Of a stretch of DNA of 64,000 nt, positions 1 through 64,000 are shown piece by piece (positions within the stretch are counted from its first letter, which is position 1; the number at the start of each line of letters is the position of its first letter). A program made the position numbers and the translations under genes. Source of the DNA: Candidatus Omnitrophota bacterium (GTDB lineage Bacteria > Omnitrophota > Gorgyraeia > Zapsychrales > Fredricksoniimonadaceae). The notes under the pieces are model-generated. The model worked only from the letters and a program-made list of their open reading frames with translations. It was not told where the DNA came from and did no database searches. Where the stretch lies: positions 2,758-66,757 of the forward strand of contig CAIVRE010000020.1 of the NCBI GenBank assembly GCA_903908245.1, given 5' to 3'.

Positions 1-228
1 GATGCTGCGCATATCGTCAATAAAACCAATGTATGCCGCGTCCAACTTGACAGGAACAATACTTTTAAACCCCGACAGGCGCCGCTCTTGATCATTAACA
101 CAACGGATCCTCCCCTCCAATTCTGATATTTTCCAGGATAACGACCGCCATTGACTCAATCCCCAAAACCCTTGGAAAAAAGCCCCAAACACGACACACA
201 CCCAAAGAATGCCCCACATCTTTTTCAT
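1..228 (-). CDS. Partial membrane-anchored protein, possible GspM/PilO-like partner. Its 3' end lies outside the window.
   Basis: Minus-strand ATG at 228..226 overlaps the TGA of the upstream gene, giving an ATGA overlap. Translation begins MKKMWGILWVCVVFGAFF, a transmembrane helix, followed by a coiled-coil-like SWKISELEGRIR. It sits in the same coupled operon as the secretin and the GspL-like gene. Confidence 0.4.
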   Translation of the reverse strand, partial: MKKMWGILWVCVVFGAFFQGFWGLSQWRSLSWKISELEGRIRCVNDQERRLSGFKSIVPVKLDAAYIGFIDDMRSI

Positions 229-1424
229 ATATTCTCTCCAAAGCCCTTCAAACCCCTATCAAGACGGCTTTTCTGATAGATAACCCTTAAAGCAGGCTGA
301 CCACCTGCAAGCTCATCAACAACTACCGCTTTCGTATAAATCCCCCGGGCATCAAAGAAACCTTCCTCACCTTTAAGAATAAAAACCGAAACCTTCTCGC
401 CGCCCTCTAACCCCGACTCCCAGATAATATTCTGCAATAACCAACCATTCGGCAAAGAATCCAAAAGACTCAAAAAAGACCCCTGCCAGCTGATCACCTT
501 CAACGAACGAAGATACTCCTGATACGTCAAAAGAGAACGCTCTTTCAAAATGGCTTCCCGAGAAACCACCATACTTTCCATACCTTTCATCCGGCTCAAA
601 GCATCCTCACGCAACGTTAACATGATCACCGAAAACAATACCGCCCCGGCTGTTACCAATAACGGCAGCGAGTATTTCAATGCACCCCGACGCCATTCTT
701 CCTGCTTTTGCTTACGCGCCTCTTCTTCAGGCGATGGAAAATGGACGGAAAAACGAGCTCTTTCCAGCACTTCAAAAACTGAAAGCACCGAGTCAACCGC
801 AACAATATCCTCGTGCCCCCGCTGTTTAATAAACGCCTCAAGGAACGCCCCATGATCAGACACCACCTTGACCGCCCCGCACGACCGCAAGCGCTCCAAC
901 AACCGCTTCTCACTGCGCCTCACTTCCTCGGCGATCCGCTCTCCATCCTGAAAAACAAGCTCGCGCGTTTCCACGATCGATAACCCGTCGATAACTGTAA
1001 CGAACACCCGCGCTCCAACATCATTCACCACAATATGTGCTGCGCCTTCCAGGACAAAGCCCGTAGAAAGCAGATACGCCCGGACCGCCAACCCGTATGG
1101 CACGCAAACCTTGATCGAACCCTTGGGAACAATATCGTAAAACCCGCGCAACATTTCTTCCCGCGCGCCCATCACCAGTCCCACTCCGCCTTTCAATCTT
1201 TCCTGACGCATAATGAACCCGCCAGGGAGCTCTGCACTAATCCCTTTATCCGCTGCTGCCGAAAACTTCACTTGCCGATATTCAATCCCTCCCAATAAAA
1301 CGGCCAACTCCTTCGTCGAGCTGAGATCTGATCCCGCAAACTCTTCCAATGACAGCCATTGCAACCCGCCCTCACCGACACAACAAATGCCTCTATCGGT
1401 TAAAATAATGACTTCCATTGTCAT
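225..1424 (-). CDS. GspL-like protein, a PilM-PilN-type fusion: a cytoplasmic actin-like domain, a single transmembrane helix and a periplasmic domain.
   Basis: 399 aa. The N-terminal ~245 aa are soluble, followed by a hydrophobic helix (LPLLVTAGAVLFSVIMLTL) and a ~130 aa C-terminal domain. The size and topology match GspL. A 4-nt start/stop overlap with the secretin gene indicates coupling. Confidence 0.5.
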   Translation of the reverse strand: MTMEVIILTDRGICCVGEGGLQWLSLEEFAGSDLSSTKELAVLLGGIEYRQVKFSAAADKGISAELPGGFIMRQERLKGGVGLVMGAREEMLRGFYDIVPKGSIKVCVPYGLAVRAYLLSTGFVLEGAAHIVVNDVGARVFVTVIDGLSIVETRELVFQDGERIAEEVRRSEKRLLERLRSCGAVKVVSDHGAFLEAFIKQRGHEDIVAVDSVLSVFEVLERARFSVHFPSPEEEARKQKQEEWRRGALKYSLPLLVTAGAVLFSVIMLTLREDALSRMKGMESMVVSREAILKERSLLTYQEYLRSLKVISWQGSFLSLLDSLPNGWLLQNIIWESGLEGGEKVSVFILKGEEGFFDARGIYTKAVVVDELAGGQPALRVIYQKSRLDRGLKGFGENI

Positions 1425-2806
1425 CCCCTCTTTGGTGTGATCAAAACTACCAGCTCAACCCTTGAATGTTTCTCCGACTCATAAGAAAATAACCTCCCCA
1501 GGAATGGAAGACGGCCAAGGACCGGGATACCAAAATGATCTTTACTGCGACTTTTTGTTATCAACCCGCCGATGACCGCAGTCTCATTCGCCTTTAACCT
1601 GACCATAGTATTCATGGACTTCATGGATGTTTCAGGCGCCTCAAGCCGGCTTCCTCCCCCAAGGGCGATCGAACGGATATCATCCACGCTGCTCACCACG
1701 GGCGTTACATTAAGGAATATTTCATCGCCGACCATATTGCCAACGATCTGCAACGTTACGCCGCCATGAACCTCCCCCAGAGAACCGCTGACGATCGTAC
1801 CCCCCGACTGGGTAGTTTCAATATTCGACGATTCAACATACGATCTTGTCGCTCCAACCTGGATATTGGCAACAGTATTATTCAGCATGGCGATCCGCGG
1901 TTGAGAAACGACCTCCACCTTTCCGTATGAATCCAGGGCACGAAGCAATACCTTGACCCCTGTCTCGGTATCCCCGGACCCCGCCTTATTAACCGAACCT
2001 GACAACGTAAATGTCCCTGCTGCGGGGAGATTCTCAGCGGCCATGGTGCTTACCCCTTTAAAGCCTTTAAGATCTCCCCGCTCCATCAATGCCGACCAGT
2101 CGATCCCCAGACGATTCTCATCCGAAAGCTCCACCTCGATCACCTTTACGTTCACCAGGATCTGCCGGCTGACACGTCGATTAAGTTCATCAATAAAACC
2201 CTCAACTGTTTCAAGGACAACCGGATTATCCGTTACCAGCATCACTCCGCCGACCCGATTTAACGACACACTGCCAGACGGAGAAAGCAAGGCTTTCACA
2301 TTACGTTCGGCATCCTCCCAATAGGAAAGTCGCTGGATGGTATTCTCAACCACCACCTTGGTCCCCACACGCACCTTGGAAGATCTCTTGTCCGATGTCC
2401 CGGAGCTATCGGTCAGGCTCTCATTGCTCGTCAAAGTATCAAGCTGCTGTTCCACTGGCGGCAAAGCCAACCGGAACACCTTGCTTTCAACCGCCAGGAT
2501 CACAAGGTCCTGTCCATTAACCTTAAAACCATACCCGTGTGAATAAAGGATCGTATTAAGGGCACGCAACACCGTTACATCCTTAAGATCAACATTAATA
2601 TCCGCTTCTTCAACGCCCTTGCCCAGAACAACCCCTTTTCCCGTCGCATCTGCTAGGCTCTTGATCGCTTCGGTTAATTTGAACGACCCGGTCATCGAGA
2701 CCTTGCGCATCAGCTCCGGCATAACAACCACCGTCTCCGCTGCCCATAATGCAGAAGCCCCCAGTAAAGACGATATCAACCATAAACATAGCCATTGTCT
2801 TTTCAT
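1421..2806 (-). CDS. Outer-membrane secretin of the GspD/PilQ family.
   Basis: 461 aa with an N-terminal signal peptide (MKRQWLCLWLISSLLGASALWA). The C-terminal secretin signature is GGLITKSRSKDHFGIPVLGRLPFLGRLF...VELVVLITPK. A 4-nt overlap with the flanking genes indicates coupling. Confidence 0.8.
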   Translation of the reverse strand: MKRQWLCLWLISSLLGASALWAAETVVVMPELMRKVSMTGSFKLTEAIKSLADATGKGVVLGKGVEEADINVDLKDVTVLRALNTILYSHGYGFKVNGQDLVILAVESKVFRLALPPVEQQLDTLTSNESLTDSSGTSDKRSSKVRVGTKVVVENTIQRLSYWEDAERNVKALLSPSGSVSLNRVGGVMLVTDNPVVLETVEGFIDELNRRVSRQILVNVKVIEVELSDENRLGIDWSALMERGDLKGFKGVSTMAAENLPAAGTFTLSGSVNKAGSGDTETGVKVLLRALDSYGKVEVVSQPRIAMLNNTVANIQVGATRSYVESSNIETTQSGGTIVSGSLGEVHGGVTLQIVGNMVGDEIFLNVTPVVSSVDDIRSIALGGGSRLEAPETSMKSMNTMVRLKANETAVIGGLITKSRSKDHFGIPVLGRLPFLGRLFSYESEKHSRVELVVLITPKRG

Positions 2807-3237
2807 TTGATCTGCCTTTCATTAGGAATAACCAAAGGTAACGCGGTAATATCGGCAGCCAAAACCTCAACATGCTCAGGATCCGGCCGAATATCAGAAC
2901 GCAAAGGAAACCCACCGGCTTTTATCCATTCACCGGGGGTAATAATAACAAGCTCATTATGTTCAGGATAAAAGGCTCCTCCCTGAACATGCGCCGGAAT
3001 ACGCACCTCCTGCACCAACGGTGCCGCCCAATTACTGCCACCTAAATAGGGGAAGCCGTTGCCGTTCATCCCATCCGCCATCCTGCCTAGATTCTCTTTG
3101 ATCCCCCGCTGGTAACCTTCGTCATATGCCACGCCGTAACGAGGCGTACCGGTCGATACGCAACCACTCAGAGCCCCGGCCATAACGACCAGGATCAATA
3201 ATATTCTAACGAACCCCATAAGGATGCTCCTTTGCAC
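2803..3237 (-). CDS. Small lipoprotein, possibly a pilotin or PilP-like secretin accessory.
   Basis: Lipobox ...VVMAGALSGC follows a hydrophobic leader. The protein is 144 aa. It overlaps the traC 3' end and the secretin 5' end. Confidence 0.5.
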   Translation of the reverse strand: MQRSILMGFVRILLILVVMAGALSGCVSTGTPRYGVAYDEGYQRGIKENLGRMADGMNGNGFPYLGGSNWAAPLVQEVRIPAHVQGGAFYPEHNELVIITPGEWIKAGGFPLRSDIRPDPEHVEVLAADITALPLVIPNERQIK

Positions 3238-5686
3238 ACTGTTTAAGCGCGGCTAACAGGTCTCCGCCCAAACGCTCACGAACAACATTAAGATATTCAT
3301 TGTTTCGCGGCTCAGTATTGGCCGCCCAGTACAAAAAAGGATCCGGTACAAGCCTTATTACACCGGACGATGACGGCGTTATCACCAATGCCTCGGAATA
3401 CTGCCCCTTGACCATATTCAAAGATCGCAAAAGGGCAGTACTCTCCTCACTAAGAGACAGCTCCCTCTTAAAACCTTCGATCAAACTGGGATCCTGTCTT
3501 AAAAATATTTTATTGGAGGTGTTTGCCAGAACAGCTCCCCCTGCTTTCTGCTGAAGAAGGTCGCCAGCCTCCTGCGTAACGGCCACCGCTGAACAACGAT
3601 ACTTCCGGAAGGTCTTGAATGCATTGGCTATAAAATCAGCTGTATTAGACATCTTGAGCAACTGCCATGCTTCATCGATAATGAGAAACTTGCGCTCCGC
3701 GACCACGGCACTCTCGGAGACAAAATTGGTAATAAAGAACATGATATTCAATAACACGACCAGCTGCAGATCAGGATAACGTGACAATTGCGCCAGCTCA
3801 AAGACCGTGAAACGCCCGCAAGACGACAGCTCATTGGGCCCATCGAAGAACTGTCCATACTGCCCATCTTTAGTGAAAGGCGTCAAGCAGAGCGCGAGCC
3901 GTTGCCCCATATCCGCAGGCAATCCCTTCGCTTCACTACAAAAAGGATCTTTAAGCACTTTAACAATATCGCTCAGAATAACCTCTCGGTCCGGGTTTTG
4001 TTCGTACGCCTTGAGAATACTGATCTGAAGCAACCCGCGTTCTTCACGCCCCAAGCGGTCGCGTTCATCGCCACCGGAAGCCATCATGGCAAGCATCTCG
4101 ACCAAGAAAGCTTGGGTTTCCGCTGTAGGTCTTCGATAGAACGGATTAATACACAACGGCTTATCCATCTCGAATGAAACGTACTGCCCGCTTAATACTT
4201 CACATGTCTTGCGATACGAATGCCCCTTGTCCAGTACAAAGAAATATGCGCCGAGACGATAATTCTGATAAATAAGATCGTTGGTCAAAAACGACTTCCC
4301 TGCTCCGGAAGCCCCAATGATCACTGCGTGCGGATTAGTATCAGAGTCGAAGAAATCAATACCTACAGTCTCTGCCCGGCGGTTAAGATACAAAGCCGCC
4401 GGCGTACGCGTACCCCGGAAAGCCCCATACCACGGCAGCAGATCACTAAAGTTATCCGCTAATAACCGACGTGTTCTGCGAACAAAATGATCATAGGCAT
4501 GATCAAAATTCAGCGGAAGGCAGCTCAAGAACAATGAAGGCGCAATAATCTCCTCTTTCAATCCCTCAGCTCCAAGACGGCTGAGGCTGGCTATGAATGC
4601 GTCCGCAGAACGATCCGCTTCATCGGCGGTCGCTGCAAACGGGATAAAATGAACCCGGCCATATACCACCGCCCTGCCGCCTTTAAATGATTCGCTGATC
4701 AAAGAACTAAGCTCTTCTTTCTTCTGGACCGCCTCTTCACTGATATCCCCCAATGAGGAAGTTCTTTGAATAAACGCAAACGCCTTCTGGAATTTAAGAC
4801 GCGCAAGCGCCTGCGATTGATCGGGAATAATAAAATTCATGACAACCAAGAATTCACGACAAACATCTAAAAGAGACGGCCCATTGCCTGAAGAACAGGT
4901 GACCATGCCTGCCCAAGTCCTCGATGGAAGCTCTTTAAGTGTAACCACACGGGTATGCCGGCCATCAAGGACAAACCCCCGTCCTTCAGCTAATGGCGCG
5001 TTATACAGGATCTGATCCCTGATAAAACGCCCCGCGGTTTTCTCTTTTTTCACCTGAAGTGAACGACGCGGATTAAGCACACGATACAAGAAATGGATCA
5101 CATCATCCGCATCCAACACTTTTAACAGCATCCCTGTTGCACGCAAGGCATTCTCGAAAGGGACAACAAGCTTCAAGAACGTTTCATGCTCTTTTTCAAA
5201 AATACCAGGGCCATAGTGACCCCCGACGACAAAATACACACGTGCGCGTCCAGGCCAGGATGGTGCTTGAAATTGAGGAAAATACCGGGCCGTGAGGAAC
5301 ACCCTTAATTCACGGGGAAAAACAGTCTTTTGCAAATGTTCAAGTTTCTCATCGATGGCTGCCCGCACGATCCCGGAGGCCTCTTTCACCCCGGCCATCC
5401 GATAATCGTCCAGGTTCGCACTGATATCCGTATCACTCCAAAGAATAACTTGAAGGCAAAGCCTGGATGAAAGGCGGCTCAGAATGCCCGCAACCTGGGA
5501 AGAAAAATCATCCAACATATCCATGGAAGCGGCCTCTGCCCCAAAGGGCTTGACTTCCCACACCCGGCCAAGGCTGCCATCGACATTCACAAAAACACCT
5601 CCCACCTCATCCGCATACGGTAAATGATCCAGCAGCGATGGCCCCTCATTAAATATCTTCTCAATATCCAAAGCCGTTAAAGCCAT
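3206..5686 (-). CDS. traC: TraC/VirB4-family conjugative type IV secretion ATPase.
   Basis: 826 aa. The Walker A region VIIGASGAGKSFLTNDLI...FVLDKGHSYRKTCEVLSGQYVSF...INPF aligns with F-plasmid TraC (SGAGKT...DMGDGYKSLCENMGGVY...FNPF). Confidence 0.8.
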   Translation of the reverse strand: MALTALDIEKIFNEGPSLLDHLPYADEVGGVFVNVDGSLGRVWEVKPFGAEAASMDMLDDFSSQVAGILSRLSSRLCLQVILWSDTDISANLDDYRMAGVKEASGIVRAAIDEKLEHLQKTVFPRELRVFLTARYFPQFQAPSWPGRARVYFVVGGHYGPGIFEKEHETFLKLVVPFENALRATGMLLKVLDADDVIHFLYRVLNPRRSLQVKKEKTAGRFIRDQILYNAPLAEGRGFVLDGRHTRVVTLKELPSRTWAGMVTCSSGNGPSLLDVCREFLVVMNFIIPDQSQALARLKFQKAFAFIQRTSSLGDISEEAVQKKEELSSLISESFKGGRAVVYGRVHFIPFAATADEADRSADAFIASLSRLGAEGLKEEIIAPSLFLSCLPLNFDHAYDHFVRRTRRLLADNFSDLLPWYGAFRGTRTPAALYLNRRAETVGIDFFDSDTNPHAVIIGASGAGKSFLTNDLIYQNYRLGAYFFVLDKGHSYRKTCEVLSGQYVSFEMDKPLCINPFYRRPTAETQAFLVEMLAMMASGGDERDRLGREERGLLQISILKAYEQNPDREVILSDIVKVLKDPFCSEAKGLPADMGQRLALCLTPFTKDGQYGQFFDGPNELSSCGRFTVFELAQLSRYPDLQLVVLLNIMFFITNFVSESAVVAERKFLIIDEAWQLLKMSNTADFIANAFKTFRKYRCSAVAVTQEAGDLLQQKAGGAVLANTSNKIFLRQDPSLIEGFKRELSLSEESTALLRSLNMVKGQYSEALVITPSSSGVIRLVPDPFLYWAANTEPRNNEYLNVVRERLGGDLLAALKQCAKEHPYGVR

Positions 5687-6042
5687 CAGCGCCCCTCTCC
5701 CTCGATGAACCAGCGCGTTCGTTCAAGCATCACGAACGACCAATGCCCGCCCACCATGATATTCTTGTCCTCTTTAACAATATGGGACGGCACCCAAACC
5801 TTGATAACTCTCGGGAGAAGGATCACCGGAAGATATGGCTTCACCACCCCGAGTGGCGCATCCAGCGAAAGAAGAGGTCTCCCTTCAGCGTCCGTCTTTT
5901 CCGCCTGCTTGGCCTGACGATAAGTCTCCGCGAACGTACGGGCCTTCTTTTCATCAGAAGCCCTCTGTCCCGACGATGAAACAGAAGCGCAGCCGCTAAT
6001 CCAAATAACGAACATTATCAGGCTTATTGCTCTTAAGGCCAT
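5686..6042 (-). CDS. traV: TraV-like outer-membrane lipoprotein of the type IV secretion core.
   Basis: 118 aa. The signal peptide carries a lipobox (IWISGCAS). It sits between the TraB-like and TraC genes, as in F-type operons. Confidence 0.5.
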   Translation of the reverse strand: MALRAISLIMFVIWISGCASVSSSGQRASDEKKARTFAETYRQAKQAEKTDAEGRPLLSLDAPLGVVKPYLPVILLPRVIKVWVPSHIVKEDKNIMVGGHWSFVMLERTRWFIEGEGR

Positions 6043-7132
6043 TGATCCGCACTCCTTCCAGAATGATCAAATATACATCCACCCCCGACTCAACCCGAAC
6101 CGCAGGAATGATGGAACTCAGTTGATCCGCATAATATTTTGATAATTGCGCCGCACTTTGAGAGAGTCCCTGAAATGCGGCATACCTGCCAACACTGCCT
6201 GTCACATTACGTGACACCCGCCCGCTCGATGACCTTACAGCCGTTGTCTCTCCATCCGCAATGGCCCCGGAAGCACCTCCCAAAAAACCGGTCATGAACG
6301 ACGATGCCATCTGCGCCCCCGTATTGCGCACAACGACCCCCCGGATCCCAAGCTCTCCGTTAATATCCGTAACATACCCGATATTACCCTGCTGTTGGAA
6401 CTCCCGGCCATCCGGCAATATCGCAGACAATGTCACTGCCTGGATGAGCGCCCGCTCACTATTAAGCTCGCCAACAGCTTTCCCGATCACAAACGCGCCC
6501 TCGAGAGGAATTCGGGCCTCATTCGGACCATAAAACGCCTCATTCAAACGAATAAGCACCGGCAACGGATTATTCTGGTCCGAAGGAGCATAAACCCCGG
6601 TCAAAAGCGTTCCGCGAACAAAACTTCCCGACGGCAAGAATACGCCCTCTTTCTCCGGTTCCGATACAGGATTAATATTAACGACTTCCAACCGATAACT
6701 TTCAACACGCCCCCCTGCCGGAGAAAGGGAAGGTTTCTCCGCAAATTTTGTTTCCAACCTCATGACGCTATCATTGATCCCTCCCTGGATCTTCAATACT
6801 TCAGCGATCTTTTTATCCAACACTTCAATCTGAACTTCCATCTGATGGCTTCTTTCCTGCGCGCCATGATATTGTTCTTCCAGTCGCCCGACAAAAGCCT
6901 TGCGGTCCACATCCTCGTCAAGAAATAACCCCGACCGTTCCATATTCGACGCCTTTGGCTTATCGATTTCCAATTCACGTTGCCTTGGACTCTCGGAGAT
7001 CTTTTCAACCTTCCTTGGCGCATGATTTGATGAAAAAACAAATAACAGGACAAAAAAAAGAGCACCCCCCACCCACAACCACATACGGCGGTCATTCATC
7101 AATAACTTGAGCCTCTCGAGTATTTCATTCAT
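5996..7132 (-). CDS. traB: TraB/VirB10-like core protein of the type IV secretion system.
   Basis: 378 aa. It has an N-terminal transmembrane segment, a charged linker and a C-terminal TrbI/VirB10-like beta domain. The operon position matches F traB. Confidence 0.6.
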   Translation of the reverse strand: MNEILERLKLLMNDRRMWLWVGGALFFVLLFVFSSNHAPRKVEKISESPRQRELEIDKPKASNMERSGLFLDEDVDRKAFVGRLEEQYHGAQERSHQMEVQIEVLDKKIAEVLKIQGGINDSVMRLETKFAEKPSLSPAGGRVESYRLEVVNINPVSEPEKEGVFLPSGSFVRGTLLTGVYAPSDQNNPLPVLIRLNEAFYGPNEARIPLEGAFVIGKAVGELNSERALIQAVTLSAILPDGREFQQQGNIGYVTDINGELGIRGVVVRNTGAQMASSFMTGFLGGASGAIADGETTAVRSSSGRVSRNVTGSVGRYAAFQGLSQSAAQLSKYYADQLSSIIPAVRVESGVDVYLIILEGVRINGLKSNKPDNVRYLD

Positions 7133-7842
7133 CGCGATGCCACCATATATAAAATGCCCTTCGATCCTGAAGTCCCTGCAGCGGTCAAAATATCTTTCTG
7201 CGACGTCACCGCCAATAAACCCGGAAAATTAAACTGTTCCACCGGTATCACCAGGGACTGCGGCAATAAATTCTCCGCCGTTAGAACATAACCGACGATT
7301 TCCGGCATTTCATACATGAACATTGTCCTGATCCGCACCCGGGCATCTTCAAAGATCACTGTTTCACGCAAGGTTTCCACCGCGCCGGATGGCGCACGCC
7401 CCGCCGCCAGTTCCCGAATAAGGTCAATGCTTGAAAGCGTGCTTGTCTCGGTAATACCTGCCTCCTTCTGGGGCTCAATGACCACTTTCTCATCAAATCC
7501 TTTATCAAAAACAAATTTAAGCCGGTACGAACGCCCGATACCGTCGATAACCACCAGCTCGGCAGGATCCCGCAACAACGGCGTAATGAATAAATGCCCC
7601 GCCACGTGTTCCACTTTTAGACTTGCCGCATCACCCGAACGGACAATATTGGAAACCCCGCCTCCAACGACGACCTCAATGGCCTTTCCCATCTCGGACC
7701 GGACTTCCACCGCCCCCTCCTGCAACACATGTTTCACCTCCTGGGCCTCGGCACACACCACTGCGCCAAAAACAAGGACAAGGACCAACGTGCATCTATT
7801 TTGTCTCAACGGACACCTCTTCTTTCCTGATATCCAACACAC
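7129..7842 (-). CDS. traK: TraK-like (VirB9/secretin-N-like) core protein of the type IV secretion system.
   Basis: 237 aa with a signal peptide. The C-terminal block AENLLPQSLVIPVEQFNFPGLLAV resembles F TraK [24 protein letters not shown]. Confidence 0.55.
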   Translation of the reverse strand: MCWISGKKRCPLRQNRCTLVLVLVFGAVVCAEAQEVKHVLQEGAVEVRSEMGKAIEVVVGGGVSNIVRSGDAASLKVEHVAGHLFITPLLRDPAELVVIDGIGRSYRLKFVFDKGFDEKVVIEPQKEAGITETSTLSSIDLIRELAAGRAPSGAVETLRETVIFEDARVRIRTMFMYEMPEIVGYVLTAENLLPQSLVIPVEQFNFPGLLAVTSQKDILTAAGTSGSKGILYMVASR

Positions 7843-8434
7843 TTAAAGCATATGGATTATCCCCGGTTGATGCCGACCTCAATAACACGACCACAAAACA
7901 TACAGGTTCAACCGACATTTCTTCTTTCCCCATATAGATCCCGCGTTTCCCCTCCATCGCAACCTTAAAAACACCTTTGTCTTCTTCAACCCGCGGCTCA
8001 GCTGTCAACATAAACACACTGGATAATCGATCCCGGCGGATCTTCTCAATCTCATCAGCAGCCCGCGCATGCACCCGGGATAGCAAGCCCGGAGCCATGG
8101 ACTTTGACGAACGCGTATAAACACCCTCGATCGTGTCCGGCGTATAATTCATCCATCCCGTCAACCACATAACAGCAAAACTGCGTACCGAAACCAACGG
8201 GACATTATCCGGATAAGACATGCCGGAAGACACCGCACCGGGAATGTAATACACCGCCTTTGGACGAGTCACAGAATAGGCGAATGCTATCAGCACAACA
8301 ACCAATAGCCCCGACAATAAATATACGCCCCTGCGCATCTGAATGTTTTCATTCTCCGCACGCGCATAACGTTCAAAAAAAATAGTGCTTTTGGACCTCA
8401 GCGGCTTATCCGCATTAACACGTTCATCACCCAT
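7796..8434 (-). CDS. traE: TraE-like (VirB8-like) bitopic inner-membrane protein.
   Basis: 212 aa with a single N-terminal transmembrane helix. It lies between the TraL-like and TraK-like genes, as in F. Confidence 0.5.
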   Translation of the reverse strand: MGDERVNADKPLRSKSTIFFERYARAENENIQMRRGVYLLSGLLVVVLIAFAYSVTRPKAVYYIPGAVSSGMSYPDNVPLVSVRSFAVMWLTGWMNYTPDTIEGVYTRSSKSMAPGLLSRVHARAADEIEKIRRDRLSSVFMLTAEPRVEEDKGVFKVAMEGKRGIYMGKEEMSVEPVCFVVVLLRSASTGDNPYALSVLDIRKEEVSVETK

Positions 8435-8781
8435 TAATAAACCTCTTCCCTGCCATATACCGCATACCGGCCTTCTCCCGGAGGAAGAAGCCCATCGAAT
8501 GGAATGCCCGAACGATATAAAAGATGGACCATAAACCCTTCCGGCCTCCCGCGCTTAAGCGCGGCTAACAAAGGCCAACTAATAAAAAACAAAATAAGCG
8601 GAACCGTTGGCGTTAATATGACGGCAGGAATACCAAAAAGCAGCATAAGCACCGCCACATCCTCCCCCTCAAGCCCAAGAATTAATAATGGCCGATCGAT
8701 CGTCCGCGGGCAATTACGCATAATTAAAATATGTTCAAAAAATTGGGTAAAAATACCAGCGCCAGCAATGCCAGAACACAC
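8434..8781 (-). CDS. traL: TraL-like (VirB3-like) protein. The likely start is the internal Met near 8721.
   Basis: ALKRGRPEGFMVHLLY matches F TraL KLKKGRGSSWLRDLIY. It has two hydrophobic segments and lies directly downstream of the pilin. Confidence 0.6.
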   Translation of the reverse strand: MCSGIAGAGIFTQFFEHILIMRNCPRTIDRPLLILGLEGEDVAVLMLLFGIPAVILTPTVPLILFFISWPLLAALKRGRPEGFMVHLLYRSGIPFDGLLPPGEGRYAVYGREEVY

Positions 8782-9014
8782 CCCACGGCAGCCCCATAAT
8801 CCTTATGGACGATCTTCCAGATCGCTACGATCAGAAAGATCAAGGCCAAAACCTTGGATGCTGGCCCGGTCATCACCTTTACCATAAAACCAGCCAGATT
8901 ATTGAACTCTTCACTGGCCTTGTCCTCTGCTCCAGACGTTTGAGCCCACACCGCTGAGTACGACGATAAACCCGCCCATAAGAAACACAACAGCCATAAT
9001 TTGATCTTTTTCAT
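8724..9014 (-). CDS. TraA/VirB2-type conjugative (pro)pilin.
   Basis: The start MKKIKLW at 9014 overlaps the TGA of the upstream gene (ATGA). There is a ~24 aa signal peptide, followed by a ~70 aa mature protein with two hydrophobic helices. It is the first type IV secretion gene before the TraL-like gene. Confidence 0.55.
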   Translation of the reverse strand: MKKIKLWLLCFLWAGLSSYSAVWAQTSGAEDKASEEFNNLAGFMVKVMTGPASKVLALIFLIVAIWKIVHKDYGAAVGCVLALLALVFLPNFLNIF

Positions 9015-10237
9015 ACAGCTCCCTTTCTTTTGAACATCATCAGAGGCAACAACAATACAGCCATCGCCAACAATCCCACAACACCTACCAGAGGCATATC
9101 CCACAAAAAGACTTTTCCCCCGTATAAAATATTATTAACATCAAACACCAGCGAGGAGACACGATCGATGATCGCCCAAAACAACGGGATCAATTTCAAA
9201 ACAAAAAGATATTTCAAGAAAACCCACAACAAAGAAATATCAGAACTAAAGAACACAAATACCAGAAAAAATGGGAATGCCGCCCATACACTCCAAAGGC
9301 ACGCTCCATACAGGACCGGAAAGACCGACAGCCAGACACGGCTCATCTGGTCCACCATAGCGCCCGCTCTGACATTTAAAGTCATGCTGCGGGCCTGAGC
9401 GGTCTCCTTCTGCCCCGAAAAACTCATGGCCGTATATGCCCATGAAGCATGGGCGGCATCCGCCTCTATTAACGCACGCACTGCCGCGTCTTTTAAGGAA
9501 CTGCCGTCATAATAATCGCGTGAAACCCTTTCAAATAACTCATCCTTGTTGATGAACGTATAAATAGCATCTTCCAACACCCTCCAATCGGATGCAGCCT
9601 GAGACGTATATAACGGAAGAATTTCCTCAGAACCTGGCCATAATGACTGTCCAACCAAAGGATCTTTTTCATTGAGCGTACGCAAGGCCTGAAAATAATG
9701 ATCCTGATAGAAATTAACCAGTTTCTCTTTTAACAACTGATCATTAAGACCCGCCATCAATCGATCCCGTGTCAACAACCAAAACTTAGACGTAGAAAAA
9801 GGCTCTTTCAGGAAACTTGCATTATGACCACGCGCCCGATCAACCACCGAGATCATGCCATTAGTGAAAGCGGACATTCCTTCTGCGAGAAACACTACTA
9901 CGGGACTTGCCAAAAGTTGATCGATCCCGGCCTTCCTTAATATGTCATCAGTCCTGATTTGAACGTACCCGCCCCCTTCCATACCAGAAAGCGGCAGTCT
10001 TAGGGGCGTCCTCGGCATGATCAGCAGAAACAAAAAGGAAAAGAATATCGAACAAAAGAATATGACTGAGGAAAAATTTGCATTCTTCAAAGAACGCGAC
10101 ATAGAAAAAAGAAAACCGGAAACAAAAATAACCTTTCCTGCCAATGTCTCAATAAAAATATACCTCATCAAGGCTGAAGATTGATGAAGCCCAATCAATT
10201 CGAATGCGTTGTCAATTGGTGTTATTCCACAAGTCAT
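9011..10237 (-). CDS. Polytopic membrane protein, first gene of the operon. A VirB6/TraG-N-like role is possible.
   Basis: 408 aa. Transmembrane helices sit at both ends and flank a ~250 aa soluble domain. It is translationally coupled to the pilin gene. Confidence 0.4.
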   Translation of the reverse strand: MTCGITPIDNAFELIGLHQSSALMRYIFIETLAGKVIFVSGFLFSMSRSLKNANFSSVIFFCSIFFSFLFLLIMPRTPLRLPLSGMEGGGYVQIRTDDILRKAGIDQLLASPVVVFLAEGMSAFTNGMISVVDRARGHNASFLKEPFSTSKFWLLTRDRLMAGLNDQLLKEKLVNFYQDHYFQALRTLNEKDPLVGQSLWPGSEEILPLYTSQAASDWRVLEDAIYTFINKDELFERVSRDYYDGSSLKDAAVRALIEADAAHASWAYTAMSFSGQKETAQARSMTLNVRAGAMVDQMSRVWLSVFPVLYGACLWSVWAAFPFFLVFVFFSSDISLLWVFLKYLFVLKLIPLFWAIIDRVSSLVFDVNNILYGGKVFLWDMPLVGVVGLLAMAVLLLPLMMFKRKGAV

Positions 10238-10349
10238 GATTTCCTATCAAATCTTAATTGATTAAACATCAATAGATATACGACAAGAAGCCAAAAAATA
10301 CAAGAACTATTTTTATCTTTCATCAAATTATTTGATTTATTAACAACTA
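10238..10349 (-). promoter_or_regulatory. AT-rich upstream region, the probable promoter of the type IV secretion/secretin operon.
   Basis: This is the only sizeable non-coding gap, about 110 nt and AT-rich, before the 10-kb run of overlapping minus-strand genes. Confidence 0.35.
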
Positions 10350-11645
10350 CTACGAAGTATGCGACGAGGATCGAAGAATTTGCTCACGCAACAAAACGAA
10401 CTCACCGGGGTCTTGAGGAAAAGGAATATAACAAAAATGCAGTCCGCCATGGATCGCGCTCACCGAATGGCCTTTATCATCAAATAACTCTTTTACTTCA
10501 AGCGCAACATTCCTGTCGGGAAGGCAGAGCTCATACGCCTGCCCGCATTTGATCGGATTGCGCGGCTCGACCTTGAGCATTTTCTTGATCTGGTCATACC
10601 CCCTCACAATACCGGTAAAACGATACCCGCTGTACGCTGAATTGCTGTTGGAATACTCAACAGCGCCGGGGCCAGGATCACCGTGCAGGAACCCTTCGGT
10701 AAACCCACGCGCAGAGGTCGCAAAAATATCGCTCATATGCTCTTCATTGAACGGCTGGCCCTTAACAAGATCATCGATCGCCCGGCGATACGCCCGTGTG
10801 ACCATGGCTATATAATAAACCGTCTTGGAACGCCCTTCCACCTTGAACGCACCAATCCCCGCCGCCTGAAGCTCCCCCAGGCACCTGATCGCGCACAGGT
10901 CTTTGGCATTCATCAGGTACGCTCCATGCTCATCCTCCTCGATGGGAAAAAGCATCCCCTTGCGCTCCGACTCCTCCAGGTAAAACTCATCCTTGAGCGG
11001 CACATAATCGTCGCCATGCTTTGTCTTGGCCACCTTATACTGCCAGCGGCAGGAATTGGTGCAAACACCCTGGTTGGAATCGCGATGGGTCAAATAATTG
11101 GAAATAAGGCAGCGCCCGGAATAGGCGATACACACCGCGCCGTGCACGAACGACTCAAGCTCAAGCCCGGGGCAGGCATCGCGAATGACTTTCATTTCAG
11201 CTATCGATATTTCACGGGAAAGGATGATCCGGCTCGCGCCAATGTTCTGCCAGAATTTAGCCGACGCATAGTTGATCACATTAGACTGGACCGAAATATG
11301 AATTGCTTCCGACGGGAAATGCTCACGCATCAGCATGATGAGCCCCGGGTCCGCCATGATCCAGGCATCGGGCTTGCAGGCCGAACAGATATCTTTCACC
11401 AAACGGATAAAACCAGGGACCTTGCTGTTATGGGAAAGAATATTGGCCGTAACATAAACCTTCCGGCCCAGGCGATGCGCGTAAGCCACCGCTTCCGCGA
11501 CTTGCGCAACGTCCTTAAACCCGTTCTCCCTCGCGCGCAGTGAAAAACGCGGGATCCCCAGATACACCGCATCCGCGCCGAACGCGAAAGCATAGCGCAT
11601 CTTTTCCATGTCACCGGCGGGGATCAAAAGCTCGGGGATGCGCAC
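10350..11645 (-). CDS. Peptidase of the U32 family (collagenase-like).
   Basis: 431 aa. It carries U32 motifs: E...GADAVY, and a cysteine-rich CxxxC..C region (GVCTNSCRW). Confidence 0.75.
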   Translation of the reverse strand: MRIPELLIPAGDMEKMRYAFAFGADAVYLGIPRFSLRARENGFKDVAQVAEAVAYAHRLGRKVYVTANILSHNSKVPGFIRLVKDICSACKPDAWIMADPGLIMLMREHFPSEAIHISVQSNVINYASAKFWQNIGASRIILSREISIAEMKVIRDACPGLELESFVHGAVCIAYSGRCLISNYLTHRDSNQGVCTNSCRWQYKVAKTKHGDDYVPLKDEFYLEESERKGMLFPIEEDEHGAYLMNAKDLCAIRCLGELQAAGIGAFKVEGRSKTVYYIAMVTRAYRRAIDDLVKGQPFNEEHMSDIFATSARGFTEGFLHGDPGPGAVEYSNSNSAYSGYRFTGIVRGYDQIKKMLKVEPRNPIKCGQAYELCLPDRNVALEVKELFDDKGHSVSAIHGGLHFCYIPFPQDPGEFVLLREQILRSSSHTS

Positions 11646-11648
11646 AGA

Positions 11649-13592
11649 TCAATCGCCCTTGAACTGCTTGAGAGCCTCCGCCTGAAACCCGGGAGGCATA
11701 TGGTCGAAACGGGTAAAAACACTCATGCTGCTTTTCATGGTCCTGATAAAAGGCGTTCCGTTAACAACGCGAATGCCTTCTTCTTTCTTGGTATCATAAA
11801 CCAGCATACACGGGTCAAATGCCCCTCGGGGAAGCGGCGCGCTGGCTGATGGATTGTCCACCTTGACATGCTCTATCCGTAAATTCCTGACCCCTGCTTC
11901 TTTTATAAAGACCCACATCGGATATTCCCAGGAATCCCCCGTCAAGACCAGTCCGATATCCTTGCACTGGTATTGCGTCACTTGCTGGCTCAAAGCCACG
12001 TATACCGGATACACCGCCGACCAATGGTTGAAATACTGCTGTTCCCTTGAAACATTGAAAATATTCTTCTGTGCGATCAAAGGCCGCACGGAATTGCCGA
12101 ATACCCATGGCAATGCCGCAACCAGTAAAAAGCCCGATACAACGACCGCCGCCTTGCGGCTGACGGCATTCTCAAGGACCAGCGCCGCCCATGGAGCCAG
12201 CAACACAAAGACCGGTAAATGATAACGGCAACTGAATGGAGACCACTGGACCATCACAACAAACAAAACAAATCCCGCTATAACCGCCAATGCATATTCT
12301 TTGGCAACGGACGGAACCTTGCGCGCATACCGCCAGGCCAAAACCCCGGCGATCAAATACAACAGCAAGTGGGCTGCGTTACCCGCCACATCCTCATTAA
12401 GAGGAGAATGCAGGTCAAACGGGGCCGCCTCCCCCATCAAGGCCCGCGCATCATTGCTCTGGCCGATACCCCCAAGGATCCCGTTCACGCCTGATGAAAC
12501 AAACCTGTTCGCGCCATCCCATGGCGTCGAAAGCTGCATACCCGCGCTCCGCACCATATTCCCCAGTGTTCGTCCACCCAGGTCGCTCCAGGAAAGGACA
12601 TGGGCTGATTCAGACGGAGGAATGATCGTCCGGGTCAACGACAGATTACGGGTGTAATAAAACACATTCAACCCCAGCGCCAACAAAAGAATACCTGCCG
12701 CCAACAAGATACCCTTTAGAGCTCCATTTTTCCTGGCGATCATCACAGCAAACCATCCCAACAGCACCAGGCCGTAAAAATATGGGGTCCCCTTTACAAA
12801 GAACGCCAGTCCAAGAGCCACACTAGCGGAAAACAAGAAAAACCGACGGCCCGTGCGGACAAAGAGCAATCCGGAAACAACGAACGCAATAAGTCCCAGC
12901 GCTGCCAGATAATCATTCTGCGTGCTGTTAGACTGAAGGATCCCCATCGGGATCGCTGCCGCTATGGCCACAGACATCACCTGCCCCAACCGCCCTGCTC
13001 CCAAAAGCTGGGCGATCAAAGAAACCCCTGCCAGGCTCAACACCATCGCGCCCCATTGCACCACAGGCGCCCAGCGGTCCCCCCCGGACAGGATCTGAAA
13101 ATGCAGGATACAATAAGACCCGAACGCAGGCAAATTCAACTGTTTGATCATGGATGTCGGATAGTTTGCCACCGTTCCGTCCTGGATCCAATGCATGACC
13201 CTCGCCATATGCGTCGTCATCGAATCCCATGTGTTGGGAGGCGCGACCACAGCAATTAAAAAACTTGCCGCAACGATCCCTGCTGCCCCCCATAACAACC
13301 CCGTTTCAAAACGGTCAAAAGAAACCGCCCCAAAAGACCGGACATCTTTCTTACTGCCACGATACCTGATCCACGATCCCAATCCGGCGCACACCGATAA
13401 CCACCAAACAAACACCGGCCAGAAACTCAACCCCTGGAACATACTTAACAATTCTGTCGCGCATAACAATAAGCCGCCCCACAGGACAGCGCCCAAGAGG
13501 ACAGCCGTACGGCGCATACCGGCCTCCGCCGGCAAAAACTGCCAGCAAAAGAACATGCAGAGGAGCAATGCAACAATAAGGATCCCTGTCAT
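11649..13592 (-). CDS. Membrane glycosyltransferase with a GT-C fold, ArnT/PMT (GT39)-like.
   Basis: 647 aa. About 12 transmembrane helices are followed by a C-terminal soluble domain, the typical architecture of PMT_2 family proteins. Confidence 0.45.
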   Translation of the reverse strand: MTGILIVALLLCMFFCWQFLPAEAGMRRTAVLLGAVLWGGLLLCATELLSMFQGLSFWPVFVWWLSVCAGLGSWIRYRGSKKDVRSFGAVSFDRFETGLLWGAAGIVAASFLIAVVAPPNTWDSMTTHMARVMHWIQDGTVANYPTSMIKQLNLPAFGSYCILHFQILSGGDRWAPVVQWGAMVLSLAGVSLIAQLLGAGRLGQVMSVAIAAAIPMGILQSNSTQNDYLAALGLIAFVVSGLLFVRTGRRFFLFSASVALGLAFFVKGTPYFYGLVLLGWFAVMIARKNGALKGILLAAGILLLALGLNVFYYTRNLSLTRTIIPPSESAHVLSWSDLGGRTLGNMVRSAGMQLSTPWDGANRFVSSGVNGILGGIGQSNDARALMGEAAPFDLHSPLNEDVAGNAAHLLLYLIAGVLAWRYARKVPSVAKEYALAVIAGFVLFVVMVQWSPFSCRYHLPVFVLLAPWAALVLENAVSRKAAVVVSGFLLVAALPWVFGNSVRPLIAQKNIFNVSREQQYFNHWSAVYPVYVALSQQVTQYQCKDIGLVLTGDSWEYPMWVFIKEAGVRNLRIEHVKVDNPSASAPLPRGAFDPCMLVYDTKKEEGIRVVNGTPFIRTMKSSMSVFTRFDHMPPGFQAEALKQFKGD

Positions 13593-13621
13593 AACCTCAA
13601 TCTTTCCTGTTGTAAGTCATC

Positions 13622-14479
13622 TCAACCCAATGACGGCGAAAACCCGTCGAGCGAATCCAGGGTGAACTCAATGCCTGCCGTATCCGTATGCCGCCGGGCC
13701 AGGCCAGCCGGCGGAACAACAACCAGCCTGATCATATACACGCTGCTGGATCCATAATACAGGCGGAATGTTGAACCGGGATGAAAAACAGGGCTTCTTA
13801 AAACCTTTTGCAATTTAGGAAAAAGGCGCTGCAACAGATACTTGACCCGGCCCTGGGCCGCAATATCACGCAATAATATTTCATCGACCAGTATCTCCTC
13901 CCCCAGCCAGCCCTTCCTGAAATCTCCCTCGCCCTGGACAATGACCTTTACACTGATCTCGCCGGCAAAAGACAGGGGGGTCTTTTCGATCAAACGCCCC
14001 ATCAACTGGCCTGTCATATCCCAGGCCTTCACCATATCAAGGAATTCTCCCGCCTGTTGAACAGCCCCCTCTCCCTCCAATACCGGGAACCACTGCAACC
14101 ACGCCGCGCTGATCCTAGCCCAGATATCCCCCAAAGACGGATCCACTCCGACGGCTCTGTGCATTATATTGCTGACCTCGACCCGCGCGTCATAGGGGAT
14201 CTCTTTAATAAAGCGGGCCTCAAGGGCCGAAGAGGGGTCTTTCGGGTGACGATGCCATACATAGAGCATGGTGCCATCACTCCTGATGATCATCCCGCTG
14301 GAAGCGCCAGGCTTCTGCAAAGGCACAACCAGCCCGTCGTCAACGATCACCTCGACCGGATCAATGCCATGGTCCATTGCCGAAGGAAGGCTCATGGTGA
14401 CCGCGTGATGGCTAAGCCGACGGGGAAATCTCCCCTCATCGACAAACCCGAACTCCTGCAACCGGCCTTGAGGGATCAT
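13622..14479 (-). CDS. Hypothetical protein.
   Basis: 285 aa ORF. A 4-nt overlap with the upstream cysteine-rich small ORF indicates coupling. No recognisable motif. Confidence 0.35.
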   Translation of the reverse strand: MIPQGRLQEFGFVDEGRFPRRLSHHAVTMSLPSAMDHGIDPVEVIVDDGLVVPLQKPGASSGMIIRSDGTMLYVWHRHPKDPSSALEARFIKEIPYDARVEVSNIMHRAVGVDPSLGDIWARISAAWLQWFPVLEGEGAVQQAGEFLDMVKAWDMTGQLMGRLIEKTPLSFAGEISVKVIVQGEGDFRKGWLGEEILVDEILLRDIAAQGRVKYLLQRLFPKLQKVLRSPVFHPGSTFRLYYGSSSVYMIRLVVVPPAGLARRHTDTAGIEFTLDSLDGFSPSLG

Positions 14480-14694
14480 CCTTTTACCGACTCCATGAAT
14501 TTGGCTTTGCTGCGGTCAAACGTTTTCTCTGCATCCCGCGGGAAAAAACACCCCGGGATCGCCCCTTTGGCACGGTGGTAAGTCACACATTCACAACAGA
14601 CCCCTTTGCGTGAACATCCCGGATATGTGCATGTGCAATCTTTTAAATTATGCTCTTTCAGGCATTCCATATTCCCCTCACATATCCAGGCCAA
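14476..14694 (-). CDS. Small cysteine-rich protein.
   Basis: 72 aa carrying CxC...C...CCxC...C motifs (DCTCTYPGCSRKGVCCECVTYH), probably metal-binding. Confidence 0.45.
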   Translation of the reverse strand: MAWICEGNMECLKEHNLKDCTCTYPGCSRKGVCCECVTYHRAKGAIPGCFFPRDAEKTFDRSKAKFMESVKG

Positions 14695-14700
14695 GGATTA

Positions 14701-14734
14701 AAACAAAAGCCCCGCTGTCAAAACACGGGGCTTT
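14701..14734 (-). terminator. Rho-independent terminator downstream of fba.
   Basis: GCCCCG(ctgtcaaaaca)CGGGGC hairpin flanked by A- and T-runs. Confidence 0.6.
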
Positions 14735-14753
14735 TGATCATTTCAACCACATC

Positions 14754-15764
14754 TTATACCCTGCCGGCAGAACCAAGAACTTTCTCGTTCTTCTGCTTGT
14801 AAACCGAGACCAACGCGTCACGCGCGGGGCCGAGGTATTTGCGCGGGTCAAATTCCGCGGGAGCTTCCGCAAAAACCTTACGGATGACCGCTGTCATCGC
14901 GAGGCGACCGTCGGAATCGATATTGATCTTGCACACCGCCGACTTGGCCGCGCGGCGCAGCTGCTCTTCAGGGATCCCAACCGCCGCCTGCAGCTTACCG
15001 CCGAATTTATTGATCATCTGCACATATTCCGGCATGACCGAGCTCGACCCGTGCAGGACGATGGGAAAACCGGGGATACGCTTCTCGATCTCTTCAAGGA
15101 TATCAAAACGCAGCGGCGGCGGGACCAGCACACCCGTTTTGGGATCAAGCGTGCACTGGGAAGGCTTGAACTTATAGGCGCCATGCGATGTGCCGATCGA
15201 AATAGCCAGCGAATCAACGCCGGTCTTCTTTACAAAATCCTCAACCTGGTCCGGATGCGTATACACCGACGCCGCGGCCACCACATCATCCTCGATCCCG
15301 GCCAGAACACCCAGCTCGGCTTCCACCGTAACATCATGTTTGTGGGCGAACTCTACCACCTGCTTGGCGAGTTCGACATTCTTCTCGTAGGGATAGTGGG
15401 AACCATCGATCATAACCGACGAGAATCCGGACTCAATACACTGCTTGGCTAATTCAAAAGTGTCTCCATGGTCCAGATGCAGAGCGATCGGGATCTCTTT
15501 AAGATTCTTGGCCTTGGCCATCTCTTTCATCATCTCGACCGCACCTTTGGCCATCCAGGTCAAAAGCGTGGCATTGGCATATTTACGCGCACCCGAAGAA
15601 ACCTGCAGGATCACCGGTGACTGCGTCTCAACGCAGGCCGTAATGACCGCCTGGATCTGCTCCATATTGTTGAAATTATACGCGGGAATGGCATAGCCAC
15701 CCTTGAACGCCTTCTGGAACATTTCTTTTGTATTTGAAAGACCAAGCTCCTTGTACGAAACCAT
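14754..15764 (-). CDS. fba: Fructose-bisphosphate aldolase, class II.
   Basis: 336 aa. Full-length similarity to class II FBA, including the LHLDHG zinc site. Confidence 0.9.
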   Translation of the reverse strand: MVSYKELGLSNTKEMFQKAFKGGYAIPAYNFNNMEQIQAVITACVETQSPVILQVSSGARKYANATLLTWMAKGAVEMMKEMAKAKNLKEIPIALHLDHGDTFELAKQCIESGFSSVMIDGSHYPYEKNVELAKQVVEFAHKHDVTVEAELGVLAGIEDDVVAAASVYTHPDQVEDFVKKTGVDSLAISIGTSHGAYKFKPSQCTLDPKTGVLVPPPLRFDILEEIEKRIPGFPIVLHGSSSVMPEYVQMINKFGGKLQAAVGIPEEQLRRAAKSAVCKINIDSDGRLAMTAVIRKVFAEAPAEFDPRKYLGPARDALVSVYKQKNEKVLGSAGRV

Positions 15765-15795
15765 AAAGACTCCTATCGTTGATTAGTTATTAAGA

Positions 15796-16608
15796 TCAAT
15801 AAAGGCCGTAACCACCCATAATAATATCAATAAGCCGTTCGCCCCAGAAAAGGCTGACCAGCGCCCCGATCACAAGATACGGCCCGTAGGCGATCGTACT
15901 GTCCTTGGTACGGATCTTCTCGATGATCCCCACGACCGCGCCGAAGAACGGAGCAACAAAAAATGTCAACAGCGCCATTTTCCACCCCATGAACGCGCCA
16001 ACCATTGCCATCAGCTTCACATCCCCGCCGCCCATGGCTTCTTTCTTGAAGATCCACTCGCCCAAAAGCCCCATCAGGTAAATGGACCCACCGCCGACCA
16101 GAACCCCGAGCCCGGAATACAGCAGGGCCTGCCACCAGACAGCCGTATGATGCAACTGAGGGACCAAAGGGCTGATAATAAGCCCTGCCACCATCCCCCC
16201 CACACTGACCTCATCGGGGATGATCCGCTCGTCAAAGTCCGTGAACGTCGCCACAATAAAGCAAGACAACATTATCAGATACGGCAAAAGCTCCAGCGTA
16301 AGGCCATAATACATATAAAGGCCAAAGAAAACACAGCCGGTCAGCAGCTCGATAAAGAAATACCTGACAGAGAACGGAGCGCCACACGCGCGGCATCTCC
16401 CGCGCAAAAGCCAATAACTGATCAGCGGAATATTATCATACCACTGGACCGGCTTGCCGCACTTAAAACAATGCGAACCAGGGGAAACAACAGACTGTTC
16501 TTTAGGAAGGCGGACAATGCAGACATTAAGAAAACTGCCGATCATGGCCCCGGACAAAAAGAACAATACACGGTAAAAGAGATCGATCGTCATGACTTCG
16601 TATAACAC
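15796..16608 (-). CDS. pilD: Prepilin peptidase (A24 family), PilD.
   Basis: N-terminal CxxC...CxxC zinc motif (CFKCG...CRACG). Polytopic, with a GGGDVKLM catalytic region. Confidence 0.85.
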   Translation of the reverse strand: MLYEVMTIDLFYRVLFFLSGAMIGSFLNVCIVRLPKEQSVVSPGSHCFKCGKPVQWYDNIPLISYWLLRGRCRACGAPFSVRYFFIELLTGCVFFGLYMYYGLTLELLPYLIMLSCFIVATFTDFDERIIPDEVSVGGMVAGLIISPLVPQLHHTAVWWQALLYSGLGVLVGGGSIYLMGLLGEWIFKKEAMGGGDVKLMAMVGAFMGWKMALLTFFVAPFFGAVVGIIEKIRTKDSTIAYGPYLVIGALVSLFWGERLIDIIMGGYGLY

Positions 16609-17516
16609 GCCTTGTATAGTTCATCCCACATCTTCTTCTTCAGCGGCTCCGACAACTGGATCTCCGCCCAATGCTGGAATGCCAGCACCCCCTGATAAAA
16701 AAGCATTTTAAGGCCGTTGACCGTCTTTGCGCCTTTGGACTTTGCCAGCTTCAGCAACTTTGTTTCCGAAGGATTATACACCAGATCATAAACCATTAAA
16801 TGCGAATGTAATAATTCTTCGTTGACCAGGCATGGATCGGAATTGTTCATCCCTATCGGTGTTGCATTGATCAAAAGGTCCGCCAGCTCAATATTAAGCT
16901 CGTCAATAGTCCCCACCACCTTCACGCAACCGACATCAATACGGGCTCCGAGGTCACGCACCAGGGCATTGACCCTCCGGGGGTCGATATCATAGATCAG
17001 GATCGATGCCGGACGGGTATCAATAAGGCAAAGGCTTGCCACAACAGCCCGCGCCGCGCCACCCGCGCCAAGGATCGACACCCTTTTCCCTGACGGATCA
17101 AACCCTTCTTCGGTCAGATGCGCCAGGAACCCGGGGCCGTCCGTATTATACCCTTTCAAACGGCGGGCGGCATCAATGACCACCGTGTTAACCGCTCCCG
17201 CTTTCTGCGCGAACCCGTCAACAGCATCAAGAAAAGGGATCACCGCCTCTTTATGAGGAACGGTCACATTCAGACCGAAAATATGACTATCTTTTTCCTT
17301 AAGGGCATTGAAGAACGCGCCGAGCTCCTCCTGCTTCATCGGAAAAAGACAGTACTCGGCATCCACCTCCAGCGCCTTGAACGCCGCATTATGCATGACC
17401 GGTGACAAGCTGTGCCCCAACGGATACCCGACAAGGCCATAAGTGGACTTCAATGTCATGGCTGCAACCCGAACGCAATATCGTTCTTCCTGGTCTTCGC
17501 TTTGGCCGCGGCGCAT
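16590..17516 (-). CDS. aroE: Shikimate dehydrogenase. The real start is probably the internal Met near 17459.
   Basis: GYPLGHSLSPVMHNAAF and NVTVPHK motifs. Confidence 0.85.
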   Translation of the reverse strand: MRRGQSEDQEERYCVRVAAMTLKSTYGLVGYPLGHSLSPVMHNAAFKALEVDAEYCLFPMKQEELGAFFNALKEKDSHIFGLNVTVPHKEAVIPFLDAVDGFAQKAGAVNTVVIDAARRLKGYNTDGPGFLAHLTEEGFDPSGKRVSILGAGGAARAVVASLCLIDTRPASILIYDIDPRRVNALVRDLGARIDVGCVKVVGTIDELNIELADLLINATPIGMNNSDPCLVNEELLHSHLMVYDLVYNPSETKLLKLAKSKGAKTVNGLKMLFYQGVLAFQHWAEIQLSEPLKKKMWDELYKACYTKS

Positions 17517-19015
17517 TTCTTGTTCACCGCATTGAGATACGCTTTCACCGATGCTTCAATAACATCCGTCGAAGCCCCGACGCCCGTGATCTCGTCGCCG
17601 TCAAAATCCACACGCACACGCACTTCTCCCTGGGCATCCTGCCCCTCGGTAACCGACTGAATGCCGTAATTGAGCAGTTTGCCCTTCAAACCGGTGATCG
17701 CATCGACCGCCACATAACAGGCGTCAACCGGGCCGTCACCGGTAGCATTGGCGGTAAAACTTTTTGCACCGCACTTCAAGCACACTTCCACTTTAGGCTT
17801 GATCGCCGTCCCGCTGGTGACCACCAGGGACCCCAGCGACCAGACATCTTTCACTTCCTGGACCTCGTCCGCAACGATCGCGATCAGGTCCTCGTCAAAG
17901 ACCTCTTTTTTCTTGTCCGACAGGTCCTTGAACCGCCCGAACGCCTTATCCAGCTCCTGGTCATTGAGTTCTATATTCAGCTGCTTGAGCCTGGCCTTCA
18001 GCGCATGACGGCCGGAATGTTTGCCCATCACCAGGCCCACACCCGTGAACCCCACATCTTCAGGCCTGATGATCTCATAAGTCGTCGGCTCTTTCAATAC
18101 ACCGTCCTGATGGATCCCCGACTCATGCCGAAAAGCATTGGCCCCCACGATCGCCTTGTTCGGCGCGATCACAAAACCCGTATGCTTGCTGACCAGCCGT
18201 GAAACACGGCAGATCTCCTGCGCCTTGATGCCTGTCGATACGCCAAAATAATCCTGGCGGGTCCGCAAGGCCATCACCACCTCTTCCATCGAGGTATTCC
18301 CCGCGCGCTCGCCGATACCATTGACCGTACACTCTATCTGACGGGCACCGCACCTGACCGCCGCCAAAGAATTGGCCACCGATAACCCCAGGTCATCATG
18401 ACAATGCACCGAAATGACCGCCTTGCCGATATTCGGCACATTATTCCTTATATCCAGGATCAACTGGCCATACTGTTCAGGCATCGCGTAACCGACAGTA
18501 TCGGGGATGTTAACGGTTGTTGCTCCAGCTTTTATAACAGCCTCCAGGACACGATACAAAAAGATCTTGTCACTGCGGGAAGCATCCTCCGGCGAGAACT
18601 CGACATCCGCTGCGAACTTCTTCGCGTACTTGACGGCGTCCACCGCGATCTGCACGATCTCGTCAGGTGACTTCCTCAACTTGTGCTCCATATGGATCTT
18701 GGACGTCGCCAGAAAAACATGAATGCGCGGATGCCTCGCGGCTTTCAGCGCCTGGGCCGCGGCATCAATATCTTTCTTGACGGAACGGGCCAATCCGGCC
18801 ACCGACGCCTTCTTTGCCATCCTGGCTACCGACACAACAGAGTCAAAGTCACCCTTTGAAATGACCGGGAACCCGGCTTCAATAATGTCGACGCCCATAC
18901 GCTCCAGCGCCTGCGCCACTTCCATCTTCTCGCGCTGGTTCATGCTGGCGCCCGGAGCCTGCTCTCCGTCGCGCAATGTCGTATCGAATATCAATACTTT
19001 ATCTGTTTTTCCCAT
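17456..19015 (-). CDS. leuA: 2-isopropylmalate synthase.
   Basis: LIFDTTLRDGEQAPG and HCHDDLG motifs. The start is taken at MGKTDKV. Confidence 0.9.
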   Translation of the reverse strand: MGKTDKVLIFDTTLRDGEQAPGASMNQREKMEVAQALERMGVDIIEAGFPVISKGDFDSVVSVARMAKKASVAGLARSVKKDIDAAAQALKAARHPRIHVFLATSKIHMEHKLRKSPDEIVQIAVDAVKYAKKFAADVEFSPEDASRSDKIFLYRVLEAVIKAGATTVNIPDTVGYAMPEQYGQLILDIRNNVPNIGKAVISVHCHDDLGLSVANSLAAVRCGARQIECTVNGIGERAGNTSMEEVVMALRTRQDYFGVSTGIKAQEICRVSRLVSKHTGFVIAPNKAIVGANAFRHESGIHQDGVLKEPTTYEIIRPEDVGFTGVGLVMGKHSGRHALKARLKQLNIELNDQELDKAFGRFKDLSDKKKEVFDEDLIAIVADEVQEVKDVWSLGSLVVTSGTAIKPKVEVCLKCGAKSFTANATGDGPVDACYVAVDAITGLKGKLLNYGIQSVTEGQDAQGEVRVRVDFDGDEITGVGASTDVIEASVKAYLNAVNKKCAAAKAKTRKNDIAFGLQP

Positions 19016-19034
19016 ATCGATCTCCAGTCTATAT

Positions 19035-19067
19035 AAAAACGCCCCGTTATAACGGGGCATTTTTAAA
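19035..19067 (-). terminator. Hairpin terminator between ilvC and leuA.
   Basis: GCCCCGTTATAACGGGGC hairpin flanked by A- and T-runs. Confidence 0.5.
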
Positions 19068-19087
19068 GATCACCCTCAGGTTATAAC

Positions 19088-20080
19088 CTATTTTTTGATC
19101 CAGGACATCATGCCCCGAAGTCGCTTGCCAACTTCTTCGATCTGATGTTTGTCCTGGTCCGCACGCATCTTGAGAAAATCTGCACGGCCCTTCTTGTTCT
19201 CTTTCATCCACTCACGGGCAAACTTCCCGCTCTGGATCTCTTTTAAAATCTTTTGCATTACCTTCTTGGTCTTGTCCGTTACAATGCGCGGGCCGCGGCT
19301 ATAGTCGCCATATTCAGCGGTATCCGACACACGCTTGCGCATCCCGGCAATGCCCTCTTCATAAATAATATCAACAATAAGCTTTAACTCATGTAAACAT
19401 TCAAAATAAGCCATCTCCGGCGCGTAACCAGCCTCGACAAGTGTCTCAAAACCAGCCTTGATCAGCGCGCTGGTTCCGCCGCAAAGGACAACCTGCTCGC
19501 CGAAAAGATCGGTCTCAGTCTCTTCCTTAAATGTTGTCTCAAAAACACCCGCACGGCTTCCGCCCAGACCTTTGGCATAAGCCAAAGCCTCTTTAAGCGC
19601 GTTGCCGGAAGCATTCTGATGGATCGCCACAAGGCACGGGACGCCTTTCCCTTCTTCATACTGACGACGAACAAATGAACCCGGCCCCTTGGGAGCCACC
19701 ATCCAGACATCAATATCCGCCGGAGGCTTGATCTGGCCAAAATGAATGTTAAACCCGTGTGAAAAAACCAGCGCCTTGCCCTTCTTCATATAACGGCGCA
19801 GCTGCTTCTTGTAGATCTCGGCCTGCAAATGATCCTGGGTCAAAATAACAATAATATCGGCTTTCTGCGCGGCTTTCCCGGCATCCATCGGCTTGAACCC
19901 GTCGTCAATAGCCTTCTGATAATTAGGGCCGCCTTCACGCTGTCCGATAATGACATTCAAGCCGCTATCACGCAAATTAAGCGCCTGGCCGCGGCCCTGA
20001 ATGCCATAGCCAATGATCGCAATGGTCTTGTTCTTTAACACATTCAAATCCGCATCCTGATCATAATAGATCTTTGGCAT
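19088..20080 (-). CDS. ilvC: Ketol-acid reductoisomerase.
   Basis: [21 protein letters not shown] Rossmann motif. 330 aa. Confidence 0.9.
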
Positions 20081-20094
20081 AAAACATTCTTTCT

Positions 20095-21078
20095 TTAACG
20101 TAACATGTTGATTAGTCGATACCGTTCCTGATAAATATCATTGATCCGCTTCCTGGCATCCGCCAGCGGAATAATATTGATCTTGTTCTGCATAACGCCT
20201 ATCGCTTTCCCGTAATTTCCCTTCAACAGCTCTTCCACCGCCGCGACACCCAAACGAGTCGACAAGATACGGTCGAACGCGCAGGGATTTCCCCCGCGCT
20301 GAACATGTCCAAGGACAACAGAACGAGCCTCAAAACCGGTCATGTTTGTGATCGTTTCCGCCAGGACATTGGCCTTGATCACCCCTTCGGAAACAACAAC
20401 GATCCAGCTGATCTTGCCTTTCTTCGCACCCTGGGAGATCCTGCTGCACATCTCCTTATAATCCGGCTTGGCTTCCGGGACCACCACATCTTCCGCTCCG
20501 GAGCTTAAAGCAACCTCCATCGCAATGTATCCCGAGCGATTCCCCATCACTTCAACAATAAAAATGCGCTCCATGCTGTGCGCGGTATCCCGGATCTTGT
20601 CGATCGCGTCCACCGCCGTATTGATCGCGGTATTACAACCGATGGTCTGGTCTGTCCCGTGGAGATCATTATCGATCGTCCCCGGAATGCCTACCGTCGG
20701 AACGCCCCATTTGTTATAAAGCTCACTCGCCCCAAGATACGATCCATCCCCACCAACCACCACCAACGCGTCGATCTTGTGCCTCTTCATTGTGTTAAGG
20801 GCTTTCTTCTGCCCGGCCTCGGTCCGGAATTCCGGCGAACGCGCCGTCTTCAGAATAGTACCCCCGCGGCCAATAATACCGGAAACCGAACGACGATCCA
20901 TTTCGATCAGGTCATTATCAATAAGGCCCTGGTAACCCCGCAATATCCCTTCGACTTTAAGGCCACAACTGATCGCCGAACGGACGATCGCCCGTACCGC
21001 CGCATTCATACCCGGGCCATCCCCGCCTGAACACAGAACCCCGATCTTTTTGATTGATGTCTTTTTAATCATGATCAA
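20095..21078 (-). CDS. pfkA: ATP-dependent 6-phosphofructokinase.
   Basis: [21 protein letters not shown] and GGDGS motifs. Confidence 0.9.
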
Positions 21079-22478
21079 TAACGATAATGATCCGGTTTAT
21101 AAGGGCCTTCTGCCGGCACGCCGATATACTTGGCCTGCTTGGCAGTTAATTTTGTAAGTTTAGCACCAACGTTTTCCAAATGCAACCTTGCCACCTCTTC
21201 GTCAAGATTCTTTGGAAGGCGATAAACACCAACATCGTACTTCTTCTGCCAGAGCTCAAGCTGAGCCAATGTCTGGTTCGTGAACGAATTCGACATAACG
21301 AACGATGGATGCCCGGTTGCGCAGCCCAGGTTGACCAAGCGGCCCTCCGCCAGAAGGATAATACAATGCCCGTCAGGGAAAACATACTTGTCCACCTGCG
21401 GCTTGATATTGATCCTTTTGATCCCTTTGACCTTGGCCAGATCATAAACCTGGATCTCATTATCAAAATGACCAATATTGCACACAATGGCGGAATCTTT
21501 CATCTTCGCCATATGAGCAACTGTAACAATATCCGCGTTCCCCGTGCATGTGACATAAAGATTCGCTTCGGGCAATGCATCTTCGATCGTCTTGACCTCG
21601 AAGCCTTCCATCGCGGCCTGAAGCGCACAGATCGGATCGATCTCGGTCACGATCACTCGCGCGCCGTAAGTTCGCAGCGAATGCGCGCAACCTTTACCCA
21701 CATCACCATAGCCGCAAACCACGGCTACTTTGCCTGCCAGCATCACATCCGTGGCGCGCTTGATCCCGTCAGCCAACGATTCACGGCAGCCGTAAAGATT
21801 ATCGAACTTCGACTTTGTCACCGAATCGTTCACATTGAACGCCGGGAAAAGAAGCCTGCCTTCACTCTGCATCTGATACAGACGGTGAACACCGGTCGTG
21901 GTTTCTTCCGAGACACCCTTGATCTTTGGTGTGATCCCGTGCCAAAGCTTTGGTGTTTTTTTCAAGATCGCTTTAAGGCACTTGTATAATTCCTTCTCGT
22001 CTTCACATTCAGCCTTGCGATTCAATACAGACGCATCTTTCTCCGCCGCAAACCCGAGGTGTACCATCATGGTGGCATCCCCGCCATCATCAACAATAAG
22101 GTCCGGACCCTTGCCGTCAGGAAAAACCAGCGCCTGCTTCGTGCACCACCAGTATTCTTCCAGCGTCTCGCCTTTCCAGGCGAATACCGCGATCCCAAGG
22201 TCAGCGATCGCCGCCGCAGCCTGGTCCTGGGTGGAAAAGATATTACAACTTGCCCAGCGGACCTCGGCCCCTAAAGCGGCCAGGGTCTTGATAAGGACCG
22301 CGGTCTCAATGGTCATATGAAGCGAACCCATGATCCGGGCGCCCTTAAGAGGCTTCTTCGCACCATACTTGCGCTGAAGCGACATCAAACCCGGCATTTC
22401 CTTCTCGGCCATCACGATCTGCTTGTGCCCAAGTTCTGCTAAACCGATATCTTTGACTTTATAATCCTGAGAAGCCAT
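21075..22478 (-). CDS. ahcY: Adenosylhomocysteinase.
   Basis: 467 aa. Full-length match to SAH hydrolase, including the NAD-binding GYGDVGKG. Confidence 0.9.
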
Positions 22479-22583
22479 CTTGTCCCCGTTCTTGTTTTAA
22501 AGAATCGGGACATATTGGATTTCCTAAGACCGGAATACAGAAAACCAATATGTCCCGCGTATTATTGCGCCTCTTACCCGATA
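22479..22583 (-). promoter_or_regulatory. Structured 5' leader of ahcY. A 13-bp perfect stem encloses a nested hairpin. Candidate cis-regulatory RNA.
   Basis: CGGGACATATTGG (22506-22518) pairs with CCAATATGTCCCG (22545-22557). The nested stem inside is UUCC-GGUCUUA-GGAA. Confidence 0.35.
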
Positions 22584-23741
22584 TTAAACTCCGGCATCCT
22601 TCTTTAAAGCATTCACCATATCCGTCTTTTCCCAACGGAAGGCGGGATTGCCGAAATGCCCGTAAGCCGCTGTACGACGGAAGACCGGCTTGCGCAGGTC
22701 GAGCTTCTTGATAATACCGGCAGGCGTAAGGTCAAAGTTCTTGCGGATGATCTCGACGATCTTCTGCTCGGAAACCTTGCCCGTACCAAAAGTATCAATA
22801 AAAATACTGAGCGGCTCGGCCTTACCGATAACATAGCTCAACTGGATCAGGCACTTGTTGGCAATGCCGGCAGCCACGATGTTCTTGGTGATATAACGCG
22901 CCATGTACGCCGCGCTACGGTCAACTTTGGTCGGATCCTTGCCGGAGAACGCGCCGCCGCCGTGAGGAACAACCCCGCCGTACGTATCAACGACGATCTT
23001 GCGGCCGGTGACTCCGGTGTCAGACTGCGGGCCGCCCACAACGAATTTACCGGTCTGATTCACATAGAACTTGGTGTTCTTGTCGATCAACTTGCCGACA
23101 ATGGGCATGGCGACCTGTTTGATAATATCATTGCGCGACTTATCCGTGATCTTCATCCCCGTCTTGTCCAGGATCTTCTCGGTATGCTGGCAGGCAAGAA
23201 CGACCGAATCAATACGCTTCGGCTGCCCGTCAACATACTCGACCGTTACCTGGCTTTTGCAGTCGGGCCCAAGGTAATCCAGGATCTTTTTATTACGCAC
23301 TTCTTCAACACGCTTGACCAGCTTATGCGCCAGCGTGATCGGAAGCGGCATCAGCTCTTTTGTCTCATCAGAAGCATAACCGTACATGATCCCCTGATCA
23401 CCGGCGCCGCCCGCATCAACACCCTGAGAAATATCAGGAGACTGGCGGTTAATGGCATTAAGGATCGCACAGGTTGACGCATCAAACCCATAGACCTGGT
23501 TCGTATAACCAATATCGGCGAGAACGCCGCGGACAAGCTTGTGCACATCGACATAAGTGGTAGTGGTGATCTCACCCCCGACAATAACAAGGCCCGCGCT
23601 GATAAACGTTTCACACGCCACACGCCCCTTGGGGTCGTCTTTTAAGACCGCATCCAATACGGAATCGGAGATCTGGTCGCAAACCTTGTCCGGATGGCCG
23701 TTACCAACGGATTCTGATGTAATAAAATAATTACCTTTCAC
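22584..23741 (-). CDS. metK: S-adenosylmethionine synthetase.
   Basis: [20 protein letters not shown] and GGGAFSGKD motifs. Confidence 0.95.
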
Positions 23742-23776
23742 GATCGCCTTCCTTTCGTAATACTTCTTTATGGGAT

Positions 23777-24517
23777 TTAATCCTGAAAACTTTTTTGAGC
23801 CTCATTATACGATTCAACAGAACCAATATCATACCACTTTCCGGAAAAAGTCAACCCAAAAACTGGCTGTTTTTTATACAGCCACTGGACATACCCTCCG
23901 GTCGTGTCCGCGTTATGGGTCTCCTCTACAAACTGCCGTAACTGCGGCAATGAAGCGGCCGGATAGTAATACAAACACATCGAGATCAGGCTGGACTTCG
24001 GAAGCTTGGGCTTTTCCTCAAGAGAAGACATTTGACCATTGCCATCCAACTGAATAACCCCGTATTTACTGGCCCCGGCAATACTTCCAAGATCATAACA
24101 ACCCACCGTAACGGAAGGCGTCTTACCCTTTGCAAAAGAAAAGAACGGCTTAATGTCAAAATCGAAAAGATTGTCGCTGCCCGCCACAACCCAGTCTGAC
24201 ATCGACTTCTCGGACGCTAATACAAAAAGAACATCCCCAATAGCCCCCAGACGCTCTTCAGGCGTATGCGTTCCGTCATTCACGACACGGATCGGACAGG
24301 TCCCGCCGCTCCTGCCTTTTACCCAGCCGGAAAGCATATCAGCGAACTTGGCATTGGTGACAACAACGATCTCGTCGATCCCGGGGACATCCGCGAACTT
24401 GTCGACCGTATGGTCTATCAGCGTTTTTCCGGCGATATTCAGTAAAGCCTTGGGAGTATCTTTAATAAGAGGATATAAGCGCGTGCCGTAACCGCCGGCC
24501 AGGATCAGGACTTTCAT
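23777..24517 (-). CDS. Sugar-phosphate nucleotidyltransferase (NTP_transferase fold).
   Basis: N-terminal [14 protein letters not shown] motif. Confidence 0.7.
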
Positions 24518-26298
24518 TAAAGCTTTGCCTCGTAAGAATAAAAATCCGGCGCCACTTTCTTAAGCGCATTGTTCATGTATTCTTCCACTTCCTGTCCGGT
24601 GCTTAACCGCAAGGCTTCCTTCGCAAACTCCTCGATATCCGCGAACTTGATACTGCGGACAGCCCTCTTGATCTGCGGAATAGAAGAAGGCGACATACTG
24701 AAAGAATCCACCCCAAGCCCCATCAAGACCATGGCCAGGGTCTGGTCACTGGCCATCTCGCCGCAAACGCTCACCTTGATGCCGGCATCATGCGCGGCAT
24801 TGATCGTGCGGCGGATAAGGCGGAGCACCGCCGGATGTCCAGGCTCATAAAACTGAGCCATCTTTTCATTTGTACGGTCAACAGCCAACGTGTACTGGAT
24901 CAGGTCATTGGTACCTATACTAAAAAAATCCGCCTCTTTCGCCAAAAGGTCTGCCGTCATCGCGGCAGCAGGGACCTCGATCATCACACCCACCGGCATT
25001 CTTTCATTAAAAGCAACGCCTTTCTCACGCAAACGGTCTTTGACGCCTTTAAGGATCTCGTTCGCCGCGCGCAACTCTCCGGGCCCGGCGATCATTGGAT
25101 ACATAAGCGCAACATTGCCATGTGCCGTGGCGCGCAGGATCGCCCTAAGCTGGGTACGGAATATCTCCGGCTCTTCCAGGCACAAACGAATGGCCCGGCT
25201 TCCAAGGAAAGGTGTCATTTCTTTCGGAAGCTGGATACTGGACAGAAATTTATCGCCTCCGAGGTCAAGGGTCCTGATAATGACCTGGTTGGGGTTCATC
25301 TCCTCCGCGATCTTCCGGTAGGCCGCATACTGCTCTTCTTCCGTCGGAAGGTCAAGACGGTTCATATAAAAGAACTCGGTCCTGTACAAACCGATCCCTT
25401 CTGCCCCGTATTTCTTTACCCCCGGGATCTCTCCATGGATCTCAAAATTCGCCATCAACCCCACTCGCCGGCCATCCTGCGTCTCGGCAGGGACATCCCG
25501 CGTATTTAAGATCGACCCTTCGTACTGGGCGATCTTGGTTTGTTCCTTTAAATACAGGCGCTTGGTTTCTTCGGTCGGATGGATAATGACCACTCCCTTG
25601 CGGCCGTCAACGATCAAATAATCCTGATTGCTGATACGCAAAGTCGCGTCATTTAACCCCAGGACCGCCGGCACGCCAAGGGATTTGGCAATGATCGCCG
25701 TATGCGCCGTACGCCCGCCGACATCCGTAAGAAAGCTGAGGATCCTCTTGCTGTACATCGTGACCGCGTCAGACGGTGAAATGTCATGCGCAACAATGAT
25801 GATCTCCCCCAGAAGGGTCTCAAAATCATGCAGCCGTGACTCCCCCATCAAATGCTTCAACACCCGCCGGCCCACATCCGACACATCCGACGAACGCTCC
25901 TTGATATATTCATCCTCGATCTTGTCAAAGATCGCGATATAACGGTTCAACACCTGGGAAAAAGCACATTCGGCCCCGCATTGCTCCGACCGGATCCGCT
26001 TCTTGACCTCATCAATAAGCATGCAATCCTCTAGGACCAGAAGATGCGCATCGAAGATCTGCGCATCAGATCCTCCAACCTTGGCCATGATCTTGTCCTT
26101 GACTCCCTGGATCTCGGCCTTTGTCTTTAAGACCGCCTCCTCGAACCTGGCGATCTCAATAAGCACCTCTTCGGGCAAAACCATCCGATCGGAGACAATA
26201 AAGTCCTGCTGATCCAGAAGAAAAGCATGGCCCATGGCAATGCCCGGGGCCGCAGGGATCCCTTTGAGAACAACCTCATTATCAAATTTCTTTGGCAA
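24517..26298 (-). CDS. ptsI: Phosphoenolpyruvate-protein phosphotransferase (PTS enzyme I).
   Basis: 593 aa. GGRTAHTAIIAKSLGVP phosphohistidine region and the PEP-utilising C-terminal domain. Confidence 0.9.
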   Translation of the reverse strand: MPKKFDNEVVLKGIPAAPGIAMGHAFLLDQQDFIVSDRMVLPEEVLIEIARFEEAVLKTKAEIQGVKDKIMAKVGGSDAQIFDAHLLVLEDCMLIDEVKKRIRSEQCGAECAFSQVLNRYIAIFDKIEDEYIKERSSDVSDVGRRVLKHLMGESRLHDFETLLGEIIIVAHDISPSDAVTMYSKRILSFLTDVGGRTAHTAIIAKSLGVPAVLGLNDATLRISNQDYLIVDGRKGVVIIHPTEETKRLYLKEQTKIAQYEGSILNTRDVPAETQDGRRVGLMANFEIHGEIPGVKKYGAEGIGLYRTEFFYMNRLDLPTEEEQYAAYRKIAEEMNPNQVIIRTLDLGGDKFLSSIQLPKEMTPFLGSRAIRLCLEEPEIFRTQLRAILRATAHGNVALMYPMIAGPGELRAANEILKGVKDRLREKGVAFNERMPVGVMIEVPAAAMTADLLAKEADFFSIGTNDLIQYTLAVDRTNEKMAQFYEPGHPAVLRLIRRTINAAHDAGIKVSVCGEMASDQTLAMVLMGLGVDSFSMSPSSIPQIKRAVRSIKFADIEEFAKEALRLSTGQEVEEYMNNALKKVAPDFYSYEAKL

Positions 26299-26545
26299 TG
26301 AAAGCCTCCAACTCTTTTAAAGCTGCCTCGGCATCCGCCCCGTCAACCGCAAGAACGATCTCCGCGTTATGGTCTGCTCCAAGCATCAGGATCCCCATAA
26401 TGAATTTGCCATTGATCTCTTCCGCGCCTTTACGCACAGTGACCTGCGCATCGAATTTATTGGCGATCTGCACGAACATGGCCGCAGGACGCGCATGAAG
26501 ACCCTGCTTGCATGATACTCTGAGAACTTTCGAAATTTTTGGCAT
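26282..26545 (-). CDS. ptsH: Phosphocarrier protein HPr.
   Basis: 87 aa. GLHARPA active-site His15 motif. Confidence 0.9.
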   Translation of the reverse strand: MPKISKVLRVSCKQGLHARPAAMFVQIANKFDAQVTVRKGAEEINGKFIMGILMLGADHNAEIVLAVDGADAEAALKELEAFIAKEI

Positions 26546-26547
26546 AA

Positions 26548-27792
26548 TTAACGCCTGATCACCCTGTTTTTCTCAATAGCTTTTATAAGCGCCTGCGTCA
26601 ACTTGTGCGAATCATGCCGGACATAATCCTTGATCCCGACAATATCTTCTGCGTACACCTTAATGCCCATCTCCCGGATCTCGTCCCCGTCAAAACGGAC
26701 GGGAAAAGAATTCTCTCTCTTGTAACGCTCGAGCGCATCAGGCGCAACGATCTCCCTGTCATTGACCAGGATCGCGTCAACAAGGTCTTTACGGGTATGC
26801 TCAACAATAACCTTCAAATGATCGGCAGCGGAGAAATTCTCGGTCTCGCCCATCTGCGTCATCATGTTACATACGTAGATCTTGAAAGCCGGCGAAGCCG
26901 CGATGGCATCCGCCATCCCTTTAATGACAAGGTTCGGGAGAATACTGGTATAAAGGCTTCCGGGCCCGACAATGACCACATCCGCATCGGCGATCGCTTC
27001 AAGCGCTGCCGGCGTCGGAGCAACCTCCTCCGGATTGAGATACAACTGTTCAATGCCAACCCCGGGACGAGGGATACTCGCCTCCCCCTCGGTAACCCTG
27101 CCATCCTTATACCGCGCCACCAAATGGACACTCTCAACCGTTGAAGGAATGACCCTTCCACGGATGGCAAGGACTTTACTGGTCAGCTCGACCGACTCCT
27201 GAAAGTCACGCTCCGCAACTTCATAAAGAGCCGTCAGGAACAAATTGCCGAAATTATGCCCCTTAAGCTCGGACTTCTCGGGAAAACGATATTGAAAAAG
27301 CTGTCCCATAATGGCGGGAGCATCGGCCAGGGCCACCAGGCAATTGCGGATATCCCCCGGAGCAACAATATTGAACTGCTCCCGCAAACGGCCGGATGAC
27401 CCGCCGCTGTCAGCCACCGTCACAATAGCCGTGATATTCGAGGTGTATTCTTTCAAAGCCAACAGCAGGTTCGAAAGGCCATGTCCGCCGCCGATCGCCA
27501 CGATCTTCGGGCCACGCTCGAGATACCTTTTTTGATACAAAATATTTACAAGATCCTGCTCTCTCTTGGGAAGAAAAAGCGTGATAAGCGATACCGTCAG
27601 CTTCAATATCCCCAGGACAATGAAAATGATCCCGCAAAGAACAATGACCAGACCAAAACCATTAACGAAATGATACGGAGATGCGGAAAAGAAAGCGCCT
27701 AACGCAACGATCCCTATACCCAAAAGCGATGTCAAAACCCATCGCTTTATCTGTATGCCCGGGTACAACCACTTTAGAAAGTTGCTGGACAT
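26548..27792 (-). CDS. YvcK-like gluconeogenesis factor (CofD/UPF0052 family), with an N-terminal membrane anchor.
   Basis: IVAIGGGHGLSNLL...VTVADSGGSSGRLR motifs. Confidence 0.8.
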   Translation of the reverse strand: MSSNFLKWLYPGIQIKRWVLTSLLGIGIVALGAFFSASPYHFVNGFGLVIVLCGIIFIVLGILKLTVSLITLFLPKREQDLVNILYQKRYLERGPKIVAIGGGHGLSNLLLALKEYTSNITAIVTVADSGGSSGRLREQFNIVAPGDIRNCLVALADAPAIMGQLFQYRFPEKSELKGHNFGNLFLTALYEVAERDFQESVELTSKVLAIRGRVIPSTVESVHLVARYKDGRVTEGEASIPRPGVGIEQLYLNPEEVAPTPAALEAIADADVVIVGPGSLYTSILPNLVIKGMADAIAASPAFKIYVCNMMTQMGETENFSAADHLKVIVEHTRKDLVDAILVNDREIVAPDALERYKRENSFPVRFDGDEIREMGIKVYAEDIVGIKDYVRHDSHKLTQALIKAIEKNRVIRR

Positions 27793-27797
27793 TGTCC

Positions 27798-28268
27798 TTA
27801 ACTAAGTTGTGCGTCTTCGCGTAGAACGAGATCAAGGATCTCTTTTTTATCTTTGGCGGATTTCAGGCTTTCGCGGAAATATTTATCCTTGAGGAGGCGG
27901 GAAACACGGGCCAATGCCTTCAAATGAGGTCCGGCAGAATCAACGGGTGCCGCAAGCAGAAAAAATATGTAGGCCGGCTCACCGTCGAGAGCGTCAAAAT
28001 CGATCCCCTTCTTGCTGACACCGAGCCCGGCGATCAGCTTGTCGACACAATCTGTCTTCCCATGCGGAATAGCGATCCCCTGTCCTATCGCAGTAGACCC
28101 AAGCGCTTCACGGGCCATCAGGACATCAATGATCTTCGCCTTATTCTTCTTCTCGAACGCCCCCGCCTCAACCATGGCGGAAACCATCTCTTCGATCAAT
28201 TCTTTCTTGTTTGTTGCCTTCAGATCAGAAATAACAGCGTCGGAACAAAGAAAATCAAGGGTCTTCAT
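27798..28268 (-). CDS. ptsN: PTS EIIA type-2 (nitrogen-related EIIA, PtsN-like).
   Basis: GIAIPHG active-site motif. 156 aa. Confidence 0.8.
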   Translation of the reverse strand: MKTLDFLCSDAVISDLKATNKKELIEEMVSAMVEAGAFEKKNKAKIIDVLMAREALGSTAIGQGIAIPHGKTDCVDKLIAGLGVSKKGIDFDALDGEPAYIFFLLAAPVDSAGPHLKALARVSRLLKDKYFRESLKSAKDKKEILDLVLREDAQLS

Positions 28269-28301
28269 GCAGTGCTACCTCCTGGTGATGAGAACAAAGA
28301 G

Positions 28302-28374
28302 AGCGGCGGATGGGGTTCGAACCCACGACATCGACCTTGGCAAGGTCGCATTCTACCAACTGAATTACCGCCGC
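28302..28374 (-). tRNA. tRNA-Gly (GCC).
   Basis: Reverse complement GCGGCGGTAATTCAGTTGGTAGAATGCGACCTTGCCAAGGTCGATGTCGTGGGTTCGAACCCCATCCGCCGCT. The anticodon loop TTGCCAA gives GCC. Confidence 0.9.
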
Positions 28375-28470
28375 ATTATGTCGAACAAGAGCAATAAAAT
28401 GAAAATTATTTTAACATTAAGCGAAATCGTGTCAACAAATAACGATACCCAATGGAAGTTTTTCTCAAAA

Positions 28471-28551
28471 TGGGCGGGAGAGGACTTGAACCTCCATTCC
28501 TTACGGAACCAGATCCTAAGTCTGGCGCGTCTGCCATTTCGCCACCCGCCC
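28471..28551 (-). tRNA. tRNA-Leu (TAG).
   Basis: Reverse complement GGGCGGGTGGCGAAATGGCAGACGCGCCAGACTTAGGATCTGG...GGTTCAAGTCCTCTCCCGCCCA. It has a long variable arm. Anticodon TAG. Confidence 0.85.
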
Positions 28552-28555
28552 TGAA

Positions 28556-28618
28556 TTTTCAAGAATTCTTGAAAATTCATCCCTTGGCTCTGGTGGGCCC
28601 CTACAGGGCCCCCAGCCA
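28556..28618 (-). repeat. Inter-tRNA spacer with a perfect 20-bp palindrome and an adjacent GC-rich ~18-bp hairpin.
   Basis: TTTTCAAGAATTCTTGAAAA lies at 28556-28575. The hairpin CCCTTGGCTCTGGTGGGCCC-CTACA-GGGCCCCCAGCCAAGGG follows at 28578-28618. Confidence 0.5.
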
Positions 28619-28648
28619 AGGGGGCTTCCTCTCAATAATTCCAAAAAA

Positions 28649-28724
28649 TGGTGACCGACCCGCGACTCGAACGCGGCACGCCAGCCTTAAAAGGGCTGTG
28701 CTCTACCAGATGAGCTAGTCGGTC
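28649..28724 (-). tRNA. tRNA-Lys (TTT), with CCA encoded.
   Basis: Reverse complement GACCGACTAGCTCATCTGGTAGAGCACAGCCCTTTTAAGGCTGGCGTGCCGCGTTCGAGTCGCGGGTCGGTCACCA. Confidence 0.9.
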
Positions 28725-28740
28725 AAAATACTCAAAAGAA

Positions 28741-29301
28741 CTATATCGTCATCAGATCTTTGGTCTTTTTCTCAAGCAAAACATCTACTTCCTTAATAAA
28801 CCTGTCCGTCAGCTTCTGGATCACTTCCTGCCCCTTGAAACTGTCATCCTCGGAAATAACACTGTCTTTCTTAAGCTTGACGATCTTGTCATTCGCTTCA
28901 CGGCGGATCGTACGCAGAGAAACACGCCCTTTCTCCGACATGTCTTTTACAACCTTTGCCATTTCCTTACGACGCTCTTCAGAAAGTGGCGGAACAGCCA
29001 AACGGATGATCTTTCCGTCATTGTTAGGAGTGATCCCAAGCTTCGATGCAAGAATGGCCTTCTCAATATCCGCAAGCGCGGACGGGTCCCAGGGCTGGAT
29101 CACCAGACAGCTGGCATCGGGCGATGAAACGGCCGCCATCTGCTTAAGCTGTGTAGGAACCCCATAATAAAGAACACTCAACTCTTCCACCAGTCCGGGA
29201 TGTGCGCGGCCTGTTCGAACCTCGGCAAATTCGTGATGAACAGATTCCAGTGTCTTCTTCATGATACCTTCTGTCTGCGCAACAACCTCTTTAACGCCCA
29301 T
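28741..29301 (-). CDS. frr: Ribosome recycling factor.
   Basis: 186 aa. Full-length RRF similarity. Confidence 0.9.
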   Translation of the reverse strand: MGVKEVVAQTEGIMKKTLESVHHEFAEVRTGRAHPGLVEELSVLYYGVPTQLKQMAAVSSPDASCLVIQPWDPSALADIEKAILASKLGITPNNDGKIIRLAVPPLSEERRKEMAKVVKDMSEKGRVSLRTIRREANDKIVKLKKDSVISEDDSFKGQEVIQKLTDRFIKEVDVLLEKKTKDLMTI

Positions 29302-29313
29302 AAGATACCTCCC

Positions 29314-30036
29314 TTAGCTGACAATGGTCCCGATAGCTTCACCCAGGACCGCCCTCTTGATATTCCCCTTCTTAAGAAGATTGAATACAAGGATCGGAAG
29401 ACTGTTATCCATACACATGCTGATCGCCGTTGAATCCATGACCTTCAGGTCCTGGTTCAAAACATCGATGAAACGCAACTTGTCGTACTTCTTCGCTTTC
29501 TTGTCTTTCATGGGATCGGCCGTATAAACACCGTCCACCTTCGTCGCCTTCATGATAATATCGGCCTTGATCTCGCTCGCGCGCAAGGCCGCCGCCGTAT
29601 CCGTCGTAAAGTACGGATTTCCGGTGCCGGCCACAAAAATAATAACACGCTTCTTCTCCAGATGCCGCATCGCCCGGCGTACAATATAAGGCTCGGCAAC
29701 AGCCTGCATCTGAATAGCTGTCATCACGCGGGTAGGAACACCCAACTGCTCGAGAGCGTTCTGCAAAGCCAGCCCATTGAGGACCGTCGCCAGCATCCCC
29801 ATATAATCCGCCACCGAACGGTCAAGGCCAAAACGCTTGCTCTCAGCGCCTCCACGGAAAAGATTGCCGCCGCCGACAACGATCGCGACCTGCACCCCCA
29901 TTTCCCAAATATCCTTGATCTGGGAAGCAAATGTCACACAAGTATCAGCGTCAATACCATGCTGCTGACTGCCCTGAAGGGCTTCGCCGCTCAATTTGAG
30001 CAATATCCGTTTGTAACAAGGCGTTTCTTTGATCAT
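29314..30036 (-). CDS. pyrH: UMP kinase.
   Basis: [11 protein letters not shown] and [17 protein letters not shown] motifs. Confidence 0.9.
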
Positions 30037-30048
30037 ACGCTCCGGCTT

Positions 30049-30567
30049 TTATTCCCCGATCTTATAGCGCGTGAACCGGCTGATAATGATATTCTCGCCA
30101 ATCTTGGCTACCAGTTCATTGAGCAGGTCCGCAACAGATTTTGAAGGATCCTTCACATAAGACTGATCCAGAAGGCAATTCGCCTTTAAAAAATCCTTCT
30201 GATCCGCGACAGCGTTGAGAATATCCGCCGGGATCTCTTCCTTCTTGATGTATTTCGGTGCCATTGCCGCGATATGCATGGCAATGTCTTTGGTAAACCT
30301 CATAAAATCATCATTACGGCCGACAAAATCCGTCTCGCAATTGACCTCAACGATCACGCCGATCTTGTTCCCGTTATGAATATACGCCTCGATACGGCCT
30401 TCATTGGCCGCACGACCGCCCTTCTTGATCGCCATCTCCAGGCCGCGCTGACGAAGCAAGTCCTTGGCCTTGTTCATGTCACCATTAGACTCGGCCAGGG
30501 CTCTTTTGCAATCCATGATCCCGCAACCGGTCGCCTCTCTTAACTCTTTAACACTATTAACAGACAT
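30049..30567 (-). CDS. tsf: Elongation factor Ts, an unusually short 172 aa form.
   Basis: N-terminal VKELREATGCGIMDCKRAL UBA-like motif. Confidence 0.85.
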   Translation of the reverse strand: MSVNSVKELREATGCGIMDCKRALAESNGDMNKAKDLLRQRGLEMAIKKGGRAANEGRIEAYIHNGNKIGVIVEVNCETDFVGRNDDFMRFTKDIAMHIAAMAPKYIKKEEIPADILNAVADQKDFLKANCLLDQSYVKDPSKSVADLLNELVAKIGENIIISRFTRYKIGE

Positions 30568-30572
30568 GGGGA

Positions 30573-31463
30573 TTACTCCTTATCAGAAGCGCCCTTTTTG
30601 GCACGCTTTTTATTGTCAGATATCTTCTCGCCGGTAACCAGATCATACTGATCAAGAGCTTCCGACAGACTTTCCTTGATGATCTCGGGGATCGCCGGAT
30701 CGATCACCGGGGCTTCAGGCTCAACAGCCGCAACTTCCACAACGACAGGCGCCTCAACCTTGGCACCGGAAGTACCCATGAACTCCTTGCGCCCTTCGAT
30801 AATACCATCAACGACCATTGACATAACAATGCGAATGGCCTTGACCGCGTCATCATTGGAAGGGATCGGAAGCTGGACCGGATCCGGATCACTGTTGGTA
30901 TCGATCATGGCAATGACCGGGATATTCAAACGGTTCGCTTCACGTACCGCGATCTCTTCATTCTTCACATCCACGACAAATACCGCTTCCGGATACTGGG
31001 TCATCTCACGAATTCCGCCAAGATCCGCCAGCAAACGCTCACGTTCCTTGTTGAGAACAGAAACTTCTTTCTTTGTCAAACGCTCGAAAACGCCTTCTTT
31101 TTCCATGCGCTCGATATCCTGCAGCTTGCGAATGGACTTCTTGACAGTTTCAAAATTGGTCAAAAGCCCGCCCATCCAGCGATTGTTCACATAGAACATC
31201 CCGGAACGCCCGGCCTCTTCCTTGACAACATCCTGCGCCTGTTTCTTTGTGCCGATGAACAGGAATTTTCCGCCCTTGGCCGCGATATCACGCGCGAAAT
31301 CACGGGCCTGCTCCAGGCACTCCCCTGTCTTTTCAAGGTCGATAATATAAATACCGCCCCGTGCGCCAAAGATATACTTCTTCATTTTTGGGTTCCACCG
31401 GCGGGTTTGATGTCCGAAATGGACGCCGGCTTCAAGCAACTTCTTGATCGTTTCTGTGGTCAT
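30573..31463 (-). CDS. rpsB: 30S ribosomal protein S2.
   Basis: LLEAGVHFGHQTRRWNPKM motif. Confidence 0.95.
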   Translation of the reverse strand: MTTETIKKLLEAGVHFGHQTRRWNPKMKKYIFGARGGIYIIDLEKTGECLEQARDFARDIAAKGGKFLFIGTKKQAQDVVKEEAGRSGMFYVNNRWMGGLLTNFETVKKSIRKLQDIERMEKEGVFERLTKKEVSVLNKERERLLADLGGIREMTQYPEAVFVVDVKNEEIAVREANRLNIPVIAMIDTNSDPDPVQLPIPSNDDAVKAIRIVMSMVVDGIIEGRKEFMGTSGAKVEAPVVVEVAAVEPEAPVIDPAIPEIIKESLSEALDQYDLVTGEKISDNKKRAKKGASDKE

Positions 31464-31703
31464 AACTGCTCCTTTTTTAATCCTGGCCGCGCCGTATAGA
31501 CCCTAGAAGTGAAGGCGCACCATCACCCTCGAACTTGACGCCCGAGGAGAAACTGCCGGCATTTCACTTCATTCCCTGCCAACAGCTTCCATTAACTATA
31601 GACGGCCCCGCCTATCGGGACCGGAAAAAATGTTGCGCTAGTATATCCAAGAAATTTTGAAAAAGCAATAAGATTATTAACAACTATGCTATAATTCCAA
31701 CTC

Positions 31704-32507
31704 ATGTTGCCGATCTCCGATTACCATATGCATACCCCCCTGTGTGGTCACGCCTCGGGAGAGCCTGCCGAATATGCCGATGCAGCCCTAAAATCCGGCC
31801 TCCAGGAGATCGGGTTCTCGGATCACGCCCCGCTCTTCTCCCACAAAGACCCGGGCATCGCAATGGACCTTTCCCAACTGCCTGGTTACCATCGCACGAT
31901 CGAGGATATCCGCGAAAAGTTTTCTGCCAGACTGACAGTCCGGATCGGGATCGAGGCTGACTATATGCCCGGCTACGAGAAAGAAACCCGTGCCATGCTG
32001 GCGGCCTATCCTTATGATTATGTGATCGGGTCCGTTCATTTCATTGCCCAATGGGGCTTCGATGACCCTATCCAGCTTATGGAATGGGACAAGAAAGATG
32101 TGAACACCATCTATCGGGAGCACTTTAAACTGATCCGGCAAAGTGCCTTGTCGGGGCTGTTCGACATCCTTGGCCATGTAGACCTTGTAAAGAAATTTGA
32201 CTTTCACCCCACTGAAGACATGTCGGAAGAGATCGAAGAAAATGCCCGCACCTTCAAGAAAGCCGGGGTTGTCGTCGAGATCAATTCTTCCGGACTCCAC
32301 AAGCCGGCGGGTGAAATATATCCGTCACAAGCCCACCTGAAAGCCTATCGCAAACAAGGAGTTCTTATCACCTTCGGATCAGATGCGCATAAACCACAGC
32401 AGGTAGGACGGGACTTTGACAAAGCGCGCGATTGGGCCCTGGCCGCAGGGTATGACAATTATGTAATGTTCGCAAAACGCAAGATCGTCAAAACTGTTAA
32501 ATTATAA
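31704..32507 (+). CDS. hisK: Histidinol-phosphatase of the PHP family.
   Basis: DYHMHTPLCGHA PHP motif. 267 aa. Confidence 0.75.
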   Translation: MLPISDYHMHTPLCGHASGEPAEYADAALKSGLQEIGFSDHAPLFSHKDPGIAMDLSQLPGYHRTIEDIREKFSARLTVRIGIEADYMPGYEKETRAMLAAYPYDYVIGSVHFIAQWGFDDPIQLMEWDKKDVNTIYREHFKLIRQSALSGLFDILGHVDLVKKFDFHPTEDMSEEIEENARTFKKAGVVVEINSSGLHKPAGEIYPSQAHLKAYRKQGVLITFGSDAHKPQQVGRDFDKARDWALAAGYDNYVMFAKRKIVKTVKL

Positions 32508-32518
32508 AAAGTCAGCCC

Positions 32519-33733
32519 CTACTTATATTTGTCGGAAACATATTTTTCTAATATTTCAATGAACTCTTCCTTGATCCTGTCTCCTTTTAAAACTGTCTTT
32601 TTTTCTCCATCGATATAAACAGGCGCTACCGGATCCTCAAAGGCGCCAGGCAGACTGATTCCAATATCCGCGTGCCGGCTCTCTCCCGGGCCATTGACCA
32701 CACACCCCATCACCGCGATCTTGAGCTTTTCAACACCTGGATAAGCCTTGCGCCACTGCGTCATCCGGGAAGAAACATGCTTCTGAATGTCCTGGGCAAG
32801 CGCTTGAAAATAAACGCTCTTGGTGCGCCCGCACCCCGGACAGCTTGCAATGCTCGGAATAAAATACCTGAAGCCCAGCGATTGCAAAAGCTCCTGGCAG
32901 ACTTCCACCTCGCGCGAACGGGGAGCCCCCGGTTCAGGCGTAAGAGAGACCCGGATCGTATCCCCGATCCCTTGTTCAAGCAGGACTCCCAGTGCGGCCG
33001 CACTGGACGTAATGCCTTTCACCCCGCCGCCAGCCTCGGTCAAGCCTAAATGCAACACATAATCGCACTCCCTGGACAACCGGCGGTAAACTTCGATCGT
33101 GTCCTGGACCACTGAAAGCTTGGCGCTAAGCACGAGCTTGCTCCTGGGCAGGCCGAGCTCCAGGGCATACGCGGCGCTGTCCAAAGCGCTCTGGATGACC
33201 GCGTCATACATGATCTGCTTCAAACTTTTTGGATCGGAAGCCCTTTGATTGGAATCCATCATCGTCGATAATATTTCCCTGTCCAAAGAACCCCAATTGA
33301 CCCCGATGCGGACCGCCTTTGAGTTCTTGACCGCGATCCCGATAATACGCGAAAAATTATCATCCGTTCGTGCCGCGCCGCTCACATTACCCGGATTTAT
33401 ACGATACTTATCCAATAATTCCGCAAGCTGCGGATGCTTTGCAAGAATAACATGGCCGTTAAAATGAAAATCACCGATAACAGGCGTTGCAATGCCGTTA
33501 GAGCGCAAATGACCGATGATCTTGATCGCCCCAAGGGCAGCCGCATCATCATTGATGGTCCAGCGGACCATTTCAGAACCCGCTTCGATCAGCAGAAGCG
33601 TTTGCGCCAGAGTGGCGTCCACATCGGCCGTAGGCGTATCGGTCATAGACTGGACCGCGACCGGATGGTCGCTTCCCAGCAAAAGCCCCCCGACCACAAC
33701 AGAAGGGGTTTTACGGCGGATGATTTTATGCAT
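32519..33733 (-). CDS. ispG: 4-hydroxy-3-methylbut-2-en-1-yl diphosphate synthase (GcpE).
   Basis: RINPGN motif and C-terminal CPxCGRT / GCVVNGPGE cluster motifs. Confidence 0.9.
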   Translation of the reverse strand: MHKIIRRKTPSVVVGGLLLGSDHPVAVQSMTDTPTADVDATLAQTLLLIEAGSEMVRWTINDDAAALGAIKIIGHLRSNGIATPVIGDFHFNGHVILAKHPQLAELLDKYRINPGNVSGAARTDDNFSRIIGIAVKNSKAVRIGVNWGSLDREILSTMMDSNQRASDPKSLKQIMYDAVIQSALDSAAYALELGLPRSKLVLSAKLSVVQDTIEVYRRLSRECDYVLHLGLTEAGGGVKGITSSAAALGVLLEQGIGDTIRVSLTPEPGAPRSREVEVCQELLQSLGFRYFIPSIASCPGCGRTKSVYFQALAQDIQKHVSSRMTQWRKAYPGVEKLKIAVMGCVVNGPGESRHADIGISLPGAFEDPVAPVYIDGEKKTVLKGDRIKEEFIEILEKYVSDKYK

Positions 33734-33738
33734 ATCGA

Positions 33739-33766
33739 TTTACTCCATTTTGAACAATGTTATAAT
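33739..33766 (+). promoter_or_regulatory. Sigma70-like promoter for ispH.
   Basis: TTTACT, then a 16-bp spacer, then an extended -10 TGTTATAAT. It lies ~30 nt upstream of the ispH ATG, in the divergent ispG/ispH gap. Confidence 0.45.
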
Positions 33767-33797
33767 CATCATACTAAAAAGAAATGAAATTGTGAAC

Positions 33798-34733
33798 ATG
33801 TTAAAGGGCTCAATGCAAATCTTCCTCGCCAGGACCCAGGGTTTTTGTGCCGGCGTAGCGCGCGCCATCGATATTGTGGAACAGGCGCTCGCCCGGTACG
33901 GCTCACCGCTTTATGTATACCACGAGATCGTGCATAATACAGCGGTCGTAAACGACCTGAAAGGCCGCGGGATCATCTTCGTCGACAACATCGATGCAGT
34001 CCCCGACGGGGCCAGGCTCATCTTCAGCGCTCACGGCGTAGCCCCGGCCATCATCCATCAGACCAGGGTCAAACAGCTCAAAACAATTGATGCCACCTGC
34101 CCCCTCGTGACCAAGGTCCATGATGAAGCCGTCCGTTTCTCGACCGACGGTCTCGACGTTATCCTGATCGGGCATAAAGGCCATGAAGAAGTGGAAGGCA
34201 CCGCCGGCCATGTAACAGCCGGCCGCCTGCACATCGTCCAGAACGCAGGGGATATTGAAAAACTCGATATCCCCGCGCACCGGAAAGTCGCCTTCATCAC
34301 CCAGACCACTCTCTCGCTGGACGAAACCCGGGAACTGATCCTGCGACTGCGTGCCCGGTTCCCGAGGCTCACCGGCCCGGCCAAAGATGACATCTGCTAC
34401 GCCACCCAGAACCGGCAGGACTCCGTCAAAGAGCTCGCCGGCATCTGTGATATCATTATCATTTGCGGCTCGCCGAACAGTTCCAATTCGAACCGCCTCA
34501 GGGAAAAAGGCGAACAGCTTGGCATCCAAAGTATTATTGTCGACAACGCCAATGAACTGGACCCGGCGATCCTGAAAGGAAAACAGAATGTCGGCATCAG
34601 TTCCGGGGCCTCTGTCCCCCGCCACCTGGTAGAGGATATCGTCCACCAGATCCGAAAGGCATTTCCTGAAGCCGTCATTAAAACATTCGATAACCCTGAA
34701 AAGAACATCATCTTCCCGAGGCCGGAAATTTAA
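33798..34733 (+). CDS. ispH: 4-hydroxy-3-methylbut-2-enyl diphosphate reductase (LytB). The start is MLKGSMQIF, or the second Met at 33813.
   Basis: FCAGVARAIDIVE...SAHGV...DATCPLVTKVH motifs. The provided ORF's 5' extension overlaps ispG and is not real. Confidence 0.9.
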   Translation: MLKGSMQIFLARTQGFCAGVARAIDIVEQALARYGSPLYVYHEIVHNTAVVNDLKGRGIIFVDNIDAVPDGARLIFSAHGVAPAIIHQTRVKQLKTIDATCPLVTKVHDEAVRFSTDGLDVILIGHKGHEEVEGTAGHVTAGRLHIVQNAGDIEKLDIPAHRKVAFITQTTLSLDETRELILRLRARFPRLTGPAKDDICYATQNRQDSVKELAGICDIIIICGSPNSSNSNRLREKGEQLGIQSIIVDNANELDPAILKGKQNVGISSGASVPRHLVEDIVHQIRKAFPEAVIKTFDNPEKNIIFPRPEI

Positions 34734-34734
34734 T

Positions 34735-35688
34735 ATGGACCTTTCCTCCCTTACAAACGCAGGGATTCCCGTTGCGCCCAATGCCTTGCTGTCCGACTAC
34801 ACGACGTTCAAGCTCGGCGGCCCCTGCACGGCGCTTGTCACATGCGCCGACCGGGCCCGGTTAACAACCGCGGTCTATGCGCTGCGCAAGCGCAACATCC
34901 CTTTTATCCTGATGGGCTTTGGTTCCAATATCCTTGCCTCGGACAAAGGGATCAACGGTGTCATTATCCGTTACACCAGCGATATCCCCCTCATCACACA
35001 TAACGGCAATACCCTCACCGTTGATGCAGCCACTCAACTCGATGCGCTGGCACAATACGCGGTCAACTCGGGGCTTGACGGGATGACCACGTTTTGCGGG
35101 ATCCCCGGAACAGTAGGTGGCGCCATTGCCGGAAATGCCGGTGCCTATGGAGCGCAGATCAGCGACTCTCTGCAAAAACTGGACTTGCTTGGTCCGGACG
35201 GAAATATCACATCCGTTCCCCGCGACTGCATTCATTTTGAATACCGCGATTCTGATATCAAACATAACGATGCGATCATCCTGTCGGCGCAGTTCAAGCT
35301 TCCGTCAGGCGACATCGGTAAAATGCAGGAACTGCGTATCCATATCATTAAAGAACGGGAAAGCAAACACGGACGCTGGCAGGATAACCCGTGCGCAGGG
35401 TCCTTCTTCCGCAATATCGCGCCGACCTCGAACGCCGGCCAGCGTCAGTCTGCCGGAGGGATCATCGAACGGACCGGAGGAAAAGACCTCCGCATCGGAG
35501 GGGCTCACCCCTATCCCAAGCATGCCAATATCATTACGCGCGATAACAGCGCCAGCGCGCAGGATGTCCTCGATCTCACCTCAAAGATACAGGAACTGGT
35601 CAGGTCAAAGACCGGGATCGAGTTGATCCGCGAAGTGCGGCTGCTGGGGACATTCAACGGCCAGGGGAATGCCGACGGATTCTGGTAA
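34735..35688 (+). CDS. murB: UDP-N-acetylenolpyruvoylglucosamine reductase.
   Basis: FKLGGP...MGFGSNIL FAD-binding motifs. 317 aa. Confidence 0.85.
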   Translation: MDLSSLTNAGIPVAPNALLSDYTTFKLGGPCTALVTCADRARLTTAVYALRKRNIPFILMGFGSNILASDKGINGVIIRYTSDIPLITHNGNTLTVDAATQLDALAQYAVNSGLDGMTTFCGIPGTVGGAIAGNAGAYGAQISDSLQKLDLLGPDGNITSVPRDCIHFEYRDSDIKHNDAIILSAQFKLPSGDIGKMQELRIHIIKERESKHGRWQDNPCAGSFFRNIAPTSNAGQRQSAGGIIERTGGKDLRIGGAHPYPKHANIITRDNSASAQDVLDLTSKIQELVRSKTGIELIREVRLLGTFNGQGNADGFW

Positions 35689-35694
35689 CACGCC

Positions 35695-37614
35695 TTACCT
35701 GCCTGATGCCTGTTTCAGTCCCTCAAGAAATGCCGCATCGATCCTGCCGCCTAATAATTCCGCTTTCTGCACGTCTATCCAGGACTTGTCATATTCTTTA
35801 AAATAATAATAAGCGAACGCCCGGTTATTATAGGCCTCTGCATTCTCGGGGCTTATTTCAATAGCCTTGCTGAAATCAGACACAGCCTGCGTAAAATCAT
35901 CTTGCTTGGCATAACTGATGCCGCGATTGTTATACGCGTCGTAATGATCCGGGATCAACCCGATAGCCTTGTTATAATCAGATATAGCGTGAATAAGATC
36001 GCCTTCTTCATCATAAAGACTGCCGCGCCTGTTATAAGCCTCCGCATAGTCGGGGTTTATTTCAATGGCCTTGTTATAATCAGACATGGCCTGTGCCAAA
36101 TTGCCCTGCTTATCGTAAGCGCTCCCACGGTTATTATACGCTATTGAAGAGCCCGGCTTTATTTCGATAGCCTTGTTAAAATCGGCCATGGCTTGAATAA
36201 AGGCTCCCTGTTTAGCGTAAATGATCCCGCGATTGTTATAAGCATCGTAATAATCAGGGGAAAGTCCAATGGCTTTATTATAATCCGCCATGGCCCGGTT
36301 GAGATCCCCTTCTTTGTCGTAGAAAAGGCCGCGCTGGGCATATGGCCTTGCCTTGTGCGGGGACTTTTGAAGAGTGTCTTCCCATAAGGTCAACTCGTCT
36401 TTCCAGACCATGTTCCGTCGGTAAGTCAATACAGCATTACAGGCCACTATCATCATCAAGGCTACGACCGTCATCTTAATGGTATTCTTCCCAAAAAGAT
36501 AATATATGCCGCTGACCAAGAAAATGCTGTACCCCACCAAGGGCAAATAAAGCCTGTGTTCAAAGATCACATCCTGGATCGGAAGAAAACTGGATTCGGG
36601 CAGTAAAGTCAGGAAAAACCAGAAGATGAAGAAAGAAACAAGCCTGTACCTGAAGAACAAGCGTTGCGCAAAAAACAGAATTGCCGTTAAAAACAAGAAC
36701 CCGAATGCGGTGGACACTTCAAAGGCACTTCTGGAGATCGAATAATCATAATCAAGATTCTGGTTAACAGGCAGGAAAACCAGCCTTATATAGGTGGATA
36801 TGACCCTGAATTGAGTTAAGAAATAATGTATAAGAGAGATCCCCGGCGCACTTTGTAATTCATGTGCCCTCTCCGCCCCTGTTTCAGTCAGTAGCATTGT
36901 TAAAGGAATAATAAATATCGTGAGCAAGAAAGGAACAAGCCGTTTCCAGTTAACACCTTTCTTTGTCTTAAAAAAGCTGAATTCATAGAACAGGATCATC
37001 AACGGCAAGGTTATGGCTATTTCCTTGGTGAACATCGCGGCCATGGCCATTATCAGTGATCCAATAAAGTAAGATCTCCCGGATCCCGCGGCGGATCCTT
37101 CCTCCTGTATCTCCCTCCACTTGATGTAGGAACATAAGGATGCTACATAGAACAAAGTCGCCATCGAAGAAGCCCGTTGCACAATATATGTCACTGACTC
37201 GGTTTGGACCGGGTGCGCAACAAAAACCAGCCCTGCCAATAAAGATATAACATTGGCATGACCTGTTATCTCCTCTTCTTTCATAGCCGGAGTGGCAAGG
37301 GTCAATAGAACAAGCCTCCAGACAAGAACAGCGGTAAGCAAATGAACCGTCAGGTTCACCAGATGATACCCGAACACATCAAGCCGGTTAAAATGATAAT
37401 TCAAAGCAATGGAAAAATAGAGGATGAAGCGCCGTGGAAGAAAATTCCAGATATTAGACAGGTCCGAAACACTTCTTATCGCAAAATTATCAATTATAGA
37501 AGATTGGTCATCCAGATGGAACGAGGAAAGGAAAGTATTGGAATATACAACGATCCCCAAACAACAAATAAAAATGATCGAGAGCGGCCGGATATACAAC
37601 GATCTCAAGATCAA
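35695..37614 (-). CDS. TMTC-like protein. The N-terminal polytopic GT-C-like membrane domain is fused to C-terminal TPR repeats.
   Basis: About 420 aa with around 10 transmembrane helices. Six or more 34-aa TPR units follow, of the form AY.NRG..Y...G....A..D..KAI. Confidence 0.5.
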   Translation of the reverse strand: MILRSLYIRPLSIIFICCLGIVVYSNTFLSSFHLDDQSSIIDNFAIRSVSDLSNIWNFLPRRFILYFSIALNYHFNRLDVFGYHLVNLTVHLLTAVLVWRLVLLTLATPAMKEEEITGHANVISLLAGLVFVAHPVQTESVTYIVQRASSMATLFYVASLCSYIKWREIQEEGSAAGSGRSYFIGSLIMAMAAMFTKEIAITLPLMILFYEFSFFKTKKGVNWKRLVPFLLTIFIIPLTMLLTETGAERAHELQSAPGISLIHYFLTQFRVISTYIRLVFLPVNQNLDYDYSISRSAFEVSTAFGFLFLTAILFFAQRLFFRYRLVSFFIFWFFLTLLPESSFLPIQDVIFEHRLYLPLVGYSIFLVSGIYYLFGKNTIKMTVVALMMIVACNAVLTYRRNMVWKDELTLWEDTLQKSPHKARPYAQRGLFYDKEGDLNRAMADYNKAIGLSPDYYDAYNNRGIIYAKQGAFIQAMADFNKAIEIKPGSSIAYNNRGSAYDKQGNLAQAMSDYNKAIEINPDYAEAYNRRGSLYDEEGDLIHAISDYNKAIGLIPDHYDAYNNRGISYAKQDDFTQAVSDFSKAIEISPENAEAYNNRAFAYYYFKEYDKSWIDVQKAELLGGRIDAAFLEGLKQASGR

Positions 37615-37626
37615 TCCCCCTCACGT

Positions 37627-38082
37627 CTATTCCGTGGCGACCGTCTTTTCCTCATCGAGCGCGCCTTTCATCGTCCTCCACGCCAAAACAGCGCATTTGA
37701 CACGGCTGGGATATTTCCAGATACCGGAAAAAACAGTGAGCTTGCCCAAAGAATGTGCGTCCTTCTCGGGATCCAGCTCTTTGGTCAATAAATGATGGAA
37801 CTCATCGAACAAATGCCGCGCTTCATCAACGGTCTTTCCTTTGATCGAAGCCGTCATCATAGAGGCCGAGGCTTTTGAGATAGCGCAACCGTCACCGAGG
37901 AATGTCACCTCCTCGATAACGCCCCGGGGGCTCACACGCAAATACACATCGAGATGATCCCCGCACAACGGATTGTACCCTTCGGAATGATGGGTACACG
38001 GCTCAAGCTTGACATAATTCTTCGGGCGCCTGTTATGCTCCAGAATAACTTGCTGATAAAGCTCCTCGCTATGAACGCTCAC
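37627..38082 (-). CDS. sufU: SufU/IscU-like Fe-S cluster sulfur-transfer scaffold.
   Basis: YNPLCGD and GDGCAISKAS motifs. Confidence 0.8.
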   Translation of the reverse strand: MSVHSEELYQQVILEHNRRPKNYVKLEPCTHHSEGYNPLCGDHLDVYLRVSPRGVIEEVTFLGDGCAISKASASMMTASIKGKTVDEARHLFDEFHHLLTKELDPEKDAHSLGKLTVFSGIWKYPSRVKCAVLAWRTMKGALDEEKTVATE

Positions 38083-39302
38083 CTGAATACTCCTATCACT
38101 TTCCGCAAAGCTCTCATGAAAATATCCAGCTCTTCTTTCGTATTATAGAACGTCAACGATGCGCGCGAAGTCGCCGGGATGCCGAACCTCTTCATCACCG
38201 GCTGGGTGCAATGATGCCCGGTGCGAATGGCAATGCCTTCACGGTCAAGAAGCGTGCCCACATCATGCGGATGCACATTCTCCAGGACAAAAGAAAAGAT
38301 CGGCGCCTTATCAGCCGCCGTCCCGATCAATTTCAGGCCGTCAACCCCCTCGAACAATTTCGTACCGTAAGTGCAAAGCTCCTTTTTATAAACAATAATA
38401 TCCGCCCAACCAAGGCCCGTCACATAATCAATGGACGCGCCCAGGCCAATAACGCCGGCCACATTGGGTGTGCCAGCCTCGAATTTATGCGGAAGCCGGT
38501 TATAGATCGTTTTTTCAAAAGTCACGCTCAGGATCATGTCGCCACCGCCCTGATAAGGCGGCATGCTGTCAAGTAAATGCTCTTTCCCATAAAGGACCCC
38601 GACACCGGTCGGACCGTAAAGCTTGTGGCCAGAGAAAACACAGAAGTCAACATCCAGATCCTGCACATCGATCGGTTCGTGAGAGATGCCCTGTGCCGAA
38701 TCAAGGACAAAAACAGCTCCGACCGCGTGGGCATCCCGGATCATCCCCTTCACAGGATTGACCGTCCCGAGAGAATTGGACACATGAACGATCGAGACGA
38801 TCTTTGTCCTCGATGACAACAACTTGCGGTATTCTTCAAGAATGATCTCGCCCCGGTCATTGATGGGCGCCACCTTGATAACGCACCCTGTCATCTCCCG
38901 TACCATCTGCCAGGGAACGATATTCGCGTGATGCTCCATGGTTGACAAAAGGATCTCATCTCCGGGCTTCAGGAAAGGACGGGCATAACTCTGCGCCAGC
39001 AAATTCAGCGATTCAGTAGCCCCCTTGGTGAAAACAACCTCCGAAAGGCTTTTGGCATTGAGCAGCCGCCTGACTTTATCGCGCGCTGCCTCATACTCAG
39101 CAGTAGCCTCCTCACTCAAATAATGAACACCACGGTGAATATTGGATGTCCGGTGGCAATAATGATGATGAGTCTGTGAAATGACCTGACAGGGTTTGAA
39201 CGTCGTTGCCGCATTATCAAAATAGATGAGCGGCTTATCGTCCCGGCCTCGCGCCGCAAGGTTCGGAAAATCTTTTCGTACTTTTTCAATATCGAGAGCC
39301 AT
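38079..39302 (-). CDS. sufS: Cysteine desulfurase SufS.
   Basis: FDNAATT, SGHKLYGPTG (pyridoxal phosphate-binding Lys) and the HHC active-site Cys motifs. Confidence 0.85.
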   Translation of the reverse strand: MALDIEKVRKDFPNLAARGRDDKPLIYFDNAATTFKPCQVISQTHHHYCHRTSNIHRGVHYLSEEATAEYEAARDKVRRLLNAKSLSEVVFTKGATESLNLLAQSYARPFLKPGDEILLSTMEHHANIVPWQMVREMTGCVIKVAPINDRGEIILEEYRKLLSSRTKIVSIVHVSNSLGTVNPVKGMIRDAHAVGAVFVLDSAQGISHEPIDVQDLDVDFCVFSGHKLYGPTGVGVLYGKEHLLDSMPPYQGGGDMILSVTFEKTIYNRLPHKFEAGTPNVAGVIGLGASIDYVTGLGWADIIVYKKELCTYGTKLFEGVDGLKLIGTAADKAPIFSFVLENVHPHDVGTLLDREGIAIRTGHHCTQPVMKRFGIPATSRASLTFYNTKEELDIFMRALRKVIGVFR

Positions 39303-39305
39303 GGA

Positions 39306-40595
39306 TCATCCCTTCATTAAAGCTTTACGGATCAGCGGATGGCTGACCGTTGAAAGCACATCATCCATAAAACCACGCACAAGCATGCCCACCGAATCTT
39401 CCCGCCCGACAGCACGGGTCTGCAGATAGAACAACTGCTCTTCGTCAAGCTGACTGATAGTCGCACCGTGGGTACACTTGACATCATCCGCCATGATCTC
39501 CAGCTGAGGCTTGGTATCAACACGGCATTCACGGCTTAAAAGCAGGTTCTTGTTAAGCTGATATGAACTTGTTTTCTGCGCATCCCGACGGACAAAGACC
39601 CTGCCATTAAAAACGGAATGCGCCGCATCATATAAAATGCATTTATACAACTGATCGCTCTTTGTATCCGGCGCAAGATGCTCAAGGAATGTATGGCTGT
39701 CCGCGTGCGCTTCGGCATGAAGATCGTGCAGGCCATTGATCTGCGCCGAAGCTCCTGCACCCTCAAGCATGACACTGATATTACTGCGGAATATCCCGGC
39801 GCCGGTCGTTGACATCATGGACTTGAACGAGCTGTCGCTTTTCTGCCATACCCGCACCGCACCGATATACGATGATCCAACGGACTGGAGGTGGCGTTCG
39901 CCGTATTCCAACCCGCCCCCTGCCTCAAGGACGATATCTGTCACCGGGACATTCAACTGCGGCCCCCCCGTCAATGATGACAGGGACAAGTAAGACTGAA
40001 GAACATTCAATGCAGCCCCCTGGCCGACACGGATGAAAATACGGGGAAAAACAACAACTCCCGGCGATGTAACAACATTAAGGATATGAACAAGGCCTTG
40101 CGCTGTCGTCCCCGGCTTAACAAGAATTGCCAGCGGATCTTGCAAGAACTGACGGTTCAACCGGCAGAAAAGTTCCGCATCATTACGGGTCACCGCGCTG
40201 AAATACTGCCGGCCGTCCTTAAACACATCATAAGCGGCACCCCCGGATAACAGAGTGACCCCTGCGAAGCCCTCCGCCGGCAAAGAAGACACCTCGCCGG
40301 CATAATGACCATTGAGGACCAGGACATTGCGCGCGCCATCGATCAGAAAAGGTTTCAATTGCTCCGGGATAACCCCGTCAAGACGCTCCACCAGATCAAA
40401 AGACCGGCGCCAGAGTGAAGTCAACGGCGTATATTTCCATTCTTCATCCCTGAACGACGGCAACTCAAAGGAATCCAGCCAGCACGCATCGATCCGACGG
40501 GCCTCCTTAAGCCACAACGGAATGTCCTCAAAAGCCCCGGACTCAGAGGCCTTGAACGACGCTAAGAATGGCGTGGACGCAAGCAACTGTGTCAT
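39306..40595 (-). CDS. sufD: Fe-S cluster assembly protein SufD.
   Basis: 429 aa. It sits between sufC and sufS and has SufB/SufD-family C-terminal beta-helix similarity. Confidence 0.7.
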   Translation of the reverse strand: MTQLLASTPFLASFKASESGAFEDIPLWLKEARRIDACWLDSFELPSFRDEEWKYTPLTSLWRRSFDLVERLDGVIPEQLKPFLIDGARNVLVLNGHYAGEVSSLPAEGFAGVTLLSGGAAYDVFKDGRQYFSAVTRNDAELFCRLNRQFLQDPLAILVKPGTTAQGLVHILNVVTSPGVVVFPRIFIRVGQGAALNVLQSYLSLSSLTGGPQLNVPVTDIVLEAGGGLEYGERHLQSVGSSYIGAVRVWQKSDSSFKSMMSTTGAGIFRSNISVMLEGAGASAQINGLHDLHAEAHADSHTFLEHLAPDTKSDQLYKCILYDAAHSVFNGRVFVRRDAQKTSSYQLNKNLLLSRECRVDTKPQLEIMADDVKCTHGATISQLDEEQLFYLQTRAVGREDSVGMLVRGFMDDVLSTVSHPLIRKALMKG

Positions 40596-41344
40596 TTTAC
40601 CAACCAGTCATATCCCCTGTTCTCAACCTCAAGCGCCAGCTCCGGCCCGCCGGACTTGATAATGCGGCCCTTTAAAAGCACATGCACAAAATCCGGCTTA
40701 ATGTAATTAAGCAACCGCTGATAATGTGTAATAACGATCATGGCGTTCGTCTTGTTCCGGAGCTTGTTCACACCGGAAGAGACGATCTTCATCGAATCGA
40801 CATCCAGCCCCGAGTCGGTCTCGTCAAGCACCGCCAGGCGCGGATTAAGGACCGCCATCTGAAGGATCTCGTTGCGCTTTTTCTCACCGCCGGAAAAATC
40901 CACATTGACCGCACGATCGATGAACTTGTCATCCATATCGAGGGCCTTCATCTTTTCATGAAGAAAAACATCAAAGTCCATAGGGTCCATTTCCTCCACG
41001 CCATGATGACGACAGACCGCATTGTACGCCGCGCGAAGGAACATGGACGTCGGAACGCCCGGGACTTCCACCGGATACTGAAAAGCCAGGAACACGCCCT
41101 CCTTGGCACGCACATCAGGCTCAAGGCCAAGCAGATCAAAACTCCTGCCACCCGGATCATATTCGACTGAACCGCTATCCACCGTATACTGCGGATTTCC
41201 CGCCAGGATCTTGGAAAGCGTGCTTTTCCCGGATCCGTTCGGCCCCATGATCGCATGCACCTCGCCGGGATTGACCTGCAACGTCAACCCTTTGAGTATC
41301 TGGGTGCCTTCAACACTCGCGAAAAGGTCCTTGATCTTTAACAT
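40592..41344 (-). CDS. sufC: Fe-S cluster assembly ATPase SufC. The start is MLKIKDL.
   Basis: GPNGSGKSTL Walker A motif and LSGGEKKR ABC signature. Confidence 0.9.
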   Translation of the reverse strand: MLKIKDLFASVEGTQILKGLTLQVNPGEVHAIMGPNGSGKSTLSKILAGNPQYTVDSGSVEYDPGGRSFDLLGLEPDVRAKEGVFLAFQYPVEVPGVPTSMFLRAAYNAVCRHHGVEEMDPMDFDVFLHEKMKALDMDDKFIDRAVNVDFSGGEKKRNEILQMAVLNPRLAVLDETDSGLDVDSMKIVSSGVNKLRNKTNAMIVITHYQRLLNYIKPDFVHVLLKGRIIKSGGPELALEVENRGYDWLVK

Positions 41345-41345
41345 A

Positions 41346-42797
41346 TCAGCCCACACTTCCTTCCAGCTTCATTTCCAGTAATTTTACCGCTTCAACCGCA
41401 AATTCCAACGGTAAAGTCTTAAAGACCTCCTTGCAAAAACCGTTGATCACAAGAGATATCGCTTCTTCCTTCTCCAACCCGCGCGACTGAAGGTAAAAGA
41501 TCTGGTCCGCGCTGATCCGGGACGTCGTCGCTTCATGTTCGGTAGTAGCGGAATTGTTCTCAACCTCGATATACGGGAATGTGTTGGCCGAACAATTATT
41601 ACCGATCAGCATGGAATCGCACTGCGAGAAATTCCTGGCATTGTCCGCAGAAGGCAATATTTTGACCAATCCACGATAACTGTTATGTGCGTAGTCGGAC
41701 GATATGCCCTTGGATATGATCGTACTTGTCGTATTCTTCCCGATGTGGATCATCTTGGTGCCGGTATCTGCAAGCATCCTGTTGTTTGTGAGTGCCACAG
41801 AATAAAACTCACCGACAGAATTATCCCCCTGCAAAATACAGCTGGGATATTTCCAGGTAATGGCACTGCCCGCTTCAACCTGCGTCCAGGAGATCCTGGA
41901 GTTGCGACCCGCACATTTGCCGCGCTTGGTAACAAAGTTGTAGATCCCGCCGCGGCCTTCCTTGTCACCGGCATACCAGTTCTGCACCGTTGAGTATTTG
42001 ATCTCGGCATCATCAAGGGCTATAAGCTCGACCACGGCGGCATGAAGCTGGTTCTCATCACGGACAGGCGCCGTACAACCTTCCAGATAACTCACGTAAG
42101 CCCCTTTATCCGCCACAATAAGCGTTCGTTCAAACTGCCCGGTCTCTTTGGCATTGATCCGGAAATACGTTGAAAGCTCAACAGGACAGCGCACTCCCGG
42201 CGGGATATAACAGAACGAACCATCCGTGAACACCGCGGAATTAAGTGACGCAAAGAAATTGTCCTGATACGGGACAACAGTGCCGATATACTTAGCAACC
42301 AGGTCAGGATGTTTCTGCAGGGCTTCCGAGATCGGACAAAAGATAATGCCCATTTTCTCAAGCTCCGCCTGATGGGTCGTCCCGACCGAAACACTGTCGA
42401 AGACCGCGTCGACCGCCACACCCGTCAGTCGCTTTTGCTCACTAAGCGGAATACCCAGTTTTTCGAAGGTCTTGACCACTTCCGCATCGACCTCGGCCAG
42501 GCTCGCCGGCCCATCCCCCTTCTTTCTGGGCGCGGAATAATAACGGATATCCTGATAGTCGATCGGACGATACTCAAAATTCGGCCAATGCGGCTCTTTC
42601 ATGCCCTGCCAATGGCGAAAAGCTTTCAAACGCCACTCGAGCATGAACGGCGGTTCGCCTTTTTTCAATGAGATAAGGCGGACCACATCCTCGTTAAGCC
42701 CCTTGGGAATGGTATCGGAGTCAACCTCGGACGAAAACCCGTATTTATAATCGCCGGTCAACTTGTTATCACTGGGATATTCACTCGCGTCTTTCAT
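41346..42797 (-). CDS. sufB: Fe-S cluster assembly protein SufB.
   Basis: 483 aa. Full-length SufB similarity. Confidence 0.9.
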
Positions 42798-43195
42798 CCA
42801 ACCATCTCACTGACATTGATCTCTTTGAACATCTTGACCAACCTGGCGTTAAGCCGGGCCATCCCCTCTTTTAACACACAGGCATCAAGCCTGTCGCATT
42901 GGGAATCATCAGACGTACAATCACTGACAGATATGGACCCGACAACCATACGGCTGAGTTCATAAACCGAAACTTTACCAAGATCCCCTGTCAGGCGATA
43001 TCCTCCGTACGCGCCTTGAACAGCCATAAGGATCCCATTCTGGGCCATGACCTGCAGGACCCTGGACGTAGGATCGAACGGGATATTGAACACAGAACAG
43101 ATCTCTTTAGCCGTCGAAAGTTCCCTGGACGGCTTTTTCTTCATATACTTGAGCGCCGTTAAAGCATATTTGACTTTTTTATGGATCTTGAACAT
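42794..43195 (-). CDS. Rrf2-family transcriptional regulator (IscR/SufR-like). The start is the internal Met MFKIHKK.
   Basis: [12 protein letters not shown]...ELSTAKEI and a three-cysteine cluster. It lies directly upstream of sufB. Confidence 0.7.
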
Positions 43196-43199
43196 GACC

Positions 43200-43754
43200 T
43201 TATCCCATTTCAACGACGATTTCAGGGTCATACTGATCCCGTAAAACATTCTGAATGGCATAAAGGGTCCCCATTGCCGCATGTGGACAACAGCCGCAAG
43301 CCCCCTGGTAATTAATGGTAAGCACCTTCCCGTCAAGGCTGACAACCTGAAGATCCCCTCCGTCACGCTGTAACGCCGGGCGGATATTCACATCCAGGAT
43401 CTGCTCGATCCTTCCCAATTCCCCGCCGGGGCCAAAAGCCGGTTTCAAGGCGACTGCTGTATCAAAATCGGGGTCATGCGCTGCAATATTCGCCGCGATC
43501 ACATCCTTCACCTTTAATTCAAGCACATCCCAGTCTGCCTTTCCATCCTGGGTAACCGTAATAAAATGACTCGCGAAATACACTTCCGTCACATTCGGCA
43601 GCTTTAAAATAGCCGCGGCCAAAATATTCTTGCCCATATCTGCGCCGGACTTGTAAACAGCACTGTCCTTGCTCTTGACAACGGCATTAAGAACGAACTT
43701 GAACGCATTAGGATTTGGCGTTGGCTGGACCGTGATCTTATGGTTCATATTCAT
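43200..43754 (-). CDS. Nfu-type Fe-S scaffold, with an Nfu_N domain and a NifU C-terminal domain.
   Basis: C-terminal GACGCCPHA CxxC motif. AAGGAG sits just 5' of ATGAATATG. Confidence 0.7.
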   Translation of the reverse strand: MNMNHKITVQPTPNPNAFKFVLNAVVKSKDSAVYKSGADMGKNILAAAILKLPNVTEVYFASHFITVTQDGKADWDVLELKVKDVIAANIAAHDPDFDTAVALKPAFGPGGELGRIEQILDVNIRPALQRDGGDLQVVSLDGKVLTINYQGACGCCPHAAMGTLYAIQNVLRDQYDPEIVVEMG

Positions 43755-43886
43755 CTCCTTGTTCGATGTTGATATAACTAAGTCAATATATAACTTATTT
43801 AGAAAAAAGTCAACAAATGAAATCCGGGGCGCCTTGAATTGTCCTGGGACATTCAATACACCCCGGCTTTGGAAGATCTTTCCTGG
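43755..43886 (-). promoter_or_regulatory. Upstream region of the nfu-rrf2-suf operon. It contains AGTTATAT direct repeats and a TTGACT box, and is a candidate promoter/operator.
   Basis: Minus-strand ATAAGTTATATATTGACTTAGTTATATCAACATCG lies immediately upstream of the RBS. Confidence 0.3.
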
Positions 43887-44285
43887 TTATTTTACTGGGA
43901 CCAATTCCCCTTTTTCATCGTAGCGCATATGGGCCGTACGGGCGCCATCTTTATACTCGTCACGATAAATGATCGTGCCTTTCTGATCATGGATCTTGAC
44001 AGTGCCATTAAGAAGGCCCTGCGAATATTCCGCCTTCATCTGGATCTTTGCATTAGGATAATACTTCTTCAAAACGCCCTCGAACTTCCCATCCTTGCAA
44101 TGCGCCTTGACATTAAGGCTCCCGCCGGGATAAAACGTCTTCTGATCGAGCTCACCACTTGTCCCCTTACAGAGGTCCTCAACCGCGAGGTCCCCTTTGC
44201 CCGCCTCAAGAGCCGGCAATTCCTGGGCGAAAACGGCAGTACCTGCGAGAACAAAACCCACGAATAAAATACCTATCTTTTTCAT
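43887..44285 (-). CDS. Secreted MORN-repeat protein.
   Basis: Start MKKIGILF sits after a GGAGG RBS. A signal peptide is followed by repeated YxxGxxxG-type motifs. Confidence 0.5.
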   Translation of the reverse strand: MKKIGILFVGFVLAGTAVFAQELPALEAGKGDLAVEDLCKGTSGELDQKTFYPGGSLNVKAHCKDGKFEGVLKKYYPNAKIQMKAEYSQGLLNGTVKIHDQKGTIIYRDEYKDGARTAHMRYDEKGELVPVK

Positions 44286-44310
44286 AAAACCTCCGATAAT
44301 GGTTGGTGTA

Positions 44311-45507
44311 TCATTTATTAATATATTCACGCCAGACAAACTGCGCAAACGGAAAAGCACAGGTAAAAGCAGGCGATACGGCATTAAGGACATGGACCGA
44401 ATCCTTATCAGCCTCGATAACAAAATCCTGGACCAGCAACGATGTCGTCTTGTCCAATAACTGGGCACGGATACCAGGACGGGTAAATTCACCGAAACCC
44501 TTCGGGTCCACCGGGACCATCTTCACCGCCAGGCTGATGAAATGATCCTTGTTATACTTTGCCATCTCCTCGAATGCCAGGTCGCGAAAGCCAAACGCAT
44601 TCGTCGCAAAGAGCTTGGCCTCATAACAACCGGCTTCAAGCATTTCTCCCAAATTGAACCCCTCACGCAAAGTGTAGTTCTCGCGCCAGAACGCGGGGAT
44701 CGCCGTAGGCCCGATCTTGATCGTTCCATCGACTGTCTTGGTGTAATGCACCCCCAGGAAAGGATTCTTCAAATTCGGCACCGGATAAATATTCATCCGG
44801 ACATCCGTTTTATTCTTGGCATATTTCAAATACAGGCCCTTGAAAGGGATCATCGTGTACTTTTTGCCGAACCCGAAATCCTGGGCGACCTTGTCCGCAT
44901 AAAGCCCGGCACAGTTGATCACTTTACCCGCTTGAGCGTCCCCTTTGCTGGTCCGCACCACATTGCCGTGATGGCTCAAAAACCTGGCATTGAACCAGAT
45001 CTGCACACCCTGCGCCATAAGGTCTTTCTTTAAGACCGCCAGGACCTCTTTCGGATCCAGACTGGCCGTCTCGGGGGAATAAAGGGCTTTCTTATACGTA
45101 AAAACAGAAGGCTCCATCTCTTTCGCCTGCGCGGAATCGATCAAACGGATATTGGACCCGTTACGTATCCCGCGACGCTCCAACTCATACAACTGTTCAA
45201 GCTCCCTGTCATCCATCGCCACCACCAGCTTGCCGCAATCATTGAAAGCAATGCCTTTCTGACGGCAATAATCTTTCATCATACGGTTGCCATCAACGGT
45301 AAACCGCGCCTTCAGGCTGTTGGCCGTATAATAGAACCCGCCGTGCAGCACCCCGCTATTGCGGCCGGATGAATGCGCGCCAATATCCGCTTCCTTCTCA
45401 AGAATAAGGACAGAGGCTGAAGGCTTTTCTTCTTTGATAGTTTTGGCGATAGAAAGGCCGATGATCCCGGCCCCGATAATGACAAAATCGAATCTATTCT
45501 GTTCCAT
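44311..45507 (-). CDS. lhgO: FAD-dependent L-2-hydroxyglutarate oxidase-like oxidoreductase.
   Basis: FVIIGAGIIGLSIA FAD motif. 398 aa. Confidence 0.7.
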   Translation of the reverse strand: MEQNRFDFVIIGAGIIGLSIAKTIKEEKPSASVLILEKEADIGAHSSGRNSGVLHGGFYYTANSLKARFTVDGNRMMKDYCRQKGIAFNDCGKLVVAMDDRELEQLYELERRGIRNGSNIRLIDSAQAKEMEPSVFTYKKALYSPETASLDPKEVLAVLKKDLMAQGVQIWFNARFLSHHGNVVRTSKGDAQAGKVINCAGLYADKVAQDFGFGKKYTMIPFKGLYLKYAKNKTDVRMNIYPVPNLKNPFLGVHYTKTVDGTIKIGPTAIPAFWRENYTLREGFNLGEMLEAGCYEAKLFATNAFGFRDLAFEEMAKYNKDHFISLAVKMVPVDPKGFGEFTRPGIRAQLLDKTTSLLVQDFVIEADKDSVHVLNAVSPAFTCAFPFAQFVWREYINK

Positions 45508-45523
45508 CTTTTCCTTTTAATAA

Positions 45524-46108
45524 TTACGCATGACGCAGCACAAAAATGCCGCTGTCCGCAAGCAGATTAGTGCATGCAAAGACTTCCCGACCATTGGCAA
45601 GATACCGCGCCCGCTCAATGGTAATCCCCTTATCCGAGCAAAAATGACGAAAATCCCTCAAACTCAAAAAACGCAAATTCGGCGTGTTATACCATTTGAA
45701 CGGCAAGCGCCTGGTCACAGGCATCTCTCCCAGAAAGAACACCTGAAGACGGGCCTTCCACTGACAGAAATTCGGCACACCGACAATGACCCTTTTACCC
45801 ACCCTGAGAGCCTCATCAAGAGCCTGCTCAATGTTCAAGACCTGCTGAAGGCTTTCATTGAGGATCACAAAATCGAACCGTTTATCGTCGTAAACGCCAA
45901 GGTCGCCGTTAATATTCCCCTGCGCCACCGAAACACCGCGCTCCAGGCACTTGACGACCGCCTTGTTATCGATCTCAATACCCGTCCCGCGGCAGCCTTT
46001 CTTTTCTTTCAGTAACGCCAGAAGGTCGCCGTCACCACAACCGAGGTCAAGGACCTTGGATCCGGGCTCAATAATATCAGCGATAATCGTGTAATCGATC
46101 GGGATCAT
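45524..46108 (-). CDS. metW: Methionine biosynthesis protein MetW.
   Basis: VLDLGCGDGDLL methyltransferase-like motif. It lies downstream of metX with a 4-nt overlap. Confidence 0.8.
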   Translation of the reverse strand: MIPIDYTIIADIIEPGSKVLDLGCGDGDLLALLKEKKGCRGTGIEIDNKAVVKCLERGVSVAQGNINGDLGVYDDKRFDFVILNESLQQVLNIEQALDEALRVGKRVIVGVPNFCQWKARLQVFFLGEMPVTRRLPFKWYNTPNLRFLSLRDFRHFCSDKGITIERARYLANGREVFACTNLLADSGIFVLRHA

Positions 46109-47229
46109 GACACTCGCTCTTTATAAACTTTTGCCAGATAATTTGAAACAGCCTTCGCCTGCTCCTCCATCTCAACCAGGAAGGCATCATGTCCATAATC
46201 GGATGAAAGTTCCACATAGGAGACGTCAACATCATTCGCCTTTAATGCCCTGAGCATGGCCTGCGACTGATAAGACGGATACAGCCAGTCGGATGTAAAG
46301 CTGATGATCAGGATATCCGCAGTCACAACGCTCAAGACCTCGCTTAGTTTACGCCCGTTTTCCGTAAGGTCGAAATAGTCCATGGCTTTCGTAAGATACA
46401 CATAACTGTTCGCGTCGAAACGCTCCACAAAACTCTGCCCGCGATACTCCAGATAACCCTCGACCTCAAACTCCTTGGAAAAATTGTACCCCAGCACATC
46501 TTTCTTTACAAGTTTACGGCCGAATTTCTGCTCCATCGACGATTCACTCATATACGTGATATGCCCGATCATTCGCGCCACGGCAAGCCCGCGCTTGGGC
46601 GTAGTCTTGCCGTAATAATCCCCTCCCTGCCAATCCGGGTCGGCCATGACCGCCTGACGGCCAACCTCATGGAACGCGATCTGCTGGGCTGTATGACGAT
46701 GACACGCGGCAATAATAACCGCCGAATGGATCGCCTGGGGATACATCACCGCCCAGGCAGCAGCCTGCATCCCGCCCATCGACCCGCCAGCCACACTCAA
46801 CAGCGTCTTGATCCCTAAATGATCAATAAGCGATTTCTGCACCGTCACCATATCAGGGATCGTAATAACCGGAAAGGACAGCCCGAACGGCTTGCCGGTC
46901 TTCGGATCAATGGATGCCGGCCCTGTCGTCCCCCGGCAACTTCCAAGGACATTCGAACAAATAATGAAATATTTCTCCGTGTCAAAAGGCCGGCCCGAAC
47001 CGATCATTTCATCCCACCAACCGGGCTTATCATCGCCTTTATGATAGAACGCGGCATGCGCATCACCGGTAAAAGCATGCACGATCAAGATCGCGTTAGA
47101 CTTATCCGCGTTAAGTTTCCCGTAAGTCTCGTAAGCGATGGTAATGGGGCCAAGACGTGCGCCGCTGCGCAAGGCAAGCTCATTAGGGGGATTGGCAACC
47201 GTAATATATTGAGTTTCAACAATGGTCAT
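46105..47229 (-). CDS. metX: Homoserine O-acetyltransferase. The start is MTIVETQ.
   Basis: IVHAFTGDAHAA and SMGGMQA (catalytic Ser) motifs. Confidence 0.85.
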   Translation of the reverse strand: MTIVETQYITVANPPNELALRSGARLGPITIAYETYGKLNADKSNAILIVHAFTGDAHAAFYHKGDDKPGWWDEMIGSGRPFDTEKYFIICSNVLGSCRGTTGPASIDPKTGKPFGLSFPVITIPDMVTVQKSLIDHLGIKTLLSVAGGSMGGMQAAAWAVMYPQAIHSAVIIAACHRHTAQQIAFHEVGRQAVMADPDWQGGDYYGKTTPKRGLAVARMIGHITYMSESSMEQKFGRKLVKKDVLGYNFSKEFEVEGYLEYRGQSFVERFDANSYVYLTKAMDYFDLTENGRKLSEVLSVVTADILIISFTSDWLYPSYQSQAMLRALKANDVDVSYVELSSDYGHDAFLVEMEEQAKAVSNYLAKVYKERVS

Positions 47230-47233
47230 TTTC

Positions 47234-48280
47234 TTATTCACACAAAGGCTGAACAACGCCAGTCTTCGCACCCTGCGCATACTGGAACATCGCCTGCAAT
47301 GACTTCAATGCCTTGAGCCGAGCAGGCTCTTCAATCGTCACGATCTGCCCCTGACGCGGAGCCTTTAAAGCCTGGAGGACATCTTCCAATAAATTCGATT
47401 TCATATACTTACACAAGGTGCAACTTCCGACAAGGTCTTTATCGGGAAATTCAGCCTGCAAACGGGAGGAAAGCCCGCACTCCGTCAGCATCAGGAACTG
47501 TTTGGCCGGGCTTTTCCTCATGTAATCAAGCATCTGCTCGGTCCCTCCCACGAAATCGGAATTCGCCACCACCTGCGCGTTACATTCCGGATGGCTCACG
47601 ATCTTGGCGTCAGGATACTCCAGGCGGATCTTGAACACCTGCTCCTCGGTATATTCTTCATGCACATAGCAACTGCCCGACCAGAACCGCACCTGCTTTG
47701 AACTCTTGCGGCGTTTCATTTCATTGACCAGATTCAGGCCCATGAATTTATCAGGCAGGAAATAGATCTTGTCATTGGGAAGCCGCTCAACGATCGCATA
47801 GACATTCGCCGAAGTCACGCACACATCGCATTCGGCTTTAACATCAACACTGGTATTCACGTAGCAGATGAACGCATGATCCGGGAACTGTTGGCGCAAA
47901 CGGCGGACATCCTCCGCTGTAATGGAATCCGCCAGAGTACAGCCGGGATCACGGGCCGGGACAATGACCTGTTTCCCGGGATTAAGGATCTTGGCCGTTT
48001 CCCCCATAAATCGCACGGCAACAAAAACAATGACATCCGCCGAAGTATTAAGAACGTCACAACTAAGCTTATAAGAATCGCCTACAAAATCCGCCACCCC
48101 GTAAACGATCTCGGGAGTAACATACGAATGTGCCAGGATGACAGCGTTCTTTTCCTTCTTGAGACGCAGGATCTCGTTCACAACAGGTACCAGCTCCTCG
48201 CATTTCTTGAGCGAATACTGGCATACCTGCCCGCCGACACGAATATTCTTTAATTTGATATATAATTCCTGGGCTGTCAT
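47234..48280 (-). CDS. nadA: Quinolinate synthase A.
   Basis: 348 aa. Full-length NadA similarity with conserved Cys ligands. Confidence 0.85.
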   Translation of the reverse strand: MTAQELYIKLKNIRVGGQVCQYSLKKCEELVPVVNEILRLKKEKNAVILAHSYVTPEIVYGVADFVGDSYKLSCDVLNTSADVIVFVAVRFMGETAKILNPGKQVIVPARDPGCTLADSITAEDVRRLRQQFPDHAFICYVNTSVDVKAECDVCVTSANVYAIVERLPNDKIYFLPDKFMGLNLVNEMKRRKSSKQVRFWSGSCYVHEEYTEEQVFKIRLEYPDAKIVSHPECNAQVVANSDFVGGTEQMLDYMRKSPAKQFLMLTECGLSSRLQAEFPDKDLVGSCTLCKYMKSNLLEDVLQALKAPRQGQIVTIEEPARLKALKSLQAMFQYAQGAKTGVVQPLCE

Positions 48281-48314
48281 GATCGGGATACTATATATGA
48301 TTTTATTATTGAAT

Positions 48315-49673
48315 TCAAGGATGAAGCTCGCCCTTTAGCTGATGCGGAGTGGCACGGACAATGCGGGCATGAACGATCTGTCCGGGCGTAAATTCGCCGT
48401 TCGACAAGGTAACGATCTTGTTGGCATCATTACGCCCATAGGCGGCGCCGCTTTTTACCTTACCCGCCTGCTCCATCATGATCGCCTGAACCTGGCCAAC
48501 AAGCAATTGATTCTTCTTTAACGAAATATCCGTTTGCATCACGTTTAACCGTACAATACGCCCGGTCTTCTTGTCCTCCGGGACATCATCTTTAAGGTCC
48601 CGTGCAGCTTTAGTGTTGGGACGTACCGAATATTTAAACATGAACGCGGAATCAAACTCAACCTCGCGCATCACCCTGACCGTATCTTCAAACTCCGCAT
48701 CTGTCTCGGTAGGAAACCCGACAATAACATCCGTACTCAGAGTGATCGACGGGCAAGACTGACGGATCTTGCAGACCAGAGCAATAAATTCTTTCCCTGT
48801 ATATCCACGGCCCATCAACTCCAGGACCCGGTCATTGCCTGCCTGAAGCGGTAAATGGATCTGCTTGCAGATCTTGGGATCCTCCGCCATCACCCGGATA
48901 AGATCATCAGGAAAATCCTTGGGGTGAGGCGACGTGAAACGGATCCGCTTTATACCGTCAACCCTGGCAACAGCCTCAAGAAGCCGGGCAAAATTCTTGC
49001 CCTCATGATGATAGGAATTTACATTCTGCCCGAGTAAAGTGACCTGTTTGAACCCTTCTCCCGCAAGACGTTCAACCTCCGCAATAATATTCTCAACGGA
49101 ACGGCTGCGCTCCCGGCCTCTTGTAAAAGGAACAATACAAAAAGAACAGAAATTATTACACCCGCGCATGACCGCAACCCAGGCGTTAACTCCGTCGGTA
49201 CGGGTAGGATAAATATCCGCATAAGTCTCGAACTCGGAAAGGGTCACATCATAGCCCTGCTGATGCTCCTGCTCCAAAGCGCGCAAAATATGAGGCAACC
49301 GTTTGTAACTGTCCGGGCCTACCACAAAATCCAAAGCCAATTTCTTGTCTTCCAAAAGCTCTTTGCGTAACCCGGTAGCCATGCACCCGAGAATACCGAT
49401 CAAGACCGCCTTGCCCTGCCTGCGATGACGGATCTCGTGAATATTGCCGTAAACCTTGCGATGCGCATTCTCGCGCACGGAACAAGTGTTGAGCATCACA
49501 ATATCAGCCGCAAGTTCATCAGGCGTAAACTCATAGCCGGCATCGATCAGGATCGACTTGACCAGCTCGGAGTCGTATTCATTCATTTGACATCCGTACG
49601 TAACCAAAAGCACACTGAGTTTTCGCTTTCCGTTTCCGTCGGTGTTTTCTCTATTTCTCTCATTTGCATCCAT
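48315..49673 (-). CDS. miaB: tRNA methylthiotransferase MiaB (radical SAM enzyme). The 5' end overlaps the integrated element.
   Basis: TYGCQMNEYDSE N-terminal domain, radical-SAM CNNFCSFCIVP and a C-terminal TRAM domain. An alternative GTG start lies near 49613. Confidence 0.85.
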   Translation of the reverse strand: MDANERNRENTDGNGKRKLSVLLVTYGCQMNEYDSELVKSILIDAGYEFTPDELAADIVMLNTCSVRENAHRKVYGNIHEIRHRRQGKAVLIGILGCMATGLRKELLEDKKLALDFVVGPDSYKRLPHILRALEQEHQQGYDVTLSEFETYADIYPTRTDGVNAWVAVMRGCNNFCSFCIVPFTRGRERSRSVENIIAEVERLAGEGFKQVTLLGQNVNSYHHEGKNFARLLEAVARVDGIKRIRFTSPHPKDFPDDLIRVMAEDPKICKQIHLPLQAGNDRVLELMGRGYTGKEFIALVCKIRQSCPSITLSTDVIVGFPTETDAEFEDTVRVMREVEFDSAFMFKYSVRPNTKAARDLKDDVPEDKKTGRIVRLNVMQTDISLKKNQLLVGQVQAIMMEQAGKVKSGAAYGRNDANKIVTLSNGEFTPGQIVHARIVRATPHQLKGELHP

Positions 49674-51256
49674 TTTGTTCCCTCTTCATAGCACATCTTC
49701 CAGGGCTCATTGAGCTCGAACTTCACGATCTCACGGTCCTGTATTTTGATCTCTTTGAATATGATCCTCATGAAAGTTTTCATGAGAAAACTTCTTCCCT
49801 CATCGTCCGCAGGCTCGGCGCGGAGCCTTAAAAGGAAGTCCTGGACGGCCCTCACGATGTTCATCGAATTGCGCCTGTCGATGATCTTGATCTGCACGTC
49901 CCGAATGTCCTGCTTGAGCCTCTTCTCTTCCTGACGTAAAGCATCAGCCTTGTCCTTGTAAAGTTCAAGGTTGATCTTATCCTCGGAGAAAAGCTCGTAT
50001 AAACCCTTCTGCTTGTCGATGTTCTTTTTAAGCAGATCCTCTTTCTCGGTCAACTGGTCCACATAGACCTTCTCAGGCTCGGAAGCGTTCAACTTAATAG
50101 CGTCCGTCAAGCCCTCAAGAACATGAACATTCTTCCGAATAACATCAATAATGTCCCAAGCCTGCTTTTCGATCTCGTCAGCAGTCACGGACTTATTGTT
50201 ACAGTTTATATGCTTTATCCCTACCGAAGAGCAGCGATACCAGGCACGCTTCTTCCCGATCCGGCGGTTTGAGATGACCATGACCCCGCGATAATTCCCT
50301 CCGCACTCATTGCACTTGAGAATGCCGGAAAGATGATAAATGCTGTTCCGAAACTTAACCACGGCATTGGTCCGGTTTCTGCTAAGAAGCACCTGGACCT
50401 CATCATACTCTTTTTGCGTAATGATCGGCTCGTGGGTGTTCTGGACCTCGATGACCTGGGTCGGGGCATTATTCACATACTTATAACCCTTGCCGAAGCC
50501 GTTCTTCGTCTTCTCTTTGGTGTTATAACGACGACGATTCCAGACAAGACTGCCAAGGTAAACCTTGCTCCGCAGTATGGTCGAAAGGAATTTGTTATAA
50601 AACCGGCCGCCCATCCGTGAAGGAACGCCGAGCGCGTAATAATGCGCGCATATCTGAGGCGTACTCTTACCGCTTAAATACATTGCGAAGATATCTTTGA
50701 CGATCTTTGCCTCTTCAGCGTGGACTTCGAGTTTCTTGGTCTCTTTATTGTAGCGGTAGCCATAAGGCGCATACCGCGCACCCTGCCAACGGCCTTTCTT
50801 GACACCCACGACCATGCCCGGGAACACACGCTCAACAAGCCGGTTGCGCTCGAACTCCGCGCAACTGCCGAGCATCTGGATCGCCATCTTGCCCGCGCTT
50901 GAGGTCGTGTCAAATGGCTCCGTGGCTGACTTATAGCCCACGCCAAGGTTTTCAAACTCTTCAAGCATCCCCAAAAGGTCCTTGAGGCGACGGCTCAAAC
51001 GATCCTGCTTATACACAAGGATCAGATCAAATTGCTTATTTCGCGCGTCCAGAAAAAGCCTCTGCAAGGCCGGCCTGTCCATGTTGCCGCCGGAAAAGCC
51101 GTCATCCATGTAAACATCCCTGTTAGGGATACTGCAAAAGACCTCCCAGCCGAAATTCTTCGCGTACTGCAAAAGAAAGTTCCGTTGAACCTCCAGGGAA
51201 TAACCCTCCCTGGCCTGGTCCTCCGTACTGACCCTTGTATATAACGCGACTCTCAT
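49583..51256 (-). CDS. Large serine recombinase (integrase).
   Basis: N-terminal resolvase domain ALYTRVSTEDQ...GYSL (catalytic Ser). This is followed by a recombinase domain and a CxxC zinc ribbon plus coiled coil. 557 aa. Confidence 0.85.
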   Translation of the reverse strand: MRVALYTRVSTEDQAREGYSLEVQRNFLLQYAKNFGWEVFCSIPNRDVYMDDGFSGGNMDRPALQRLFLDARNKQFDLILVYKQDRLSRRLKDLLGMLEEFENLGVGYKSATEPFDTTSSAGKMAIQMLGSCAEFERNRLVERVFPGMVVGVKKGRWQGARYAPYGYRYNKETKKLEVHAEEAKIVKDIFAMYLSGKSTPQICAHYYALGVPSRMGGRFYNKFLSTILRSKVYLGSLVWNRRRYNTKEKTKNGFGKGYKYVNNAPTQVIEVQNTHEPIITQKEYDEVQVLLSRNRTNAVVKFRNSIYHLSGILKCNECGGNYRGVMVISNRRIGKKRAWYRCSSVGIKHINCNNKSVTADEIEKQAWDIIDVIRKNVHVLEGLTDAIKLNASEPEKVYVDQLTEKEDLLKKNIDKQKGLYELFSEDKINLELYKDKADALRQEEKRLKQDIRDVQIKIIDRRNSMNIVRAVQDFLLRLRAEPADDEGRSFLMKTFMRIIFKEIKIQDREIVKFELNEPWKMCYEEGTKWMQMREIEKTPTETESENSVCFWLRTDVK

Positions 51257-51258
51257 CT

Positions 51259-51462
51259 TTATCCTTTAAGCGTACTGCGCCACGCCTTGATCTTCCTGAT
51301 ACATTCGGGTGTGAAGACCGGCCAATCGCGATAATCGCGCTTTGGCTTGATCCATCCCCGGCGCACCCAGTGGATCATTGTCTGCCGGTGAACGCCCAGC
51401 AACTTTGCTGTTTCAGTCATGGTGTAAGTTTTCATGGAAGCCCCTCGTTTAACAGCCTCCAA
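51259..51462 (-). CDS. HTH excisionase/AlpA-like DNA-binding protein, a candidate recombination directionality factor.
   Basis: TMTETAKLLGVHRQTMIHWVRRGWI helix-turn-helix. It lies immediately upstream of the recombinase. Confidence 0.6.
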   Translation of the reverse strand: MEAVKRGASMKTYTMTETAKLLGVHRQTMIHWVRRGWIKPKRDYRDWPVFTPECIRKIKAWRSTLKG

Positions 51463-51499
51463 TATATCGCGTCATACAGCGTTATACAACCACTTTCTT

Positions 51500-51700
51500 T
51501 CACTTTTCCTTCTCCGCCGGAAAAGACATTTTGAACATCCCGGCAAGAGCCGCCATACCCGCGTGAAAAGACCTCCTGGCCTGCTCAATCTCAACAGCAG
51601 ACAGACCCCGGGCCTTCAGCTTTTCTTCCAAAGCCTCCCAGCCGCGCAAGGGCTTCTCAATTTCGTGTACTTCGGGTATTTTTGCCTTAATCATATTCAA
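51500..51700 (-). CDS. Small hypothetical protein within the element.
   Basis: 66 aa ORF. It is co-oriented with the element genes. Confidence 0.3.
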   Translation of the reverse strand: MNMIKAKIPEVHEIEKPLRGWEALEEKLKARGLSAVEIEQARRSFHAGMAALAGMFKMSFPAEKEK

Positions 51701-52048
51701 AAATGGCTAAAACCTTCGCATTTTACGAACACGAAGTGATGAAAAAAATTTCGTGTCACTGACGACCCGCGGTCGCGCCGACCCGCGCCCGCCGCCCCCC
51801 TGTAAGGACCCGGAAGCACCCCCGGCCCTCACTCTGTGAGGTATGTGAGGGTAAAATCCCTACCCTTTTTTACCTTCACCTTCCACGCCTGTGTTGACCA
51901 CATTCCCGCCCTTCTTTCTCTACTTTTATAGAGAAGAGAAATAGCCTCACACTGCTCACAGCCTGCCCTATCCCTTTGGAGCAGGACGACTTGCCCCTGT
52001 GAGTACGCCTGTGACCAGACGTGAGCATGAACTCCTTTGCTCACGCCT
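51701..52048. promoter_or_regulatory. Non-coding region with repeated CTCAC/GTGAG motifs (TGCTCACAGCC, twice; TGCTCACGCC, twice).
   Basis: About 350 bp with no convincing ORF. Several copies of GCTCAC(A/G)GCC lie in both orientations. Confidence 0.35.
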
Positions 52049-54430
52049 TTAATACGGCCGTTCGCTGAACATATCCGAATCCTCCTCACAAACAGCATCC
52101 TTTCTCACGTCCTGCTCACGCCCATGCTCACAGCCTCCAGGCATCATCTTTCGGATGATGAACAGACGCCTTCCTGTGCCGCCTTCGCGCTTGTCCTGCT
52201 TGATGACATCAACACCCACATTTCGCATGACCGGGGCAATTCGCAGTAATTCCGTGGAAAGCCATTTGGCTGTTTTTGGCAGTCCATGTTCTTCACTGTC
52301 CCGGGGCGTTATCTCATAAAGCAGTTCCGTTGCTGATCCTGCCCAGTGCCCGGCGTGCCTATCCATAAGTGTAAGAAGTTTCTTGGCGAGGGCGCTATCC
52401 TCGGCCGTTTCCTGCCACTTTCGGTCAACAGACTCCTGATACTTGCGGAAGAACTCTTCCCTGGAATACCCCAGCGCCTCGGCCAATGCCGCACCCCACT
52501 GGGCAAAGTCTGACATCCGGAACTTTTCATGACCGGTTACAGACGACACCATGCCCATGGCTCTGGATACTGCCGTAATAAACCCACCGAAAATACCTGG
52601 CAAAGCAGTTTTCCAATCCTCCTCCATTGCCCTCTCAGAGCGTGTGTTCCTGAGGACCGGAATATCAAAGATGATCGCCCGATCCAACAGGTCTGCCCGC
52701 CACATCGAAGATCCAATGCCATTAAGGACAAAACAGCGACGGTATGAACGGATGAATTCATCGTCATTGGTATAAAGACTGCGCTTCATATCGCCTTCAC
52801 CGGTCACACCCCGGCAAAGGAAATCGCTGAACCATTCGATGATCTTGGAGATATTGTCAAAAGTGCTGAGCCAATGCTTCTCGGCAGTCATCTGCGCCTG
52901 TTCAAGGTCTTTGGGTGTTGAGATGAGCATGACGCGTGACGGATCACACAGCGCCTTGATCTTTCGGGAATTGTTCGACTTACCCGAACCCTGCTCCCCG
53001 GTCTGACTGATGATGACATGAGGAAAATTGGGAATAAAGAATGACGCCACAGCCACCATGAAAAGGCAATGGTCTAAAGGACTGACATTGCAGAATCGAA
53101 GAAGATCCCGGGCATTCCCGCCAGCAACTGGAATGACCTGCTCGGCCTGATGCAGATATCTCCGGAAGACCGGAGGCAGTTGGACTACGTTCCATCCATT
53201 CGCTGTTATCTCAACGCCCCGATGGTCAGGCGTGGTGAGGTCGTAATATATCTTTCCATCCGCCCATCCGACCCGATTGAACAGCTCAACCTGCCGGGAT
53301 GCTCCACACCTGGCCTCTATCTGAACACGCGCCTGGGTTAAAGCCTCGGTCTTGGGAGGAAGTCCGTAACGGTTACGGAACCGGATCGCCTTCCAGTTGC
53401 GGAACCTCATGCTTGATGTGGGGCAAACCTCAACATGCTCATCCACCGGCAGGACCACGAACGAACCGGCATGTTGATCCCGGAAAAAGTCTTTAATGTT
53501 CTCTTCGCAGTCCCGGGTGATGATCTCCCCCTGGCTCAGCTTACCCTTACCGGCTGGCCCCGGCGCCCTACCTTCACCATATGCCTCCTGACATCCACTA
53601 ATGGCCTTATCAATGACCGCTTGGCCATAGGTGCGCCCATCCGAGAAATGCTTCTCATCCCATTTAGGACGCATTAGACCCGATGCGCGGAACATCTCAT
53701 CCATAAGCGCCGCGTCCTTGCCTGTCCAGAAAGCCAGTTTCGCGCAAAAGGCCAGGTCAGCCTCAGACTGCGACGGATAATCGCCCTGCCAGTTCCCAGC
53801 CTTCAGCTTGGCAAAAGCTCCAGAATCTTTGCTCTTCTCGATCTTCTCAAGAATATCCTGACGGTGCTTGATCAGCGACTCTTTACGCTCACACTCATCG
53901 TAAAACGCAAGCACCTGTGACGCGCGATCTTCAATAGTTACCGCGTAACCCGGGACCAGGTCGCCGGTGACGGTCCAAAATCTTGTTTTTTGGTAGATCT
54001 CGATATCAAGCGTGCTGAATTTCCGCCCTTTTTCAAGAACGCCTTTGCAAAGAATATGAAGCCCGGTCTTTGATGGTGAAAATTCCGTGTAGCTGTTAAA
54101 GGCCTCGATGATCCTCCTGGCCCACGGCTGAATAACGCCATCAATGACCGAATGATCCAGATCTATCCCTACATAAGGCGGTTCTAGTCCGATCCCAACG
54201 GCATCGATCCCAGGCTTCCCGGCTCTCTTCATTGCCTCATCGAAAGAAGCCCACGTCCCCAGCTTATTGGACATGGCCTTGCCGCCGGTCCTAACATTGA
54301 CAGGCTCTTTCTTTGGTTTCTTGCCTTCCTGGGGAATGAACTTAAAGCCTATCCAGTTCGGCAGGTCTTTCAATTCCTGTGGAATGTTCTCAACGATCCA
54401 TCTCTTCTCTGTTCTTCTCTCGGTAACCAT
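52049..54430 (-). CDS. Primase-helicase, made of a bifunctional Prim-Pol N-terminal domain and a D5/P4-type SF3 helicase. The start is MVTERR.
   Basis: Prim-Pol motifs VGIDLDH and SPSKTGLHILCKG. Walker A GEQGSGKS sits in the middle. Confidence 0.7.
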   Translation of the reverse strand: MVTERRTEKRWIVENIPQELKDLPNWIGFKFIPQEGKKPKKEPVNVRTGGKAMSNKLGTWASFDEAMKRAGKPGIDAVGIGLEPPYVGIDLDHSVIDGVIQPWARRIIEAFNSYTEFSPSKTGLHILCKGVLEKGRKFSTLDIEIYQKTRFWTVTGDLVPGYAVTIEDRASQVLAFYDECERKESLIKHRQDILEKIEKSKDSGAFAKLKAGNWQGDYPSQSEADLAFCAKLAFWTGKDAALMDEMFRASGLMRPKWDEKHFSDGRTYGQAVIDKAISGCQEAYGEGRAPGPAGKGKLSQGEIITRDCEENIKDFFRDQHAGSFVVLPVDEHVEVCPTSSMRFRNWKAIRFRNRYGLPPKTEALTQARVQIEARCGASRQVELFNRVGWADGKIYYDLTTPDHRGVEITANGWNVVQLPPVFRRYLHQAEQVIPVAGGNARDLLRFCNVSPLDHCLFMVAVASFFIPNFPHVIISQTGEQGSGKSNNSRKIKALCDPSRVMLISTPKDLEQAQMTAEKHWLSTFDNISKIIEWFSDFLCRGVTGEGDMKRSLYTNDDEFIRSYRRCFVLNGIGSSMWRADLLDRAIIFDIPVLRNTRSERAMEEDWKTALPGIFGGFITAVSRAMGMVSSVTGHEKFRMSDFAQWGAALAEALGYSREEFFRKYQESVDRKWQETAEDSALAKKLLTLMDRHAGHWAGSATELLYEITPRDSEEHGLPKTAKWLSTELLRIAPVMRNVGVDVIKQDKREGGTGRRLFIIRKMMPGGCEHGREQDVRKDAVCEEDSDMFSERPY

Positions 54431-54432
54431 TT

Positions 54433-54663
54433 TTATACTCCGTTCTGAAAAATGAAATCCTTGACCTTTCGATAGCACTGGAAGAGCCGCTCTTCCTGGG
54501 AATTGTTAAAAAATCGTTCAGCGAGGATTCGAACTTCCCGGGTATCCTCAAAAAGAACCCTCTTCTGCCGGCCAACACCAGCCATACCCTTAATGACGCA
54601 TCCCTTGGACACCAGATACGCCGCCAGATAAATGTTGCCTGCTTCAAAATGTTGATCTTCCAT
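54433..54663 (-). CDS. Small hypothetical protein directly upstream of the primase-helicase.
   Basis: 76 aa. Its stop lies 2 nt before the primase ATG. Confidence 0.4.
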   Translation of the reverse strand: MEDQHFEAGNIYLAAYLVSKGCVIKGMAGVGRQKRVLFEDTREVRILAERFFNNSQEERLFQCYRKVKDFIFQNGV

Positions 54664-54775
54664 ATTTGCCCTTTCTCTTGCCTGAACAGGTCTTCTACCC
54701 TCTCCGTTAGACCTATACAGAGAAAATCTTCAAACTGCCGAAAATATTTTCAAAAATCTTTCAAACACCGTCTAT

Positions 54776-55480
54776 CTCTAGGGCGTACATACAGGAAATT
54801 CTTTGAAAGTGTCGGGATGATCGTAAAAATATTTTGTCTGCCCCCCTAAGGCGTATATAGCGCTAATTTCATAAAAGTGTTACAGGTCATCTTGAGAATT
54901 TTTACTTCTAATGCGTACATACCGCGAAATTCACGAAAGTGTCGGAGGGTTCATCACTTTTCTGACCTATACTCGTACATACCGCCTTTTCCCCGAGAAT
55001 GTCGCGCGAAATCCTAACTTTTCATGCCCCTCTTAGGGATATATCCGAAAAACCTCAAAACTGTGCCCAATTACCTCAAGAATTTTTCCACTCACTAAGA
55101 CATATGCGGAAAAACCCAAAAGTGTTGCATGATTGCTGAAAATAACCTGCTCAAGGGTCTTCATCTTGGATATAGCCCGAGAAAGCCAAAAATGTGTTAG
55201 GGCAATTCAATAATCCCTCACCATTGATATACCGGCAAATTTGACAAACTGTTACACACGAGCAAAGCCTTTTTTGCCTCTCAATGCGTATATATGCGAA
55301 GAATGGCAAAAGTGTATCCATGAATCTGCCGATATTCGCGCAACCCCTAAGGCGGATATATGCGAAACAATGCAAAAACTTGTACGCCATATCAGAAATC
55401 TCTACGGAAAAGCGCGCGAAGCCCCTTACTGCTGATATACCGGAAAATATGAGGAATTGTCGGAGGGTAATCGAGGAAAC
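54776..55480. repeat. Array of about 11 degenerate direct repeats with a ~62-bp period, iteron-like. Each unit has a palindromic GCGTATATACGC-like box followed by a GAAA...AAAGTGT box.
   Basis: Units start near 54781, 54848, 54910, 54972, 55035, 55098, 55168, 55226, 55286, 55349 and 55432. Examples are GGCGTATATAGCGC, TGCGTATATATGCG and GGCGGATATATGCG. Confidence 0.7.
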
Positions 55481-55578
55481 AAAAAAAGCCTGCCTCCGCA
55501 ATTAAGCGAAAGCAGACTTAACAAAAGCACCCAATAATTTATTATGAACGCTTAGAGCAAGCCAACCCTAACCACTCT

Positions 55579-55965
55579 TCACTTTTTACTATCTGACTTC
55601 ACATTCGCCTTAATGCAGGCGAGCAAATCCTCCAAACTCACCGGCTTGGCCAGACAGGGATAGTCATTAACCTTCGTTTTATGGCCGTCGCCTGCTTTAC
55701 GCTTGGCCACAAGGGCTGTTATATACACAATCGGAATGTCCTGGCAAATGGGGCAATCTTTCAACTCGTGTGCGACCTGGCATCCATCCATATCAGGCAT
55801 CATAACATCGAGCAAAATCAGATCAGGACGAAATTCCTTAACAATATCGCAAACACGACTTCCTTTATTCTCGACCCTGACATTATAAAGAGTTTTCAGA
55901 TTCGCCTTCACTCCCCGCGTGAAAGCCTCTTCATCATCAACAACCAGTATTCTTTTCCTGTTCAT
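55579..55965 (-). CDS. Stand-alone response-regulator receiver domain (CheY-like).
   Basis: ILVVDDEE...LILLDVMMPDMDG...K motifs. There is no output domain. Confidence 0.8.
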   Translation of the reverse strand: MNRKRILVVDDEEAFTRGVKANLKTLYNVRVENKGSRVCDIVKEFRPDLILLDVMMPDMDGCQVAHELKDCPICQDIPIVYITALVAKRKAGDGHKTKVNDYPCLAKPVSLEDLLACIKANVKSDSKK

Positions 55966-55978
55966 ACCCGCCCTCCAG

Positions 55979-57727
55979 TTATATCTTAAACCACAACGTT
56001 GCACGAACGCCCCGCCCGTTTGTCTTATTCTCCAACGCGATCCTGCCCTCATGCATCTCCATAATATTTCTTACAATCGATAATCCCAGCCCCGTACCAC
56101 CTACAGCGCGTTTCGTCGTTACGAAAGGAACAAACAAATCCTTAAGAATGCTCTCCGGCATTCCTGAACCATTGTCTTCGATCTGAACCATCACCATTTG
56201 CCGCTTGTCACTTGAGCCTGCCCGAAAAGTCCTGATCTGAAGATCCCCTCCGGATGGCATAGCCTGAATGGCATTCATAAAAAGATTTACAAAAACCTGT
56301 TCAATCTTGTTCCTGTCAATGCTCACTTCAGGAATGTCTTTTCCAAAATTCCTTATCACACGAACATTGCTTTTTTCGCGAGAATGCTTCACCAACGACA
56401 AAGATCTGTCAATCAGCACATGAACATCCTGTGTTTTAATTTCAAGCTCTGAGCTGGCTGAGAAATCCAAAAGCCCCTTGATGATCGTATCCGCACGATT
56501 AATCGCGTTCTCAGCATCCGCCAAACTGGCACTTACGTCCTCATCCTGGGATTTAACATTATTCTTGAGGTAATCCACGCTCATTTGGATCACAGCCAGC
56601 GGATTCTTTACCTCGTGAGCCACCCCGGCAGCTAATTTGCCAATAACCTCCAGTTTCGCCGACTGGATAAGCAATGACTGTGTCGCCCTTAATTCTGCGT
56701 TCTTTCTTTTTTGATCCCGATAAAAGATAAGCGCCGACAAGAACAGTGCGCCGAGAACAAGTCCAGCGAAGCTGATATTGTTTCTGGTGTTCCTTCTGAC
56801 CGGACCAGCGATCGTATTATAATCTATTGCGCTGACCAAAGACCATGTATTCCCTCCAAATGACACCGGCGAGAAAGCCACAATGACTTCCGCTGTCTTA
56901 TATGAATCATCCAAAGAAAACAACTGACATAATCCAGAACCGTCCTCTCCTCTGTGGATCCTCGCCATCAGCGCTTTAAATCGGATTTCCTCAAGAGATA
57001 AGTGCTTGTCCTGAAGGATCGTTAATAAACTCTGACCGAGATAATGATTATCGGGATAACTCAAAAGACGATCTTTCTGATCGAGAAGAAAGAAATGTCG
57101 GCCACCTTTTTCATTGCGACTCACAACGGCCTGCAAGTCTTCCAGGCTAATAACAGCACGCAACAGACCAACAAACTTGTCCTTACTGAATACCGGCTGA
57201 TCAAAAATCAGAACAGGCGTGCCCGAGGCCGTATTGACTATCCCGCTGGCATACACTCGATGATCCGCCGATTCCTTTTGAATATCATTCTCTGAAAAAG
57301 AAGCCTTTCCGACACTACTCCTGGGAGGAACTTCATAAATAATCCTGCCCTTATCATCAACCATGCTTAAAGAAGTCGCCAAGGATTTAACATCTTTATA
57401 GGAATCATCCAAGAAAGGAAACCCGGCTTCTTTTTCCCTGCCGTAACCATAAGAGAAGGCATCCTGGACGACCTTATCCTCGGAAAGAATTTCTAGTTCC
57501 TGCGTCAAATCAGAAATGCGTCGATTTAGCGATCGAGATTCTGAAGATACCGTTTCCAAAAGCTGCCGACGAGCGTTATCAACAATCGTTCTTTCAAAAT
57601 TATTGTGGTCTTGCCAAACAAAATAGCCGACAACGATCACCACAATGATCATGCCCGTGTATGGCAGTATTTTCTTTAGAAAAGTATCCATTGCTTGCCT
57701 TGAAAAGCACTCTCTGTGATTAGACAA
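55979..57727 (-). CDS. Sensor histidine kinase with an N-terminal transmembrane anchor and a periplasmic sensor domain.
   Basis: H-box AAGVAHEVKNPL, with N, G1 and G2 boxes (GGTGLGLSIV). Confidence 0.85.
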   Translation of the reverse strand: MSNHRECFSRQAMDTFLKKILPYTGMIIVVIVVGYFVWQDHNNFERTIVDNARRQLLETVSSESRSLNRRISDLTQELEILSEDKVVQDAFSYGYGREKEAGFPFLDDSYKDVKSLATSLSMVDDKGRIIYEVPPRSSVGKASFSENDIQKESADHRVYASGIVNTASGTPVLIFDQPVFSKDKFVGLLRAVISLEDLQAVVSRNEKGGRHFFLLDQKDRLLSYPDNHYLGQSLLTILQDKHLSLEEIRFKALMARIHRGEDGSGLCQLFSLDDSYKTAEVIVAFSPVSFGGNTWSLVSAIDYNTIAGPVRRNTRNNISFAGLVLGALFLSALIFYRDQKRKNAELRATQSLLIQSAKLEVIGKLAAGVAHEVKNPLAVIQMSVDYLKNNVKSQDEDVSASLADAENAINRADTIIKGLLDFSASSELEIKTQDVHVLIDRSLSLVKHSREKSNVRVIRNFGKDIPEVSIDRNKIEQVFVNLFMNAIQAMPSGGDLQIRTFRAGSSDKRQMVMVQIEDNGSGMPESILKDLFVPFVTTKRAVGGTGLGLSIVRNIMEMHEGRIALENKTNGRGVRATLWFKI

Positions 57728-57801
57728 TCAAACGCTATCAGGAGTTCCCTAATAAAATCGAAAATCCCATCGAAAAAAATCGCATTCGAATCAACTCTTT
57801 A

Positions 57802-57984
57802 CTACTTAATTCCCAGCCTTTGCAATATCCACATCATAGGACACCAATTGGTAAACGCTGACTGAAACAGGTTCAGCCCAATAAAGGCCGTGAACCAGAG
57901 CCACAACGGACTAACATAATGCGCCAACAACAAACTGATCAATAAAAAGACCCCTGCTATACCTCTTAATGTTCTTTCCATCAT
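57802..57984 (-). CDS. DUF2892-family small inner-membrane protein.
   Basis: 60 aa with two transmembrane helices. It overlaps the RND gene 3' end. Confidence 0.5.
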   Translation of the reverse strand: MMERTLRGIAGVFLLISLLLAHYVSPLWLWFTAFIGLNLFQSAFTNWCPMMWILQRLGIK

Positions 57985-60900
57985 TTCGCCCTCCTTGGAT
58001 TGACGCGCAACCGACCTAATGCTGCCAGCATAGACTGCACGCTTGATTTCATCCGGGACAAAAACGACCCGGATGTTTTTGGTAAACCTGAATGACCATT
58101 TTTCGGCCTCATAACCATGTAATAAACGACCGGTATAGCGGTGCGTGCCAAGAGCGTTGAGGCGATCTCCCCGGCCATCAAGGACAATGCGAGCCCCTGA
58201 AAGATCGGATCGAACAGGATAACCGAAGCACCAACGACAACCGCCGCCGCTGTCAAAAGCATAGGGCGGAATCTCTTGGCCCCGGCATCAATGACAGCCT
58301 CTTCCAACGGCATCCCTTCCCTGACGCGCAGTTCGATAAAATCCACAAGGATGATCGAGTTGCGCACAACGATCCCTGCCCCCGCGATCATGCCGATCAT
58401 AGACGTAGCTGTAAAGAACATCCCCGTCATCCAGTGCGCTGGTAAGATACCGACCAGCGTCAGAGGAATAGGTAGCATGATGATGAACGGCGTCTTGAAC
58501 GACTGGAACCATCCCACAACAAGCGTAAAGATCAGGATCAGTACAATCGCGAAAGCAATCCCGAGATCACGGAATACTTCAAATGTAATCTGCCATTCTC
58601 CGTCCCATTTGATCGACCAGCGGTCATTGGTTTCCGGCTGGTTCGTGAACAAGAGATCCGGCTTCTTTTGCGCTTCAAGTTTCGGCTCCGGAAGTGACAA
58701 CTTTTCAAGTCCGCCGTTCAGATCCATCATGGCATACACGGGGCTATCAAACCGGCCCTGAACATCTCCGATCACATATGACACCCGTTCAAGATTCTTG
58801 TGATAGATCGTATAGTCCTTAAATGTCTTCTCGACAGTGACGAGATCTTTGATCGGTATCCGGTTGCCGAACCTGGATAAGACAGTCATGTCTAAAGTCG
58901 CGTCTAAAGTTTCACGCTTTTCTTTCGGCAACCTCATAACGATCTCCAGAGGTTCATTCTCACCAGAAAGATGCGCGAGATCAGTCTTGCTCCCCTGGAT
59001 CGTGCCGGAAATAATCGCTGCCACAGAATCCACCGGAACCCCGTTCAAAGAACATTTCTGTTTGTCGATTTTTAAACTATCCAGCTTCTCCTGACGCCCG
59101 ACATAACTGTCAACGTCCGTAACGCCAGAGTTGCTATTAAAAAGAGCCTCGACATCACCGGCAAGCTTGCGCTGACCTTCTAATGTCGGACCGTATACCT
59201 CCAACACCAGCGTCGAGAGCACCGGTGGGCCCGGCGGGACTTCCGCGACCTGAACATGTCCGTTGTATTTTGAAACGATCTCATGCACCTTGGAACGAAC
59301 AGAAGTCGCGATCGCATGACTCTGGCGCTTACGCTCATCCTTCCCAACTAAATTAACCTGAAGATCGGCCTGCCATGGTTTGGAGCGCAGAAAATAATAA
59401 CGGACCAGTCCATTAAAATTGTACGGCGCACTCGTCCCAACATAAGCCGTGATATTCTTCACTTCCGGCGTTGCGCTGATATAGGTCGCCAGTTCATTGA
59501 TAGCCGCCTTGGTCTGATCCAAAGACGCGCCTTCCGGCATGTCCAACACCACCTGGAACTCATTCTTGTTATCAAACGGCAGCATCTTAACCTTGACCAG
59601 TTTAAGCGGAACAAGCATGATCGCAGCGGCCAGCATCACCAAAAGCACGATGATAAACCCTTTACGAACCTTCGAACTATAGATCAACGGCTTCATGTAC
59701 GAACGATAGATCCTCGTCAAAAGATCGTCTTGTTCCCCATGCTCACCATGATCCTTGAGCTTTCCCTGCCGTTGTGCATGCCCAAGTATCCTGTAGGCAG
59801 CCCACGGTGTAGCGACAAACGCCACCATCATAGAAAAGACCATGGCCATGCTGGCCCCAATCGGAATCGGACGCATGTACGGCCCCATCAGGCCGCTGAC
59901 AAACGCCATGGGCAAGATTGCCGCAATTACTGTGAGCGTGGCGAGGATAAGCGGACTTTGAACTTCCTTGAAAGCCTCAATCGTTACATCCAATAGATCG
60001 CGCCCCTTGTTCTTCGCCATGCGAAGATGCCGGACGATATTCTCAACTCCAACTATAGGATCATCGACCAGAATACCGATAGAGAATATAAGCGCAAAAA
60101 GCGTGATCCGGTTCAGCGTGAAGCCAAGAAAATAGAACCCCGCCAACGTCAAAGACAGCGTCATTGGGATCGCGATAGCCACAACCCCTGATTCACGCCA
60201 ACCCAGCGCAAACGCCATCAGGAGAGTCACGGCAACAACCGCGATCAGCATGTGAAAAAGAAGCTCGTTGGACTTCTCATCCGCCGTTGCACCATAATTA
60301 CGAGTGACGGTATAGGTAACATCACCGGGGATCACCTCTCCCTGTAAGCCTTCGACCCTTTTCAATATCTTTTCACACAGCCGTGAAGCGTTGGAACCTT
60401 TCCTTTTCGAGACCGAAAGCGTCACTGCATCGAACGGCCCTTTAGCACTGGACTTGTCCGCCGCACCAAAACGGATATCAACCGCGTTTTCCTCTTCATC
60501 AGGACCGTCGACAATCCTGGCAATGTCCTTCAAATAAACCTGTCCACCCTGGCTGACGCTGATCACAAGGTTCTCTAGATCTTCTTTAGACCGGAAGAAC
60601 CCGTCAGCTTCAACATTCACAAGCTCCGGGCTGCTTTCCAGATGCCCTGCCGATGTCTTCACATTGGCTTGCTGGATCAAACGGCTTATTTCAAGAGGGT
60701 TCAGGAACCGCTCGTTCAATTTCGCTTCATCAAGATACACATGAAACTGTCTCTTGCGACCGCCTGTGATGCCGGTTTCAGATACATCCGGGATCGCGCT
60801 AATACTATTCTGAACATCAGACACAACCTTTCGCAGGCGCACCTGATCGGCTTTCTCGCCATGGAACGTCAATGTCATCACTGGGACATCATCGATCGAC

Positions 60901-61316
60901 CGGATCTTGATGAACGGCTGAGAACCGCCTTTGGCAAGCACATCAAGATTAGAGTGAACCTTTGTGTAAAGCTTGATCAGGCTCTTCTCAACATCTTCAC
61001 CAACCTTAAACCGGACGGTGATAACCGCGCCTTCAGCCTGAGTAATGGAATAGACATACTCAACGCCATTGATCTCCCAAAGCTTGCGTTCACCAACGTT
61101 GACGATACGACGTTCGACCTCTTCCGCCGTAGCCCCCGGATAGGAAACAAAAATATCAAACATCGGCACGGATATCTGCGGCTCCTCTTCCCTCGGCAGG
61201 TTGATGACGGCCATCACACCCAGAAAGATCGAAAAGCCGATAATAAGGGGCGTGACCTTTGACTTAACAAAGACCCCGACAACCCGGGCGATAAAACCTT
61301 CTTGCGGTGTGCTCAT
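57981..61316 (-). CDS. RND efflux permease (AcrB/CzcA family).
   Basis: 1111 aa with 12 transmembrane helices and two large periplasmic loops. N-terminal AcrB-like motif. Confidence 0.9.
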   Translation of the reverse strand: MSTPQEGFIARVVGVFVKSKVTPLIIGFSIFLGVMAVINLPREEEPQISVPMFDIFVSYPGATAEEVERRIVNVGERKLWEINGVEYVYSITQAEGAVITVRFKVGEDVEKSLIKLYTKVHSNLDVLAKGGSQPFIKIRSIDDVPVMTLTFHGEKADQVRLRKVVSDVQNSISAIPDVSETGITGGRKRQFHVYLDEAKLNERFLNPLEISRLIQQANVKTSAGHLESSPELVNVEADGFFRSKEDLENLVISVSQGGQVYLKDIARIVDGPDEEENAVDIRFGAADKSSAKGPFDAVTLSVSKRKGSNASRLCEKILKRVEGLQGEVIPGDVTYTVTRNYGATADEKSNELLFHMLIAVVAVTLLMAFALGWRESGVVAIAIPMTLSLTLAGFYFLGFTLNRITLFALIFSIGILVDDPIVGVENIVRHLRMAKNKGRDLLDVTIEAFKEVQSPLILATLTVIAAILPMAFVSGLMGPYMRPIPIGASMAMVFSMMVAFVATPWAAYRILGHAQRQGKLKDHGEHGEQDDLLTRIYRSYMKPLIYSSKVRKGFIIVLLVMLAAAIMLVPLKLVKVKMLPFDNKNEFQVVLDMPEGASLDQTKAAINELATYISATPEVKNITAYVGTSAPYNFNGLVRYYFLRSKPWQADLQVNLVGKDERKRQSHAIATSVRSKVHEIVSKYNGHVQVAEVPPGPPVLSTLVLEVYGPTLEGQRKLAGDVEALFNSNSGVTDVDSYVGRQEKLDSLKIDKQKCSLNGVPVDSVAAIISGTIQGSKTDLAHLSGENEPLEIVMRLPKEKRETLDATLDMTVLSRFGNRIPIKDLVTVEKTFKDYTIYHKNLERVSYVIGDVQGRFDSPVYAMMDLNGGLEKLSLPEPKLEAQKKPDLLFTNQPETNDRWSIKWDGEWQITFEVFRDLGIAFAIVLILIFTLVVGWFQSFKTPFIIMLPIPLTLVGILPAHWMTGMFFTATSMIGMIAGAGIVVRNSIILVDFIELRVREGMPLEEAVIDAGAKRFRPMLLTAAAVVVGASVILFDPIFQGLALSLMAGEIASTLLARTAIPVVYYMVMRPKNGHSGLPKTSGSFLSRMKSSVQSMLAALGRLRVNPRRAK

Positions 61317-62695
61317 AGCCCGGCTCCTTCTGCTAATTTCTTCATTTCATCTTCATTGAGTTGACCGGTCAAGAAAAGCAATCGCGCCTCTGACAACCAA
61401 ATTCCCATCAAAGCCTTGTTATATGATTGTGCTGACTGTAAATAGGCCCGACGGACTTCTAACAGGTCCGCGATTGACTTGCGCCCTTCACTATAAAGCG
61501 GTACCACAAGGGTCACCGCCTCTTTTGCATCATCGGTCATGCCTTTTAGAACAGCCATGTTATCCCGGAGCGTGTCATAACGTGCGGTTTCTTCGGTAAT
61601 GTCGCGTCCGATAGAATCTTTGAGAATCTGAACATTGTGTTCCAGCTGATCTTTTCTGGCTTTCGCCTCTTTAACCCGTCCCTCACGCGAAGGATCAAAG
61701 AGCGGCAATTCAGCCTTAACGCCGACGGTATAGTTATTCCCGCCTGATTCTCCGACATTGTTCCTGTCATTGGTCGCATCACCAAATGCGCTTAAAGTCG
61801 GTAATACCGTCGATTTCTCACGGGACAGTTCGAAATCAAAAGCCTGAAGACGAGCGTTAAGCGAAGACAAATCAGGACGATTGGCCAATGCCATTTCCAT
61901 TAACTTCTGCTGATCCTGTAATGGCGCTTCTGCCTCTTTGATCGTACTGGTAAGCGTCCAGGCCTTATCCACTGACTCGCCCATCAAGATATTCAAAAGT
62001 GCTGTCATAGCGATCTTCTGACGAGCGATCTCATTCTTCATCCGCGTAAAATCGCCGAACATAACACGAGCTGAATAGTAGTCTGCGCCCAAAATCATGC
62101 CCTTGTCCTTCAGATCCTTTGCCTTTTGAAGATCATCATCAGAGTTCTTCTGCACCTCATTGATAATAGCTGATAGTTTTTCCAATGTCAGCGCGTTCAA
62201 ATAAGCGTCTTGCGCCATCAGCAGCGCTTCCATTTTTGTGTACACCTCATCCGCTTGGGATGCTTTCACAAACTCTCTGGCTGAACGCGCCCGACCAATC
62301 GTCTGCATGGCATCAAAGAGCGGCCATTCCGCATGAACCCCGGCAGAAAAGTCCTGATGATGGTCTGGCGTATTCAATCGCTTGAGATCAAAGTCAGCCG
62401 ATGTGAAACGTTCCTGACGAAGAAGCATGCCAAACACATTCACCGGATCATCGCTGACCTTATATCCGGCTGACAAGTCCAAAGAAGGCCAAAACCCTGA
62501 CTGTGCCTGCATCTTCTTTGCCAATGCAATATCAACATCGCTATGAGCGGCTTTAAGCTTTGGATAATACGCGAGAACTTTCTGGGAGAATGCCTGAAAC
62601 GATAAGGCGGGCGCGCTGGACGACACTTCACCGGCGAATGACGCCGTTGTAAAAAGGATTCCAGTAAAAACAGCCAAGAGTAGTCGAGATAGCAT
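61313..62695 (-). CDS. TolC-family outer-membrane efflux factor. The start is MLSRLLL.
   Basis: Signal peptide plus a duplicated OEP coiled-coil/beta repeat architecture. About 460 aa. Confidence 0.75.
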   Translation of the reverse strand: MLSRLLLAVFTGILFTTASFAGEVSSSAPALSFQAFSQKVLAYYPKLKAAHSDVDIALAKKMQAQSGFWPSLDLSAGYKVSDDPVNVFGMLLRQERFTSADFDLKRLNTPDHHQDFSAGVHAEWPLFDAMQTIGRARSAREFVKASQADEVYTKMEALLMAQDAYLNALTLEKLSAIINEVQKNSDDDLQKAKDLKDKGMILGADYYSARVMFGDFTRMKNEIARQKIAMTALLNILMGESVDKAWTLTSTIKEAEAPLQDQQKLMEMALANRPDLSSLNARLQAFDFELSREKSTVLPTLSAFGDATNDRNNVGESGGNNYTVGVKAELPLFDPSREGRVKEAKARKDQLEHNVQILKDSIGRDITEETARYDTLRDNMAVLKGMTDDAKEAVTLVVPLYSEGRKSIADLLEVRRAYLQSAQSYNKALMGIWLSEARLLFLTGQLNEDEMKKLAEGAGL

Positions 62696-62706
62696 CTTTA
62701 TTCTCC

Positions 62707-63624
62707 TTATAAAATACTTCGTACAACCAATAAAGAAACAACAGAGATCAGCACCCATAAGATAACGCCCTGGACAACCGGTTTTACTCCAACGGTCTTC
62801 AATGTTTCCCGAGACAAACCAGCCCCGATCAAAAATAGCGTAATCGTTAATCCGATCTTGGAAACATTTACAACCCCTGCATATACTACCTTAAAGTCAG
62901 GAAGAAACGTCACGATCAAAGATGCCCCAATAAACCCAAGAATAAAATACGGAAATTGTATCTTTACTGCCTTGTTCTTTACGGCGATCGCCGTCCCCAA
63001 AGCGACCGGAATGATCCATAAGGCCCTGGTCAATTTTACTGTTGTCGCGATCTTGAGGGCTTCATCTCCATATCGAGCCGCCGCGCCAACGACTGAACTA
63101 GTGTCATGGATCGCGATCGCTGACCACATCCCAAACTGTTTCATTGTTAACCCTAAATAATGCCCCATGGGCGGAAACAAAAAGAGCGCGACCGAATTAA
63201 GAATAAATACCGTACCAAGCGAGATCGCCACTTCGTTCTCATCCGCATCGATTACCGGAGCAATAGCAGCAATAGCGCTCCCACCACAGATAGCTGTTCC
63301 GGTAGCTATCAAATAAGATGTTTTCTTGTTTATCGACATCCATTGCCCGATTAGATAGCCAACGATCAATGTGCCAAGGATCGAAACAATCGTAAAAAGA
63401 ACACCCGTCTTTCCTGCATTAACAACCTCGCCAAAATTCAACCCAAACCCCAGCCCAATGACAGATACCTGGAGAAGATACTTAATAACCCGTCCGTTAA
63501 ACTGCTTAAACGGATGGCCCACCGTAAATGCTATAACCAACCCCAATGCCAGCGCCAACGGCGGTGACGCCCAGGGCGTCAAACAAAAGAAAAGACCAGC
63601 AATGAAAATTATCTGCGGCATCAC
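62707..63624 (-). CDS. YeiH/UPF0324-family membrane transporter.
   Basis: 305 aa and polytopic, with YeiH-like conserved blocks. Confidence 0.6.
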   Translation of the reverse strand: MMPQIIFIAGLFFCLTPWASPPLALALGLVIAFTVGHPFKQFNGRVIKYLLQVSVIGLGFGLNFGEVVNAGKTGVLFTIVSILGTLIVGYLIGQWMSINKKTSYLIATGTAICGGSAIAAIAPVIDADENEVAISLGTVFILNSVALFLFPPMGHYLGLTMKQFGMWSAIAIHDTSSVVGAAARYGDEALKIATTVKLTRALWIIPVALGTAIAVKNKAVKIQFPYFILGFIGASLIVTFLPDFKVVYAGVVNVSKIGLTITLFLIGAGLSRETLKTVGVKPVVQGVILWVLISVVSLLVVRSIL

Positions 63625-63625
63625 T

Positions 63626-64000
63626 TTACCCTTTTCGCCCGGTTACCAAGAAGACATCAAACACCCTGTCCTGGCCATCTGCCCCTGTCTTCTTCATTTG
63701 TGCGGCAGTCATAAAATGAACATCCGTGAATCCTGCGTCTACGAACAATCCACCAAGCTTCTCCCGGTTAAAGCCAAAATGAAAGACTCCGTCGTTATTA
63801 TCATGAAACCGACCACCTTCTTCATCCAGGTCAGCAATGGCGATCTGCCCGCCCGGAAGCAATGCCCCATAAAAATGTTCAAGAAGCTTTTGAGTATCTT
63901 TAACATGATGAAGTGTCATGCTGCTTACGACCGCATGATAATGATCGCCGACGACATCGCCCTTGGTTAAATCAAGATAACGCGTCTTAACATTATCTAC
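63626..64000 (-). CDS. Class I SAM-dependent methyltransferase. It is truncated by the window edge.
   Basis: The reading frame stays open to position 64000. The C-terminal methyltransferase region is LLPGGQIAIADL. Confidence 0.5.
   Translation of the reverse strand, partial: VDNVKTRYLDLTKGDVVGDHYHAVVSSMTLHHVKDTQKLLEHFYGALLPGGQIAIADLDEEGGRFHDNNDGVFHFGFNREKLGGLFVDAGFTDVHFMTAAQMKKTGADGQDRVFDVFLVTGRKG

What the first reader, a model, noticed from the sequence alone, without database searches (positions are those of the whole stretch)
1..10237. Chimeric operon: an F-type type IV secretion core continues directly into a secretin, a GspL-like protein and a GspM-like protein
A single run of overlapping minus-strand genes spans the locus. 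Every junction is a 4-nt ATGA-type or longer overlap.

The upstream half encodes a polytopic membrane protein, a TraA/VirB2-like pilin, TraL, TraE, TraK, TraB, TraV and the VirB4-family ATPase TraC. That order is the F-plasmid MPF-F signature. Alignable blocks against F TraL, TraK and TraC support the calls.

The downstream half then runs on without a break. It encodes a lipoprotein, a bona fide secretin with a C-terminal GspD/PilQ domain, a GspL-like PilM-N fusion and a bitopic GspM/PilO-like protein.

Known F-type systems build their outer-membrane core from TraK, TraB and TraV. They carry no secretin or type II secretion/type IV pilus assembly platform. Translational coupling here argues that the two modules are co-expressed as one machine rather than being neighbouring operons.
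Basis: partly seen in the sequence, partly recalled or inferred. Interest (0 to 1): 0.9.

Follow-up and report, generated by a model that had tools for sequence, protein, structure and literature searches.

The report
Interleaved conjugation-type and pilus machine genes
This chromosomal operon of an uncultured Omnitrophota bacterium mixes genes of an F-plasmid-type secretion machine with the outer-membrane pore and two anchoring proteins of a type IV pilus, and it looks like one half of a two-locus, co-regulated composite system found so far only in this phylum and not found described in the papers searched.

Summary

- The locus is chromosomal, in Candidatus Omnitrophota, with no coupling protein or relaxase nearby.
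- The lipoprotein belongs to the tra lineage.
- Beyond position 1 lie a toxin-antitoxin pair and TraH, so the secretin trio sits inside the tra operon.
- Relatives carry a long form. There the same position holds a complete type IV pilus module (ATPase, platform, three pilins) plus TraU.
- In this lineage those genes were moved, not lost. They form a second locus in the MAG of the closest relative and in metagenomes that hold this organism.
- A palindrome, TTGWT-N5-ATCAA, precedes every transcription unit of the system, including this operon.

Best reading: this is half of a split, co-regulated composite of an F-type type IV secretion system and a type IV pilus. The secretin most likely serves the pilus, not the secretion channel. 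I found no description of it. I rate it a new variant of known secretion-system/pilus partnerships (R64, PAPI-1). Its function is inferred, not shown.

The parts
10238..10349 (-). Intergenic leader and likely promoter of the operon. It holds two copies of the palindrome TTGWT-N5-ATCAA (10258-10272 and 10332-10346). They flank conserved hexamers that resemble a -35 box (TTCTTG) and a -10 box (TATATC).
   Evidence: The window has 4 strand-matches at 3 sites, against 0.41 expected. Two of the three sites lie in these 112 nt. The same motif at the same spacing (about -35 and -106 to -110 from the start codon) occurs in all five short-form loci. It also lies upstream of the first gene of long-form and second-locus units.
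9011..10237 (-). TraG_N-like polytopic inner-membrane protein, 408 aa (the VirB6-type component of F-type systems).
   Evidence: There is no direct Pfam hit. BLASTP gives 2e-43 and 26% identity over 421 residues to L006:1912-3300, which hits PF07916 TraG_N at 4.2e-14. The L014 orthologue carries a weak TraG_N hit.
8724..9014 (-). TraA/VirB2-like conjugative-type pilin precursor, 96 aa: a signal peptide followed by two hydrophobic helices.
   Evidence: PF04956 TrbC/VirB2, E 0.0099. NF041281 TraA, E 0.034. Sequence. It is the most conserved protein of the operon, 88% identical to L003.
8434..8721 (-). TraL (VirB3-like), 95 aa.
   Evidence: PF07178, E 2.8e-7, 31.2 bits against a cut-off of 24.4.
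7796..8434 (-). TraE (VirB8-like), 212 aa.
   Evidence: PF05309, E 2.4e-8, 34 bits against a cut-off of 24.8.
7129..7809 (-). TraK (VirB9-like), 226 aa, with a signal peptide.
   Evidence: PF23536 TraK_C, E 0.023. A profile of 13 orthologues hits only the VirB9 homologues TraO and TrwF in the PDB, E 0.06. Its position between TraE and TraB fits.
5996..7132 (-). TraB (VirB10-like), 378 aa.
   Evidence: PF03743, E 3.9e-21. It aligns collinearly with F-type TraB of solved outer-membrane core complexes (7spb, 7okn): residues 163-367 against 197-399, E 1.6e-16. This includes the stretch I take to be the antenna.
5686..6042 (-). TraV-like lipoprotein (VirB7-like), 118 aa, lipobox ISGC.
   Evidence: PF09676, E 0.019. 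The L014 orthologue has a weak TraV hit. The C-terminal motif is conserved in 12 orthologues.
3206..5686 (-). TraC, the F-type VirB4 ATPase, 826 aa.
   Evidence: PF11130, E 4.5e-26. PF19044, E 1.4e-43. TIGR02746, E 2.7e-115 (386 bits, the best family but below the 567-bit equivalog cut-off).
2803..3219 (-). Conserved 138-aa lipoprotein (lipobox LSGC) of the tra lineage. Function unknown.
   Evidence: No family hit. It is present directly after TraC in the canonical, secretin-free F-type cluster L006 (41% identity, E 3.5e-23) and in all long-form loci.
1421..2806 (-). Secretin, 461 aa, with a signal peptide. It is closest to MshL-type and PilN-type pilus secretins.
   Evidence: PF00263, E 8.3e-33. 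TIGR02519 MshL, E 1.3e-61. TIGR02520 PilN, E 1.4e-48. All NCBIfam scores are below the equivalog cut-offs. It is 54% identical to the long-form secretin of L014. The nearest plasmid relatives are PilN secretins of conjugative plasmids, 26-29% identical.
225..1424 (-). Bitopic assembly protein with a GspL/PilM-type actin-like cytoplasmic domain, 399 aa. Layout: cytoplasmic domain of about 240 aa, one membrane helix, then a coiled coil and a periplasmic domain.
1..228 (-). First 76 codons of a 156-aa bitopic protein in the position, and with the topology, of GspM/PilO. The rest lies beyond the window edge.
   Evidence: Full length from the source contig. Orthologues occur in all short-form and long-form loci. 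In L025 it is fused to the L-like protein in one 521-aa ORF. The fold is not verified.

Best explanation
Window 1-10349 is 'locus A' of a chromosomal, Omnitrophota-specific composite apparatus. The apparatus combines an F-type type IV secretion system (T4SS) with a type IV pilus of the MSH/T4b/T2SS-like kind.

In related genomes all the genes sit in one operon of about 20 kb, the 'long form'. Its order is TraG_N, pilin, TraL, E, K, B, V, C, lipoprotein, then secretin, L, M, a PilP-position protein, a GspE/MshE-type ATPase, a GspF platform and three type IV pilins (one with a tail-collar domain), then TraU, a small protein and TraH.

In this lineage the operon was split. Locus A keeps the tra core, secretin-L-M and TraH. 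The pilins, TraU, ATPase and platform moved to a second locus elsewhere on the chromosome. Both loci carry the same operator-like palindrome upstream, so they are probably switched together.

Inferred mechanism:
- Secretin, L and M, together with the second-locus ATPase, platform and pilins and the prepilin peptidase at window 15796-16608, build a type IV pilus that captures a target cell.
- TraG_N, TraA, L, E, K, B, V, C, H and U build a complete F-type channel with its own outer-membrane core, for contact-dependent transfer.
- The two act in sequence, as the thin pilus and the T4SS do in IncI plasmids and in PAPI-1.
- No coupling protein or relaxase lies nearby, and the locus is vertically inherited. 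I therefore take it to be a domesticated cell-contact system of these host-dependent nanobacteria and not a conjugative element. The substrate is unknown.
For: Shown:
- Gene identities.
- Chromosomal housekeeping context with conserved synteny (leuA-aroE-prepilin peptidase-fba-U32-tra) in three other MAGs.
- The source and all named relatives are Candidatus Omnitrophota.
- TraH follows the M-like gene, directly in L003 and L005 and after a toxin-antitoxin insertion in the source contig.
- The long form with the full pilus module at the same position occurs in L010, L014, L016-L019 and L026. It has type IV pilin leader sequences and a GspE-type ATPase with an MshE-type c-di-GMP domain.
- The nine genes 'missing' from the short form all lie at a second locus (L029) in the same MAG as short-form L003.
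- A near-identical second locus (L030-L032) occurs in the same sample series as the window's contig. One assembly, ERZ18625568, holds both exact proteins.
- The palindrome is enriched upstream of all units: 32 of 55 sites lie in 2.4 kb out of 340 kb, against 0.16 expected. It is absent from the canonical conjugative clusters L006 and L022.
- Secretin identity tracks TraC identity across all locus pairs.
- dN is far below a saturated dS for all 13 genes.
- L and M are fused in L025.
- No T4CP, T2SSE, T2SSF, TraU or TraF lies in the 64-kb window.

Precedent: the R64 and PAPI-1 partnerships between a T4SS and a type IV pilus (review PMC12857230).
Against: - The second locus was not shown to lie on the same genome as this window. 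This rests on co-occurrence in the same samples and on the closest related MAG.
- The loci used for the motif statistics are related to each other, so the P value overstates independence.
- The M-like fold is unverified.
- No sequence-level link was found between the L and M proteins and GspL/GspM or PilO2/PilP.
- The functional part (target-cell capture followed by transfer, and no conjugation) is inference. A coupling protein or relaxase could be encoded elsewhere in the genome.
- Both loci are themselves mixtures: TraU sits among pilus genes and the secretin sits among tra genes. That fits a physically single machine as well as two cooperating ones.
Confidence: 0.7

Rival explanations
1. 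One physically fused machine. The F-type T4SS and the pilus module assemble into a single trans-envelope complex. The secretin is the shared outer-membrane conduit, and L/M link the VirB4 (TraC) energy centre to it. This is a softened form of the first reader's idea that includes the second-locus parts.
For: - The genes are interleaved and not just adjacent. The secretin trio lies between TraC/lipoprotein and TraH, and TraU and a small tra-linked gene lie among the pilus genes.
- After the split, each locus still mixes both gene sets.
- The junctions are translationally coupled.
- Secretin and TraC diverge in step.
- The two loci share an operator.
- Several F-specific assembly genes (TraW, TrbC, TraN, TraF) were not found.
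Against: - TraK, TraB and TraV are all retained, and TraB aligns through the stretch I take to be the antenna. The T4SS therefore has its own outer-membrane core.
- A complete, conventional pilus gene set exists for the secretin to serve.
- Gene interleaving shows co-expression, not physical fusion.
- No known T4SS uses a secretin.
Confidence: 0.17
2. The operon in the window is self-sufficient: an F-type T4SS that recruited only a secretin, a GspL-like and a GspM-like protein. It works without any type IV pilus ATPase, platform or pilin.
For: Within the window and 10 kb beyond it there is no GspE, GspF or type IV pilin gene. The trio is under purifying selection.
Against: - The missing genes are present as a second locus in the closest related MAG and in the same metagenomes.
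- The ancestral arrangement has them in the same operon.
- The second locus carries the same operator.
Confidence: 0.05
3. A conjugative element (ICE or plasmid remnant) whose thin pilus aids mating, as in IncI plasmids. The coupling protein and relaxase would be encoded elsewhere on the element.
For: - A canonical F-type cluster with a TraD-like coupling protein exists in the phylum (L006).
- The nearest plasmid secretins are PilN of conjugative plasmids.
- R64 and PAPI-1 are precedents.
- A toxin-antitoxin pair lies inside the operon in some genomes.
Against: - Housekeeping genes flank it on both sides, and the chromosomal position is conserved in several genomes.
- There is no integrase, relaxase or coupling protein within about 74 kb here, or within 21 kb at L014.
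- No plasmid among 72,556 holds the L-like protein.
- The serine recombinase in the window is 39 kb away and separated by core genes.
Confidence: 0.06
4. Decaying remnant: the secretin, L and M genes are leftovers of a deletion and no longer function.
For: A single deletion between the M-like gene and TraH would turn the long form into the short form.
Against: - All the ORFs are intact in five genomes whose synonymous sites are saturated.
- Secretin dN (0.145) equals that of TraC (0.135).
- L-like divergence in the short form is similar to that in long-form pairs at equal TraC divergence.
Confidence: 0.02

Closest known systems
F-plasmid (MPF-F) type IV secretion system
   Same: It shares the gene set and order TraA-L-E-K-B-V-C, plus TraG_N, TraH and (at the second locus) TraU. 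It has an F-type VirB4 with the TraC_F_IV N-terminal domain. TraB aligns with the TraB of solved F-type outer-membrane core complexes.
   Different: It is chromosomal. There is no TraD coupling protein, relaxase or oriT genes nearby. TraW, TrbC, TraN and TraF were not found. TraG_N stands alone at the head of the operon. A secretin and pilus assembly genes are intercalated.
IncI1 plasmid R64: Tra/Trb (Dot/Icm-like) T4SS plus the PilL-V thin type IVb pilus
   Same: A T4SS is paired with a type IV pilus that has its own secretin (PilN), a PilO2-type bitopic protein, a small PilP, an ATPase, a platform, pilins and a tip adhesin. In the pil cluster of a related IncK2/Z plasmid of the same MPF-I type, used here as the R64 stand-in, the order secretin, about 400-aa protein, about 150-aa protein, ATPase, platform, pilins is the same. 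PilN secretins are the nearest plasmid relatives.
   Different: The T4SS there is MPF-I, not F-type. The two clusters are separate modules, not interleaved. The system is plasmid-borne and conjugative. No sequence similarity was detectable between the L/M proteins and PilO2/PilP. The secretin scores below the PilN family cut-off.
PAPI-1 / ICEclc-type islands (VirB4 and VirD4 plus an essential type IVb pilus)
   Same: A T4SS ATPase and a type IV pilus are used together as one transfer apparatus. A 2025 review discusses this as a chimeric system (PMC12857230).
   Different: Those are mobile islands with a coupling protein and relaxase, and with a different (G-type) T4SS. Here a complete F-type core is present and the locus is not mobile.
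MSHA pilus and T2SS assembly platform (MshL/GspD, MshI/GspL, MshJ/GspM, MshE/GspE)
   Same: The best secretin family is MshL. The L protein's cytoplasmic domain has the GspL/PilM fold. The long-form ATPase has a GspE core and an MshE-type c-di-GMP-binding N-domain.
   Different: All scores are below the equivalog cut-offs. The gene order differs from msh and gsp operons. The L/M family has no sequence match to any curated family. The genes are embedded in a tra operon.

Membership tests
MPF-F (F-type) T4SS | VirB4 ATPase of the TraC-F type | tested here: met
   PF11130 TraC_F_IV, 92 bits (cut-off 28). TIGR02746 is the best NCBIfam hit, E 2.7e-115, but 386 bits is below the 567-bit equivalog cut-off.
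MPF-F (F-type) T4SS | Core set TraL, TraE, TraK, TraB, TraV and pilin in the F order | tested here: met
   TraL, TraE and TraB are above the Pfam cut-offs. TraK, TraV and the pilin are weak hits supported by position, lipobox or signal peptide, and orthologue profiles.
MPF-F (F-type) T4SS | F-specific assembly proteins TraF, TraH, TraN, TraU, TraW, TrbC and TraG | tested here: inconclusive
   TraG_N and TraH are present, shown through relatives. TraU is present only at the second locus of the related genome. TraF and homologues of the L006 genes were not found in the window. TraN, TraW and TrbC were not specifically searched with their own profiles.
Conjugative system (MPF plus T4CP plus relaxase) | Coupling protein (TraD/VirD4) and relaxase in the same element | tested here: not met
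   tblastn with an Omnitrophota TraD homologue finds nothing in the 64-kb window or in any secretin-type locus. Pfam scans of the window's larger ORFs show housekeeping genes. The rest of the genome could not be searched.
Type IV pilus / type IV filament machine | Secretin with the C-terminal secretin domain | tested here: met
   PF00263, 113.8 bits (cut-off 27.5).
Type IV pilus / type IV filament machine | GspL/PilM-N type bitopic protein with an actin-like cytoplasmic domain | tested here: met
Type IV pilus / type IV filament machine | GspM/PilO-type small bitopic partner | tested here: inconclusive
Type IV pilus / type IV filament machine | GspE/PilB ATPase, GspF/PilC platform, prepilins and prepilin peptidase | tested here: inconclusive
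   ATPase, platform and pilins are absent from the window. They are present at a second locus in the closest related MAG and in the same metagenomes. The prepilin peptidase is in the window at 15796-16608. Linkage to this genome was not proven.
Type II secretion system | GspD-type secretin at equivalog level, plus GspC and pseudopilins GspG-K | tested here: not met
   TIGR02517 scores 119 bits against a 351-bit cut-off. No GspC or GspG-K lies in the window. One long-form collar pilin gives only a weak GspG N-terminal hit.
PilN-family type IVb (R64-type) thin pilus | PilN secretin at family cut-off, with PilO2 and PilP partners | tested here: not met
   TIGR02520 scores 165.7 bits against a 287.65-bit cut-off. 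hhalign of the L and M profiles against PilO2 and PilP of an IncK2/Z (MPF-I) plasmid gives a probability of about 1% or less.

The most novel reading that the evidence does not exclude
The F-type T4SS and the type IV pilus module form one physically integrated trans-envelope machine, not two cooperating ones. The secretin would be a shared outer-membrane gate. The GspL/M-like pair would bridge the VirB4 (TraC) complex and the pilus platform. This would be a hybrid nanomachine class specific to host-dependent Omnitrophota, used to attach to another cell and to move material into or out of it.
Probability: 0.2. Interest if true: 0.85.

Novelty: new variant of a known kind. Interest (0 to 1): 0.6.

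Why it matters
Omnitrophota are widespread, uncultured and mostly ultra-small bacteria. They are thought to live as parasites or predators of other microbes, yet the published genome surveys I could search discuss only type IVa and Tad pili and giant proteins, not a T4SS.

This is a chromosomal, vertically inherited F-type T4SS whose genes are interleaved with a type IV pilus module, and the whole set carries a shared operator motif, so it probably forms one regulon. That makes it a concrete candidate for the cell-contact apparatus of these organisms.

For secretion-system biology it is a natural experiment. It shows how a conjugation machine is domesticated and how tightly a T4SS and a type IV pilus can be coupled. 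This goes beyond the separate-module cases of R64 and PAPI-1, which a 2025 review singles out as open questions.

The palindrome, the L-M fusion and the split and unsplit forms each give a directly testable handle.

Tried and rejected
- Exact look-up of the 399-aa protein found nothing. The TraC look-up succeeded.
- Sequence-level assignment of the L-like and M-like proteins failed. This covers Pfam and NCBIfam on single proteins and on 54 family members, profiles against PDB sequences, and hhalign against PilO2 and PilP of an IncK2/Z (MPF-I) plasmid.
A TraC alignment was used instead.
- I first read L010 as a stand-alone pilus cluster. I rejected this when tblastn showed TraC and the lipoprotein directly upstream.
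- For a time I read the short form as a reduced system that had lost its pilus ATPase, platform and pilins. I rejected this when the second locus was found in the same MAG.
- I rejected the idea that the secretin replaces the T4SS outer-membrane core, because TraK, TraB and TraV are intact.
- Rfam and tRNA scans found nothing at the locus.
- dN/dS values are only rough, because dS is saturated and several estimates failed.
- Literature searches for a tra-plus-secretin operon in Omnitrophota or elsewhere found none. The first search was badly posed because of prefix matching.


Full report
**1. What is in the sequence**

Positions 1-10237 carry twelve consecutive minus-strand ORFs with almost no intergenic space. 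I used the start codons that independent gene calls on the identical source contig also use. With those starts, seven junctions are 4- to 47-nt overlaps, two are 1-nt overlaps (TraL/TraE and TraV/TraC), and one is a 2-nt gap (pilin/TraL). Promoter-like and terminator-like matches inside the run are no more frequent than in shuffled sequence. The picture of one translationally coupled run is correct.

**2. What the genes are**

- TraL, TraE, TraB and TraC pass the Pfam cut-offs. TraC's best NCBIfam family is the F-type TraC model, at E 2.7e-115.
- TraB aligns with the TraB of solved F-type outer-membrane core complexes over residues 163-367, at E 1.6e-16. The alignment covers the stretch I take to be the antenna and has only small gaps there.
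- TraK, TraV and the pilin give only weak hits. They are supported by position, by a signal peptide or lipobox, and by orthologue profiles. The TraK profile hits only the VirB9 homologues TraO and TrwF in the PDB.
- The first gene is a TraG_N homologue, with BLASTP 2e-43 to a relative that hits PF07916.
- The secretin is clear (PF00263, E 8.3e-33). Its best families are MshL and PilN, both below the equivalog cut-offs.
- Only the first 76 of 156 codons of the small bitopic protein lie in the window. It has the right topology and position for GspM/PilO, but I could not verify its fold.

**3. Where it comes from**

The remaining 54 kb of the window encode housekeeping genes: rpsB, tsf, pyrH, frr, metK, ahcY, pfk, ilvC, leuA, aroE, fba, the suf genes, nadA, ispG/ispH and murB. 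An identical contig comes from a groundwater-type metagenome series. Related loci come from MAGs named Candidatus Omnitrophota.

The neighbourhood leuA-aroE-prepilin peptidase-fba-U32 peptidase-tra is conserved in other MAGs. This is a chromosomal, vertically inherited locus and not a plasmid or ICE. No coupling protein, relaxase, GspE, GspF, TraU or TraF homologue lies in the window.

**4. What lies beyond position 1**

On the source contig the M-like gene is followed by a PemK toxin-antitoxin pair and then a 412-aa protein. That protein is a TraH homologue: BLASTP 1e-31 to a relative that hits PF06122. In L003 and L005 the toxin-antitoxin pair is missing and TraH follows directly. After TraH come unrelated genes.

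The secretin, L and M genes are therefore embedded in the tra operon, with tra genes on both sides. The 138-aa lipoprotein after TraC is also present in a canonical, secretin-free F-type cluster of another Omnitrophota MAG. That cluster (L006) has TraD, TraU, TraF and TraH. The lipoprotein therefore belongs to the tra lineage.

**5. Three architectures**

Context look-ups and a metagenome scan with a TraC alignment showed three architectures.

(a) L006 is a conventional conjugative F-type cluster.

(b) A 'long form' occurs in at least seven loci: L010, L014, L016-L019 and L026. Its order is:
- the tra core and lipoprotein;
- secretin, L, (a small SpoVG-like gene), M and a 155-aa signal-peptide protein;
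- a GspE-type ATPase with an MshE-type c-di-GMP domain, and a GspF platform;
- three proteins with type IV pilin leader sequences, one carrying a phage tail-collar domain;
- TraU, a 125-aa protein and TraH.

(c) The 'short form' is the window's type. It occurs in the window, L003, L004, L005 and L007. It equals the long form minus the genes between M and TraH.

Across all pairs of loci, secretin identity tracks TraC identity. The modules have therefore been inherited together since they were joined.

**6. The short form is a split system, not a reduced one**

The ATPase family of the long form includes a 515-aa sub-clade. One member lies in the same MAG as short-form locus L003, on another contig (L029). 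There it is part of an operon with this order: SpoVG-like, pilin, pilin-like, collar-pilin, TraU, a 128-aa protein, the homologue of the 155-aa protein, the ATPase and the platform. These are exactly the nine genes that the short form lacks.

A 71%-identical version of this second locus, in the same chromosomal neighbourhood, occurs on contigs from the same sample series as the window's contig. One assembly (ERZ18625568) contains both the exact M-like protein of the window's organism and the exact second-locus ATPase. I infer, but have not proven, that the window's genome carries this second locus.

Other genomes split the system differently. L027 has ATPase-platform-pilins-TraU-TraH alone. 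One MAG has both a short form and a second, divergent copy in which L and M are fused into a single 521-aa protein. That fusion argues that L and M interact, as GspL and GspM do.

**7. A shared operator**

The 112-nt region upstream of TraG_N contains two copies of the palindrome TTGWT-N5-ATCAA. They flank conserved hexamers that resemble -35 and -10 boxes. In the whole 64-kb window the pattern has 4 strand-matches at three sites, against 0.41 expected. Two of the three sites are in this region.

The looser pattern TTG-N7-ATCAA clusters within 150 nt upstream of the first gene of every unit of the system: short-form locus A, long-form operons, the second locus, and the differently split units. 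In total, 32 of 55 sites fall in 2.4 kb out of 340 kb, against 0.16 expected. The pattern is absent upstream of the canonical conjugative clusters. The loci are related, so the P value is inflated. Even so, the motif recurs in front of non-homologous first genes (TraG_N, the SpoVG-like gene and the ATPase). This points to a common regulon. A divergent HTH_3/Cupin_2 regulator and a response regulator sit next to the second locus.

**8. Are the genes functional?**

Between the window's organism and L003 or L005, synonymous sites are saturated while dN stays low. Secretin dN is 0.145, TraC 0.135 and the pilin 0.064. All ORFs are intact in five genomes. L-like divergence in the short form is similar to that in long-form pairs at equal TraC divergence. 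The genes are under purifying selection.

**9. Most likely mechanism**

Shown:
- the gene content and the coupling of the genes;
- conservation across genomes;
- the split arrangement, demonstrated in a close relative;
- the shared motif.

Inferred:
- the secretin, L and M work with the second-locus ATPase, platform and pilins, and with the nearby prepilin peptidase, to build a type IV pilus whose collar-domain pilin may act as an adhesin;
- the Tra proteins build a complete F-type channel with its own TraK/TraB/TraV outer-membrane core;
- the two are expressed together and act in sequence on a target cell, as in IncI plasmids and PAPI-1.

The locus is chromosomal and no coupling protein or relaxase was found nearby. 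I therefore favour a domesticated contact-dependent system over conjugation. The substrate is unknown, and a coupling protein elsewhere in the genome cannot be excluded.

A physically fused single machine remains possible. I give it about one chance in five or six. The reciprocal mixing of genes in both loci is its best argument.

**10. Comparison with what is known, and novelty**

The nearest known systems are:
- the F-plasmid T4SS, for the tra half;
- MSH, T4b and T2SS assembly platforms, for the other half;
- R64 and PAPI-1, for the partnership between the two.

The locus fails the membership tests for a conjugative system, a T2SS and a PilN-type thin pilus. I found no paper describing tra genes, or a tra-secretin operon, in Omnitrophota, or an F-type operon with an embedded secretin anywhere. 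The library is incomplete, so this is absence of evidence only. I classify the locus as a new variant of a known kind.

Noticed in passing
window 49583-54478, with low G+C at about 54000-58000: A large serine recombinase (557 aa; Resolvase, Recombinase and Zn_ribbon_recom domains) lies next to an 809-aa protein with an NrS-1 primase-polymerase helix-bundle domain. A region of lower G+C (0.445) follows. This is probably a small integrated mobile element, about 39 kb from the tra operon and separated from it by core genes.
   Followed up: no
window 15796-16608 (minus strand): A prepilin peptidase (A24_N_bact plus Peptidase_A24) lies between aroE and fba, 5.5 kb upstream of the operon. Its position is conserved in L003 and L005. 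It could process the type IV pilins encoded at the second locus.
   Followed up: partly
L001 15981-16554 (beyond window position 1); also L004 13879-14443; remnant in L007 15969-16046: An antitoxin/PemK-toxin pair is inserted between the M-like gene and TraH in some genomes and absent in L003 and L005. L007 keeps only a short PemK fragment.
   Followed up: partly
L025 536-2101: In a second, divergent copy of the system in MAG nCal2bin1, the L-like and M-like proteins are fused into one 521-aa ORF. An 865-aa protein with no family hit follows.
   Followed up: partly
L010 4022-4294, L016 8071-8349, L017 11923-12195, L019 6097-6369; L029 6026-6289, L030 667-930: A small SpoVG-like gene (87-92 aa) belongs to the system. 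It lies between L and M in one long-form clade and heads the second locus in the split lineage, directly downstream of the palindromes. SpoVG proteins bind nucleic acids, so it may be a regulator.
   Followed up: no
window 7027-7041 (inside traB): A third copy of the palindrome (TTGTTTTTTCATCAA) lies about 90 nt into the TraB coding sequence. The equivalent position carries a match in L003, L005 and L007. It may be an internal operator or just conserved coding sequence.
   Followed up: no
L006 1912-17038: Another Omnitrophota MAG (OFTM38) carries a conventional F-type conjugative cluster: TraG_N, a TraD-like coupling protein, TraU, a thioredoxin-like protein, TraF and TraH. It has no secretin and no palindrome. 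It is a useful outgroup for how the composite arose.
   Followed up: partly
window 1-64000: Almost all long ORFs are on the minus strand. GC skew is negative in every 2-kb bin, with a monotonic cumulative skew, as expected for a stretch within one replichore. A tRNA cluster (Gly-GCC, Leu-TAG, Lys-TTT) lies at 28301-28724.
   Followed up: no
window 11649-14479 (minus strand): Two genes of unknown function (647 aa with a weak DUF6057 hit, and 285 aa) lie between fba and the U32 peptidase. The 647-aa gene is absent from L003 and L005, so this stretch upstream of the operon is variable.
   Followed up: no

What the first reader, a model, noticed from the sequence alone, without database searches (positions are those of the whole stretch)
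225..1424. GspL-like single-chain PilM/PilN-type protein inside a conjugation-type operon
The 399 aa protein has a cytoplasmic domain of about 245 aa, one transmembrane helix and a periplasmic domain of about 130 aa. That is the GspL topology, the type II secretion equivalent of a fused PilM-PilN.

It is translationally coupled to the secretin upstream. Downstream it is coupled to a bitopic coiled-coil protein that would be the GspM/PilO-like partner.

Its presence implies an inner-membrane assembly platform of type II secretion/type IV pilus type serving an F-like pilus or secretion system.
Basis: inference. Interest (0 to 1): 0.6.

Follow-up and report, generated by a model that had tools for sequence, protein, structure and literature searches.

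The report
GspL-like protein in T4SS–secretin operon
An unclassified inner-membrane protein of an Omnitrophota bacterium has the fold and topology of the type II secretion/type IV pilus platform proteins GspL and PilM-PilN, and it sits next to a secretin inside a conjugation-type (type IV secretion) operon that in this lineage lacks the pilus motor genes at this locus, so it may link two machines that are normally separate.

Summary
The ORF is real: 225..1424 on the minus strand, with the likely start at 1418. It has one transmembrane helix (residues 253-271), about 250 cytoplasmic residues and about 127 periplasmic residues.

It matches no Pfam, NCBIfam or PDB sequence. A confident AlphaFold model (pLDDT 92) gives an actin-like N-domain whose best structural matches are cyto-EpsL/GspL, PilM and FtsA. 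After a long helix comes an alpha-beta-beta-alpha-beta-beta periplasmic domain. A profile comparison links the membrane-proximal half to a PilN-domain family (HHalign 89%).

The downstream partner is bitopic, and six relatives have its periplasmic domain fused to the target.

The family has 85 representatives at 50% identity; every one that carries a taxon name is Omnitrophota. In all 11 loci where the upstream side is visible, the order is TraC, (TraV-like lipoprotein), secretin, target.

Relatives carry a full type IVb-like pilus gene set nested between traC and traU: a PilP-like gene, an MshE/GspE ATPase, GspF and pilins. The window's clade lacks these genes and TraU at this locus but keeps the lipoprotein, secretin, target and partner, apparently under purifying selection.

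The claim that the protein serves the F-like system is plausible but unproven. I rate it a new variant of a known kind.

The parts
225..1424 (-). Target: GspL-like (fused PilM-PilN-like) bitopic inner-membrane protein, 399 aa (probably 397 aa from the ATG at 1418)
   Evidence: ORF; homologues; AlphaFold model at pLDDT 91.9; Foldseek matches to EpsL/GspL and PilM.
741..1418 (-). Cytoplasmic actin-like domain (residues 3-228), made of two RNase-H-like beta-beta-beta-alpha-beta-alpha units
   Evidence: Secondary structure. Foldseek: 3hrg 2.3e-9, PilM 5eou 9.7e-9, cyto-EpsL 1w97 TM(target) 0.61, GspL 4pht_X 0.59, PulL 5tkw. This is the most conserved part of the protein.
612..668 (-). Single transmembrane helix (residues 253-271), preceded by the conserved F-x-(L/S)-P-E-E motif plus a basic linker (residues 229-250)
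   Evidence: Hydropathy. The LPEE/LSPE motif, TM and coil align to the PF05137-bearing family A5.
495..608 (-). Periplasmic coiled-coil stalk (residues 273-310), continuous with the TM helix
   Evidence: Single helix 232-307 in the model.
270..494 (-). Periplasmic alpha-beta-beta-alpha-beta-beta domain (residues 311-385), PilN/peri-GspL-like
   Evidence: H313-323, E329-337, E343-350, H361-365, E367-373, E376-385 at pLDDT 84-95. The start of the domain aligns to the PilN domain of A5, to HofN and to E. coli GspL at the equivalent position.
1..228 (-). N-terminal 76 aa of the bitopic partner (PilO/GspM-like by topology); cut by the window end
   Evidence: ATGA overlap. Full-length orthologues of 156-164 aa have a TM, a coil and an alpha/beta domain. 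The periplasmic domain is fused to the target in P0012, P0015, P0023, P0028, P0030 and P0036.
1421..2806 (-). Secretin, 461 aa
   Evidence: PF00263 8.3e-33. The best NCBIfam models are MshL and type IVB PilN.
2803..3237 (-). Lipoprotein (LSGC lipobox) that is a paralogue of the operon's TraV-like lipoprotein
   Evidence: No Pfam or NCBIfam hit. HHalign against the TraV-like family gives prob 94.9, E 4.5e-8. It lies between TraC and the secretin in 10 loci.
3206..5686 (-). TraC (VirB4-family ATPase)
   Evidence: TIGR02746 2.7e-115; PF11130 and PF19044.
5686..6042 (-). TraV-like lipoprotein
   Evidence: PF09676 is weak here; orthologues in L008 and L016 also hit TraV weakly.
5996..7132 (-). TraB/VirB10-like
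   Evidence: PF03743 3.9e-21; NF010289.
7129..7842 (-). TraK-like
   Evidence: Weak TraK_C and TraK_N hits plus conserved position.
7796..8434 (-). TraE
   Evidence: PF05309 2.4e-8.
8434..8781 (-). TraL-like (VirB3-like) small membrane protein
   Evidence: ORF; the orthologue in L001 hits PF07178 TraL; same cluster.
8724..9104 (-). TrbC/VirB2-type pilin candidate (probably 96 aa, from the ATG at 9014)
   Evidence: ORF. The orthologue hit to PF04956 is weak in L001 and on record in L008.
9011..10237 (-). Polytopic membrane protein, TraG_N/VirB6-like; first gene of the operon
   Evidence: ORF; the orthologue in L016 hits PF07916 TraG_N weakly.

Best explanation
**What the protein is.** It is a GspL-type, single-chain PilM-PilN-like inner-membrane component of a secretin alignment (assembly-platform) complex.
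- The N-terminal ~225 residues form a reduced actin-like domain in the cytoplasm. In GspL and PilM this is the part that docks the hexameric motor ATPase.
- One TM helix continues into a periplasmic coiled coil.
- The C-terminal alpha-beta-beta-alpha-beta-beta domain pairs with the equivalent domain of the downstream bitopic partner, in the way PilN pairs with PilO and GspL with GspM. Together they tie the inner-membrane platform to the secretin encoded immediately upstream.

**Where it comes from.** The module belongs to a composite locus. In the sampled relatives whose downstream side is visible, a complete type IVb-like pilus gene set lies between traC and traU of an F/G-like type IV secretion operon. 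Every family member that carries a taxon name is Omnitrophota.

**The window's lineage.** The PilP-like gene, the MshE/GspE-type ATPase, GspF, the prepilins and traU are absent from the locus. The TraV-like lipoprotein, secretin, target and partner were kept behind traC and appear to be under purifying selection.

**Shown versus inferred.** Shown: fold, topology, synteny, fusions and gene absence. Inferred: heterodimerisation, contact with the secretin, and above all which ATPase the cytoplasmic domain docks in this lineage. It could be TraC of the same operon or a PilB-type motor encoded elsewhere. I rate these two about equally likely.
For: **Fold**
- The model has pLDDT 91.9.
- Foldseek matches with probability 1.00: PilM (5eou, 9.7e-9), cyto-EpsL (1w97/1yf5, TM 0.56-0.61), GspL in the GspE complex (4pht_X), PulL (5tkw) and PilM-PilN (2ych).
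- There is one TM helix.

**PilN-like half**
- HHalign of the family against a PF05137-bearing fused PilMN family gives prob 88.8, E 2.5e-6 over residues 230-337.
- The family HMM scores E. coli HofN at 12.6 bits.
- Single-sequence HHalign hits on HofN, GspL and the L002 PilN protein all fall at the start of the periplasmic domain.

**Partner**
- It is always the next gene.
- Its periplasmic domain is fused C-terminally to the target in six members, E 6.5e-24 to 2.9e-8.

**Synteny**
- The order TraC, (lipoprotein), secretin, target holds in the window and in L001, L002, L005, L006, L008, L013, L016, L019, L020 and L021.
- Composite loci with T2SSE, T2SSF, pilins and TraU.
- Reduced loci: and L008/L022.
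- A rough NJ tree puts reduced forms in two separate clades, with composite forms on both sides.

**Selection**
- dN is 0.40-0.68 against saturated dS.
- The N-domain remains the best-conserved part. The N/C identity ratio is 1.2, inside the 1.13-1.43 range of five other family clades, at least three of which contain composite loci.

**Lipoprotein**
- The lipoprotein ahead of the secretin is a TraV paralogue.
Against: - No sequence-level membership in T2SSL, GspL_C, PilM, PilN or PAP_PilO. This holds for single sequences, for all 66 members and for the profile consensus.
- The HHalign match to the PilN family partly covers TM and coiled-coil sequence, which can inflate scores.
- The periplasmic fold was judged from secondary-structure order only. 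No fold search of that domain alone was possible.
- The partner shows no detectable similarity to HofO or GspM and could not be modelled.
- The window's locus lacks the PilP-like adaptor that normally bridges PilN/PilO to the secretin.
- The target and partner evolve about three times faster than TraC or the secretin.
Confidence: 0.7

Rival explanations
1. Ordinary type IV pilus alignment complex with the motor supplied in trans. The lipoprotein, secretin, target and partner work as a pilMNOQ-like operon. PilB-type ATPase, PilC-type platform and pilins are encoded elsewhere in the genome. Co-location with tra genes reflects only co-regulation of a contact pilus with a T4SS, as in the R64 thin pilus or the PAPI-1 type IVb pilus (comparison from my own knowledge).
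For: - Composite relatives encode a complete T4P gene set around the same module.
- A prepilin peptidase stands alone among housekeeping genes at 15796..16608, so T4P genes are scattered in this genome.
- A related MAG carries another secretin-PilMN-PilO locus.
- In T4aP systems pilMNOPQ is normally separate from pilBCD (established knowledge).
Against: - No T2SSE or T2SSF gene is found among the ORFs of at least 150 aa that were scanned across the window. Four ORFs in the 150-305 aa range were not scanned.
- The cognate block was removed cleanly, together with the PilP-like adaptor and traU. The partner is followed after 15 nt by the gene that follows traU in composites.
- Loss happened in two separate clades.
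- GspL/PilM-ATPase contacts are usually cognate (established knowledge).
Confidence: 0.35
2. True hybrid machine. After loss of the pilus motor, the secretin and its PilMN/PilO-like platform serve the T4SS itself. The actin-like domain docks on TraC (VirB4) or another inner-membrane Tra protein, and the secretin provides or supplements the outer-membrane conduit for the VirB2-type pilus or substrate.
For: - TraC is immediately upstream of the lipoprotein/secretin/target block in all 11 loci whose upstream side is visible. This includes L020, where TraL to TraV are not upstream.
- The secretin-associated lipoprotein is a TraV (T4SS) paralogue.
- The module is kept in two independent reduced lineages.
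- Conservation of the cytoplasmic domain is not relaxed after the cognate ATPase was lost.
- Reading frames overlap or abut from TraC to the partner.
Against: - I found no precedent in the papers searched.
- The operon still encodes its own outer-membrane core set, TraV, TraK and TraB.
- All the evidence is gene order and conservation. There is no interaction evidence.
Confidence: 0.3
3. Evolutionary relic. The module is a leftover of the deleted pilus system and has no current function.
For: The target and partner are the fastest-evolving genes of the operon: 52% and 39% identity to L001, against 72-83% for the other genes (TraG_N-like gene, 51%, excepted). The PilP-like adaptor, motor and pilins are gone.
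Against: - Intact, length-conserved ORFs persist in the window and in the four sequenced loci of its clade (L001, L002, L005, L006), whose synonymous sites are saturated.
- dN/dS is well below 1.
- The secretin is as conserved as TraC.
- PilN, PilO, GspL and GspM are fast-evolving in functional systems too (established knowledge).
Confidence: 0.08
4. A different actin-like protein (FtsA-, MreB- or ParM-like cytoskeletal or segregation ATPase) that happens to be membrane-anchored.
For: FtsA, ParM and MreB structures also appear in the Foldseek list.
Against: - They rank below PilM and GspL, with lower TM-scores normalised to the target.
- The domain is only ~225 aa, the size of cyto-GspL.
- The phosphate-1 DxG motif is not conserved (alignments).
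- The bitopic topology, the PilN-like half, the position beside a secretin and the T4P gene sets in relatives all point to GspL/PilMN.
Confidence: 0.03

Closest known systems
GspL (EpsL/PulL) of the type II secretion system, with its partner GspM
   Same: - Bitopic, N-in topology and similar length (E. coli GspL is 387 aa).
- The ~225-aa reduced actin-like cytoplasmic domain gives the highest target-normalised TM-scores to 1w97, 1yf5, 4pht_X and 5tkw.
- A periplasmic alpha/beta domain follows a coiled coil.
- The next gene encodes a small bitopic partner, in the same order as gspL-gspM.
   Different: - No match to T2SSL/GspL_C or to NCBIfam GspL models.
- The gene follows the secretin rather than the pseudopilins.
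- There is no GspE, GspF or pseudopilin gene in this locus.
- It is embedded in a tra operon.
PilM plus PilN (with PilO, PilP, PilQ) of the type IVa pilus alignment subcomplex
   Same: - PilM structures are among the top fold matches (5eou, 2ych, 3jc8).
- The segment made of pre-TM motif, TM, coil and first alpha-beta aligns to a PF05137 PilN family and to HofN.
- The partner has PilO-like topology.
- Composite relatives also have a PilP-like lipoprotein (weak TIGR03021 and T2SSB hits).
   Different: - One polypeptide instead of two.
- The actin-like domain is smaller than PilM's (~225 aa against ~350 aa).
- The canonical phosphate-1 motif is not conserved.
- No PilM or PilN Pfam hit.
- The gene order is secretin first.
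Type IVb pilus clusters of conjugative elements: R64 thin pilus pilL-V and the PAPI-1/SPI-7 pil clusters, whose bitopic proteins are R64 PilO/PilP, BfpC and TcpR (comparison from my own knowledge; not retrievable here)
   Same: - At system level, a T4P encoded together with a T4SS.
- In composite relatives the order is lipoprotein, secretin, ~400-aa bitopic protein, ~160-aa bitopic protein, ATPase, platform, prepilins.
- The secretin's second-best NCBIfam model is the type IVB PilN family.
- A bundlin-like pilin is present in L019.
   Different: - No PAP_PilO (PF06864) match among 66 members.
- The pilus genes are nested inside the tra operon between traC and traU, not in a separate operon.
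- No relaxase or coupling protein appears in any locus table.
- The window's flank visible upstream is housekeeping genes.
- In the window's clade the motor and pilins are absent.
F-type (MPF-F) and ICE-type (MPF-G) type IV secretion systems
   Same: The neighbouring genes are TraG_N-like, VirB2-type pilin, TraL, TraE, TraK, TraB, TraV and TraC. Relatives also have TraU and TraF. TraB and TraU give weak hits to ICE-type families TIGR03752 and TIGR03756.
   Different: No Pfam or NCBIfam Tra/Trb/Vir family matches the target, and no paper found in the searches reports a secretin or PilM/N/O-like proteins as T4SS parts. TraW, TraN, TraH and TraD were not detected, and TraU is missing in the window's clade.

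Membership tests
GspL (T2SS protein L; Pfam T2SSL PF05134 + GspL_C PF12693) | Sequence match to the family models | tested here: not met
   No hit for the protein at E<=1. None among the 66 family members at E<=0.01. None for the profile consensus at E<=10. HHalign against E. coli GspL gives P=0.07 only.
GspL (T2SS protein L; Pfam T2SSL PF05134 + GspL_C PF12693) | Cytoplasmic domain with the reduced actin-like fold of cyto-EpsL | tested here: met
   Foldseek prob 1.00 to 1w97 (TMt 0.61), 1yf5 (0.56), 4pht_X (0.59) and 5tkw (0.48) with a pLDDT-92 model.
GspL (T2SS protein L; Pfam T2SSL PF05134 + GspL_C PF12693) | One TM helix, N-in, followed by a periplasmic ferredoxin-like domain | tested here: inconclusive
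GspL (T2SS protein L; Pfam T2SSL PF05134 + GspL_C PF12693) | Encoded with GspE, GspF, pseudopilins and GspM | tested here: not met
   The window locus has none of GspE, GspF or pseudopilins. Relatives have T2SSE, T2SSF and prepilins. A GspM-like partner by topology is present.
GspL (T2SS protein L; Pfam T2SSL PF05134 + GspL_C PF12693) | Binds the N1 domain of the GspE ATPase | not testable with these tools
   Needs multimer prediction or binding assays.
PilM/PilN (T4aP; PF11104, PF05137) | Sequence match to PilM and PilN models | tested here: not met
   No Pfam or NCBIfam hit.
PilM/PilN (T4aP; PF11104, PF05137) | Profile-level homology of the TM-proximal and periplasmic part to PilN | tested here: inconclusive
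   HHalign prob 88.8, E 2.5e-6 to a PF05137-bearing family, over residues 230-337. HofN scores 12.6 bits with the family HMM. Part of the signal lies in TM and coil sequence.
PilM/PilN (T4aP; PF11104, PF05137) | PilM-type actin-like fold | tested here: met
   5eou, 5eox, 5eoy, 3jc8_Ma and 2ych at E 1e-8 to 1e-5, prob 1.00. TM-scores of 0.35-0.44 are lower than for GspL because PilM is larger.
PilM/PilN (T4aP; PF11104, PF05137) | ATP binding by PilM | not tested
   Alignment inspection only. The N-terminal DxG phosphate-1 motif is not conserved. A D-D-x-G...T segment (residues 134-143, T143 nearly invariant) is retained.
Type IVb pilus PilO of R64 (Pfam PAP_PilO PF06864) | Sequence match to the family model | tested here: not met
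   No member of the 66-sequence alignment matches it at E<=0.01. R64 itself could not be fetched.
Type IVb pilus PilO of R64 (Pfam PAP_PilO PF06864) | Gene order lipoprotein, secretin, X, small bitopic protein, ATPase, platform, prepilin | tested here: met
   Met in the composite relatives L015, L016, L019 and L020. In the window only the first four genes remain.
F-type T4SS (Tra) component | Homology to a known Tra/Trb/Vir protein family | tested here: not met
   No Tra/Trb/Vir family hit for the target. Only its neighbours are Tra proteins.

The most novel reading that the evidence does not exclude
In this Omnitrophota lineage a VirB4-powered type IV secretion core has captured a secretin and its GspL/PilMN-PilO-type inner-membrane platform from a nested type IVb pilus, together with a duplicated TraV lipoprotein. 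The result is one chimeric trans-envelope machine in which the actin-like domain docks on TraC and the secretin is the outer-membrane gate.
Probability: 0.3. Interest if true: 0.85.

Novelty: new variant of a known kind. Interest (0 to 1): 0.6.

Why it matters
Secretin-based machines (T2SS, T4P, T3SS, filamentous phage) and VirB4-based T4SSs are treated as separate architectural lineages. Here a sequence-orphan GspL/PilMN-like family is always encoded directly behind traC and a TraV-like lipoprotein. In two lineages it outlives the loss of the pilus motor. This offers a natural experiment on how modules of envelope machines are exchanged.

It also concerns Omnitrophota, ultra-small and probably host-dependent bacteria (PMC10066038). 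Their contact apparatus is of interest, and T4SS genes are not discussed in the main text of the main survey.

Even in the conservative reading, the work defines a new family (85 representatives at 50% identity), PilM-N-O triple fusions, and a composite T4SS plus T4bP operon type. None of these turned up in my literature searches.

Tried and rejected
- **Sequence searches.** Pfam, NCBIfam and PDB sequence searches found nothing relevant. I tried the protein, all 66 family members and the profile consensus. The only hits were TM/coiled-coil noise such as FAM155A and LMBR1.
- **First model.** The AlphaFold run with 6 sequences left the periplasmic domain unreliable (pLDDT <55). The 66-sequence alignment fixed this.
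- **Related loci.** With A1 it returned only close Omnitrophota relatives.
- **Shallow profile comparison.** HHalign of the 6-sequence profile against a single PilN-type protein gave nothing. It needed deeper profiles on both sides.
- **Partner.** The partner family gave no signal against E. coli HofO or GspM, or against the L002 PilO-like protein.
- **R64.** AP005147 is not in the plasmid collection.
- **Promoters and terminators.** The scan gave counts no higher than shuffles, so it is uninformative.
- **Literature.** Searches for a T4SS-secretin-PilM combination or for Omnitrophota T4SS found no description.
- **The ~1000-aa downstream protein.** I rejected the idea that the protein after the operon in L001 is a conserved member. 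L005 has an unrelated B12/radical-SAM enzyme there.
- **dN/dS.** Synonymous sites are saturated, so dN/dS cannot be measured precisely; the ratios are rough indications only.
Full report
**1. Observation**

The minus strand carries a 399-codon ORF at 225..1424.
- The secretin gene (1421..2806) ends in a TGA that overlaps the ATG at 1424.
- All orthologues begin at the position of the second ATG (1418). A GAGGGG Shine-Dalgarno sits 6 nt upstream of it. The real product is therefore probably 397 aa, with a 2-nt gap after the secretin, as in the orthologous locus L001.
- The stop of the ORF overlaps the start (228) of the next gene in an ATGA. Only 76 codons of that gene lie inside the window.
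- A hydropathy scan finds a single hydrophobic segment, residues 253-271, preceded by a K/R-rich stretch. This gives about 250 cytoplasmic and about 127 periplasmic residues.

**2. It is a real, conserved gene with no family assignment**

- Pfam, NCBIfam and PDB sequence searches give nothing for the protein.
- The word-indexed search found six close relatives. All that carry a name are from Candidatus Omnitrophica MAGs.
- A full profile search of 1.84 billion representatives found 85 with E <= 1e-3, and 17 below 1e-30.
- None of 66 aligned members, nor the profile consensus, matches any relevant Pfam family.
- A profile search of PDB sequences returns only TM/coiled-coil noise.
- One close locus (L006) is labelled Ca. 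Elulimicrobium by NCBI.
- Among five genomes of the window's clade the gene is intact and length-conserved. dN is 0.40-0.68 against saturated dS, an apparent ratio of 0.14-0.33, compared with 0.04-0.14 for TraC, secretin and TraB.

**3. Fold**

- With six sequences AlphaFold modelled only the N-domain well. With 66 sequences the model reached pLDDT 91.9 over the whole chain.
- Residues 3-222 form two beta-beta-beta-alpha-beta-alpha units.
- Foldseek against the PDB gives probability 1.00 matches to:
  - the actin-like protein BT_3980 (3hrg);
  - P. aeruginosa PilM (5eou and related entries);
  - the cytoplasmic domains of EpsL/GspL/PulL (1w97, 1yf5, 4pht_X, 5tkw; target-normalised TM-scores 0.48-0.61, the highest in the list);
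  - T. thermophilus PilM-PilN (2ych);
  - then FtsA, with ParM, MreB and Ppx lower down.
- Residues 232-307 are one helix (TM plus coil).
- Residues 313-385 run alpha-beta-beta-alpha-beta-beta. From established knowledge, this is the two-alpha-beta-beta layout of the PilN, PilO, peri-GspL and GspM periplasmic domains.
- I could not fold-search that domain alone.

**4. The PilN-like half**

- A second locus in a related MAG encodes a secretin followed by a 382-aa protein with a Pfam PilN domain and a PilO-like protein.
- I built its family, A5. HHalign of the target family against A5 gives probability 88.8%, E 2.5e-6, over target residues 230-337. This covers a shared (L/S)-P-E-E motif, the basic linker, the TM helix, the coil, and the first helix and strand of the periplasmic domain.
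- The family HMM also scores E. coli HofN (PilN) at 12.6 bits.
- Weak single-sequence HHalign hits on HofN, E. coli GspL and the L002 PilN protein all land at the same topological position.
- This supports a PilN-type origin but is not decisive, because TM and coil sequence contributes to the scores.

**5. The partner**

- Full-length orthologues of the downstream gene are 156-164 aa, with an N-terminal TM helix, a coil and an alpha/beta domain.
- No similarity to HofO or GspM was detectable.
- Six family members of 509-543 aa (P0012, P0015, P0023, P0028, P0030, P0036) carry the partner's periplasmic domain fused to the C-terminus of the target, E 6.5e-24 to 2.9e-8.
- In two of those loci (L015, L019) the separate partner gene is missing.
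- These fusions are Rosetta-stone evidence that the two periplasmic domains work together, as PilN-PilO and GspL-GspM do.

**6. Context in the window**

Going upstream on the minus strand from the target:

| Gene | Note |
|---|---|
| secretin | best NCBIfam models MshL and type IVB PilN |
| 144-aa lipoprotein | see section 7 |
| TraC | VirB4 family |
| TraV-like lipoprotein | |
| TraB | |
| TraK-like | |
| TraE | |
| TraL-like | |
| VirB2/TrbC-type pilin candidate | |
| TraG_N-like polytopic protein | first gene of the operon |

- Beyond that lie housekeeping genes: U32 peptidase, aldolase, a lone prepilin peptidase, AroE, LeuA, IlvC, PFK, AhcY, MetK, ribosomal and Suf genes and others.
- No relaxase, coupling protein, T2SSE or T2SSF gene was found among the ORFs scanned. 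Four ORFs of 150-305 aa were not scanned.
- The same U32 peptidase flanks the operon in L001 and L005. On the side that is visible, the locus therefore looks chromosomal and syntenic.

**7. Context in relatives changes the picture**

- The order TraC, (lipoprotein), secretin, target holds in every locus whose upstream side is visible: the window, L001, L002, L005, L006, L008, L013, L016, L019, L020 and L021. Some of these members share only 18-25% identity with the target.
- In L016, L019, L020, L013, L015 and the P0026 contig, the partner is followed by:
  - a PilP-like lipoprotein (weak TIGR03021 and T2SSB hits);
  - a GspE/PilB-type ATPase with an MshEN c-di-GMP-binding domain;
  - a GspF-type platform;
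  - prepilins (N_methyl, bundlin-like, Collar-domain);
  - TraU, in all but L013 and L015, where the contig ends or unrelated genes follow the pilus genes;
  - further genes, with TraF on the P0026 contig.
- These relatives therefore carry a complete type IVb-like pilus gene set nested between traC and traU.
- In the window's clade (L001, L002, L005, L006) the partner is followed after about 15 nt by the gene that follows traU in composites. The PilP-like gene, ATPase, platform, pilins and traU are absent.
- A second, distant clade (P0090/L008 and P0075/L022) also lacks the motor near the target.
- In a rough NJ tree, composite loci lie on both sides of the root and reduced loci fall in two separate clades. 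This suggests the composite is ancestral and was reduced at least twice.
- The lipoprotein between TraC and the secretin is a paralogue of the operon's TraV-like lipoprotein (HHalign 94.9%, E 4.5e-8, with a shared C-terminal motif). A T4SS-type lipoprotein is therefore dedicated to the secretin side.

**8. Mechanism**

- *Shown:* fold, topology, the PilN-like signal, partner fusions, fixed position behind TraC, lipoprotein and secretin, absence of the motor genes from this clade's locus, and continued constraint.
- *Inferred from the known roles of GspL/GspM and PilM/N/O:*
  - the periplasmic domains of target and partner heterodimerise on coiled-coil stalks;
  - they connect, directly or through the lipoprotein, to the secretin;
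  - the actin-like domain docks a hexameric ATPase on the cytoplasmic face.
- In composite relatives that ATPase is most simply the MshE/GspE-type enzyme of the same gene set.
- In the window's clade the docking partner is unknown.
- The cytoplasmic domain is still the best-conserved part. The N/C identity ratio is 1.2, inside the 1.13-1.43 range of five other family clades, at least three of which contain composite loci. It therefore still has a constrained job.
- Two readings remain about equally likely: a PilB-type motor and pilins supplied from elsewhere in the genome, or co-option by the T4SS, with TraC the obvious candidate.
- A pure relic is unlikely, given intact ORFs across saturated synonymous divergence.

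**9. Comparison with known systems**

- The protein works like GspL and like PilM plus PilN. By sequence it belongs to none of the curated families T2SSL, GspL_C, PilM, PilN or PAP_PilO.
- At system level the nearest analogues are conjugative elements that carry a type IVb pilus next to a T4SS: the R64 thin pilus and PAPI-1/SPI-7-type ICEs (from my own knowledge). Here the pilus genes are nested inside the tra operon, no relaxase or coupling protein is seen in any locus, and the window's clade lacks the motor.
- The papers I could search, including the main Omnitrophota survey and a 2025 T4SS review, do not describe this arrangement.

**10. Verdict**

The fold and topology interpretation is supported. 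The claim that the platform serves the F-like system is possible but unproven.
- I classify the finding as a new variant of a known kind: a sequence-orphan GspL/PilMN-like family tied to a T4SS-T4bP composite operon, with lineages that keep only the secretin platform.
- Interest 0.6. The hybrid-machine reading has probability about 0.3 and would deserve about 0.85.

Noticed in passing
window 2803..3237 (-): The lipoprotein between TraC and the secretin is a paralogue of the operon's TraV-like lipoprotein (5686..6042). HHalign gives prob 94.9, E 4.5e-8, with a shared C-terminal motif V..V.IPAHV..G..H.ELVII.PGEW. A duplicated T4SS lipoprotein appears to be dedicated to the secretin.
   Followed up: partly
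window 1416..1430 (-): The annotated ATG at 1424 is probably not the start. Orthologues begin at the ATG at 1418, and the GAGGGG Shine-Dalgarno (1430-1425) is 6 nt upstream of it. There is therefore a 2-nt gap to the secretin stop rather than an ATGA overlap.
   Followed up: yes
P0012 (L007 536-2101), P0015 (L015 1905-3536), P0036 (L019 10001-11542), P0023, P0028, P0030: Family members of 509-543 aa are single-chain PilM-PilN-PilO-like triple fusions. The partner's periplasmic domain is appended without a second TM helix.
   Followed up: yes
L016 11712-19449; L019 11532-18204; L020 11719-17405: Composite operons have a full type IVb-like pilus gene set nested between traC and traU: a PilP-like gene, an ATPase with an MshEN c-di-GMP-binding domain, GspF, and bundlin-like, N_methyl or Collar-domain pilins. 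In L020, TraC is preceded directly by unrelated genes, so TraC and TraU bracket the pilus module without TraL to TraV upstream.
   Followed up: partly
L002 17608-21132: About 6 kb downstream on the same contig as a reduced-type operon lies a second secretin. It is followed by a PF05137 (PilN) fused PilM-N-like protein, a PilO-like 173-aa protein and a 995-aa protein. A serine recombinase and a PemK toxin lie between the two loci.
   Followed up: partly
window 49583..54478 (-), and the GC dip at 54000-58000: A large serine recombinase (Resolvase/Recombinase/Zn_ribbon) lies next to a protein with an NrS-1-type primase-polymerase helix-bundle domain. GC falls to about 0.445 just beyond them. This may be a small integrated element.
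   Followed up: no
window 15796..16608 (-): A prepilin peptidase (A24) stands alone between aldolase and shikimate dehydrogenase genes. Type IV filament genes are therefore scattered in this genome.
   Followed up: no
L008 11221-11834: About 600 bp without a credible ORF follow the target in the distant reduced-type locus, where a partner gene would be expected. I did not check whether this is an RNA or a decayed gene.
   Followed up: partly
window 11649..14479 (-): Two ORFs of 647 aa and 285 aa, between the U32 peptidase and the aldolase, have no Pfam match.
   Followed up: no
window 1..64000: Almost all long ORFs lie on the minus strand, and GC skew is negative in every 2-kb bin (-0.05 to -0.33, strongest at 1-2000). 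The window lies on one replichore with co-oriented genes.
   Followed up: no
L021 7555-9141: In this relative there is no separate lipoprotein gene. A longer secretin (528 aa) follows TraC after 30 nt. I did not check whether the lipoprotein is fused to it or lost.
   Followed up: no

What the first reader, a model, noticed from the sequence alone, without database searches (positions are those of the whole stretch)
2803..10237. The type IV secretion locus sits in the chromosome among core genes and lacks a relaxase or coupling protein in view
No relaxase, VirD4/TraD coupling protein, oriT-like repeats or integrase flank the F-like operon inside this window. The operon is bounded upstream by the U32 peptidase, the GT-C glycosyltransferase, fba and pilD.

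This suggests a domesticated F-like apparatus repurposed for chromosomal use, for example as a pilus, for protein secretion or for DNA uptake. It does not look like a classical conjugative element.

The rest of the system, to the left of position 1, is not visible here.
Basis: inference. Interest (0 to 1): 0.55.

Follow-up and report, generated by a model that had tools for sequence, protein, structure and literature searches.

The report
Reduced chromosomal F-type secretion system with secretin
An ultra-small Omnitrophota bacterium keeps, under purifying selection, a cut-down chromosomal conjugation-type machine with no DNA-processing genes nearby, joined to a pilus-type outer-membrane secretin through a duplicated TraV lipoprotein, a combination not described in the papers searched here.

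Summary
The F-like operon is real but runs further left than reported. It is one tightly packed operon of 12 genes on the minus strand (window 10237 to beyond 1): a weak TraG_N/VirB6-like candidate, TraA-like pilin, TraL, TraE, TraK, TraB, TraV, TraC, a second TraV-like lipoprotein (TraV2), a PilN/MshL-type secretin, a PilM-PilN/GspL-like protein, and a possible PilO-like protein. An identical contig shows the 8.6 kb left of the window: no traW/U/N/F/H/D/I, relaxase, coupling protein or integrase.

The organism is an Omnitrophota bacterium. The module keeps its gene order in about 35 loci, mostly Omnitrophota. Most relatives carry a larger version: a type IVb pilus module (ATPase, platform, prepilins) nested between traC and traU/traF. 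The Velamenicoccus clade also has a coupling protein and a Replic_Relax-like gene.

The window lineage is a monophyletic reduced form. All retained genes are intact and under purifying selection in five species, at a fixed site beside ilvC-leuA-aroE-pilD-fba. In six species TraV2 is fused to the secretin.

Verdict: a vertically inherited, reduced T4SS derivative, not an ordinary ICE. Its function is inferred only. It is a new variant of a known kind.

The parts
10238..10349 (-). AT-rich intergenic region between the U32 peptidase gene and the first gene of the operon; the likely promoter region.
   Evidence: Read from the sequence. It is the only sizeable gap: every junction inside the operon overlaps or has a gap of at most 2 nt. 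The promoter scan gives nothing above chance, so promoter function is inferred.
9011..10237 (-). 408-aa all-helical polytopic membrane protein; a weak candidate for a TraG N-terminal domain / VirB6-like channel subunit.
   Evidence: No Pfam or NCBIfam hit. The family HMM hits F-type TraG residues 309-383 at a collinear position (15 bits, shared LLWxxxW motif). hhalign gives only 20% probability. The AF2 model has pLDDT 89 but no significant PDB match; VirB6/TrwI chains appear only among the non-significant hits. It is the first gene of the module in 29 loci. The family is rare: 64 representatives among 1.84 billion proteins.
8724..9014 (-). 96-aa TraA/VirB2-like conjugative pilin.
   Evidence: It has a signal peptide and two hydrophobic helices. 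Weak hits to TrbC/VirB2 (E 0.01) and TraA_gammapb (E 0.017). hhalign against plasmid TraA gives 74%, E 2.8e-5. It sits before traL, as in F.
8434..8721 (-). TraL (VirB3-like), 95 aa.
   Evidence: PF07178, E 2.8e-7. hhalign 96.7%.
7796..8434 (-). TraE (VirB8-like), 212 aa.
   Evidence: PF05309, E 2.4e-8. hhalign 94%.
7129..7809 (-). TraK (VirB9-like) outer-membrane core subunit, 226 aa, with a signal peptide.
   Evidence: No Pfam hit. The family HMM hits plasmid TraK at E 1.5e-6. hhalign 90%.
5996..7132 (-). TraB (VirB10-like), 378 aa.
   Evidence: PF03743 TrbI, E 3.9e-21. hhalign 99.9%.
5686..6042 (-). TraV (VirB7-like) lipoprotein, 118 aa, lipobox ISGC.
   Evidence: Sequence read. HMM against plasmid TraV gives E 1.8e-6. 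hhalign 93.7%.
3206..5686 (-). TraC (VirB4-family ATPase), 826 aa.
   Evidence: PF11130 TraC_F_IV (E 4.5e-26) and PF19044 (E 1.4e-43). TIGR02746 TraC-F-type E 2.7e-115, below the equivalog cut-off. It is 27% identical over 96% of its length to TraC of MOBH/MPF_F plasmids.
2803..3219 (-). TraV2: a 138-aa lipoprotein (lipobox LSGC) that is a paralogue of TraV.
   Evidence: Using clean, position-defined sets, hhalign of TraV2 against TraV gives 96.8%, E 2.5e-10, and the TraV2 HMM hits 39 of 46 TraV sequences. In 6 of 44 species its conserved C-terminal motif is fused to the N-terminus of the secretin. The gene is still present in L016, which has no secretin.
1421..2806 (-). Secretin of the type IV pilus kind (PilN type IVb / MshL-like), 461 aa, with a signal peptide.
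   Evidence: PF00263, E 8.3e-33. NCBIfam MshL 1.3e-61 and PilN-IVB 1.4e-48, both below cut-off. The best plasmid matches are PilN-family secretins at about 28% identity. hhalign against Polaromonas PilN gives 99.9%. It is 71-80% identical across the reduced clade, as conserved as TraC.
225..1418 (-). 397-aa bitopic protein: a cytoplasmic actin-like domain, one transmembrane helix and a periplasmic alpha/beta domain. This is the architecture of a PilM-PilN fusion or of GspL.
   Evidence: No sequence-level hit. The AF2 model (pLDDT 73.6, 7-sequence alignment) matches PilM (5eou, E 1.3e-8), cyto-EpsL (1w97), PulL and FtsA in Foldseek. It follows the secretin in 37 loci.
1..228 (-). The first 76 codons of a 156-aa gene that runs off the window: a transmembrane helix followed by a predicted coiled coil. 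A PilO/GspM-like role is suggested by position and topology only.
   Evidence: The full sequence comes from L001 12579-13049. The gene is conserved after the 397-aa gene in 32 loci. No profile match to HofO or GspM.

Best explanation
Shown:
- The locus is a secondarily reduced, vertically inherited form of a gene supercluster found across Omnitrophota.
- The fuller form has three parts. The first is an F-type T4SS closest to the MOBH/MPF_F type of SXT and IncA/C elements. The second is a conjugative-plasmid-type type IVb ('thin') pilus module nested between traC and traU. The third, in one clade, is a coupling protein plus a Replic_Relax-family gene.
- The window lineage has lost the coupling protein, the relaxase-like gene, the pilus ATPase, platform and prepilins, a PilP-like gene, TraU and TraF.
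- It has kept the parts that would span the cell envelope: a weak TraG_N-like candidate, the TraA-like pilin, TraL, TraE, TraK, TraB, TraV, TraC, TraV2, the PilN-type secretin, a PilM-PilN/GspL-like protein, a possible PilO-like protein and a 412-aa secreted protein.

Inferred mechanism:
- The TraC ATPase, with TraL, TraE and the TraG_N-like protein, forms the inner-membrane assembly. It extracts and polymerises the TraA-like pilin or moves a substrate.
- TraB, TraK and TraV form the outer-membrane core.
- The secretin is tethered to that core by the TraV-like domain of TraV2. In the F plasmid, the C-terminal domain of TraV binds TraK.
- Without a coupling protein the machine cannot recruit a relaxase-DNA substrate in the canonical way. 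It would work independently of a coupling protein: as a surface filament or contact device towards host or prey cells, as a periplasm-to-outside exporter, or as a DNA-uptake route, as in other T4SSs that lack one.
For: - **One operon.** Twelve genes are packed with overlaps or gaps of at most 2 nt. Identical proteins occur in three independent assemblies.
- **F-type identity of eight genes** (one of them, the 408-aa TraG_N-like gene, on weak evidence only).
- **Type IVb origin of the secretin:**
- **PilM/GspL-like fold of the 397-aa protein:**
- **Left flank without tra, coupling-protein, relaxase or integrase genes:**. The rest of the window is housekeeping.
- **Gene order conserved** in about 35 sufficiently long loci, mostly Omnitrophota, including the complete Velamenicoccus archaeovorus chromosome.
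- **The larger ancestral form:** T2SSE ATPase, T2SSF platform, N-methyl/PilS prepilins, TraU, TraF, coupling protein and Replic_Relax. None of these families hits the window.
- **Reduction is derived.** The reduced architecture is one clade nested among full-architecture clades on the TraC tree.
- **Purifying selection.** Across five species of the reduced clade, synonymous sites are saturated (pS about 0.7). pN is 0.07-0.26 for the pilin, TraL, TraE, TraK, TraB, TraC, TraV2 and the secretin, and rises to 0.49 for the least conserved gene (the 156-aa gene). All 13 genes are intact.
- **Fixed chromosomal position** next to ilvC-leuA-aroE-pilD-fba in L006, L008 and L042.
- **TraV2 is a TraV paralogue** and is fused to the secretin in six species. 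TraV C-terminal domains bind TraK in the F outer ring (PMC8770708).
- **Repeated retention.** L010, L012 and L015 also keep the secretin, the 397-aa gene and the 156-aa gene while showing no pilus motor or pilin genes in the roughly 6 kb downstream.
Against: - No experiment or expression data exist for this lineage, so function is inferred.
- Only about 73 kb of the genome was seen. A coupling protein, relaxase, TraU/TraF or pilus ATPase, platform and pilins could be encoded elsewhere and act in trans.
- pilD lies 5.5 kb away, and Omnitrophota are reported to have other type IV pili (PMC10066038).
- An F-type outer-membrane core (TraB/K/V) normally needs no secretin. The retained secretin could belong functionally to a pilus system rather than to the T4SS.
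- In F, pilus assembly also needs TraW, TraU, TrbC, TraF and TraH, which are absent here (established knowledge of the F system).
- The TraG_N/VirB6 assignment is weak.
- The PilO-like assignment of the 156-aa gene rests on position and topology only.
- The model of the 397-aa protein comes from a 7-sequence alignment (pLDDT 73.6).
- The TraC tree is a simple neighbour-joining tree without support values.
Confidence: 0.6

Rival explanations
1. Two machines lie side by side. The T4SS genes form one apparatus. The secretin, the PilM-PilN-like protein and the PilO-like protein are the leftover outer part of a type IVb pilus. They now serve a pilus whose ATPase, platform and pilins are encoded elsewhere in the genome.
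For: - The secretin module clearly comes from a type IVb pilus. In most relatives it is followed directly by the pilus ATPase, platform and prepilins.
- pilD lies 5.5 kb upstream.
- Omnitrophota are reported to have type IVa and Tad pili (PMC10066038).
- A T4SS with a pilus module attached is a known plasmid layout, for example Polaromonas JS666 plasmid 2.
Against: - The lipoprotein that precedes, or is fused to, the secretin is a TraV paralogue. That ties the secretin to the T4SS outer ring.
- The pilus module is nested inside the tra cluster (traC ... traU-traF), not merely adjacent to it.
- The same three genes were kept while the motor and pilin genes went missing from the locus in two clades.
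- pilD belongs to the conserved housekeeping neighbourhood, not to the operon.
Confidence: 0.2
2. The locus is a decaying remnant of an integrated conjugative element. It is no longer functional and is being lost piecemeal.
For: - Many genes needed in F are missing: coupling protein, relaxase, TraU, TraF, TraW, TraN, TraH.
- A toxin-antitoxin pair has been inserted into the cluster.
- Other lineages show different partial losses.
Against: - All 13 retained genes are intact in five species whose synonymous sites are saturated, while amino-acid identity stays at 60-85% for most components.
- Gene overlaps are preserved.
- The locus is at the same position in at least four species.
Confidence: 0.07
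3. It is an ordinary ICE or mobilisable island. Its relaxase, coupling protein and integrase simply lie outside the sequence examined.
For: - Homologous loci in the Velamenicoccus clade carry a coupling protein and a Replic_Relax-like gene.
- Nitrospirota contigs with the same layout carry a MOBH relaxase, Rep3 and a ParB-like gene.
- The window contains a serine recombinase.
Against: - The 8.6 kb to the left and 54 kb to the right hold housekeeping genes and no such functions.
- The recombinase is 39 kb away, beyond rpsB-tsf-pyrH-frr, the suf genes and the isp genes.
- There are no flanking direct repeats.
- The flanks are syntenic in several species that share 74-80% TraC identity.
- In relatives that have them, the coupling protein and relaxase-like gene sit inside the module, between the first gene and the pilin. 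That position is empty here (a 4-nt overlap between the two genes).
Confidence: 0.06

Closest known systems
F-type (MPF_F) conjugative T4SS of the MOBH group: SXT/R391, IncA/C, pAQU2 and the Methylomonas, Halomonas and Vibrio plasmids L062-L064
   Same: - TraC is 26-27% identical over 96% of its length.
- The traL-traE-traK-traB-traV order is the same, and TraA-type pilin, TraK, TraV, TraB and TraL/E are all recognisable by profile.
- In fuller Omnitrophota loci TraU, TraF and a TraD-like coupling protein are also present.
   Different: - The window has no relaxase, TraD, TraW/TrbC, TraU, TraN, TraF or TraH, and no C-terminal part of TraG.
- It has a second TraV paralogue, a true secretin and a PilM/GspL-like protein.
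- It is chromosomal, fixed in position and vertically inherited.
Type IVb 'thin' pilus modules attached to conjugative T4SSs: IncI1 R64 pilI-V and the PAPI-1-type ICEs (from prior knowledge), and Polaromonas JS666 plasmid 2 (seen here, L065)
   Same: - The secretin is of the PilN family.
- In fuller Omnitrophota loci the order matches PilN-PilO-PilP-PilQ-PilR-PilS: secretin, large bitopic protein, PilP-like protein, ATPase, platform, PilS-type prepilins.
- The module sits next to T4SS genes on a transfer system.
   Different: - Here it is nested in an F-type cluster, not an I-, G- or T-type one.
- The secretin is preceded by, or fused to, a TraV-like lipoprotein domain.
- The window lineage kept only the secretin and two inner-membrane proteins, with no ATPase, platform or pilins.
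T4SSs that work without a coupling protein: Helicobacter pylori ComB (DNA uptake), Bordetella Ptl (toxin export) and the archaeal Ced DNA importer (from prior knowledge; CedB and CedD appear as weak NCBIfam hits)
   Same: A VirB4-type ATPase with envelope components and no VirD4-type coupling protein or relaxase at the locus. They are chromosomal and not self-transmissible.
   Different: - ComB and Ptl are VirB/P-type and Ced is archaeal, not F-type; none is known to include a secretin or PilM-like protein.
- No functional evidence links this locus to DNA uptake or toxin export.
Chromosomal F-like tra islands of environmental Chlamydiae, also in the PVC group (from prior knowledge, not tested here)
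   Same: F-like tra genes on the chromosome of a host-dependent member of the PVC superphylum.
   Different: As recalled, those islands keep traU, traN, traF, traH, traG and traD-like genes and have no secretin or pilus module. They are variable islands rather than a conserved module.

Membership tests
F-type (MPF_F) type IV secretion system | A VirB4-family ATPase of the TraC F-type. | tested here: met
   PF11130 TraC_F_IV scores 92 bits against a cut-off of 28. TIGR02746 is the best NCBIfam hit (E 2.7e-115, 386 bits), but this is below the equivalog cut-off of 567. It is therefore a divergent member.
F-type (MPF_F) type IV secretion system | The core set TraL, TraE, TraK, TraB and TraV in the F gene order, with a TraA-type pilin. 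| tested here: met
   Pfam finds TraL, TraE and TraB. hhalign probabilities: TraL 96.7%, TraE 94%, TraK 90%, TraB 99.9%, TraV 93.7%, TraA 74%.
F-type (MPF_F) type IV secretion system | The F-specific assembly and mating-pair proteins TraW, TraU, TrbC, TraN, TraF and TraH. | tested here: not met
   None is in the window or the 8.6 kb to its left. TraU and TraF are present in related Omnitrophota loci. The 412-aa downstream protein does not match TraH.
F-type (MPF_F) type IV secretion system | TraG with a VirB6-like N-terminal domain. | tested here: inconclusive
   The 408-aa family gives a 15-bit collinear HMM hit to TraG residues 309-383. hhalign gives 20%. Foldseek finds no significant match.
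Self-transmissible conjugative element (ICE or plasmid) | A relaxase. | tested here: not met
   No relaxase family was found in any ORF of the window or in L001. The Replic_Relax-like family of relatives does not hit the window.
Self-transmissible conjugative element (ICE or plasmid) | A type IV coupling protein (VirD4/TraD/TraG). | tested here: not met
   No hit to PF02534, PF10412 or PF12696 was found. The HMM of the Omnitrophota coupling protein finds nothing in the window or in the reduced-clade loci.
Self-transmissible conjugative element (ICE or plasmid) | An integrase with att repeats bounding the element, and variable presence among relatives. | tested here: not met
   The only recombinase is 39 kb away. 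No flanking repeats were found. The flanks are syntenic in L006, L008 and L042.
Type IVb pilus (PilN/R64-type) | A PilN-family secretin. | tested here: met
   TIGR02520 gives E 1.4e-48 over nearly the full length, below the equivalog cut-off. hhalign against PilN gives 99.9%. The best plasmid matches are PilN-family secretins.
Type IVb pilus (PilN/R64-type) | An assembly ATPase, a platform protein and prepilins. | tested here: not met
   All are absent from the window and from L001. All are present in more than 17 related loci.
Type IVb pilus (PilN/R64-type) | An inner-membrane alignment protein with a PilM/GspL/BfpC-like cytoplasmic domain. | tested here: met
   Foldseek on the AF2 model matches PilM at E 1.3e-8 and cyto-EpsL with a TM-score of 0.59 normalised to the target. 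This is fold-level evidence only; there is no sequence match to PilO2, HofM or GspL.

The most novel reading that the evidence does not exclude
In Omnitrophota the T4SS and the pilus-type secretin form one hybrid nanomachine. A TraV-like lipoprotein domain docks the secretin onto the TraK/TraB/TraV ring.

In the reduced lineage of this window, the conjugative-type TraA filament or its substrate would leave the cell through the secretin, with no coupling protein and no pilus motor. That would be a secretin-dependent class of T4SS, used by ultra-small, host-dependent bacteria to contact or breach other cells.
Probability: 0.25. Interest if true: 0.82.

Novelty: new variant of a known kind. Interest (0 to 1): 0.62.

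Why it matters
Omnitrophota are widespread, uncultured, ultra-small bacteria thought to live as predators or parasites of other microbes. How they attack or exchange material with their partners is unknown.

The Omnitrophota papers searched here discuss type IVa and Tad pili, T2SS-like loci and giant proteins, but not this module.

Three points could matter if confirmed:
- A conjugation-type machine is conserved in gene order across many Omnitrophota species and sits at a fixed chromosomal site in the window's clade. It is a concrete candidate for cell-to-cell contact or transfer.
- The fusion of a TraV-like domain to a secretin suggests a physical coupling between two secretion superfamilies usually treated as separate. 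That coupling can be tested by structure prediction or cryo-ET.
- The natural series of reduced variants shows which parts can be lost, which helps define a minimal working core of an F-type system.

Tried and rejected
1. **Exact look-up of the 399-aa ORF.** It failed because the real start gives 397 aa. The secretin and TraC look-ups worked instead.
2. **Sequence searches for the 397-aa and 408-aa proteins.** Profile searches against PDB for both, a Pfam member scan for the 397-aa family and single-sequence Pfam/NCBIfam scans gave nothing. Two word-indexed homologue searches for the 397-aa protein returned only seven sequences.
3. **Structure prediction with locus-derived alignments.** A shallow alignment was used for the 397-aa protein and a deeper one, from the representative search, for the 408-aa protein.
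4. **Foldseek on the 408-aa model.** No significant match, so the VirB6/TraG_N idea stays tentative.
5. **The 412-aa protein as TraH, and the 156-aa protein as PilO/GspM/HofO.** Neither has profile support.
6. **My first view.** I took the secretin to be simply a part of the T4SS. I revised this after finding the pilus ATPase, platform and prepilins downstream in relatives.
7. **A contaminated alignment.** My first TraV2 alignment included a 589-aa ORF and falsely matched all secretins. I rebuilt it from position-defined sets. The TraV relationship held and the fusion was confirmed in six species only.
8. **Promoter, terminator and repeat scans.** Nothing above chance.
9. **Literature searches.** No description of this module in Omnitrophota or of a T4SS joined to a secretin was found.

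Full report
**What is in the window.**
All real genes in the first 31 kb are on the minus strand. From 10237 leftwards there is one run of genes whose junctions overlap by 1-47 nt or are separated by at most 2 nt. The gene coordinates below come from an identical contig.

| Window coordinates | Product |
|---|---|
| 9011-10237 | 408-aa membrane protein |
| 8724-9014 | 96-aa pilin-like protein |
| 8434-8721 | TraL |
| 7796-8434 | TraE |
| 7129-7809 | 226 aa, TraK-like |
| 5996-7132 | TraB |
| 5686-6042 | 118-aa lipoprotein, TraV-like |
| 3206-5686 | TraC |
| 2803-3219 | 138-aa lipoprotein |
| 1421-2806 | secretin |
| 225-1418 | 397-aa protein |
| 1-228 | start of a 156-aa gene that runs off the window |

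Pfam recognises TraL, TraE, TrbI/TraB, TraC and, unexpectedly, a full secretin domain (PF00263, E 8e-33).

**What lies left of position 1.**
The secretin and TraC proteins occur with identical sequence on metagenome contigs from three assemblies. Locus L001, from a 98-kb ENA scaffold, overlaps the window and extends 8.6 kb beyond its left end. It shows:
- the rest of the 156-aa gene;
- a small antitoxin and a PemK toxin;
- a 412-aa secreted protein;
- then radical-SAM/SPASM, purU, a GAF-HD-GYP gene and PFOR.

None of traW, traU, trbC, traN, traF, traH, traG-C, traD or traI is there.

To the right of the operon come U32 peptidase, two unknown genes, fba, pilD, aroE, leuA, ilvC and pfk. Housekeeping genes continue to 49 kb.

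The only mobile-element genes in the window are a large serine recombinase (49583-51256) and an NrS-1-like primase-polymerase (52049-54478). They lie 39 kb from the operon. No relaxase or coupling-protein family was found anywhere. No flanking direct repeats stand out.

**Organism and spread.**
TraC homologues at 42-80% identity come almost entirely from Candidatus Omnitrophota MAGs. They include the complete genome of Ca. Velamenicoccus archaeovorus.

A scan of one genome per species returned 56 loci. Nearly all are Omnitrophota. Some are labelled 'uncultured Planctomycetales', and one, labelled 'Micrarchaeia', is probably mis-binned. Two are Nitrospirota MAGs.

I built HMMs from the window proteins and iterated them on the ORFs of these loci. 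In essentially every locus long enough (about 35), the twelve families occur in the same order. The flanking genes are shared only with the closest relatives.

**Identity of the parts.**
I compared the family profiles with annotated MOBH/MPF_F plasmids (Methylomonas, Halomonas, Vibrio pAQU2). Each family picks its expected partner:

| Family | hhalign probability |
|---|---|
| TraL | 96.7% |
| TraE | 94% |
| TraK | 90% |
| TraB | 99.9% |
| TraV | 93.7% |
| TraA | 74% |

- **TraC.** Its best NCBIfam model is TraC-F-type.
- **The 408-aa protein.** It gives only a weak, collinear match to the N-terminal domain of TraG (hhalign 20%). A confident AF2 model (pLDDT 89) has no significant PDB neighbour. 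The VirB6-like role is therefore tentative.
- **The secretin.** It is of the type IV pilus kind. MshL and PilN-IVB are the best NCBIfam models. PilN-family secretins of conjugative plasmids are the best plasmid matches. hhalign against Polaromonas PilN gives 99.9%.
- **The 397-aa protein.** It has no sequence-level relatives outside this system. Its AF2 model (pLDDT 73.6) has an N-terminal actin-like domain, a long transmembrane helix and a periplasmic alpha/beta domain. The N-terminal domain matches PilM, cyto-EpsL/GspL, PulL and FtsA. This is the architecture of GspL or of a PilM-PilN fusion.

**The larger ancestral cluster.**
I clustered the flanking ORFs of all loci and ran Pfam on the V. 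archaeovorus locus. In more than 20 loci the 156-aa gene is followed on the same strand by, in order:
- a PilP-like gene (hhalign 83% to PilP);
- a T2SSE ATPase (E 2.6e-107);
- a T2SSF platform protein;
- two or three prepilins with N-methyl and PilS-type domains;
- TraU (E 1.2e-32);
- TraF;
- the 412-aa protein.

A type IVb pilus module is thus nested inside an F-type tra cluster.

In the Velamenicoccus clade and in L016, two further genes lie between the first gene and the pilin. One is a 779-aa coupling protein (TraG-D_C, TrwB_AAD_bind and T4SS-DNA_transf domains; hhalign 96.6% to TraD). The other is a 254-aa protein whose only Pfam family is Replic_Relax. It is matched by 4 of 9 members, best E 3e-6, at or just below the cut-off for the V. 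archaeovorus member (24.2 vs 25.3 bits).

The two Nitrospirota loci share the tra, TraV2 and secretin layout, followed by a pilus-type ATPase. One of them (L061, whose module also includes a platform protein and prepilins) also carries a MOBH relaxase, Rep3 and a ParB-like gene, so there the system sits on a plasmid-like element.

HMMs for all these extra families find nothing in the window or in its closest relatives.

**The window lineage is a reduced form under selection.**
- On a neighbour-joining TraC tree, the five species with the reduced architecture (the window organism, L006, L007, L008, L042) form one clade. It is nested among clades with the full pilus module plus TraU and TraF.
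- Within this clade synonymous sites are saturated (pS about 0.7). Non-synonymous differences are 0.07-0.26 for the best-conserved genes (pilin, TraL, TraE, TraK, TraB, TraC, TraV2, secretin) and reach 0.49 for the 156-aa gene.
- All 13 genes are intact. The secretin is as conserved as TraC (71-80% identity).
- The module sits beside ilvC-leuA-aroE-pilD-fba in L006 and L008, and beside U32 in L006 and L042.

This argues against both a decaying remnant and a recently acquired island.

**The link between the two halves.**
The 138-aa lipoprotein between traC and the secretin is a paralogue of TraV. With clean, position-defined, non-overlapping sets, hhalign gives 96.8% (E 2.5e-10). The TraV2 HMM hits 39 of 46 TraV sequences. 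An earlier alignment of mine was contaminated and was discarded.

In six species (L009-L012, L015, L047) there is no separate gene. Instead, the conserved C-terminal motif of TraV2 forms the N-terminus of the secretin, behind a signal peptide that carries a lipobox in at least L010.

In the F plasmid outer-membrane complex, TraV C-terminal domains pair with TraK in the outer ring (PMC8770708). The inference is that TraV2 tethers the secretin to the T4SS core. Two further observations fit this:
- L016 keeps TraV2 but has no secretin or pilus module, so TraV2 belongs to the tra side.
- L010, L012 and L015 keep the secretin and its two partners but show no pilus motor or pilins in the roughly 6 kb downstream.

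**Interpretation and its limits.**
The best reading is a vertically inherited, reduced derivative of a conjugation-type machine. It retains the candidate envelope-spanning scaffold and has no coupling protein at the locus.

What it moves or displays is unknown. Candidate roles are a TraA-type filament or contact device, export from the periplasm, or DNA uptake. These are suggested by analogy with coupling-protein-less T4SSs (prior knowledge) and by the epibiotic, predatory lifestyle described for V. archaeovorus (PMC10066038; PMC13153191).

The main rival is that the secretin set serves a pilus encoded elsewhere. Only about 73 kb of this genome was visible, so components acting in trans cannot be excluded.

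**Novelty.**
Type IVb pili attached to conjugative T4SSs are known. R64 and PAPI-1 are examples from prior knowledge, and Polaromonas plasmid 2 was seen here. F-type systems are textbook.

None of the following was found in the literature searched:
- chromosomal conservation of this module, in one gene order, across many Omnitrophota species;
- the TraV paralogue and its fusion to the secretin;
- the stable reduced form that lacks DNA-processing and pilus-motor genes.

I rate it a new variant of a known kind.

Noticed in passing
window 49583-54478 (low GC continues to about 58000): A large serine recombinase (Resolvase + Recombinase + Zn_ribbon_recom) lies next to an 809-aa NrS-1-like primase-polymerase. 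GC then drops to 0.445. This looks like a small integrated element unrelated to the tra operon.
   Followed up: partly
L001 13101-13674 (just left of the window): An 81-aa antitoxin and a PemK toxin are inserted between the 156-aa gene and the 412-aa gene in the window organism only. In L006 and L008 the two genes are adjacent.
   Followed up: partly
window 1-64000: Nearly all genes are on the minus strand. GC skew is negative throughout (-0.04 to -0.33), which suggests one replichore with strong co-orientation of genes.
   Followed up: no
L061 1-6400 and 12489-21900; L055: Two Nitrospirota MAG contigs carry the same tra, TraV2 and secretin layout followed by a pilus-type ATPase (L061 also has a platform protein and prepilins). 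L061 also has a MOBH (TraI_2) relaxase, Rep3 and a ParB-like gene; L055 has an SLT transglycosylase. There the system appears to sit on a plasmid-like element.
   Followed up: partly
L016 (JAJDCA010000046.1) 1912-17038: This Omnitrophota locus has the coupling protein, the Replic_Relax-like gene, TraV2, TraU, a thioredoxin-like gene, TraF and the 412-aa gene. It has no secretin or pilus module at all. It may show either the state before the module was inserted or a clean loss.
   Followed up: partly
L022 6115-6789 (V. archaeovorus chromosome): A NYN-domain (RNase-like) gene is inserted between traL and traE in V. archaeovorus.
   Followed up: no
L047 (JAVZXS010000008.1): A contig labelled 'Candidatus Micrarchaeia archaeon' carries the bacterial module with a TraV2-secretin fusion. 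This is probably a binning error.
   Followed up: no
It is absent from the syntenic position in L006, L008 and L042.
   Followed up: partly
L001 13708-14946 and homologues in 12 loci: A 412-aa secreted protein with no detectable family always closes the cluster. It follows TraU-TraF in the full loci and the 156-aa gene in the reduced ones. It does not match TraH, and its role is unknown.
   Followed up: partly
window 28301-28724: A cluster of tRNA-Gly(GCC), tRNA-Leu(TAG) and tRNA-Lys(TTT) genes lies 18 kb from the operon. No element is inserted next to it.
   Followed up: no
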